The position numbers and the translations under genes are program-made. The notes under the pieces are model-generated. The model saw only the letters and a program-made list of their open reading frames with translations. It did not search any database and was not told where the DNA came from. This document shows positions 1 through 33,376 of a stretch of DNA of 33,376 bases, piece after piece. How positions within the stretch are numbered: position 1 is the first letter of the stretch; each line of letters starts with the position of its first letter. This stretch comes from Chrysochromulina tobinii (taxonomy: Eukaryota), in NCBI GenBank assembly GCA_001275005.1, contig JWZX01003200.1, forward strand, positions 1-33,376. Direction: 5' to 3'.

Positions 1-53
1 CGCAGCCCCAGCGCCTTGCGGATGGCTTCAACCTTGGCGAGGAATTGAGACAT
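1..53 (-). CDS. 5' end of a gene running off the window (MSQFLAKVEAIRKALGL...)
   Basis: ATG at 53 followed by an open frame with GC3-rich codons and an amphipathic helix. It is divergent from the giant gene. Only 17 codons are visible. Confidence 0.5.
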   Translation of the reverse strand, partial: MSQFLAKVEAIRKALGL

Positions 54-577
54 CGCAGACTGTCGCGATTGCGAGCGAGCGCGCGCGCTCGGCCCTGTAA
101 GTTTGCGACAAGTTCAGCTCAGGAATCGAAACTGTAGTGAAAGGGTAGCTTCCCCACCTCCCCATTTAACCCCTCCAATGTACATGTACTGGTGTACGCA
201 ACTGTACGAAAACGCTTAGAAACACATGGACATATGTAAGAAAACGCCCAAAACGATCGGCACCTGGTCGGCCGGCCCGCTATAAGGCCCGCTAAGAAAC
301 CAGCCCATGATGTGCCAAAGGCGCTAAGAAACTACGGCAAGCCTAAAATCCCTGTTTTCTTAATGGGGGGGGAAGACTGTACAGAGGGAGCTACCAACGA
401 AAGAACAAAAGAATTAAGTGGCAGGGTCACGCAAGGCAAGGCAAGGCAGAGCCTTTATTAGGCTTCCTGCCATAGGTTGTCTGTTGTTGACAATCCAGGA
501 TCGGGCACTTGCCACTGTTAACTTTCACATTCACACATGTGAACTTCTACGGAACTTCCGACCAAAAATCCTGGCCC

Positions 578-3500
578 ATGCGCCGTGTGCCGGTCGAGCG
601 GGCGGCGGCGGCGCGCGGCGACGGCACGCCGTCGACGCTTCGATCATCGCCTTCCAAGGCGGCCGGCGCACGATCGAGAACGGGAAAGAAGAAGAAGAAG
701 GCTTCCGGCTCTCCTTTGGCGGGTACTGCCGAGGAGGAGGACGAGGAGGAGGAGGAGGAGGAGGTGCGGGCGACCACACGTACGTCCCTCGCCACCGCAA
801 ACGCATGCGCGCAGCTCGTGGCTACCGCAGCAACGGTGGAGACCGCAGCAAGATTGCAGAAACTGCTGCACGGCGACCTTGCCGAGCAAGCGATCGCCGC
901 GCTGCTTGCGATTCCAAGTGCAATTGCAGGCCTGCTCGAAGCTGCGTCGAGCTCCAGCACGTCTACCGAGGCGCGAGTGCGGCTGCTTGGTTCCATTGCT
1001 GCCTGTCGTGGGCCCGGACCTTTCAAGGAGCTGGATCCGGAGGCGGAGCGCGAGGCGGTCACCGCTTGTCTCTCGATCCTAGCGGAACCGGACGCGTCCG
1101 TGGAGCTGCAGGCGTCGACTCGACGGCTACTACGCACGGCACAGCTAGAACCGCTTCGAGAAGCGTGCGTTGCAGCCCCCACCCTCCCCCAAAGACTGCA
1201 CGCCACCCTGCGCTTCAGCCGCACCCGCTGTGCGACCACCTACTCACAGTGCCGCTCTCCATTCGCCCAATTCGCAGGCTTGCGCTGCAGTGCAAGTTGC
1301 TTCAGGATGAAGCTGCCGCCGCTGCTGCGGCACGCACATTGGCCCGCGTGGCGGGGTTTCGCGAGCCGCCGCCATCGACGTTTGGCGCCCCCACCAGCTT
1401 CGGCTCAAACCAGGTGGCGCTTCTCGACGAGGTGCCCGGCGCTCTAGCGATCCTGGTGGCCGCGCTAGACAAAGCGAGTGCGTCATGTGCGGACGACCTC
1501 GGGCTCATCATCGCCGGCATTGCCGAAGCTCGCGGTGCGGGCTACCGGCTGCTCCTCGAGGCAGGCGCCGTGCCTTCGCTCTTGCGCCACCTGCCGCACA
1601 ATGCGTCCATGGGCGTAGCGCTCGCCATTGAATGCATCGCAGCGCACGAAAACGGTCAGGATGCGCTTTGTCAATGCAATGCGGTGCCACTGCTGGTGGC
1701 CGCGGCGTCGCAAGCTTCGAGCGCGGCGGCCGCGAGACGCTTTGCGTTCGCATTAGGTTGCTTGGCGGCGCACGCGAGTGCACGGGTGGAGCTCGCAAGC
1801 CTCGAGCATCGTGCCGCCAGCGACGACAAGGCGCTGGAGCTCTATGCCATGGCCGGGTTGACCACTCCTGGCTTCTTTGCAATGAGGGGGAGCGTGATGC
1901 AGCTGCTGCAATCGCTGTCGGCGCGTTCGCTGTCTCAAGGCGCGCTCTTGCTCATACGAGCGGTCGCAATCGCAGGTTCTCCAGAGCAAAAGTCTCAACT
2001 GATCACGAGCGGCAGAACATTCGAGATGCTCATCCAAAGCGTCGAGGTTGATGTGACTGGGTGGGCATGGTGTGCCCTCTCGCAGCTCGTCAGCTCAGAT
2101 CAGGGCCGCAAGCGCGCGCTCCAGCTCGAGCTGCCGCGCCGATTGCCCGCGGCGCTCTCGAGCAACTTCAAGGTGGCGTACCAAGCGCTAGTGGTCATTG
2201 ATCGGCTCTCAGTCAAAGCGACCAAAGCTGCCGCAGCGGTGCTGGCCACTGATGGAGTGATCTCCGAGCTAACCCGGCTGATTGCTGCGAGCGGGGAGGA
2301 CTATGAGGCACGATTCATGGCCAACGCAGCGGCGAACACGATCAAGAATGTGGTCGAGAGCGCGCCAGTGTCGTACGAACTGACGCCGCTCTCCGAGTGG
2401 AGCCTCGCTATGCAGGCGGCGAGCGTGCTCCAGCGCGCAGCGGTCGAGGCGCTCGAGCCGACGCTGAAGCTGCTGTCTCTGCCTGAAGTTGCGGATGCGA
2501 GTACAGATCATTTGGCTTCCCTCGCGTCCGTGCTTGCGAAGGGCGCTCACGGCTGCAGCTTGGCGCGCATCGCGCTCGGAAACGTGCTGCAGACGGACGT
2601 CACGGTAAAGAGCTCTCGGCTGCAGGACGCCTTGCTGCTACGAAACCGTCTGCTATCGGCATGCTACGACAACGGGGTGTGGGAGCCGACGCGCGACTTG
2701 GGTGTCGAGCTCATGGCAGTGCTAGAGCATGGGCTACGCGAGCCGGAGAGGTGCAGCGCGGCGCTCATTGTGCTTCACAGCTTACCCGACTTTGAGAGTA
2801 CAGTTGCGCCTGCCCTGATCAGCAAAGGCTCGGCCGTGCGTGAGCTTGTGGCACTGCTTGACCCCACCAGTCTAGATATTGCGCACTTTGCCCTCCGTGT
2901 GCTCTGTGTGGTGGCGAAGCTGCCAGGAGGGTACACAGCACTCGCAGATGCCGGTGCTCTCCAAGCGGCGGTGCAGCTCCTGCGCGAGAGGTTAAGGTCG
3001 AGCTGGTATTGCGCGGAATTGCTGAGCGCCGTCCTGAGCGCGGCGGACAGCGCGGGCGGCGACGAGCGGCGGCGCGTCGCCGATGCGGTCGTCGCCCTTG
3101 GCGCGGTGCCGATGCTCCAGGCGCAGGTCATGAACGACCCGCTCCTCCGACGCTCGACCACCGCCAGCTGCTGCACGCTGCTCACGCATCTCGCGCGGAC
3201 CGACGCGGGGGCGAAGGCGCTCAAGGCGCTGATCGACGCGCGCGCCGTGTGCGCGGTGCGCATGGTGGTGGCGACGAGCCACGCGCGAGCGGCGGCGATG
3301 AGGAAGGGCGGGCTGATGACCGCGGTGCGCCCTTGGCTCAAGGCGCTCCACAGCATGGCGCCAGCAGAGCGCGAGGCGACGCTGGGGCTGGTGAGTGACT
3401 TTGCCGCGGCGCGCGACGTGTCGACGGAGACGCACGTGCTGCCTCTGGTGCCGCTGATCGTGCCGATGGTGCAGTCGGTGATCAGTGGCGGCGTGTCAGC

Positions 3501-6500
3501 GCGCGACGCGTCGGCCGTCGCGGCTGTGAAGCTGCTGGTGTCGCTGAGCACCGAGCAGGCGGGGCTGCGGGCGGTGCACGGCGCGGGCGTGCTGCCGCTG
3601 CTGCTGCCGCTGATGCGCGCGGGGTCGGCGGCGGGCGAGGGCGCGTACATGAGCGAGGGGGGTGCGCTGCTGAAGCGCGCGCTGGCCGACGCGGAGGCGC
3701 GTCCGGCGGGCGTGCGTGTGGTGGAGGCGGTGGTGGGGATGCTGCCGGCGGCGGAGGGCGCAGGCTTTGATCCCTTTGACGCCGCGGAGGCGCGGTTCGC
3801 CTCGGAGCTGCTCATCACGTTTGTTTCTCATCAAGCCGTTGCAATGTGCGAGGCAGGCGTCTTGCCGCGGCTCGCCAAGGCTGCGAGTGAGGACGCATTC
3901 GTTGCGCCACGAAGGCTGTCGCAGCTTGCGGTGGAGATGCTCGCATCCCTCCTCCAACAGCGCCCGACGAGCAACGAGCTGACTCCCAGCATCACGCGGC
4001 TCCTCGTGCGCTCCGCGGACGGCGCCACAGCGCCTCATGCCGCACGTGTGGCCCTTCTTAAGGATGCATTGCCCGCATTGAGCAAGGAGGTCCGTCGGAA
4101 CATGGCGGAGGCGTGCATTGGCGTGCTGGGGCTGCGGAATGCGCCCGACGAGCTGCAGGAAGCGGCGGCACGGCGGCTGCTCGACGAGCCTGATCGCACA
4201 CTGCGTGCCGACGTATTGCCTCGCTGGTGTGCAGCGTTGCAGGCGGAGGATGCCGATGCTTCGAGCCGCACCGCGCGCGTGCTCGCGCGCGTAGAGGCCG
4301 CTGAGGTCGATGCCGTGCCGAGCGCGCTCCAATGCGTGATTACGGCGCTCGCCGAGGCCGCCCCTGCCGTAGCGAGCGACCTCGCATCCGTCGTGCATGC
4401 AATCGCGGGAGCTCGATCGCAAGCAGGCTATAGACTGCTGCTCGATGGCGGCGCAGTGCAGGCTCTTCTCCGGCAGCTGCCGCACGAGGACTCGTCCGTC
4501 AAGGTCGCCGAGGCGCTCGCGAAGCTCGCGCAAACCGACGACGGCCAGGACGAGCTGATCAGGGCGAAGGCGGCTCCACAGCTGCTAGCAGCGGCGCTCG
4601 AGGCTGCCGAGGATGCGGCCGCCGCCGACGCGATCCGTGCGCTCGCCCACCTTGCAGTGCACGCCGACGGGCGTGCGCAGCTGTCGAAGCTCGCGGAGCT
4701 TGCGCTGAAGGGGGAGCGCGCCCTGCGGCTCCTCGCCATTGCGATCGCGACGTCGAGCGTGTGCGCTCGTGCCGTGGCGGAGCCGGCGATGCGGATGATC
4801 GAGCCGGCGCTCGCGTCGCGTCGGCCACCGTCGACGGCCATGCTGAAGTTGCTTCACTCGGTCGTTACCTCTGGCGAGCTCAAGCAGGGCGAACAGATGG
4901 CAAACGACGCCGGAACGGAGGCCATCACATCCGCCATCGAGGGGGAGGATCCGTACGGGATCGCATTGCACTACTTGGTGGATCTCATAGCCAAGGTTGA
5001 CGAGGTCCGGTCGAAAGTGCTGCGGCTCAACCTGCTGGAGCGCATCCTGCTCCGCACCCTTGACGCAGACTCTCGACCTCAACGATACCAAGCAATCAAC
5101 TTGGTCATGGTCTTGAGCCGCTCCGAAGACGGCGCCGCCGCTGTGGTGCGCGTCGAGGGTGTCGTGGCGCGGCTTGCGCGCCTCGCCACAGATCAGCGCG
5201 ATTCTGGCCAAGCGTCCCATGCCGACGAGCAGCTGGCCACGCTGCTCAGCAAGCTCGCCGATGCAGCTACGGCGCAGGCCGCGCGCAACGTGGCGGCAGA
5301 CGAGCGCTTTGAGCCGCTGCTCCGCCTCAAGCCCGAGAGCAAGGCACTCGTGGCGCTGGTGCGCAGCGACAAGGGCCGTGCTCGAGCCCGCCGGGCGCTC
5401 GCGCACGTGCTCGCAACGAACGTGGGCCGCGAGGCCGAGTGCAAGCTGCTCTTTGGGCTTCTGAAGCCGTGCTACGAGGAATTCCGCTCCGAGTCCGAGG
5501 ACGTGGGCAAGCGGCTGGTCTACCTGGTGCAGCGCGATGGGGTCGAGCCCATCGACCGCGTGCGGCTACTGGATCACATCATCAATCACCCAGATGCGGC
5601 CAAGCTCAAGCAGCAGCTGGTGGCTGCGAAGACATTCCTTCCCGCCCTGGTCAAGGATTTGGACGAGGACAACGTGGAGACGGTCTCGACGGCCCTTCTT
5701 TGGTTGAACGCCTTCCCTGGCGTGGCCGGGGCGATTGTACCCTTGCTGGCCGCGCAAGTCGTCCATCGGACCATGGCCACCTTCCAAAAGCCAGGGCGCG
5801 ATCGGCAGTGCGACGATGCCGCGACTCAACTGCTTGAATCGCTACTCGGCACTGCCAACCGCGAGTCGAGCCAGACATACCGCTCGGTTGTGGAAGGGAT
5901 CCTCAGCCACGCTGCACGCCCATTGCTCGTCGAGGAGCTTCCGCGGCGGGACGCGAGCCGTCGGCTCGTTCGCGCCCTCGTGCAAAAGATCGAGCGTGGC
6001 GCGAGCGCCGATTTCCGAACGGTCGCCTCAGCCTTTTGTGAGAGCGCCGGGTTCCGGCAGCTGGTGGCCGAGTTGGCGAAGGGATCGCACGCCTCGTGCG
6101 CAATCACCGCTGACGACAAGAGCGGACGGGTGGCAGTCGACGTTGCTGCAGCCTCGCTGAGCGAGATCCTGAGCGCGGCGGACAGCGCGGGCGGCGACGA
6201 GCGGCGGCGCGTCGCCGATGCGGTCGTCGCCCTTGGCGCGGTGCCGATGCTCCAGGCGCAGGTCATGGACGACCCGCTCCTCCGACGCTCGACCACCGCC
6301 AGCTGCTGCACGCTGCTCACGCATCTCGCGCGGACCGACGCGGGGGCGAAGGCGCTCAAGGCGCTGATCGACGCGCGCGCCGTGTGCGCGGTGCGCATGG
6401 TGGTGGCGACGAGCCACGCGCGAGCGGCGGCGATGAGGAAGGGCGGGCTGATGACCGCGGTGCGCCCTTGGCTCAAGGCGCTCCACAGCATGGCGCCAGC

Positions 6501-9500
6501 AGAGCGCGAGGCGACGCTGGGGCTGGTGAGTGACTTTGCCGCGGCGCGCGACGTGTCGACGGAGACGCACGTGCTGCCTCTGGTGCCGCTGATCGTGCCG
6601 ATGGTGCAGTCGGTGATCAGTGGCGGCGTGTCAGCGCGCGACGCGTCGGCCGTCGCGGCTGTGAAGCTGCTGGTGTCGCTGAGCACCGAGCAGGCGGGGC
6701 TGCGGGCGGTGCACGGCGCGGGCGTGCTGCCGCTGCTGCTGCCGCTGATGCGCGCGGGGTCGGCGGCGGGCGAGGGCGCGTACATGAGCGAGGGGGGTGC
6801 GCTGCTGAAGCGCGCGCTGGCCGACGCGGAGGCGCATCCGGCGGGCGTGCGTGTGGCGGAGGCGGTGGTGGGGATGCTGCCGGCAGTGGAGGGCGCAGGC
6901 TTTGATCCTTTTGACGCCGCGGAGGCGCGGTTCGCGTTGCGCGTGCTTGAGCCGATCGTCCCCGTTCAAGCTAGTGATGCGGCTTCCGCTATGCCATCGC
7001 TGGTGGCAGTTCGTGAAGCGGGTGGCATCGCGCGCACATTGGCGGCGATGCGTGGTGACGAGTGGGCGCTGACGCGCTCGCTGGTCGCTTCGGCAGCATC
7101 GCGTGTTTCCGGTCTGCTCAACGACCCGGATGGCTTGGCGGTCGCGCACGACCTCGGCGCGCTCCGAACACTAGTCAACGCCCTCGAGCAGTGCCCCGAT
7201 GTGAGAATTTTTGACTTCCTCAGGCCGCTCCAGAGCTTTGTCCTCGCACCCGTTCACGCCTACCGTGACGCAATCCTCGACGCCGGCCTCCTGCCCCGCC
7301 TGGCCGGCTTTCTCAAGCCGGGGCCGTCGCACCCCGGCTTCCGCATCTCGAGTACCATGGTGCAGCTCCTCGCCAGCTACGGCGCGCCCGCCCACCGTGA
7401 GGCCGTCCGCTCGAGCGACGCGCTCGCTGCCATCCTCCACTGGCGCGCGAGCGGCCGTCTGGCCTCGAATGATACTACTACCACGATATCGCGTAGTACC
7501 ATGGTGTCGCGATCCTCGAACTTGGTCGGCTGGTTCGCCAAATGCCCGGCGGCGCACTCCATCCTGCGCCGCGCCATCGAAGAGCTGGGCGAAGACGCAG
7601 GAGGAAAGGACGAGGCCGCGCTCAAGCTGCTTACGTATGCGAGCGCCATGCCCGAGGGGGCGGCGGTCACCGTGGACGAGGGCGTCGTGCCCGCACTCAT
7701 CAAGCTGCTCGAGTCGGGCGCACGGAGCGCCCGACACGCCGAGGCGGCGCAATGCCTGCAAGTGCTCACGCGCATGCTACCGAAGCGCACAGCTCCTGCT
7801 GCGCCGGTGTGCAGGATGAAGGCCAGAGAGGCGCTCGACAAGCGCGAAGCGAGTGCGCTTGGTTACTGCTGTGCGCGTTCGCTTGGTTGCTTGGCCGAGA
7901 CCGCCTCCAAGGCTCGCTCCGCGATCCGCATTCTCGTCGCGCGCATTTTCGAAGAGGCCGACGGCGGTCGCGAGATCACCGCGATCTTGACGCTGAATCT
8001 GCTCGCTGTCGCGTGCGAGTCACCTGACGGCGCGCGTGTCGCATTCAAGGCGGGCGTGGTTGCCGAGGCGGTGCAAGCGCTGAGCGGCGCACGCGACACC
8101 CAATTGCGTGCGAGTGCCCTGAAAACCCTAACGTCGGTGGCTGAGAACAGCGAGGCGGCGAGAGCATCCATGCGCGACGGCAACCTCATTGACACCCTCG
8201 TGCGGCTCCTCCACCGCTCGTGGGCCGTTCCCTCCGCAGTGGATGCGGTCGTCATGGCCGGCAAGTCCAGCGCTGAGTCCAGCCATGTCGCTGCCAATGC
8301 CACGCCGCGATCAGCTTTCAAGTACAGCGCCTACCTTTCGCACGACAGCGCCCGCGACGAGCTCAAGCGTGACAATGTGGAACGTGTCGGGGCCGTCAAG
8401 GCAGCCCTCGCCAAGGCGGGCCTGGTGCCGTGCCTCGTCGATGCGGAGCGAGACGCCAACGACGTGATCCGGCAGATGGAGGAAGGCATCGCGCAGTCGG
8501 CGTGCGTGATCGTCTTCCTGACCGAGTCGTACATGAAAAAGGCCGCCGGGCTGGGCAGCAAGGGCGACGACGACAATGCGCGCTTCGAGTTCAGCCAGGC
8601 GTGCAGCCCGTCTAAAGGGGTCGCCAAGATCATCCCGGTGGTCATGGAGCCGCAGTGCCTCGCGCAGACGTCGTGGCAGCCACTCTTCCTTGGCAAGCTG
8701 GGAGGCAAGGAGTTTATTGACCTGGCCCGCGACAATGATGAAGCCAGCGGCGAGAAGCACTTTGATGACGGCGTGAGTAGCTTGATCTCGTCGATCAAGG
8801 CGATGCCTGGCAGCCTCGTCGGGGGGGGGGCGGCAACGGCGGCGCAGGTGGGATCATCGTCCACGGTCAATGAAGCACCCGCGGACGCGGCCGACGACAT
8901 GGACCGCGACATCGAGGTGGGCAAGTTGGCGCTGGCGCTCTTGCACACGCTCTCGCGGGGTGACGTGCTGCGGCAAGCCATTCAGGCCGCCAAGCCGCTC
9001 GACGCGCTGCAGTACATCATCGAGCACGATGCGGCACAGCGCGCCGACGCGCTGCTCATCGTGAGCAACGTCTACTCCGAGGTGCTGAGCCAGTCGGTGG
9101 GTAAGGGCCACGGCGCGGCCATGGTGCAGCATGAGCGCGTGCGCCGCCTGCTACACGACAGTCGCATCGAGGACGAGCTCGCACCCCGCCTCGTTGAGGG
9201 CGTTCGGATCCTCGTGAGTAGCAGAATTGTCTTTGAGATTGTCGTAGATGGCAGTGGCCCGTCCTACGCGCGCATCGCCGCGACCGCCGTGCGCAATTTG
9301 GCGGCCGAGTCGGTGCTGCGCCAGCGCCTCGTGCACAAGGGCGTGGGCAACAGCCTCGCGCGTATGCTCATCGAGGGGCCGCTGGCCCCGCACCCCACGT
9401 CGGACGCCGACCTCGTCCTGGCCGCTGAGGCTCTGCAGCGCTGCGCGCTCGCCATCACGGGCGCAGCAGAAGAGACGGATCGCATTCGGAAGCGGCTCGT

Positions 9501-11796
9501 CGCGGACGGAGCCGAGGACGCGCTCACCTCCGCCGCCGAGCTGCACGAGAACGAGGATGCCGATACGGAGAGCGTCCAGCGGCGTCGGCAGGCGGCCAAA
9601 TACGCCCTCGACGCGCTCCAAGGCAAGCTGGACGTGCAGACTCTCCCTGGCACAGGACACGCCCAGCGCACGCTCAAGCGGCAGCTCTCGACCCTGGGCA
9701 CCGACTACAGCAAGTGGGACGACCACCAGCTCCTCAGCATCCCGCGCTACAACACGTTCATCTCGCACAAGCGCTCTTCGGCGCAGGACTTCGCTCGAGG
9801 TCTGCATTCGCTCATCGTGCATCACGGCCACTCGTGCTTCATCGACGTAGAGAACCTCGAGTCACTCAGCGACCTGCCGATGGTGGTCGCGGGCTGCGAC
9901 GTGTTCATTCTGGTAAGCTGTGCTGCCGCATGCGTGCGATGGGATCTGATCGGCTCCCTACCTCAAATGCATGTCCACTCACGCGGTTCGTTTTCCCATG
10001 CACGCGCGTACCCGCGCCGCGCAGGTCCTGAGCGACGGCGTCTTCGAGTCCGAGTTCTGCATGCAAGAGCTTGCGAGCGCCGTCAACGCTGGCGTCGAGA
10101 TCGTCCTCATTACCAAGGAAGGCTCGCGCTGGCCCAACCAGAACGGCGACATGGTCGAGGTCTTCCCGCCGCCCGAGCTCATCAAGACGCTTGAGCCGCC
10201 CGAGTGCCGTGACGCGTTCGAGCGCCGCGCTATCACGCACTCGAACGAGTACTACGCCGCCTTCAGCCACAACCTCATGCAGACTGTGGACAAAATGATC
10301 AAGGAGCACCGCCACCAGTACCGCCAGGGGAACAGCCCGCCAGAGGGGCAGGACACCCCCGATCGGCTCGTCTTGACGCAGCGACGGCAGCTGCTCCTGG
10401 CGCGCAGCCAGAGTGCCAATCGCAGGAAGGGCTCCTCCGACACGGCTGCGGTCGCCATCGTAGAGTCCGCCGTCACGTCGCCCGTCAGCCTCGTGGACGC
10501 CAAGCGGCTGGAGGAGGCCATCAACGATCTGGGCGATGACCCGAAGCTCGACCCACGCGTGGTTGCGGCGGCGAAGCAGAAGCTGGAGCACGCCCGCGCG
10601 CAGAGCAAGTACACGCTCGAGGAGAAGCTCGCCGCGGCGCTCGAACGCACGGCATGCGAGTTTCAGTTCTTGCGTGCGAAAGTCCTCCTCGAACGAGACG
10701 ACATGTTCGCTCCCAAGCACAAAAGCGTTCAGGAGGACCCAGAGCTCTACAAGATGCTCTATCTCAAGTCGGCCGAGTGCTGCCAGCACATGTTCCGTGA
10801 GAAGGTCCTCGCCGTGTCGCATCGATGGGACCGGCTAGAAGAGCCTGATCCTTCGGGCGCTCAGATGAAGGCCATCAAGCGCATACTGCGCACCAACCCC
10901 CAATACGAGTACGTGTGGCTGGTACGTCGCAGCGCCCTCTTTGTGCATTCTCCTGCGGCTGGCTCCCAAAAGGCCCATTCCACTCTGACTCAATCAGATC
11001 GCAAATGCATGAGCTGACGACGTCTTCTCGCTTTGGCGTGCTTCTCCCCGGGAATGGGTGCGATCCGCAGGACTACAGTTGCGCACCGCAGGGCGAGCGC
11101 ACGCCGCAGGAGAAAGAGATCTTCAGCCTCACGCTCGAGAACATGGACTTTCTCTTCCTGGGCGCGTCGGTGCTCATCCTGCTCGATATGTCGTACATGT
11201 CGCGCTTTTGGTGAGAGCGAGCCGATTCCCCGCGTCATGCGATCGCGCTCCTCGACTGCTGGCATGGCGCTGAGATGTTCACACGCGTGTTCTGTTGTTA
11301 TTGGCGCAGGACCCAGTTCGAGGCTTGGATGGCGTTCCAGGAGGTCGACTCCAACGGCGTCCTGCGATGCGCTTCGGAGGATAACCGCCGATGCATGATT
11401 GAGTGCATCCACAACGCCAACAAGTACACCAAGCTGCAGCTGATCGAGATGTGGTCCAACAAGACGCCAGAGGAGGCGTACAACATCCTGAAGAGCGAGG
11501 ACGTGTCCGTCACCAACACGAAGGACAAGGAGCTGCAGCTGCCCCGTATCCAGACCTTCAAGGAGAGCGTGCAGAAGACTTGGCGGGCGGCGGTCGAGAA
11601 TGGAGAGATTCTGAGCCCCTCACGAAGGCCGAGATTCAAGTCCGACACCGAGACGGCGCTCGGCGAGCCGGCGAGCCCCTCGGTCAAGGGTGTCTTGGCG
11701 AGTCCCCAGCTCGCACCGTCGCCGTCGTTCTCGACTGTGCGTTTTGAGGCAGACTCATCCACCGAGCAGGGCGTCATGCTCATAAAAAGCGTTTGA
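578..11796 (+). CDS. Giant ARM-repeat protein with two TIR domains and a C-terminal HET-like domain (~3,581 aa; exons 578-1164, 1278-9912, 10025-10921, 11071-11210, 11310-11796)
   Basis: Four GT-AG introns join ORFs 509, 418, 9971, 10915 and 11275 in consistent phase. Splicing restores motifs across junctions (DVFIL|VLSDG, YVWL|DYSC, SRF-W-TQFE). ARM-like GAVxxLxxLL helical repeats run throughout. Exon 1 aligns to the second solenoid copy (TACLSILAEPDASVELQASTRRLL vs EACIGVLGLRNAPDELQEAAARRLL). Confidence 0.85.
1165..1277 (+). other. Intron 1 of giant gene (113 nt, phase 2)
   Basis: GC|GTGCGT...TTCGCAG|G. Removing it switches ORF 509 into the frame of ORF 418 and gives PLREALALQCKLL. Confidence 0.75.
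3032..3800 (+). repeat. 769-bp in-frame intragenic duplication, copy 1
   Basis: Matches 6167-6935 (offset 3135 nt = 1045 codons) with about 6 substitutions counted by eye. Confidence 0.95.
6167..6935 (+). repeat. 769-bp in-frame intragenic duplication, copy 2
   Basis: Matches 3032-3800; same peptide LSAADSAGGDERRR...FDPFDAAEARFA. Confidence 0.95.
8317..8790 (+). other. TIR domain 1 (algal/protist TIR_2-type) within giant protein
   Basis: YSAYLSHDS...DNVERV...MEEGIAQSACVIVFLTESY...DNARFEF...KIIPVVME...FIDL follows the TIR beta/alpha order. Glu codon at 8587-8589. Confidence 0.8.
9748..10290 (+). other. TIR domain 2 (SARM1-like) within giant protein, split by intron 2
   Basis: FISHKRSS...CFIDVENLE...CDVFILVLSDGVFESEFCMQELASA...IVLI...HSNEY. 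Compare SARM1 TIR motifs FISYRR, VFIDVEKLE, FVLVLS, WVHKEI, WSHEY. Glu codon at 10067-10069. Confidence 0.85.
9913..10024 (+). other. Intron 2 of giant gene (112 nt, phase 0)
   Basis: CTG|GTAAGC...CGCGCAG|GTC. Removal restores the TIR beta-C strand VFILVLS. Confidence 0.9.
10922..11070 (+). other. Intron 3 of giant gene (149 nt, phase 0)
   Basis: CTG|GTACGT...CCGCAG|GAC, with an internal CTGAC branch-like motif. Confidence 0.85.
11211..11309 (+). other. Intron 4 of giant gene (99 nt, phase 2)
   Basis: TG|GTGAGA...GGCGCAG|G rebuilds the Trp codon of SRFWTQFE. Confidence 0.85.
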
Positions 11797-12037
11797 TACA
11801 ATCAACCAGCAAGGACATGCCATTGGGCATCTGAGCCAGCAGCTGGCACAAGCCAACGCGGTGCTGCTGCAGGCGCACAAGGATGTGATGCGGCTGTTGC
11901 ATGCGCACACGGACACGACCTAAAAGGCGAACACGGAATTTGCGAATGCCGTGAGTAAGCACGCGGAGCTCCAAGCGTTGTTGCTCGCCGAACAATCGAG
12001 GGAGCGCAAGAAGGATGGGCAAGGCCCGGGTCGGTAA
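11795..12037 (+). pseudogene. Coding-like coiled-coil tail just past the stop of the giant gene (+1 frameshift and internal TAA)
   Basis: Deleting one T from GTTTGATACA gives KSVDTINQQGHAIGHLSQQLAQANAVLLQAHKDVMRLL...TT*KANTEFANAVSKHAELQALLLAEQSRERKK...*. Confidence 0.45.
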
Positions 12038-12065
12038 AGAACATGTTGTACTACTGCACGAACGT

Positions 12066-12071
12066 AATAAA
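12066..12071 (+). promoter_or_regulatory. Possible polyadenylation signal AATAAA of giant gene
   Basis: Hexamer about 30 nt after the TAA at 12035-12037, at the start of an AT-richer stretch. Confidence 0.3.
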
Positions 12072-12705
12072 CGCGTAGGTCCCTAGTTGTACTCAGTGTC
12101 GTGCATACATAGTAGGGAGAATATGAGGCAATAATTCAAAATTCAACGATCACGCACAATCAATTGGCGACCTCTTATGCTGAGTCGTAAGGCATGCCTT
12201 GCTTGCTTTTGCATGCGGGACGTCTTTCGTACATGCAGAAGACATCTGCAACTCGCCCACTACTCGCCCTGACGACAGCTGACCGCACAATCGATTGCGC
12301 GATCGTCGGAGCGGAGACGTAGGAAGCGGGCGCAGCAGAAGGAGCCTGAGCAAAGTCGGAGACCATGGAAGAACCGGAAGCCGTAGTCGAAGGTCAAGGC
12401 GAAGGAAGCGGTCAACAGGGAGCTCGAGTGTCGAGATGCCTGCACAAGGGACGCCGACTCGGGAGAAGCAGCAGCTCAGAGCTCGGCCCTTAGTGGCCAG
12501 CTCTCGGGCATGCCGATTATAAATCATCATCCCTAACTTGTGATGCACAGAGAAGACGCAGCTGGTCAGCCCACCGAGGACGCCAACGAGGTCAAGGACA
12601 CCAAGGGGCTCGAAGGACGCAAGGATGGATACAACGGTACACCCGCCGCCGGACGACAGACGAGGAGCATGCCAAATGAGGTTGCCGTCATATTTGACGG
12701 CTGCA

Positions 12706-12731
12706 CCAGGCTCCCAATTAGTGAACGAGGC
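12706..12731 (+). repeat. 26-bp exact direct repeat, copy 1 (CCAGGCTCCCAATTAGTGAACGAGGC)
   Basis: Identical to 14254-14279. Both copies are followed by TAyGTAAAA...AAATTTGG. Confidence 0.9.
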
Positions 12732-12854
12732 GGCGGATATGTAAAAACTGAAATTTGGGTCTCGCAAGAAGATCGGGGACAGACAAGGGGGGGGGAGGCG
12801 TGTGTGAGAGATGTGAATGGCCTCGTACCTGTAACCAATATGCTAAATCATGAT

Positions 12855-12927
12855 ACGTTACTGTGCAGGGGGACCCGTATTACGGGACCGCGACGAAACT
12901 GACTGACAGACTGACTGACGTTACAGT
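12855..12927 (+). mobile_element. Very short insert with hairpin and (GACT)n-like tail between 10-bp direct repeats; possible truncated retroposon 3' end
   Basis: ACGTTACTGT (12855-12864) and ACGTTACAGT (12918-12927) flank CCCGTA-T-TACGGG and ACTGACTGACAGACTGACTG. Confidence 0.35.
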
Positions 12928-14021
12928 CAATTGCGGGTCTTACGGCCGTTTTTACGGCCGATGAAGTACACCTCTCCCTCGAGGAACCTCTTGAGGGTCG
13001 GGTGCTTCCCTCGAAACCGGTAGATCTCGTCGTAGAGAAGGCCAAGCCACCAGTCGTAGAAATGGAGTGGTAGCCGTACCGGATGATAGATCTGGTCGTT
13101 TTCGGAGAGGCGGACGGCGCGCTCCTGAAAGATGAAGAGCCCCCGCGGGCGGAGCAGCCTGTAGGCTGTCTCTAGCGTGGCGAATGCGTTGAATGTGTGC
13201 TCGATGCAGTTGATCATGACGACGACGTCAAAGGTCTCATTTTCGGAATAGGGCACCTCCTCCGCTCCTATCGAGTGGAGGTCGACGGGCACCCCATTAA
13301 GAAAGCCATTCTTGTACAGCGTGTTGCCAGAGCGCAGGTAGCCGTTGATTCCCGGGTCGACGAGGGTGATCGACGTCGCGTTGATGTCGGGACGCGCGTT
13401 GAGCATGAAGTGCGTCTGCGTCCAGCACTGCCCGGAGCCGAGCTCGACTATGCGACCAAGATTTCCCACAGGAAGCGCCGCGTAACGGCCAAAGAACTGC
13501 ACGTGTCCAAGCGCGCGATCGCCGCTCTGTGCATCTGAACTGCGCGATTCTTTCCATAGGAGCGCCTCGGCCTCTTGCGCTTTCTCCCATCGCGCCTTTG
13601 GTATCACTGCAGAGCCGTAGTCAGGGTGACGAAAGCAGCTGTCAAACCGCCGCCTGTAACTTGCGGCTCGAGTTGGTTCGCGACATGGTAAGGGTGGCGG
13701 CGCTGTGAGCTGACAAAAGTCGCCTCGTGAACCCGGCTTGCAAAAGCACTTGCCAAAAAAGCACACACCGCGCGCGCTGCAGTTGGAGGTCGCGTTCATG
13801 CACTGACGGTTGGGGTTGAAGGCGAGGGTACCATAGCTGCACGTGCTGAACACGCTGTCATACTCTTTTGTGCGCTCAATGCACAAAGCGGGTAACAAAG
13901 CGGGTGGTGCCGCGTGAGCACTTGCTGTGGCGAAGAGAGAGGCGATGACGGCGAAACTGGAGCGCGCACGGAGTGCACCCGAACGCTCCATGCGGATCGC
14001 AACAAGACCGCCCGCGGCCAT
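12927..14021 (-). CDS. Class I SAM-dependent methyltransferase with N-terminal signal/anchor and EGF-like domain (~364 aa)
   Basis: Hydrophobic FAVIASLFATASAHA; EGF-like CSARGVCFFGKCFCKPGSRGDFC; motif I IVELGSG, ITLVDP, FDVVVMINCIEH, LLRPRGLFIF. Start could be 14066, 14021 or 13991. Confidence 0.8.
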   Translation of the reverse strand: MAAGGLVAIRMERSGALRARSSFAVIASLFATASAHAAPPALLPALCIERTKEYDSVFSTCSYGTLAFNPNRQCMNATSNCSARGVCFFGKCFCKPGSRGDFCQLTAPPPLPCREPTRAASYRRRFDSCFRHPDYGSAVIPKARWEKAQEAEALLWKESRSSDAQSGDRALGHVQFFGRYAALPVGNLGRIVELGSGQCWTQTHFMLNARPDINATSITLVDPGINGYLRSGNTLYKNGFLNGVPVDLHSIGAEEVPYSENETFDVVVMINCIEHTFNAFATLETAYRLLRPRGLFIFQERAVRLSENDQIYHPVRLPLHFYDWWLGLLYDEIYRFRGKHPTLKRFLEGEVYFIGRKNGRKTRN

Positions 14022-14253
14022 GGGGAAAAGAAACAGAAATAGAGTTTCGATTGGTAAGAATGGCATGCAAGATGAACTCCCCCCGGAACATAGCGTGACC
14101 TGCACAGATGCTAGGTAAAACGAATAGGTATCAGGTAGCGGCGCCACCCACGAAGTGGATGAATTTGGGGGATGTTCCTTGGGATGTTCAAATAAATACT
14201 ATTGTAAGTCGTGGCCGGCGGAGAGTGTAGCATACCATTAGCTCGGCCCGCCC

Positions 14254-14279
14254 CCAGGCTCCCAATTAGTGAACGAGGC
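14254..14279 (+). repeat. 26-bp exact direct repeat, copy 2
   Basis: Identical to 12706-12731. It lies in the divergent intergenic region. Confidence 0.9.
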
Positions 14280-14400
14280 AGAGTATACGTAAAATTTGGT
14301 GGAAAAAAAGCATGCATGACGTCCAGAAGAAACAAGAATCGCTTTTGGAAAGTTGAGTCTCCTACCATGGTACCGCGTGCTCGAGACGACCGCCCGCTGG

Positions 14401-16092
14401 ATGCGGCTGTACCACATGCTCCTTTGGGCAAGTCAGATGCGCGCGGCAAGTCACATGCGGTCACATGCGCGCGGCACTTCACATGCGCGCGGCGACAACG
14501 CCCTCGGGCATGAATTCGCCAGTGTGCGGTCCTGGGCTGACAGCCTTCGAGGGACCGGCAGACCAGCGCCTCTTCGACTGCTCGATGACGCAGGGCGGCC
14601 CGCGACCAAGGCCTTTGACAGCCGCTGCGCAGGCGAGGCTTATGCGGTGCTGATCACGCAGCACAGCACTGGGTCGAAAGCGGTCTCCCACACACAGAAG
14701 AACTTTGACGACAAGGGCGGTGCCAGCGGGCTGGCATCAGCCATGAAGGTCACCGGTGTGGTGCGCTCGCAGCTGAGGTTGCTCGTGGTCCTGGCGCGCT
14801 CGCTGAGGCGTGTAGAGCGCTGCCGACGCGCCATCGTGATTCTCCTCGGCGAGATGGTGACGTTGCCTGCAGACGTGCGCGTCGAGCTCTCGCAGCTCGG
14901 CATTCGAATCGCCGCTGTGCCGCCCCTGCTGCTCGGTACCGCGTGCCTCGACAAGCTGCACGCGTGGCGGCTCCCCTTTGAGCGAGTGGCCATGCTCGAT
15001 GCGGACGTGGTTGTGCTTCAGCCTCTTGATGACCTATTCTCGAGGCCGGAAGAGTTCCTGATCGCGCGACATAACGGAGGCGGGTTAGAGCAGGCTCAAT
15101 GCGGTCTGCCCAAGGAGCGTTGGGGCATCGGCGCCTTCTTCGTCCTCCGCCCCAACCTCACCGCCTTCTCTGCGCTCTCGGCGTTTGCCAACGGACCGAT
15201 GCTCAATCTCCCGGCACTCGAAACCTATAGCGAACAGATTCTGCTGCCATGCTACTTTGCGAGCACGTCCCACACGATGCACCCGCGGTGGTTGTGGGAG
15301 ACTGGGCCTGGCGTATCTTACAAGGCGCAGCACTGTGCAGGCATGCCGCCACTCGCGACGCCGCCGCCACCGCCAGGTGCACACGAGGAGCGAACGGCAG
15401 GGAGGCGGCTCGCTCACGCGCCATCTCTGGAGTCGCCGGTGCAGTCGGGGCTGTCTCTCGAGCAAGCGGCGCTGCTTCTGGCCGCTGGGAACGTGTCGGC
15501 CCACATCAAAAGGCTCAGCCCATACCTGCAGCACTGCCTGAACAACATCCGAAACAAGCGCATCTCAAGCGTCTACCGGACTTGCCTCTTCTCTCCCGCG
15601 AGCCGCTGCCTTCCACAGACCCCCGAGCGCATGCTTGACCTGTGCTACGGACATCCGAACCTCACTTCCGAAGAGGATTGCGGCTTCGGCGCTGGCCACG
15701 TGCACGCGTGGCACTTCAAGGGGTTTGCCAAGCCCTGGCGCGAAGCTTATGACACGGGCGAGTGCCACAGATTGGCGATGCGAGGCTATCTGCGCCTCGA
15801 GGGCCTGAATGGCGATGCGAGCCTCGAGCACTCACGGCGTCTGGCCTCCGACGACGCGCTTCAGTGGCGGCGGCCAGATGCGGGCCATCATGGCCCCGCA
15901 CTCGATGCGTGCGTGAGTAGACTCACAGGGCGGAGAGTGCTCTGGGCGAGGAACACGAGCGAGGACGCCCCGCCCGACCGCGGAAACGACGCAGGCGCCA
16001 AGCCATTCGCGCTCCCGAGGCAATGCTGCACACCAAATATTGCGATGAAGGCCTATTGGCATGGCTTACTCAACGACACAGCCATTGTGTGA
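14401..16092 (+). CDS. GT8-family (glycogenin-like) glycosyltransferase (~563 aa)
   Basis: KLHAWRLPFERVAMLDADVVVLQPLDDLF (DxD motif), FFVLRPN, EQILL, HFKGFAKPW. Start codon uncertain. Confidence 0.8.
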   Translation: MRLYHMLLWASQMRAASHMRSHARGTSHARGDNALGHEFASVRSWADSLRGTGRPAPLRLLDDAGRPATKAFDSRCAGEAYAVLITQHSTGSKAVSHTQKNFDDKGGASGLASAMKVTGVVRSQLRLLVVLARSLRRVERCRRAIVILLGEMVTLPADVRVELSQLGIRIAAVPPLLLGTACLDKLHAWRLPFERVAMLDADVVVLQPLDDLFSRPEEFLIARHNGGGLEQAQCGLPKERWGIGAFFVLRPNLTAFSALSAFANGPMLNLPALETYSEQILLPCYFASTSHTMHPRWLWETGPGVSYKAQHCAGMPPLATPPPPPGAHEERTAGRRLAHAPSLESPVQSGLSLEQAALLLAAGNVSAHIKRLSPYLQHCLNNIRNKRISSVYRTCLFSPASRCLPQTPERMLDLCYGHPNLTSEEDCGFGAGHVHAWHFKGFAKPWREAYDTGECHRLAMRGYLRLEGLNGDASLEHSRRLASDDALQWRRPDAGHHGPALDACVSRLTGRRVLWARNTSEDAPPDRGNDAGAKPFALPRQCCTPNIAMKAYWHGLLNDTAIV

Positions 16093-16354
16093 GTTTGAGT
16101 GTCTCTCCGGCCCCGCGTCTTTATACTTACGACACTGCGAGACACTCACCGCACTTTATATAGCTCTGCAACAGGGCAGGGCTTGGGTCTTCCTGTTGAC
16201 AAGGATTGGCCCCGCGGATTCCGTGACGGCGTCCTCGCCTGTAGCTCGCTCCGGTGCACACAAGTTCCGAACCATTCACACCTCGGAGTTCACACGAGTT
16301 TTTCCCCGAAGACCCTGCATTTGATGACGACGTACAGTACTTGTACCTCGTGTG

Positions 16355-17202
16355 ATGATGCCACTCTTCTTGTGCGCCGCTGCGAGCGCCCTGTTCCTCC
16401 TGCAGACGCCGCCGCCTCCGCTGCAGTCCGCCCATCCAGTATCACGACCATTGATGCTCTGCGGCAGCGTCGTCAAGGCCGTCACATTCGCCGAGACCGG
16501 CTTGGGCCGTTCAATGTTGCGGGCGGCGCAGCAGCAGCAATGGCTGACGCCCACGTCCGTACAGAGTGAGGCGATCCCTGCTATTCTCAGCGGCTCAGAC
16601 GTCTGGGCGCAGGCGCCAACGGGCAGCGGCAAGACGGCAGCGTTCGCACTGCCTCTGCTTCAGCGCCTCGACACTGGCGCTCCTCGGCCGCGGGGTCGCC
16701 ATGTAAACACTCTGATCTTGTCGCCGACTCGAGGGCTGGCCGTGCAGACTTCGGAGGCCTTCCGCGCACTCAGCGACAGCGCCGGCACACGCGCCAAGAT
16801 TGTGGCGCTGCATGGCGGCGTCTCGATCAACCCGCAGCTACGCTCGCTCGCTGGCGGCGCCGACGTCCTCGTCGCGACGCCCGGCCGTCTGCTGGATGTG
16901 CTTGCGAACAATGGCGTGCAGCTTGAGCGCGTGGCGACACTGGTGCTGGATGAGGCGGACCGGCTGCTTGCCAACGAGTTCAGCTTCGAGTTGGAGCGCG
17001 TCCTCGAGGCCCTTCCGCCTCCCGCCTCTCGGCAGACGCTCGTGTTCTCGGCGACGTTTCCGTTCACGTCGCGACCGAAGGCGAAGCGCTTGCTCCGACC
17101 GTCACACGTGCGCGTCTCGAGCGAGCTGGCGCAAGCGGCCGCAGATCTCGAGGTCACAGGCTCCGAGGCAGGCGCCTTGGAGGCCCAGCCGAAGGAGGAG
17201 GG

Positions 17203-17247
<45 letters not shown>

Positions 17248-18287
17248 GGAGGAGGCGGAGGTGGATGGGAGATTGGGTGTAGCTCAGCGGAGGCGGCCGA
17301 TCCCCTCGGGTTCTGAGAGGTATAGCAGTGCGCCTCCACCTGCGACCATCGAGCAGCGGGCAATCTTAGTGGATCGGCGCGAGAGGACGCCGCTCCTGCG
17401 CCATCTGCTCGACAGCCAGGGCTGGGCGCGCTGCCTGGTCTTCGTCGGCAGTCAAAAGGCAGCGGACCACGTGGCCTCGAAGCTCAAGAACTCTGGGTCA
17501 GCTGATGGCCGCTGATGGCCGCTGAGGGCTGCTGAGGGCTGCTGAGGGTTGCTGAGGGTTGCTGAGGGCCGCTGACCTCTGATGCCACTGATGAGGGCTG
17601 CTGTGGGCTCTGGCCGGCTCTGGTCGCCATTGATTTGCCTCGGATCGCCTCTGCTTCCCCACCTGAGTGCCTCTGAGTGCCTCCCTCATCAGGTACGACT
17701 CCGAGGCGCTCCATGGCGGCTTGACGCAGGAGGTGCGCGCCTCGCGCCTTCGTGCCTTTGATCGGGCGGAGCTGCGCGTGCTCGTGGCCACGAACGTCGC
17801 GGCGCGTGGCCTCGATGTGGTCGGGCTAGAGGCGATCGTCAATTACGAGCTGCCCCGCTCTACGAGCGACTATACCCACCGGGTCGGCCGGACAGGGCGT
17901 GCTGGCCGGGCGGGCGTCGCCGTTTCCTTTGCGGCCAGCACCGGAGCTGGCAATGAGGAGCACTTCGCGCTCATTGAGCGGCGGCACGCGATGCGGGTGC
18001 CGCGAGAGGTCCTGCCGGGGTTTGTGCCAAAAGAGGTGGACCCCCTGCGTGTAACGACCAGTGAGGTGCAGCTGCGTGATGAGGCGGCGGTTTCGGACGC
18101 CGGGCAGGGGGTGACAGAGACGGAGGGCTTGGCGCCACTGGATGTTTCGGTGCCGGGTGTGCGCCATTCCAAATTAGGGCTCGCGCACGATCGTATGCAT
18201 GGCGGCGTCAAAGGGCGGCGGTTGAGCAAGAAGGACAAGCTGAGAGCGCAGCATGCTGAGGCTGTCCGACGGGTAGGTCCGACGTAA
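16355..18287 (+). CDS. DEAD-box RNA helicase, bacterial RhlE-like, with N-terminal targeting peptide (~578 aa; exons 16355-17496, 17693-18287)
   Basis: Q motif PTSVQ, APTGSGKT, PTRGLA, TPGRLLD, DEAD, SAT, VATNVAARGLD, HRVGRTGRAG. The splice gives KLKNSGYDSEALHG. Confidence 0.92.
17204..17245 (+). repeat. (GAT)14 microsatellite encoding poly-Asp in the helicase inter-domain linker
   Basis: 14 perfect GAT units read directly from the sequence. Confidence 0.95.
17497..17692 (+). other. Intron of helicase gene (196 nt, phase 2) built from 10-nt tandem repeats
   Basis: GG|GTCAG, then GCTGATGGCC/GCTGAGGGCT/GCTGAGGGTT units, ending CTCTGAGTGCCTCCCTCATCAG|G. Confidence 0.88.
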
Positions 18288-18416
18288 TCCCGGGAACCAA
18301 AGGTGTCGGAGACGGAGGGGTTTAGGAACATGAAACCGCAGCTCCTTTTGGCGGCACAACCTGATGATCATAATCACACCACCACGTTCACACCTCGCAT
18401 AAACTCTCGTTTTGCG

Positions 18417-19997
18417 ATGGACGTCGAGTCACCTGCGGACCCGAACGAGTGCTTCGTCGGTGTCAAGCCGTTCGAGCGCGCGCTCGTGAAGCTCATCACG
18501 ACTGCTGCGGTCTCGCTTCCATCCTGCTTCTTGCATCCACTCGTGCCGGGCGACGACGGACATACGACCGAAGGTGTCTACTGGGAAGGGCTCCACGCCG
18601 AGGTGCATCCAGCTGGAAATGCAGCGGGTGGCGCCTTGCCTGCCTCCCGCGTGCAGCGCAAATGCTGGCAGCTCGAGAGCCTCATCTCCATCTCTAGACT
18701 GCTCAGTGACGGCCTGCAGGAGGCACGTGGCACGGACGTGGACCATGCAGCGAGTAAGAGGCCGTCGTGCCATCTGGTCGATTTTGCGGGCGGTTGCGGC
18801 CCGCTGGGCTTGCCTCTCGCCGCCCTGATGCCCCATGCCGTGGTGACAATCGTCGAGCTCAAGAAGCGTTCGCTCGACATAGCTCGCGCAAAGGCCGCGG
18901 CCGCCGGGCTGACCAACGTACGCTTCTTCGAGGGCGACCTGAGCGCCTTTGCAGAGGCCTTCGACATCGGCCTCGCGTTGCATGCATGTGGAGCGGCGTC
19001 CGACCTGGTGCTCGACGCCTGCGTCGCCGCGCGCGCCTGCTTCGTCATCTGCCCGTGCTGCACCGGCAAGGTGAGCGAGGCGCGAAAGGACGGTTACAGA
19101 TTCCAAGCGACGGGGAGCAGCGAGGGGCGTGTCACGTACCCGCGCTCCCGTGACGTGGCCGCCGTGCTCTCTTCGGGCGAGTACAACTTCCTCGCGTGCG
19201 CCGCGGACGTATCCGACGAGGCTTTGCTGCGTGGACGGCGCGGCATGCTGCGCCGGCTCGCGAAGACATACCTCGAGCATGATCGCTTGCTGTGGGCGGC
19301 AGAGAGGGACTACGAGGTGCGTTTCACGCGCATGCCGGAGCCCGGTGCGACGCCCAAGAGGGACATACTGTGTGGGTGGCCGTCTGAGCAGCCGCCTTCG
19401 CTCCGCGTGATGGGCTGCCTCTCGCGCCGTGCCGGGCAAGATGAAGATCTCTCGGAACTCCTGCGCCTGCGCCAGACGATGAGAGATGCGGGAGAGGCTG
19501 GTGGAGGTGCTGACGAGGCTGGCGAGGCTGGCGGTAGCGAGGCAGGCAATGGGCCGGTGGCCGCGGCATCGGAGCGGTCGTCCAGTGCGCCCTCAAGCAC
19601 CCAAGCACCCAAGCACCCGGGCTTCCACTCCGGCGTCCACTTGGGCGCACTGCTGGCCGCGTCTGAATGGGATCCGGAGGAGCTTGCTGAAGTGACAGCC
19701 ACCCTCGAGGCACTTAAAGATGGTCAGATCCTCACAGTGGCTGCTAGCAGTGCCCGGCGGCGCAGGCTGGTGCACTTTGCGGCGGACGCGCTTGGGCTCC
19801 ATCATGTGACTGTCGCGGGTGATCAGCGGCCGGACCGCGCCCATCCGGGCGCGGTGCAAGTGCAACGTTTCAAGCAGCCGTCTGCCGCAGCAGCAATCGC
19901 CACTTGCGCTGCTACTTGCGCTGCTGAGGCAGTCGTTCCTTCGGAAGAGTGCGCACCGTGCACCGTTTTGGAGGAGGAGGCGGTTGCGCTGTCTTGA
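18417..19997 (+). CDS. GSTCD-like (Methyltransf_32-type) SAM methyltransferase with C-terminal R3H-like domain (~526 aa)
   Basis: RKCWQLES, VDFAGGCGPLGL, ALHACGAASD, CPCCTGK, YPRS; C-terminal SSARRRRLVHFAADALGLHHVT. Alternative ATG at 18330. Confidence 0.8.
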   Translation: MDVESPADPNECFVGVKPFERALVKLITTAAVSLPSCFLHPLVPGDDGHTTEGVYWEGLHAEVHPAGNAAGGALPASRVQRKCWQLESLISISRLLSDGLQEARGTDVDHAASKRPSCHLVDFAGGCGPLGLPLAALMPHAVVTIVELKKRSLDIARAKAAAAGLTNVRFFEGDLSAFAEAFDIGLALHACGAASDLVLDACVAARACFVICPCCTGKVSEARKDGYRFQATGSSEGRVTYPRSRDVAAVLSSGEYNFLACAADVSDEALLRGRRGMLRRLAKTYLEHDRLLWAAERDYEVRFTRMPEPGATPKRDILCGWPSEQPPSLRVMGCLSRRAGQDEDLSELLRLRQTMRDAGEAGGGADEAGEAGGSEAGNGPVAAASERSSSAPSSTQAPKHPGFHSGVHLGALLAASEWDPEELAEVTATLEALKDGQILTVAASSARRRRLVHFAADALGLHHVTVAGDQRPDRAHPGAVQVQRFKQPSAAAAIATCAATCAAEAVVPSEECAPCTVLEEEAVALS

Positions 19998-20421
19998 AGT
20001 ACCGTAACCGGAAGGTGTGAGTAACGACGAGACCAGTCCTCTGGAGCTGGACCCTGAGACCCTGGGCCAACTTATCGGATACTACGTACTCACAGTTTTT
20101 ATTTTCTCGATCTATCGTAAACGTAATAACATACATTAGGTCCAAAAAGTGCTCACGACGCCCTGTGACACATCCACGTCACTTGAGGACATCGGTGAGG
20201 GCATGATCCATCTCATCGTACACGTTCACTGTAAAGTAAATTGACTCTTGTGGACGTTTGTGTGCACAATGGACGTTTGTTTGCCTGAAATGCCGAAAGT
20301 CACGCTGCAGCCGGTAAGTTGCGGGCTTTCAAGTGGGTGAGGTTGATGGCAATATAAAGTATGTCCTCTGGCAAGCACCAAGCAGCCGTGCAAGTGGCTG
20401 CAAACGTCCCTGGTAGTTGCG

Positions 20422-21438
20422 TCAGTGGGTCGTGTTGCGCTGTTCTGCAGCCCTCGCCTGCAGCTCGTGTAGACGTGGTGCAACGCCCTGAAACAACACG
20501 TGCAGATATCGGTTGAGTACGTGCCCCGTCGGATGCGGATACCCTTGGCTGCAATCCGGGACCTCCTCCGGCAAGCAGGTTGAGCGGGTAAGGGTCTCGC
20601 GGTCAAACCAGTGCCAGACATCCGGGCGTTCTGCCAAAACACTGCGTGCGATGTTTGCGCACTCTTGGATGCGCTTCTGTGTGTTTGGAGGCATGGTGTT
20701 GCCACAATTGGGCGCGGCCATGAAGACGAAGAGCTGCGGTACATCCCATGCGGCACGGCCGTACGTTGAGGGCACGTCTGTGCCGTTCACGCGTACTCTG
20801 CGCCGGTAGATGAAGGCGGATGTGGTCATATCCACCACGCCTCGCAGAGCACGCTCATACTGCTGCGCGTAGCTGCCATTCCAGCCGAGGCATTTCCAGG
20901 CATCCTTGAGTCCCCACCATGAAGACACGGACAAGAGGACGAGGCTGGGAGTTCCGACGCTCGAATTCGCGAGGCGTTGCAGGGGCAATAGATCGGCCGA
21001 GTGGCCATATTTGGTCCACACCATAGTCAATCGCGTCCGATCTACGAAAGCATCCTCGAGGCAAGGGCACGATGGCGAATCCCACGAGCAGCCGCCCTCG
21101 TGCGCCTCCTTGGGGACGTCAAAACAGCTGCCAGCTTGATAGTGACTACCGACACTGCCTGGCCAGCTCTCCCACTCGCCACTGAGGAACTGGATGAGGA
21201 AGTGGTACACCATGCGTATGCTGCTATCACCAACCAACACTACCCAGCGTCCCGCGAGGGCGCTAAGCGCATCGGAGACAAACGCCTCACCCAGGCCAGA
21301 AGCCATGTGCTCCTCGCCGTAATGGCTAGGGCCACGGTCGTCTGTCCAGTTCCAAGTTGATTCGTTCCTTGAATCGTTTGGCCCATGGCAGCGCAGGTGT
21401 GCGTGCAGGGGCCATACTCGTGAAGGCCCTAGCTTCAT
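20422..21438 (-). CDS. PC-esterase/SGNH-like acyl-esterase or acyltransferase domain protein (5' end uncertain)
   Basis: LAGRWVVLVGDSSIRMVY (GDS motif), LVLLSVSSWW, and a C-terminal QGYPHP His motif. The protein is Cys/Trp-rich and looks luminal. Confidence 0.6.
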   Translation of the reverse strand: MKLGPSRVWPLHAHLRCHGPNDSRNESTWNWTDDRGPSHYGEEHMASGLGEAFVSDALSALAGRWVVLVGDSSIRMVYHFLIQFLSGEWESWPGSVGSHYQAGSCFDVPKEAHEGGCSWDSPSCPCLEDAFVDRTRLTMVWTKYGHSADLLPLQRLANSSVGTPSLVLLSVSSWWGLKDAWKCLGWNGSYAQQYERALRGVVDMTTSAFIYRRRVRVNGTDVPSTYGRAAWDVPQLFVFMAAPNCGNTMPPNTQKRIQECANIARSVLAERPDVWHWFDRETLTRSTCLPEEVPDCSQGYPHPTGHVLNRYLHVLFQGVAPRLHELQARAAEQRNTTH

Positions 21439-21796
21439 GACCACCAGGGCACACACGAAGCGACAGCTGCGGCGACTTTCTAACGAACGTCCCGACGACT
21501 CCACAGAGCTCCTCGTGTTTCCTCACCAGAACTTCTGAACGCATGCATGCGCGGTCGACCCGACCCGCGCCGATTCACCGCCACCACCCGGGTCGGTGGG
21601 CTGGGGGACTCACGACCCCCCCCCTTGGCCCCCCGCAGCCGCGCTGAGACGAGCGCGACCATTGAGCGCAACCTACGCCGAGCGACGCGGACACGCGCCC
21701 GGTACAGAACTCGTTTTCCTGCCAATGTTTACAACTGCACACACATACCGGTAGGCACGTTCTATGAGTTGAACGTTTCACACCTCTGCTACTAAA

Positions 21797-22517
21797 ATGG
21801 TCGCAATGTTCGCGCTCTTTGTCGGCGCGGCGGTGGCCTCGTTTGTCGGCCAAGGCCCTGCCCCAAGACTCTCGAGCCGCCGTTCTTTGGTTGTGGCAAG
21901 CGCCAAGATCATCCCCATCGCCAACCTCGGCCTCGGAGCTGCGTTGGTGAGCAAGGCCGCGGGCGCTGCTGGCCCTTCGCGAGTTGTCCTCGCGTCCACA
22001 GGCTTGCTCGCGTGTCTCAATCTGGCCGTTGTCGACAACGCACGATACACTGGCGCGAAGCGTGCCTATAAGAAGATCGAAGGCCTGCCAAAAGACCAGC
22101 TGAATTATTTCGGCCTATTGTCCAAGAAGTGGTACAACTTGGTCCGGTTCCTTACCTTTGGGCAGTGGTTCGGCCTCTGCCTGATGGTGAGAGCGCCAAA
22201 TGCACGCGGCGTGCTGGTTGGTGCCGCCGCGTTCATGGCCGTCAATACCATGTTCTCCACACTCGGCGCGCCGCAGGCGAAGCATGACGGCGATGGCCTC
22301 TATCGCCCCCATCAGCCCGAAGGTGGCCAAGTTTGTGAGGTCAACCGATGCGGTGCTCACGGCAGCTGCTGCACTCGGTGCCGCTGCAGCCGCTGGCACG
22401 GTCGGCCATGCGATCGGCGCGTACATTTTCTCAGCAGGCTGCATGATCGGAGTCCTCGAGGGCGTGCCCAAGACGAGCGCCGGACTCAAACAATTACTAC
22501 GGAGTCGGACACAGTAA
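21797..22517 (+). CDS. Multi-pass membrane protein with signal + transit-like N-terminus (~239 aa after removing a +1 frameshift at ~22301)
   Basis: MVAMFALFVGAAVAS-F then an R/S-rich stretch and several hydrophobic helices. The coding-like frame moves from ORF 21797 to ORF 22200 at GGCCTC-T-ATCGCC. Confidence 0.6.
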
Positions 22518-22730
22518 GTAAAGGATATGCCTCGCCTTATGCGACCAGCGGTCAGGCTCGTCGGCGGCGCCTCTATTCGCGTCCAGCGGGACCTTAGATC
22601 GTTTTTCAGAATGCAACTAAAGCTGAAAAACCTACGGACGACAACACGAGCCCAGCACACACGATGGCACATGGCAAAGGCCGTTAGTTCATTCGGCAAG
22701 CGCGCCACCCAGCACAACGTGACAATCGTC

Positions 22731-23267
22731 TCAGCGCCGGCGCAGAACCCTCGCGGCAAGGAGGCCGAGCGCCACGCCAACGACAACATACACAGCCGGG
22801 TGCACACGCTCCTGTGGCGCTTTCTTCGTCTCATGCTCCCGAGCTGGCGATGGCGCAGGTGCAGGGCGTTCGTAAGCTTGGTAGGCAGGTTTGCCGTGGT
22901 TGACTCCTGCGGGCCTAAACTCCCACAAACTCAGATTGACTTTACATATTTGGTCGGGTATGAAAGGCGTTGCAGCGTCTCCTCCGTATGCCTGCAGGAA
23001 CCCGTCCGTCCCTTCCACGACCTTGAACCCGATCTCGAGCATGCGCTTGAACTGTTGCTCCTCTACAAACGGTGAGCGCCAGCTTCCCACCGGTGCATCG
23101 CTCGGTGTTGGTGCCGCACTCCTCTGATGCATGAAATATTCGTTGTTGCCGATGAAATCGGGAGTCATCCACCAGCCGCTCCACTCCCCTCCATTTCGCT
23201 CATCCCACCAGTAGAGCCACACCTGGCGCTCACGGGCGCCAAACCCGACGTGCTCGATCAGAACCAT
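22731..23267 (-). CDS. Hypothetical tail-anchored protein with Trp-rich domain (5' end uncertain)
   Basis: VWLYWWDERNGGEWSGWW...NHGKPAY and a C-terminal TM VYVVVGVALGLLAA-RVLRRR. A possible acceptor CGCCAG|GTG near 23223 suggests an unseen upstream exon. Confidence 0.6.
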   Translation of the reverse strand: MVLIEHVGFGARERQVWLYWWDERNGGEWSGWWMTPDFIGNNEYFMHQRSAAPTPSDAPVGSWRSPFVEEQQFKRMLEIGFKVVEGTDGFLQAYGGDAATPFIPDQICKVNLSLWEFRPAGVNHGKPAYQAYERPAPAPSPAREHETKKAPQERVHPAVYVVVGVALGLLAARVLRRR

Positions 23268-23439
23268 GCGGAGATTGTGAGAGTTGCGCCATTCACAGCA
23301 ACGCCGCTCGTGAACTGGACCTCTCGTGACGCCGCAATCATTACATGTAACATGGGGCGATTAGAGGAACATCTCCGGTTCCCCCTTACACCCCACTGCC
23401 TCGGCGTTGCCCCTGATGCCAAATTTTGGCGGTCCACGC

Positions 23440-23580
23440 GGTTCACAGCCAGCCCCTCCTTTCTAGTGTGAATGGGGGCTCCCTGCGTGAGGACTGGTGC
23501 CCGCGCCGGGCCGACTCCCCTTTGGGGAAAACGGGGAGGAGTGGTTGACTTGACTTGACTTGACTTGGTTCACAGCGAGC
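23440..23580 (+). mobile_element. ~115-bp insert ending in stem-loop + (GACTT)4, flanked by a 10-14-bp direct repeat; candidate SINE or truncated LINE 3' end
   Basis: GGTTCACAGCCAGC (23440-23453) and GGTTCACAGCGAGC (23567-23580); CTCCCC...GGGGAG stem just before the GACTT x4 tail (23547-23566). Confidence 0.55.
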
Positions 23581-23600
23581 GCGTGCTGCTCGACGAGCTC

Positions 23601-25046
23601 ATGGCGGGCCTGTCTCAAGTCCCGTCGCACCACAACCCGCCATCATGCTCAATCAACCCTCAGGTCTTAGCTGAGCACCCAGCGTCCATGGCGATCATGA
23701 ACCTAACAGACGGCAACATTTCTCGCTGCATCTCGGTCGTGATCCCCAACACTATCGACCACGCCGCACCAGTCCTCTTCGACTTTCATGGTGCCGGCGG
23801 CAACGCCCACAATTACGGGCTCCATGCGGATGCGCAGGGCGTTCAGTGGGTCTCGCTGGCTTCCAAGTTCAAGTTCATCCTGGTCGGAGGCGAGGCCGTT
23901 CAGTGGGGCGGGGCGCCGCCGCCTGGCCCGCCGCCGGTGCCCGCGGATTGCATCCAATGCTTCAAAGATGCGGGCTGCCATGATGGTCGGGAATGCGACG
24001 CGTGCTGCCAGCGCAACATGGGCCCATGCTCGCGCATCTGCGGGCCAGAGCACGTTCCTTTCCCGTCGGCACAGGCGGCCGTGTGCGGTGCGAGTGATGC
24101 GACCGTCGAGCAGCGTCGTCTCATCGCGCCCTCTGCATGGGGCTGGTGGGATCCGGAGTTTGAGCCGGAGCTTGCCCTCGAGCTTGAGCTCGCCGAGGAG
24201 CAGCCGCAGCTCGTTGAGACGGGAGCGATGGAGGAGGCGGCGCACGTCCAGAGGCGACGCCTCCTCGAAACTACAAAGTTGCAACAAGTGGGGGGCCTGC
24301 AGCAGGCTGCGGGGATTGTGCGGCCGGGCCCCTCTCGGCCTTCGGTTCGTCAAGGAGCCGGTGCTCCGCGTCGTCCTATCGGGTCCGTGTCGGTCTCGCA
24401 TCCCCAAAGCCACGTCTGGCATGGGAGGCACGGCCGCCGACCGAATGCTGGCGAGTGGCAGGGCGGCCAATGGCTGATCCCCGAGGTGCAGACGGACGCG
24501 ACGGGCATCCAATGCGACTGGCAGGCGAGCCGTGAGCTGCGCTACATCGAATCTGCCATGGCTCGGCTGAGCGCGCTCGGTGTTGTCAACCGTTCACGCG
24601 TCTTCTTCACAGGGTGCTCGATGGGCTCCGCACTCACGGTGTGGCTTGCACAATGCTACCACGCCCGTTACCCGCAAGCGACGACGGCCTTCGCGTCGCA
24701 GTCGACTGGGCTCAAGGTCAAGGGAGATGGGCTGCGCCTGCCGCCGGACAATTACGATCCACAGTACACGTGGGGCGAATGCCCCACTTGCCAGTACTTC
24801 CCCGCACCGGTAGTGCCGACGTCTGGCCTCAAGGCATGCGTGGTGGATCAGACGGGGGATGGCGATTTCTACAGGTCCTCGCTCGCGCTGCACCAGGCGT
24901 GGGGCGTCGTCGCGGGAATGCCCACCAACATCTCGATCACTGGCGGTGGGCACTGCATGACAGACTCGTTCGAATGGATCGCAAGGTGCCTCGATGATGG
25001 CACCGGGCGGCTGCTGGGAGTGCTGGGGTCGGGCAGATTAAGATGA
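23601..25046 (+). CDS. Alpha/beta-hydrolase esterase (PHB depolymerase/LpqC-like) with Cys-rich insertion (~481 aa)
   Basis: PVLFDFHGAGG oxyanion motif, SRVFFTGCSMGS nucleophile elbow, C-terminal GGGHC. The start and a possible in-frame intron are unresolved. Confidence 0.7.
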   Translation: MAGLSQVPSHHNPPSCSINPQVLAEHPASMAIMNLTDGNISRCISVVIPNTIDHAAPVLFDFHGAGGNAHNYGLHADAQGVQWVSLASKFKFILVGGEAVQWGGAPPPGPPPVPADCIQCFKDAGCHDGRECDACCQRNMGPCSRICGPEHVPFPSAQAAVCGASDATVEQRRLIAPSAWGWWDPEFEPELALELELAEEQPQLVETGAMEEAAHVQRRRLLETTKLQQVGGLQQAAGIVRPGPSRPSVRQGAGAPRRPIGSVSVSHPQSHVWHGRHGRRPNAGEWQGGQWLIPEVQTDATGIQCDWQASRELRYIESAMARLSALGVVNRSRVFFTGCSMGSALTVWLAQCYHARYPQATTAFASQSTGLKVKGDGLRLPPDNYDPQYTWGECPTCQYFPAPVVPTSGLKACVVDQTGDGDFYRSSLALHQAWGVVAGMPTNISITGGGHCMTDSFEWIARCLDDGTGRLLGVLGSGRLR

Positions 25047-25337
25047 GCGCGCATGCAATTGCGAGTGGAAGGTGCATGCACGGTCCGGTGAACGACTGCT
25101 TTCGGTCACGCCCCTCCCCCGGGAATTTATGGAGCACGCAGTTCGGAACCCCTGATATCCCCGTCCACAGGCACGCCTCTACATCGATCCCTGACTTCTG
25201 TGGTAAACTTGACCAGAACTTTGACGAATGCGGTAATGTGTTCCCGGGTACTGTTGTTTCATCGACGCAAGAGATGACGCACAAGCGCGCAACATTTTTC
25301 TCGAAGTCTTGCCACGACGACGCTTTTGCAGGACTTC

Positions 25338-27338
25338 ATGTCTTCGGCCTACTTGCGAGGCGTCACCTGGGCCGAGCAGACGCTCACGCCGCTCGCCGAG
25401 CGTATCATAGCAACGATCGAGGACCCGCCCGAGCAACCGCTCGCGCCAAAGACGCCGGCGCGCGACCTGGAATCGGAGCTCCTGCAGGGCGGCCACAGCA
25501 CGCTACGGAGCTGCGCCGGGAGTGCGACAAGGACCCCAGCGTCTTCATCGGCGCCGGCTGAATTTGTGACGAAGGCGGAGGCGCAGCAGCTCCGTGCCGA
25601 CTGCGATGCCCTCTTGCAGCAGCGCGAGCGGCTCCGTGCGCAGCTGATCGTGGAGCAGGAGCGGCGTGAGCGCGCCGAGGCAGAGCTGGTCGCGGTCGGC
25701 GCGCAGTGGCTGGGCACGGAGACCCAGGATGCGTTGCGCCAGCGCGCCGAGCTCGAGAAGAAGCGCGAGCTGCAGCTCGCGCGCACCGCCATCCAGCGAG
25801 AGGCGGACCAGCGCGTGGCGAAGCTCGAGGCTGAGCGTACGATGCTTCTCGAGAAGCTGGGCGAGAAGGCGCCGAGCGCGGCGCAGCTGCGCATGCAGCT
25901 GCGCGCGGCCCTCCAGCAGGAGCTCGAGCAGGCGCAACGCGAGGCGCGTGAGGCAGTGCGCGCACATCTCAATGCATCCTATGAGGAAAGATCGCGGCTC
26001 CGCACGGCGCTGTCCACGGCGGAAGCGATGCATCGGCTCGAGGTCGAGGCGCTGCGTGCGTCGCTCCGCAAGGCCTCGGAGCTCATGCAGGAGCAATATG
26101 ACAAGGGTTTCGTCATGGGGCTCAAGGAGGCGGCCTCCGCACTCGCGCCCGCGATCGCGCCCACGACGGCTTCCGCCACGTCGGCAGCTCGAGTGGAGCA
26201 TATGCCCACGACGGCGTCCGCCACGTCGGCCGCTCGAGAGGAGCATGCGGCGGCAGCTGCGCCGTCAGCGCCCACGACGGCACCCGTCATGACCTTGACC
26301 ATTGCCCTCGTTGGGTGCATCAACGGGGTTGGGGTTGGCCTGGATGCAAGCAACCTCGTCAACATGCTTGCAGAGGGCTCCCCGGCGGCGGCTTCGGAGC
26401 TTCGGATGGGTGATAAGGTCATTCTTTGGAACGGTGTGGCCATGATTGATCCGGTGTGTGGGCGCCAACGCAAGCTCAAGGAGGTGGTCGTGCGCAGCGA
26501 TACGCACACTCTGGTTGTGGAGCGAGCTGGCGCCGCCGCCCAGTCAGACACAGCGTCTGCCAGCCAGGGGGGGATGGCGGCGGCGGCGGCAGTGGACAAG
26601 GCGGAGTACCGCCGCATGAAGGAAGCGCTCGTCGAGAGGCTTGAGGCGGAGCGTGCTGAGAAGGCTAGGCAGGCGCAGAAGGCTAGGCAGGCTGTGAAGG
26701 CTATGGAGGATGACGAGGGCGCAGGAAAGGCGTTGGAGGATGAGCGCGTGGCTGATCTCGGAGATGATCTCGGAGGAAAGGCGTTGGAGGATGAGCGCGC
26801 GGCTGATCTCGGAGATGATCTCGGAGGAAAGGCGTTGGAGGATGAGCGCGCGGCTGATCTCGGAGATGATCTCGGAGGAAAGGCGTTGGAGGATGAGCGC
26901 GCGGCCGTGTGCGATGAGAAGCGGGCTTGTCAGGGCGCGCACATCGCTATGCCCCCCCCGCCCCCACCCCCCCCAACCCAGGGCGAGCCACCTCCGGGCG
27001 AGGTACGCGCCGTTCCGGGCGAGCACCGCCGTTCCGAACGAGCCGAGGCGCGCAGCAGCAGCAGCAGCAGCAGCAGCAGTTGCCTGGCGAAGGGCATGGT
27101 AGCGCCACCGGAGGTCGATGGGGCAGGCGAGCTCGATCTGGGCGATGAGGCCAGCGAGCTTGCTGAGGAAGATGAAGAGCTCGATCTCGGCGATAATCTC
27201 TGCCCTATACACCAGGGCGAGGCGGAGGCTGAGGCAGCCCCGCCCCCGGTGCCCACTGCACCACCGCAGGGAGCGCTGCTCACCGGCTTAAAGGTGCGGG
27301 CCGCAGGCGCAGCGCCGCAGTCAAGCACCGTGTCGTAG
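25338..27338 (+). CDS. Coiled-coil + PDZ domain protein with repetitive acidic C-terminus (~666 aa)
   Basis: Long E/Q/R/L heptad region; PDZ-like GVGVGLDASNLVNMLAEGSPAAASELRMGDKVILWNG...HTLVVER (~26290-26530). Confidence 0.7.
   Translation: MSSAYLRGVTWAEQTLTPLAERIIATIEDPPEQPLAPKTPARDLESELLQGGHSTLRSCAGSATRTPASSSAPAEFVTKAEAQQLRADCDALLQQRERLRAQLIVEQERRERAEAELVAVGAQWLGTETQDALRQRAELEKKRELQLARTAIQREADQRVAKLEAERTMLLEKLGEKAPSAAQLRMQLRAALQQELEQAQREAREAVRAHLNASYEERSRLRTALSTAEAMHRLEVEALRASLRKASELMQEQYDKGFVMGLKEAASALAPAIAPTTASATSAARVEHMPTTASATSAAREEHAAAAAPSAPTTAPVMTLTIALVGCINGVGVGLDASNLVNMLAEGSPAAASELRMGDKVILWNGVAMIDPVCGRQRKLKEVVVRSDTHTLVVERAGAAAQSDTASASQGGMAAAAAVDKAEYRRMKEALVERLEAERAEKARQAQKARQAVKAMEDDEGAGKALEDERVADLGDDLGGKALEDERAADLGDDLGGKALEDERAADLGDDLGGKALEDERAAVCDEKRACQGAHIAMPPPPPPPPTQGEPPPGEVRAVPGEHRRSERAEARSSSSSSSSSCLAKGMVAPPEVDGAGELDLGDEASELAEEDEELDLGDNLCPIHQGEAEAEAAPPPVPTAPPQGALLTGLKVRAAGAAPQSSTVS
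26160..26247 (+). repeat. 45-bp coding tandem duplication (PTTASATSAARxEH x2)
   Basis: Two near-identical units read directly from the sequence. Confidence 0.85.
26724..26905 (+). repeat. 51-bp coding minisatellite x3.6 (GKALEDERAADLGDDLG)
   Basis: Units start at 26724, 26775, 26826 and 26877; one substitution (V/A) in unit 1. Confidence 0.95.
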
Positions 27339-27896
27339 GCCCGGCCGAATCGTACGGGCGCCGTGTTCCGAGGTTCTCGTTTATCGACACACGCCACGCT
27401 CGCCGCACGCTCGCCAGTGTCCAGAGTCCCGGGTGACCCACGTCGGCCACGAGCACGACCCAAAGCGCGAAGCAAGTGTGACGTCGCTCGTCATCGCGGA
27501 TAACATTTTTCGCAATAAACGCACGTTCGACCGAAGTTTAACGTGTGACGCGACGAGCCCAGTGTCGTGTCTAGCTCGTAGCTCTAGCTGCGCGTCGGTG
27601 TGCTTACTAACGGATATACGGTATCTAGCCTGTACCGGGCGTCTAAAGACGAGGTGGGTCAACTTCGCGCGCCGCCTCGCCTTCGCTTGTATCGTGGCCT
27701 AACGCGCGCCTGTGCGCCGTGCACGCGTTCCTAACATACCTCCGGTTCCCGGGGCACCCCTTGCGGTACCGCCGGTCCCGATCCTATCAAAAGACATGCA
27801 TTCGATAATTGTCGGCGCTGATAGATCGACCGCTCTGAGTGCAGCCGCACCAGCTCACTCGCCCACGGCCTTTTGCCTCACTTGCGTCCTCGGTCT

Positions 27897-29090
27897 TCAC
27901 TTGTCCAGCACGCCGCATGCCGTGATGGTGACCGGCTTGCTGGGCTTCCCCGCCGAATCGCCGAGCGCCTCGATGCGCTTGACAATCTCCATCCCCGAGG
28001 TCACCTCGCCGAAGACGACGTGCTTGCCGTCCAACCAGGGCGTCTCCGCCACCGTGATGAAGAATTGGGAGCCGTTTGTATCGGGACCCGAGTTCGCCAT
28101 CGAAAGCAGCCCTGCCTTCTCGTGCTTGATGCCAAAGTTCTCGTCAGCAAAGGTGCGCCCATAGATGGACTCGCCGCCTGTCCCATCCGCGTTGGTGAAG
28201 TCGCCGCCCTGCAGCATGAAGCCCGGGATGATGCGGTGGAAGGTGCTCCCAGCGAGCTTGAGCGGCTTGCCCGCCTTGCCGACTCCCTTCTCGCCCGTGC
28301 ACAGCGCGCGAAAGTTGTCCGCCGTCCTGGGCACCTGGTTGCCGTGCAGCCCGAGCTCCATCAAGGGCAATCAAGGATAATCCAGGGAGATCCAGGGAGA
28401 TCGCACCTGGTTGCCGTACAGCCCGAGCTCCATCAAGGGCAATCAAGGATAATCCAGGGAGATCCAGGGAGATCGCACCTGGTTGCCGTACAGCCCGAGC
28501 TCCATCAAGGGCAATCAAGGATAATCCAGGGAGATCCAGGGAGATCGCACCTGGTTGCCGTACAGCCCGAGCTCGACCCGTCCGGCCGCCTCGCCGTCGA
28601 TCGCGAGGTCCAAGTACGTCCTGACGGTGACGGTGGTGTCGGGCGGCGTGTACTGGGAGCGCAGCAGGTACTCCCAGCGCCCAAAGTCCTTTTTGACCAG
28701 CTCAAGCACCACGCATCGCCCTTTCTCCTCCACGTTGTCAATCTCCCAGAATGCCTCCTCGGAGAGCACGCGGCCCCAGAGCGCCTCGCCGTCGATCGGC
28801 AGCGCAGCACCCTTGACGCCCAGCGTCAGCACGCCGCGCGCAAGGCTAAATACCACGTCCTTTGAGTCCACGTCGGACGCGATCGGCATCGTCACAATGC
28901 ACTTGTCGTCCTTGTCGTCGTAGGAGAACGATGGTGGCGCAGCCGCTGCGCCGCCGCTCAATGCGAGCACCGCCGCTCGATGACGGGTGGACACCGCCGA
29001 CAATCGAGTGGCTGACAAAGAGCGATGCGTCAGCAGTGCCGCGCTGACCGACTGCAGAAGGAGCAGGCCGACGAGCGACGACGTCATCAT
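27897..29090 (-). CDS. CS (p23/NudC-like) domain + cyclophilin peptidyl-prolyl isomerase with signal + transit-like N-terminus (~325 aa; exons 29090-28551, 28334-27897)
   Basis: [20 protein letters not shown]-like LTLGVKG...[18 protein letters not shown]...VVLELVKK...WEYL; cyclophilin [61 protein letters not shown]. Confidence 0.92.
28335..28550 (-). other. 216-nt intron consisting of three 72-nt tandem units, each GT...CAG
   Basis: Unit = 48 nt (GTGCGATCTCCCTGGATCTCCCTGGATTATCCTTGATTGCCCTTGATG) + 24-nt copy of the upstream exon end (GAGCTCGGGCTGTACGGCAACCAG). Each unit has an in-frame TGA. Confidence 0.9.
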
Positions 29091-29502
29091 GAGCCAAATC
29101 AAGTTGGAAGACGACGCGTGTACCCGGTAAAAAGACACCCGCGGGGGGAGCCGGGACACACACGGGACACGCAGACGCACAAAGGCACACGGACCGCACA
29201 GACGAACCTCACAACCATCCAAACCCACCAACAACGCGCAACCCTCACGTCCGCGCGACGAACGAGGCCGCGGCCGACTCAAGAGCCGCAGGCCCGGAGT
29301 CGACCGCCCCCCGCGGCCGACTCAGAAGAGGCCACCCCCAGCGAACCCGACCCTGCCTCCACCCGCACCCAGAGCGCCTCCCCGCGCCTGCTACCGTTCA
29401 CGAACGCACAAGACAAATACACCAGGAAAAAAGCAGGGACCTGCGGTATATGTCGGACCGGTGCCGGTCTTGATCGTGTTCTCCCCTCCGTTTTTCCCGG
29501 TG

Positions 29503-29679
29503 TGGGGAAGAAGTCAAGTCAAGTCTATACATAAACAACAGACAACCATACGGAAGCCTATCGAATGTGCTCCGGAAGCCAGCAGGGGAGGACGGGAGTC
29601 GATGGAGATGGCGGAGGGAGATCCATCTAGAGGTGACACGTCATAAATTTGACTTGACTTGACTTGACTTGGGGAAGAA
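29503..29679. mobile_element. ~160-bp insert with inverted (AAGTC)3/(GACTT)4 ends and flanking direct repeat; MITE-like or double-tailed retroposon fragment
   Basis: (AAGTC)3 at 29511-29525 and (GACTT)4 at 29651-29670. GGGGAAG abuts both ends (29504-29510, 29671-29677), extendable to TGGGGAAGAA with overlap. Confidence 0.55.
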
Positions 29680-29791
29680 CGCGGTCGTTATCGGGTCTGC
29701 AACGCAAAACGGTATTTCAGCGGGCGAGAGACCGTCACGCAAAAAGCACGCACCTCTCTGTGCATCAACACGGGCGCGCCGGCTTCCGACG

Positions 29792-32700
29792 ATGTCCAAG
29801 GCAAAGTCCACTCCGGATGCCCCGGCGGAGAAACCCCCCAGGGGTTCCTTCGCCATGCTGCTCCAATTTGCGACTTGGTCCGACTGCCTACTCATGTCGC
29901 TCGCGGGGGTGATGCAGTTCGGCGTTGGCGTCGTGATGATCTTGCCGCTGATATTCTTCCAGGATTTCTTTGATACTGCGGGCAACTCGCAGTCGACTGG
30001 CATGGCCATCGACATGAAACAGGTCTCGTATGTCTGCCAATGGTTGGTCTACCTCTCCCTCATCATGATGGTGCTCTTCTTCTTCGCCTTCCTGCTCAGC
30101 GGCTTTCCGGCGATCAACCAGAAGGCGGAGTGGAAGAAGCGCGTGATCAAGTCCATCCTCCGGCAGGACATCGGCTGGTTCGACGTGTCGCACCCCGAGG
30201 AGCTGGCGTCCAAGATGAGCGAGGGCATCACCCGCGTCTACAAGGCGGTAGACTCCCCCTCGTACATGGTCTTTCAGGGCATTGGCATGGGCCTGGGCGG
30301 CTTTGTGTTCGGCTTCATCAAGGATTGGTACGTGGCGATCTGCACGTTCGCCGTCGTGCCGCTGCTCGTCGTCTTCTTCGGGCTCTTCCTCTGCACCCTC
30401 TGGCGAAGCTCCAAGGTGACCGCTGCGGCATACAACGGAGCCAACGGCCTCGCGACCGAGGCGCTCTTCTCAATGCGGACGATCGCATCGTTGTCCATTG
30501 AAAAGGACTTCGCGACCCGCTACAAGCAGAGGCTGACGGCCGCGGCGGTCGCGCAGGCGGGGGTGGCTCCTCTCAAAGGCTTTACCGGCGGTCTCGCTCA
30601 GGCGAGTTTCATGCTCCTTCTCATGGTGGGCTTCCTTTCCGGAGGCTTTCTTGTGGCCGACGAGATGGATCGCTCTTCGTACGCTTACTCGGTGACCCAG
30701 ACCTTCTACCCCTTCCCGGGCGCGAACGCGACGATGGTCGAGATCGGCTACTGCGCGGACGACAAGAATACCCCAGCGGAAGTGCTAGGCCTCGGCGGTC
30801 AGCCTTGCCCTGCTCCCTACCAGTCGCTCCAGATGAACTGCTTGCTCATGGGGTTCGTCGGATCGATGGGCGACTCGAGCGTCTTCCCGGGCTCGAACAT
30901 GAGCTTCGTCAACGCCCTTGGGCACACGACGATCGACGAATTCGAGGCGGAAGCGCAGCGCATGGCTCCCGAGGACTTTAAAGCCAAGTTTCGTGCCGAC
31001 GGTCGCCCACTCACGATGGGTTGCTACGCCTCTGGTGCGGCGATCATTATCGTAGTCTTTGCCATCATGAACGGCGGACAGGGCTTCGGCAACTTGCTCG
31101 ACCCGGCTTCCAAGGTTGGTGTGGGGCTGGGAGCCGCCGCCAACCTGCACCAAATCTTGGCGCGTAAGTCGGCAGTCGACCCCTTCTCGGAGGACGGCGA
31201 GCGGCCCGACGGCGTGACCGGCGACATCGAGATCCGCGACGTGGTCTTCGCGTACCCGTCGGCCATCGAGCATCTGGTGTGCAAGGGGTACTCCCTGCGC
31301 ATCAGCGCCGGGCAGACGGTGGCGCTGTGCGGCGCGTCGGGCTCGGGCAAGTCGACGATCATCCAGCTGCTCGAGCGTTTCTACGACCCGCAATCGGGCG
31401 CGCTTCTGCTCGACGGGCGCGACATCAAGACGCTCAACGTGCGCTGGCTGCGCTCGAAGCTGGGTCTCGTCGGGCAAGAGCCCGTGCTGTTCCAGGGCAG
31501 CGTCGCGACGAACATTGCATACGGCAAGACCGATGCGACCCGCGAGGAGATCGAGGCGGCCGCGCGCATGGCGAACGCGCACGATTTCATCATGAAGAAC
31601 CTCAACGACGGATACGACACTGACGTCGGCCTGCGCGGCGGCAAGCTGTCTGGCGGCCAGAAGCAGCGTGTGGCGATCGCCCGTGCGATTGTGAAGAAGC
31701 CGGCGGTGCTGCTGCTCGACGAGGCGACGTCGGCGCTGGATAACGAGAGCGAGCGGATAGTGCAGGCGGCGCTGGACGAGATCATGTCGAAGCAGAAGCG
31801 CACGACGATCGTGATCGCACACCGGCTGAGCACGATTCGCAACGCAGACAAGATCGCTGTGGTGAGCGAGGGCAAGGTGGTCGAGGAGGGCACTTACGAT
31901 GAGCTACTCAAGCTGGACGGGGGCCTCTTTCACAAGCTTGCTCAGCGTCAGCAGGAGATGGGCGCCAAAGACATGAAAACCATGGACGCCGCACGTGCCG
32001 CTGCTTCCAGCAACCCACTCGTCGGTTTGACCGCGCTCCCCTCGCACACGGCATCCGCTGTCAAGGACCGCAAGGGGCGTACCTCGAAGGAGAGGCGTAA
32101 CTCGAAGGAAATGGTGACAGCCACCGCCGAGGAAAGCACGACAGAGGCGTCGATGGCAGAAGGCATTGAGGTTGGCTCTCCGATGCCTGTTGGCATGACG
32201 AAGGCTGTGGAGAAGAACAACTACATCAGCCAAGTGCTCCGCCTACAGACGGGCTCGCTCTGGGCGCTCGGGTTGGGGTGCCTCTTTGCAATGGGCACGG
32301 GCGCCTCGCCCCTCGTCGGCTTCTACTACATTGTCGACTTTTTCGGCGCGCTCTTTCAGCTCTCCGGCGCCTTGATCCGCGCCGAGGTCGCTCGTGTCTC
32401 GATCACCATCCTGATCATCTGCGCGATCATGGTGATTTGCTTCACACTCGACAGCGGCTTCTTCGGTCTCGCCGCGGCGCGACTCACGGCCACGCTTCGC
32501 CGACACGCCTTCGATGCCTTCCTCCGGCAAGACATCGGCTTCTTCGACCTCGACTCCAACTCGGCCGGTGACCTCACGTCTTTCTTGGCAGAGAAGGTGA
32601 CTCTGATGGAATCACTCACGGGTGGCTCGGCGCAGGCCATCGTTCGGGTCCTCGCGTCGCTCGTGTCGATGCTCGTGCTCGTCTTCTGGTTTGGGCCATG

Positions 32701-33376
32701 GCAGCTCGCTCTCTTCCTCTTTGGCGCCGTGCCGGTGATCATGTGCGTCATGGGCGTCATGATTACCGTCCTGGCAGGGGACGAAATCAAGGCGCAGAAG
32801 GGACAGGAGGTCAAGTCCGCCCACCACGTGGCCGAACGCTCGGCAGGTAAGCTGCTCAGTGAGGTGGTGCTCTCGATCCGCACAGTCGCCTCCTTCAACG
32901 CAGAGGAGCGCTTCTACAATGAGTTTGTCGTCGGAGTCGACCGAATTCGCGCCCTCGAGGCGCCAAACCAGATCAAGATCGCTTTGGCCATGGCCTGCTC
33001 CATTCCGATGATGATGTACGTCTTTGCAGCCATGTACTACTACCTGGGCTACCTCATCTCCCAGGGCGACACCACTTTCGAGAAGGGCATGCTGCCCCTG
33101 TTCGCGATGATGGGCGTCCTGATGCCTGTCATCGCGGCCGCCACCGGCGTCAGTGACATCAACCAGGCCAAGAACGCGGCGAAGCGCTACTTTGAATCCG
33201 TCAACCGCAAGACGCTCATCCGACCCCTTCTCGGAGGACGGCGAGCGACCCGACGGCGTGACCGGCGACATCGAGATCCGCGACGTGTTCTTCGCGTACC
33301 CGTCGGCCATCGAGCATCTGGTGTGCAAGGGGTACTCCCTGCGCATCAGCGCCGGGCAGACGGTGGCGCTGTGCGG
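29792..33376 (+). CDS. ABCB/MDR (P-glycoprotein-type) full transporter, 3' partial, with +1 frameshift at ~33221
   Basis: Absent from the ORF track because no stop is reached. Translation from ATG 29792 gives TMD1 (ILRQDIGWFD), NBD1 (GASGSGKST, QEPVLF, LSGGQKQRVAIAR, LLLDEATSALD, IAHRLST), TMD2 (FLRQDIGFFD, IRTVASF) and the start of NBD2. Confidence 0.93.
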   Translation, partial: MSKAKSTPDAPAEKPPRGSFAMLLQFATWSDCLLMSLAGVMQFGVGVVMILPLIFFQDFFDTAGNSQSTGMAIDMKQVSYVCQWLVYLSLIMMVLFFFAFLLSGFPAINQKAEWKKRVIKSILRQDIGWFDVSHPEELASKMSEGITRVYKAVDSPSYMVFQGIGMGLGGFVFGFIKDWYVAICTFAVVPLLVVFFGLFLCTLWRSSKVTAAAYNGANGLATEALFSMRTIASLSIEKDFATRYKQRLTAAAVAQAGVAPLKGFTGGLAQASFMLLLMVGFLSGGFLVADEMDRSSYAYSVTQTFYPFPGANATMVEIGYCADDKNTPAEVLGLGGQPCPAPYQSLQMNCLLMGFVGSMGDSSVFPGSNMSFVNALGHTTIDEFEAEAQRMAPEDFKAKFRADGRPLTMGCYASGAAIIIVVFAIMNGGQGFGNLLDPASKVGVGLGAAANLHQILARKSAVDPFSEDGERPDGVTGDIEIRDVVFAYPSAIEHLVCKGYSLRISAGQTVALCGASGSGKSTIIQLLERFYDPQSGALLLDGRDIKTLNVRWLRSKLGLVGQEPVLFQGSVATNIAYGKTDATREEIEAAARMANAHDFIMKNLNDGYDTDVGLRGGKLSGGQKQRVAIARAIVKKPAVLLLDEATSALDNESERIVQAALDEIMSKQKRTTIVIAHRLSTIRNADKIAVVSEGKVVEEGTYDELLKLDGGLFHKLAQRQQEMGAKDMKTMDAARAAASSNPLVGLTALPSHTASAVKDRKGRTSKERRNSKEMVTATAEESTTEASMAEGIEVGSPMPVGMTKAVEKNNYISQVLRLQTGSLWALGLGCLFAMGTGASPLVGFYYIVDFFGALFQLSGALIRAEVARVSITILIICAIMVICFTLDSGFFGLAAARLTATLRRHAFDAFLRQDIGFFDLDSNSAGDLTSFLAEKVTLMESLTGGSAQAIVRVLASLVSMLVLVFWFGPWQLALFLFGAVPVIMCVMGVMITVLAGDEIKAQKGQEVKSAHHVAERSAGKLLSEVVLSIRTVASFNAEERFYNEFVVGVDRIRALEAPNQIKIALAMACSIPMMMYVFAAMYYYLGYLISQGDTTFEKGMLPLFAMMGVLMPVIAAATGVSDINQAKNAAKRYFESVNRKTLIRPLLGGRRATRRRDRRHRDPRRVLRVPVGHRASGVQGVLPAHQRRADGGAVR
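33221..33376 (+). repeat. 156-bp near-identical copy of 31177-31332 (NBD2 start vs NBD1 start)
   Basis: Only 2 mismatches (CGG/CGA, GTC/TTC). The match runs to the window end. Confidence 0.95.

Follow-up and report, generated by a model that had tools for sequence, protein, structure and literature searches.

A giant armadillo-like protein with two TIR domains plus a C-terminal HET-like domain in Chrysochromulina tobinii, a candidate immune or cell-death receptor

Does a single gene of Chrysochromulina tobinii encode a giant armadillo (ARM) solenoid together with several putative nucleotide-cleaving effectors, and what might such a protein do? The question is raised by contig JWZX01003200.1 of assembly GCA_001275005.1, whose 33,376 nucleotides are the stretch of DNA analysed here and are called "the window" throughout. 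A first-pass annotation, made from the letters alone, had placed between positions 578 and 11,796 a single spliced gene with three catalytic effectors, and had suggested an immune or cell-death receptor. The window is intron-bearing, with a GC content of 53-72%; all features described below lie on its forward strand.

The gene can be read as five exons. Exon 1 (578..1164) holds an acidic low-complexity N-terminus and the start of the solenoid, and the same ATG and exon recur in four loci from other assemblies (L003-L006, described below). Exon 2 (1278..9912) is an 8.6 kb open frame, also open in these four loci, which contains the ARM solenoid, a first TIR domain (TIR1), a middle set of ARM repeats and the first half of a second TIR domain (TIR2). 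Exon 3 (10025..10921) supplies the second half of TIR2, a helical linker (~10340-10639) and the first part of a HET-like domain, exon 4 (11071..11210) the middle stretch of that domain, and exon 5, as read in the window, runs over 11310..11796, where the stop comes after an extra A in a run near 11785. Spliced, the chain gives 3,581 aa with 0 internal stops. Its introns are GT..AG in four cases of four, and all four are joined in RNA contigs from related strains (4 runs): intron 1 in an X2 contig (joint 1164|1278), introns 2 and 3 in X1, and intron 4 in both X1 and X2. No splice joints were present in the second set of 4 runs examined. With the frame open, every intron joined in RNA and the same chain in L003-L006, the claim of one polypeptide holds, as does the order ARM, TIR1, ARM, TIR2, helical linker, HET-like on the spliced chain. 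It is also correct that introns split TIR2 and the last domain; the intron at 9913-10024 lies inside TIR2, and the HET-like domain extends across exons 3, 4 and 5.

That TIR2 and the HET-like domain might belong to a separate gene is ruled out, since a single frame of exon 2 encodes the ARM repeats, TIR1 and half of TIR2. The same reading is opposed by the X1 contigs 9393-10284 (which bridges the TIR2-splitting intron), 10255-10628 and 10411-11211, which overlap across introns. None of the contigs examined spans the whole gene. At 10922, the loose end of an X6 contig can be read as the beginning of exon 4.

A metagenome scan returned six loci, L001-L006. The first is 99.95% identical to the window and not independent of it, and the second is 97% identical to it over the 3' part. 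The other four of the six (L003-L006) are 85-90% identical and carry the whole gene, with five exons, GT..AG introns and no stop in the 3,702-3,705 codons that precede the tail. Since blastn does not match their flanks to those of the window, they may represent paralogues or a different species. Among named proteins, C. tobinii KOO21666.1 ('tir-containing protein', 1,846 aa) comes closest, at 84% identity over 1,766 columns; it shares both the splicing and the ARM-TIR1-ARM-TIR2-linker-HET-like order. A further C. tobinii protein, KOO25348.1, bears the apparently mistaken name 'trafficking protein particle complex 8'. Both models differ from the present gene in covering the C-terminal half or the end alone and in keeping the full tail. 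With KOO21666.1, NCBI already contains the C-terminal half of the architecture; a description of either protein was not found in the literature searched.

The end of the gene deserves care. The first-pass annotation closed it at 11796, which is true of the window's letters, but this stop results from one A more near 11785 than is present in L001-L006 or in the X1, X15 and X16 contigs, and the extra A is either a slip in sequencing or a rare allele. Without it, as in L001, the frame runs to a TAA at 11921-11923 (3,623 aa), a position that L002-L006, P0001, P0003 and the X15-X17 contigs read through. A tail frame at 11786..12037, coiled-coil-like and out of frame in the window, is open in relatives, and to its very end in L002-L006 and P0001/P0003. 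It is heptad-rich in the orthologues by a crude in-house scan, and most relatives carry this longer, predicted coiled-coil-like tail, which both the window and L001 have in shortened form. A coiled-coil oligomeriser in the relatives' tail is therefore possible by its heptad pattern. This qualifies the earlier statement that the protein is without the usual oligomeriser. Profile searches for SAM found nothing at E up to 5 in pieces of the window or 1 in the spliced orthologue P0003, and Pfam NACHT or NB-ARC matched none of the 12 pieces covering the gene, nor P0003 or P0041, so the statement stands for these three families; the orthologues' heptad-rich tail could nevertheless be an oligomeriser.

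What would such a chain do? To the explanation that we prefer, an ARM-gated, NAD+-cleaving intracellular switch for defence or death, we give about an even chance. The rod would both sense and autoinhibit, in analogy to SARM1 and to the repeats of NLRs, keeping TIR2 apart until a trigger permits clustering, and clustered TIR2 would cleave NAD+. Self-association is required by enzyme TIRs according to PMC8635717; here, clustering would proceed through TIR-TIR contacts and the C-terminal coiled tail rather than through SAM or NB-ARC. For the putative trigger, a pathogen protein is preferred to a metabolite solely on account of the variable solenoid and of expression data from Gephyrocapsa huxleyi.

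The rod itself, at 851..8241 (aa ~92-2517), consists of an old duplication (~1,000 aa, 28% identity) followed by a distal block, and the duplicated layout is common to P0041 and L003-L006. The "about 2,500 aa of armadillo-like repeats" of the first-pass annotation survives as a solenoid of ~2,450 aa, although its recognition as armadillo is weak, Pfam Arm being above cut-off in one of three chunks of the first 2,450 aa. The middle armadillo repeats (8926..9678, aa 2746-2996) have no Pfam match. They adopt a predicted armadillo fold on an orthologue model, the middle part of which matches armadillo proteins at Z 14-15. That model (968 aa, pLDDT 86, pTM 0.44) represents a C. tobinii stretch, not the window's spliced protein, and at this pTM it gives no domain arrangement. 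Its last ARM helix is separated from TIR2 by ~40 residues, partly disordered.

Within the solenoid lie two 780 bp repeat copies, at 3021..3800 and 6156..6935, which are 98.8% identical. Copies are 96-99.8% alike within a genome or locus, against 93-94% between the window and L003/L005, and this excess of within-locus over between-locus identity points to gene conversion, in a comparison that comprises two independent lineages and in which assembly may inflate copy identity (L003 99.5% vs L004 96.2%). The repeat layout as an assembly artefact is ruled out, as it recurs in L003-L006 and P0041; X15 contigs cross both junctions of copy 1, and the left junction of copy 2 is bridged by none examined. 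In L003-L006 and P0041, a loop of copy 1 near 3636-3643 carries an insert of 114-123 aa with a proline-rich linker. The insert is present in four of the five full-length loci compared, and is missing from the window, whose insert-free form is backed, with the right junction of copy 1, by X15 contig 3542-3873. An X4 contig has a loose end at 3644 that reads as the end of such an insert. The inserted domain has no match in Pfam or the PDB, and pattern scans, which are weak evidence of absence, gave no viral or prokaryotic relatives. It may be an integrated decoy, like those of plant NLRs.

Pairwise comparison with L003 and L005 gives dN/dS values of 0.24-0.59 for the solenoid segments, and some of the intervals in this comparison reach 1; the pairwise measure shows no positive selection on the solenoid, all point estimates being below 1. 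Purifying selection on the rod also fits a SARM1-like metabolic or stress sensor, in which the rod would bind a nucleotide or report damage and TIR2 would consume NAD+ with no recognition of a pathogen, and the ARM-then-TIR2 part of the model indeed matches full-length SARM1 and C. elegans TIR-1 best. However, the solenoid has no sequence match to the SARM1 ARM, the TIR alone being matched, and a 2,450-aa rod, a strain-variable insert and swapped effectors exceed the needs of a metabolite pocket. We therefore regard a metabolic sensor as unlikely.

On the preferred reading of an ARM-gated defence switch, TIR2 would be the ancestral and main enzyme, because no full-length member is without it, no other part is as constrained, and the counterparts of SARM1 D594, E596, E599, E642 and W662 are retained. 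The domain occupies 9739..10312 (aa 3017-3170), with E3089 at 10067. SARM1 is its best match in the PDB by sequence, E3089 aligning on E642 (SARM1 residues are numbered by alignment to full-length chains), and also by fold, the orthologue model superposing on the SARM1 TIR with Z 16.2, rmsd 2.1, 128 aligned residues and 30% identity; calling it SARM1-like was accurate. Relative to SARM1, Y568 is replaced by His, R569 by Lys and W638 by Phe, and G601 is missing. TIR2 retains its own family's invariant positions, and its dN/dS of 0.13-0.16 is the lowest of the 12 segments compared pairwise with L003 and L005. The ThsB profile matches TIR2 weakly (E 5e-6), and no Thoeris SLOG or Macro effector was present in the 12 neighbouring frames scanned, all within the window.

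TIR1 (8311..8805, aa 2541-2705; E2633 at 8587) matches Pfam TIR_2 at E 8e-11 and 42.9 bits (cut-off 28), and P0003 contains two TIR_2 stretches. On the orthologue model it matches the SPARTA TIR with a VIA Z of 16.1, so both domains reach Z ~16 against solved TIRs and a TIR fold is borne out for each. A search for a wider TIR1 family gave 2 proteins only among 1,019 candidates, and no plasmid match. The Trp of its SHDW motif is present in 9 of 12 rows and missing only in the window, P0003 and P0041, in which WFD reads CLVD; both changes are shared by L003-L006. Its dN/dS is 0.35 and that of the HET-like domain 0.32 (pairwise, as above), and all three effectors are under purifying selection.

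The glutamates of ARFEF (E2633), CMQEL (E3089) and TQFEA (E3424) were found at the positions claimed for them. Residue E2633 is kept in 13 of 13 TIR1 rows, and E3089 in 20 of 20 TIR2 rows; these sets and that of the HET-like domain come from the best 150 of 2,837 matches and further searches, are similarity-selected with near-duplicates included, and exclude domains covering less than 70-75% of the profile. Of the proposed three catalytic effectors, then, the invariance of the Glu stands among the relatives found, and three active enzymes are doubtful because TIR1 lacks some of the pocket residues conserved in its family. It may be partly eroded in the window's lineage and act less as a complete enzyme than as a TIR partner or regulator.

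It is important to remember that a conserved Glu is not proof of activity. Unicellular-eukaryote TIRs can be active, yet in the screen that reports this, only 4 of 29 such TIRs with the Glu had detectable activity (10.64898/2026.04.20.719644). That figure lends weight to a non-catalytic scaffold, the TIR and HET-like domains of which would recruit other TIR or HET proteins through homotypic contact, with glutamates that are relics or structural. The erosion of TIR1 agrees with this, as do the first proposal of HET as an adaptor (PMC4986451) and a HET-like family that is large and widely fused. Against a scaffold stands the Glu, invariant in every TIR2 row and in 142 of 142 HET-like domains together with polar pocket residues, in sets that are similarity-selected; we think it quite unlikely.

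In the ARM-gated switch that we favour, the HET-like domain (10655..11589, aa 3285-3513; E3424 at 11320) would be a second Glu-dependent N-glycosidase and a later addition. W3420, F3419 and D3349 are kept as fully as E3424 in the similarity-selected domains. Its predicted model (pLDDT 96.8), built on a C. tobinii stretch, has the TIR SpbK as best VIA match (Z 7.5, rmsd 3.4, 108 aligned), at a level where Z below 8 may reflect merely a common arrangement; a conserved Enterococcus protein, deoxyribosyltransferases (Z up to 6.3) and other TIRs follow. Foldseek gave no match at E up to 0.001, and the top four rows, none of them significant, were plant TIRs. The ESM Atlas returned haptophyte clusters and also a fungal cluster with PF06985 in 100% of its members (TM 0.60 over 169 residues, both sides being predicted models). 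Pfam HET (PF06985) remains below its cut-off of 22.5 bits, with 19.5 bits in P0002; at E up to 0.1 it is matched by 10 of the 101 members of the HET-like family (best 7.5e-4), and by none of the exon pieces of the window. When profiles are compared, likeness to TIR1 and TIR2 does not rise above noise (probability 1.5-2%), and a search of PDB sequences gave no match. Pattern scans, weak evidence of absence, found no viral or prokaryotic relatives of this domain or of P0149. We speak of a HET-like domain rather than a proven HET member because Pfam HET is under its cut-off and the profile comparison is at noise; in fold, it is predicted to be TIR/NDT-like. What the first-pass annotation called a HET-like effector of TIR fold is thus HET-related with a predicted fold of TIR/NDT type, and falls under the Pfam HET threshold.

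The NDT side of this fold suggests that TIR2 might be the NADase while the HET-like domain is an N-glycosidase of deoxyribosyltransferase or MilB type whose substrate is a different nucleotide, an ADP-ribose conjugate or a TIR product. NDT enzymes rank 3, 4, 7, 9 and 11 in VIA (Z 5.7-6.3) and top the viral structure list, non-significantly, and known TIRs match little of the model outside residues 45-191. The best match is nonetheless a TIR, with NDT 1.2 Z behind, an S-x-x-W-x-x-x-E helix comes, as it does in TIRs, after the third strand, and fungal HET clusters match the model; a different substrate for this domain seems improbable. According to PMC10890737, the mechanism by which HET domains kill is still open, and no report of HET enzymatic activity was found in the literature searched, which leaves most subscription papers outside its coverage.

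How stable is the combination? Mapping the domain layout of 186 proteins gave TIR1-ARM-TIR2-HET-like in three (the window, P0003 and P0042); TIR1-ARM-TIR2 in six, three of them cut inside TIR2; and ARM-TIR2 in a further six, among which P0050 and P0059 are long and without TIR1. The tails of P0043, P0046, P0050 and P0059 end without a HET-like domain, and P0059 clusters with Prymnesium parvum KAL1530637.1. HET-bearing rows group with P0041 in a 12-row tree of the shared core (99/97), and this tree, having a midpoint root and two long branches that meet, is compatible with gain as well as loss of TIR1. The HET-like part of P0042 has 24% identity to that of the window (92 columns), among the lowest values in 140 domains, and shares 51% with another protein, so the module may have been attached twice or replaced, as judged from a partial domain and a quick tree. 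Elsewhere, HET-like modules are fused to Roc-COR, WD40, ankyrin, GBP, PARP, ART, helicase, C-type lectin and TIR. These layouts place the gene in an ARM-TIR family in which effectors are gained and lost, TIR1 being present or absent and the HET-like module apparently attached twice or swapped. That mobile TIR and HET-like modules merely landed on an ARM gene, with no joint function, is very improbable: the modules are mobile, TIR1 and the HET-like domain are missing from some relatives and the tail is decaying in the window's lineage, but the 3,700-codon frame is open in four other assemblies at dS ~0.2 with effector dN/dS of 0.13-0.36, TIR2-linker-HET-like is retained as far as Haptolina ericina, and spliced RNA contigs exist.

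The ARM-gated switch can be extended to a bolder proposal, which we put forward as doubtful in its full form: NLR-independent immune receptors of microalgae, in which a gene-converted, decoy-bearing armadillo rod would detect proteins of giant viruses or parasites and release up to three Glu-dependent nucleotide-cleaving modules, the effectors being swapped as cassettes. Were this true, enzyme activity would be established for a HET-type domain for the first time, in the HET-like module. On the preferred reading, an NAD+-cutting alarm would already be among the first such receptors known in microalgae. Haptophyte blooms are ended by viruses. A 2025 paper states that a TIR-based antiviral system had not been described in microalgae before (PMC12489294). 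The gene offers a tangible candidate that combines sensor and effectors, and it has relatives in culture (C. tobinii, and P. parvum, which has the ARM-TIR2 core). With a HET-like domain that is compact, modelled with confidence and equipped with an invariant Glu, the question of how HET kills becomes testable by one point mutant. The family also represents an ARM-TIR design without SAM or NB-ARC, with an apparently repeated exchange of effectors on one chassis.

Among known systems, SARM1 and C. elegans TIR-1 likewise place ARM repeats before a TIR of this structural type, and their catalytic Glu aligns with that of TIR2. The present protein differs in a solenoid several times longer, without SAM, in pocket substitutions in what is a predicted enzyme, in the extra TIR1 inside the solenoid and in the HET-like domain behind TIR2. 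Plant TIR-NLRs with integrated domains combine a repeat rod with a TIR, and in some strains an extra domain is inserted. The rod, the TIR and a strain-variable extra domain recur here, whereas NB-ARC and LRR do not, and the insert, a putative decoy, is of no known family.

Fungal HET proteins (PF06985; Podospora HET-E, -D, -R, BH) contain a related domain, and the near-identical repeats described here recall their concerted evolution, which is a mark of fungal NLR sensors (PMC4986451). In contrast to theirs, the domain here is C-terminal rather than N-terminal, there is no NACHT, and the repeats are ARM instead of WD40. Dictyostelium TirE is likewise a protist protein with repeats and two TIRs, but its repeats are RCC1 and its TIRs adjacent (PMC13142454); the same preprint reports no evidence so far for TIR-driven cell death in microeukaryotes.

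Closest in setting are the TIR genes of G. huxleyi, which are haptophyte TIRs with a conserved Glu and virus-responsive, and which are reported without NBS or LRR (PMC12489294). The word 'armadillo' is absent from the main text and spreadsheet of that paper, according to which TIR genes rise in infected and in resistant G. huxleyi, and HET-annotated genes go up or down depending on the resistant strain. An algal TIR clade that produces 3'cADPR (Chlamydomonas) includes haptophytes (10.64898/2026.04.20.719644), and HET homologues in haptophytes were noted as early as 2014 (PMC4986451). The literature searched, with most subscription papers outside its coverage, held no description of the architecture, and the domain combination, the effector swapping and the variable rod appear undescribed so far; each part is of a known kind, and both TIR and HET domains are known already in haptophytes.

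Comparison of the loci and proteins places an inserted domain of 114-123 aa in one ARM loop of the four metagenomic loci that hold the whole gene (L003, L004, L005, and L006) and of the related protein P0041; the gene in the window does not have it. The insert, which belongs to no known family, lies at 4357-4706 in L003, at 4330-4706 in L005, and at about aa 1034-1150 in P0041.

Shortly after the 3' end of the gene comes a segment of ~600 bp (window 12092-12693) that is missing in L002, the locus that matches the 3' part of the gene; no terminal inverted repeat is evident for this segment. A 41-bp motif occurs twice in the window, at 12706-12746 and 14254-14294.

Ordinary neighbor genes occupy 12927-19997: an EGF-plus-methyltransferase gene on the reverse strand, an intron-split DEAD-box helicase with a 10-bp tandem array, and a second methyltransferase. 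A Pfam search with the frame at 14320-16092 returned no match. Further along, a reverse-strand cyclophilin gene (27900-29050) is broken up at 28331-28574, where a 72-bp unit is present in 3.4 copies. This is followed by an ABC transporter (29663-33376) in which 33221-33376 repeats 31177-31332 with 98.7% identity, reflecting either gene conversion between the two halves or an effect of assembly where the window ends.

KOO25348.1 (P0001) is the TIR2-linker-HET-like end of the ARM-TIR family, although it is labeled "trafficking protein particle complex 8," and this label has been carried over to an ESM Atlas cluster.

Other domain combinations also occur. Five proteins (P0011, P0044, P0045, P0075, and P0149) carry tandem domains, either two or three HET-like ones or two that are TIR2-like or TIR1-like, and P0143 places a HET-like domain before a TIR1-type TIR. 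In P0095 and P0105, an ADP-ribosyltransferase (ART) or PARP domain is joined to the HET-like module, a fusion that provides a further link to NAD+ use.

Follow-up and report, generated by a model that had tools for sequence, protein, structure and literature searches.

The sole intron found in the CS-domain cyclophilin gene of Chrysochromulina is a 216-nt array of three 72-nt units placed end to end, each of which opens with a donor and closes with a copy of the end of the upstream exon. This arrangement was probably produced when satellite-like filler recently entered an AG/GT site of the exon, with duplication of 24-28 nt, and was then tripled by unequal exchange. The evidence is drawn from the window (the whole 33,376-nt stretch of Chrysochromulina tobinii DNA that was analysed), from RNA and DNA sequencing runs and from related alleles and proteins.

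Structure of the array and its host gene

Cutting out positions 28335-28550 yields a reading frame of 325 aa, and the gene and its array are composed of the following features:

28551..29090, minus strand: coding part of exon 1, 180 aa; RNA contigs extend to 29085 and 29089
28551..28574, minus strand: live exon end, the template for the copies, coding ELGLYGNQ; the RNA contig of run X12 has 0 other letters here
28335..28550, minus strand: GT-AG intron, 216 nt, phase 0, supported by an RNA joint that skips 216 nt
28479..28550, minus strand: unit 1, a 48-nt core plus an exact 24-nt exon copy, by sequence comparison
28407..28478, minus strand: unit 2, same sequence as unit 1, which it adjoins at CAG/GTGCGA (28479/28478)
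28335..28406, minus strand: unit 3, the same core plus the exon copy at 28358-28335; it adjoins unit 2 at 28407/28406
28361..28371, minus strand: two CCTTGAT motifs, recurring in each unit, whose A is 26 and 36 nt upstream of the acceptor
28335..28355, minus strand: 21 nt called exon by the KOO23360.1 and C. parva models, with a GAG acceptor at 28356
27897..28334, minus strand: coding part of exon 2, cyclophilin domain (PF00160, E 1e-42), stop TGA

Read along the minus strand, the exon end (28574-28551) is followed by the three units and then by exon 2, which begins GTGCCC; TRF reports 28331-28574 as a tandem repeat of period 72 with 3.4 copies and 99% matches. The 48-nt cores are identical in all three units, and the first two 24-nt exon copies are identical to the live exon. 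A first-pass annotation, made from the sequence alone, had described three units each ending in the same 24 nt; this is accurate for units 1 and 2, but the copy in unit 3 carries T>C at 28346 (TAC>CAC), and it is this copy that gives the acceptor CAG in use. The same annotation placed CAG/GTGCGA at the internal junctions, with a zero-length exon between, and the sequence bears this out, the acceptor directly abutting the donor at both positions. The 24-nt exon match scored above all of 1000 shuffles and is thus not a chance resemblance. The first 4 nt of exon 2 also belong to the repeat, which brings it to 28 nt ending AG/GTGC; depending on whether GTGC came with the insert or from the target, the duplication would measure 24 or 28 nt, respectively. 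The remaining 44 nt of the core are 4.4 copies of a 10-mer (GATCTCCCTG twice, GATTATCCTT, GATTGCCCTT and GATG), and the share of each unit that is not derived from the exon is 44-48 of 72 nt. No terminal inverted repeats were found in the array, just a 6-nt palindrome within the exon copy, and no copy of the core was found elsewhere in the window.

Each unit has the elements of a small intron. The core of unit 1 contains the donor GTGCGA, the 10-mer filler and an in-frame TGA at 28517-28515, and every unit has TGA in frame at codon 12. The adenosines of the CCTTGAT motifs resemble branch points and may serve as such. Every unit also has GAG at position 51, where splicing would add seven codons and no stop; the earlier statement that any retained unit introduces TGA therefore applies to whole units, while the GAG acceptor opens an in-frame route.

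Exon 1 likely encodes a signal or transit peptide, followed by what appear to be a CS-like domain and the first cyclophilin strands. The CS domain was matched weakly (E 1.2e-4) and on the 94%-identical full-length protein P0002 only; a search with exon 1 of the window alone gave no match. KOO23360.1, the C. tobinii reference protein, agrees with both exons with 0 differences but carries the insert LGLHGNQ, and the C. parva reference model has the same insert, in both cases because the GAG acceptor at 28356 was used.

The number of units in DNA was estimated from read depth. In DNA run X11, single-copy pieces had depths of 39.7-50, a junction-spanning loop piece 75.6 and an 84-nt repeat piece 100.6; in DNA run X9, the 84-nt piece reached 126.2 versus 44.9-54 for single-copy pieces. 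The depth ratios of the 84-nt piece are 2.24 and 2.54, and the overall estimate is ~2.2-2.7 units. More than one unit is certain, three units in DNA are likely, and a mixture of two- and three-unit alleles is possible. The depth ratios below three might be read as favoring an assembly artefact of one 72-nt unit, the outcome that the first-pass annotation had named as fatal to its reading, and locus L001 of a metagenome scan is the window's own DNA (99.98%) and hence offers no independent support for the array. However, the loop piece can exist only if at least two units abut, and it was found not only in X11 but also in the RNA runs X13 and X15. An artefact of this kind is scarcely credible, and the tandem array is real, with abutting units above single-copy depth in X11 and the repeat piece likewise in X9. 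Protein records carry no information on unit number.

Repeats of other kinds occur in the window. Just upstream of the cyclophilin start codon, 29104-29300 is a very high-copy short repeat, with a summed depth of 19,000-62,000 in X9 versus about 50 for single-copy sequence; the sister-haplotype proteins P0043 and P0050 translate sequence similar to it in the opposite orientation. By eye, ~29505-29675 is MITE-like, with inverted ends (AAGTC)n and (GACTT)n between repeated CTTCCCC, and another (GACTT)n run lies at ~23545-23570. A 51-nt tandem repeat of 3.6 copies (26723-26905) is in frame within a long plus-strand ORF, and a stop-free frame of 3258 codons at 418-10194 on the plus strand is rich in alanine and leucine and includes a near-exact internal duplication 3135 nt apart. 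A 156-nt segment of an ABC-transporter-like gene (31177-31332) recurs at 33221-33376 with small indels, and L001 runs on through a second, 734-nt copy (98.8%).

Splicing of the array in RNA

Assembled contigs from three RNA runs (X12, X13, X15) and two DNA runs (X9, X11), of 21 listed, were compared; runs X18-X21 contained next to none of the locus's words. A contig of depth 8.45 from X12 joins 28330 to 28547, skipping 216 nt bounded by CT..AC on the plus strand (equivalent to GT..AG), with 0 other letters relative to the window and with the upstream exon's TAC (Tyr) codon, and X12 has no cover across the intron core. This joint was present in one of the three RNA runs and in neither of the DNA runs. 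As judged from that one contig, the 216 nt constitute a spliceosomal GT-AG intron, which is out of RNA, is in DNA and restores the frame when removed. A 28-nt direct repeat can provoke reverse-transcriptase jumps, and such a jump could mimic the joint, but it would hardly leave the intron without cover; furthermore, the conserved protein needs removal of the 216 nt. The RNA contigs of X12, X13 and X15 end at ~27592-27602 where the DNA contig continues to ~27057, a weak hint that they represent transcripts and not DNA.

Intron-bearing sequence was present in X13 and X15 at depths close to that of exon 1, with no joint listed; X13 has no cover at 28315-28454, a gap to which no weight is given. 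The pieces in X15 had depths of 2.1, 4.0 and 6.3, i.e., the 1:2:3 ratio of intact unspliced three-unit molecules, with low counts and with the ratio blurred by an unlisted entry piece whose depth of about 4 was deduced from bin residuals. The low counts and this entry piece leave room for partial products, which are possible.

The first-pass annotation had proposed a search of RNA for products retaining 72 or 144 nt, and the three low-depth runs answer it in part. No joint of 72, 144 or 195 nt was listed in them. Retention of the first units should show up as a 72- or 144-nt joint, and retention of the last unit or the last two should be invisible to contigs, since no 31-mer is unique to such products. 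There is about an even chance that most molecules lose the array in a single cut between the outer splice sites; piecewise removal of units is a serious but lesser prospect, and a mix that includes stalled products is rather doubtful. Each partial cut would rebuild a shorter version of the same array, so that every route could lead to one and the same mRNA, provided that re-use is not blocked by the exon junction complex.

A stronger version of piecewise removal is improbable, namely that units are removed singly as a rule, by recursive splicing through zero-length exons, and that TGA-bearing stalled products tune expression via NMD. By sequence each unit is a complete intron, the donors share an identical context, the founder allele would have been spliced as 72 nt, and intron-bearing pieces do occur in X13 and X15, all of which favor it. 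However, the X15 depths fit intact unspliced molecules, blurred as they are by the entry piece, no 72- or 144-nt joint was listed, and there was no sign of regulation. The site is missing from the sister haplotype, unlike the conserved ratchet points in long introns, and the exon junction complex can suppress regenerated donors, both according to the accessible portion of PMC8605326.

Use of the GAG at 28356 as the true acceptor would give a protein of 332 aa containing LGLHGNQ, and the in-frame insert is found in both KOO23360.1 and the C. parva model. This is very unlikely nonetheless: the 195-nt joint appeared in none of the three RNA runs while the 216-nt joint was seen, the insert is present in none of 22 homolog hits, and the seven codons change freely between alleles. 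GAG is a rare acceptor. The public cyclophilin models of C. tobinii and C. parva appear to hold seven residues that are absent from the RNA contig.

Age and origin of the intron

Alleles with and without the intron were found among very close relatives. In a cluster of 38 members, all 15 listed members read into the same intron start, while a 31-member cluster that is 94% identical is uninterrupted at the site in 9 of 15 listed members. These uninterrupted sister members lie on contigs of up to 25,486 bases, and two of them translate upstream non-coding DNA, indicating that the uninterrupted alleles are genomic. The other 6 of the 15 are ORFs that start at an ATG before the last copy; two of these, P0040 and P0042, have a sister-type exon 2 and may mean that the intron is in the sister haplotype too and was lost from some alleles, which would be easy because direct repeats flank it, or they may be GTG-start calls instead. 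Among 22 homolog hits, some of which may be transcripts, 19 read straight across the site, two are interrupted there and one breaks earlier. The metagenome scan gave eight loci, including, besides L001, one that stops before the site (L005) and L006-L008, two of them near-identical, which are genomic, have their own introns elsewhere and are continuous at the site; none of the eight supplied intron DNA of a close relative. Since the sister haplotype and most orthologs are intronless, the intron is young. The comparison of intron presence among relatives suggested in the first-pass annotation has thus been made, and the intron's absence from close relatives points to a recent gain, with the direction suggested by the outgroups.

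The last exon copy has begun to decay. It is altered in 12 of 16 listed downstream ORFs (to H, C, C+Y or A) and the acceptor Gln codon position is retained in all 16, whereas the copy in the exon is altered in none of 25 listed alleles (0/16 read-through, 0/9 uninterrupted); these counts are of sequences among those listed and not of independent events. The H variant is common to the C. tobinii and C. parva models. The intron is thus young, yet old enough for several changes.

The distant homologs P0012 and P0067 (50% identical) have an intron of ~79 nt at the same Q/V site, with a V-R-S start in the read-through, and raise the alternative that the intron is old. On that account the exon-intron boundary of an old intron was duplicated as a 'mirage' repeat, the intron's own 3' end was lost, the exon copy now acts as the acceptor, and the relatives have lost the intron. 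The repeat unit does cross the exon-intron boundary, as in the mirages described for amphioxus in the accessible text of PMC3087553. Nevertheless, no remnant of another 3' end was found within the intron, and the P0012 intron is unrelated to the 216-nt intron beyond the donor. A tree of 20 exon-1 parts, from which P0015, P0017 and P0018 were left out because introns break their exon-1 part, forces at least two intron changes, with none of 200 bootstrap trees giving one; a starred branch joins the window with the intronless P0002, apart from P0012. An old intron would also need many separate losses, and parallel gains at one site account for 48% of new Daphnia introns in the available part of PMC4202315. 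The P0012 intron would fit a parallel gain, an old intron position also being possible; for the 216-nt intron itself, an old origin is unlikely.

Sequences resembling the core occur at other loci. Of the 8 records listed out of 29 in X11, five are separate contigs, 428-2176 nt long, in which donor and core are matched over 50-53 nt with 6-7 differences (86-88%), four of the five at single-copy depth; their loose ends are mixed consensus (agreement 0.58-0.88), with far ends unreadable. Summed depth on the core reached up to 1232 versus about 45, which is not a copy number; it hints at tens of core look-alikes. Core patterns had 0 matches in prokaryote genomes. Matches in viral contigs were dropped: three in one search arose by chance, another search gave none, and 16 further matches, in contigs with no relation to the locus, are AT-rich repeats built on a different unit.

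Among seven candidate introns in the window and L001, of which only the 216-nt intron was checked in RNA, an exon copy lies at a splice site in two, another shows a weak match internally (uncorrected p of 0.007 in 14 tests) and the other four lack any copy. The second with an exon copy is the predicted plus-strand intron L001:1363-1560, whose first 32 nt, at the donor, are a decayed copy (25/32) of the downstream exon start and whose 3' part repeats a 64-nt unit 2.6 times, with CAG/GT at the joins; its footprint would be the mirror image of that of the 216-nt intron. The weak match is in L001:887-1023 (plus strand, predicted), which includes blocks of 10-mer satellite and, internally, 11 nt that match the next exon, while a predicted 196-nt DEAD-box helicase intron (17497-17692, plus strand) is mostly 10-mer satellite with no exon copy.

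Recent entry of filler into the exon, the origin that we favor, may be pictured in three steps. From the filler would have come the remainder of the donor and a motif resembling a branch point, and from the duplicated exon end the spacing and CAG; with these the 72-nt founder would already have functioned as an intron without altering the protein. The repeats could then have misaligned, with exon end plus core being copied so that complete mini-introns came to lie end to end; the inner copies do match the live exon and not the last copy, which is what copying of exon end plus core as one unit would give. The final mRNA would have an intact reading frame, the joint for which was seen in one run. 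The same unequal exchange could also delete the intron precisely. The filler may have come from a mobile element or from satellite DNA captured during break repair. No selected function is needed, and the array likely multiplied without harm to the gene. Against this proposal stand the reliance of the joint on a single contig of depth 8.45 in one of three RNA runs, the chance of a reverse-transcriptase jump at the direct repeat, the intron-bearing sequence with no listed joint in X13 and X15, the interruption of P0012 and P0067 at the same site together with the ambiguity of P0040 and P0042, and the nearby candidate introns with no exon copy or a weak internal match only. The earlier suggestion that the intron is young, that a 24-28-nt duplication gave it an acceptor and that tandem growth followed is supported by the intronless sister and outgroups and by the decay of the last copy.

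Relation to known routes of intron gain

The published systems compared here are described from the accessible portions of the cited sources. In the Rogers model, an intron arises when an exon segment containing AGGT is duplicated in tandem (PMC4974935, which also cites fission-yeast 24-bp repeats in SPOG_01682 and SOCG_00815). Common to that model and the present array are a duplicated exon segment with AG/GT that supplies splice sites, an unchanged protein and one intron over several copies. The array differs in having 44-48 nt of non-exon, satellite-like DNA between the copies and in that each unit is a full-size intron; as judged from composition, it has the AG/GT duplication but is not made of exon alone, and it falls outside the class in the strict sense.

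Introners provide a second comparison. An introner of marine Chrysochromulina sp. makes a 4-bp duplication and has its own 5' site and a co-opted 3' site (10.1101/2022.06.06.494994), and in the class 14 introner of Polarella an AGGH duplication supplies both splice sites (10.1101/2020.10.14.339549). The array resembles these in its donor on the insert, its acceptor from duplicated target, its lack of terminal inverted repeats, the similar sequences at other loci and its aquatic protist host; many introner families are likewise without terminal inverted repeats (10.1101/2022.06.06.494994). However, the target duplications described for introners in these sources are 3-8 nt (10.1101/2020.10.14.339549), whereas here they are 24-28 nt (~32 nt at L001:1363). 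The core relatives are 86-88% alike, the core is a 10-mer satellite, and the element is amplified in tandem. Because the core is such a satellite with relatives of this similarity, shared sequence need not mean transposition. With no inverted repeats and a long duplication of unfixed length, the array does not qualify as a DNA-transposon introner. Replitrons (PMC10288648), which might account for the length of the duplication, were set aside because neither terminal motifs nor signs of a transposase were found here.

Gain during staggered double-strand-break repair, described in Daphnia (PMC3443670; PMC4202315), shares with the array its youth, its presence or absence in close relatives, filler between direct repeats and a second, unrelated intron at the site. 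The repeats there are described as short, versus 24-28 nt here, and the filler here resembles other introns of the genome. The 'mirage' minisatellites of amphioxus are repeats with AG/GT signals across an exon-intron boundary that keep normal splicing (PMC3087553). Like them, the tandem units here span the boundary with splice signals and the edge copy escapes homogenisation, but mirages sit in an old intron with its own acceptor, while here the intron consists of the repeats alone, with the last copy acting as acceptor. Ratchet points of recursive splicing, which are conserved and lie in long introns (PMC8605326), also have an acceptor abutting a donor at AG/GT; the junctions here appear to be incidental consequences of a repeat that arose recently in an intron of 216 nt, are missing in the sister haplotype, and are candidate sites only. 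With a short intron and an unconserved site, they are not ratchet points in that sense. Further comparison papers on known kinds are PMC12130899 and PMC11282704, and the accessible part of PMC4580454 mentions introns once. A literature search, mainly of openly available papers and, for the introners, of the main text, found no long exon-duplicating introns described in haptophytes.

On these comparisons the array would first resemble an introner that brings its own donor, or a duplication filled during repair, and afterwards a mirage. It is a variant of known intron-gain routes, set apart by its long duplication, satellite-like filler and tandem amplification. The sources of new introns are seldom identified, and here the footprint is legible and unusually long. 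As alleles with and without the intron coexist in very close relatives, the route of gain is testable in populations, and the long repeat predicts precise loss and tandem growth through recombination. With three equivalent donors and three nearly equivalent acceptors packed into 216 nt, the array is also a natural test of whether the spliceosome re-uses a fresh junction. More tentatively, and as a possibility we would not call likely, freshwater Chrysochromulina may have an active process, different from the introners described so far, that writes short pieces of 10-mer satellite into exons with variable 15-32-nt duplications giving the acceptor, the donor or both, the resulting introns then multiplying into abutting mini-introns that are removed piecewise, or vanishing precisely. 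If this were true, the gain, amplification and loss of introns would all be watchable among living alleles.
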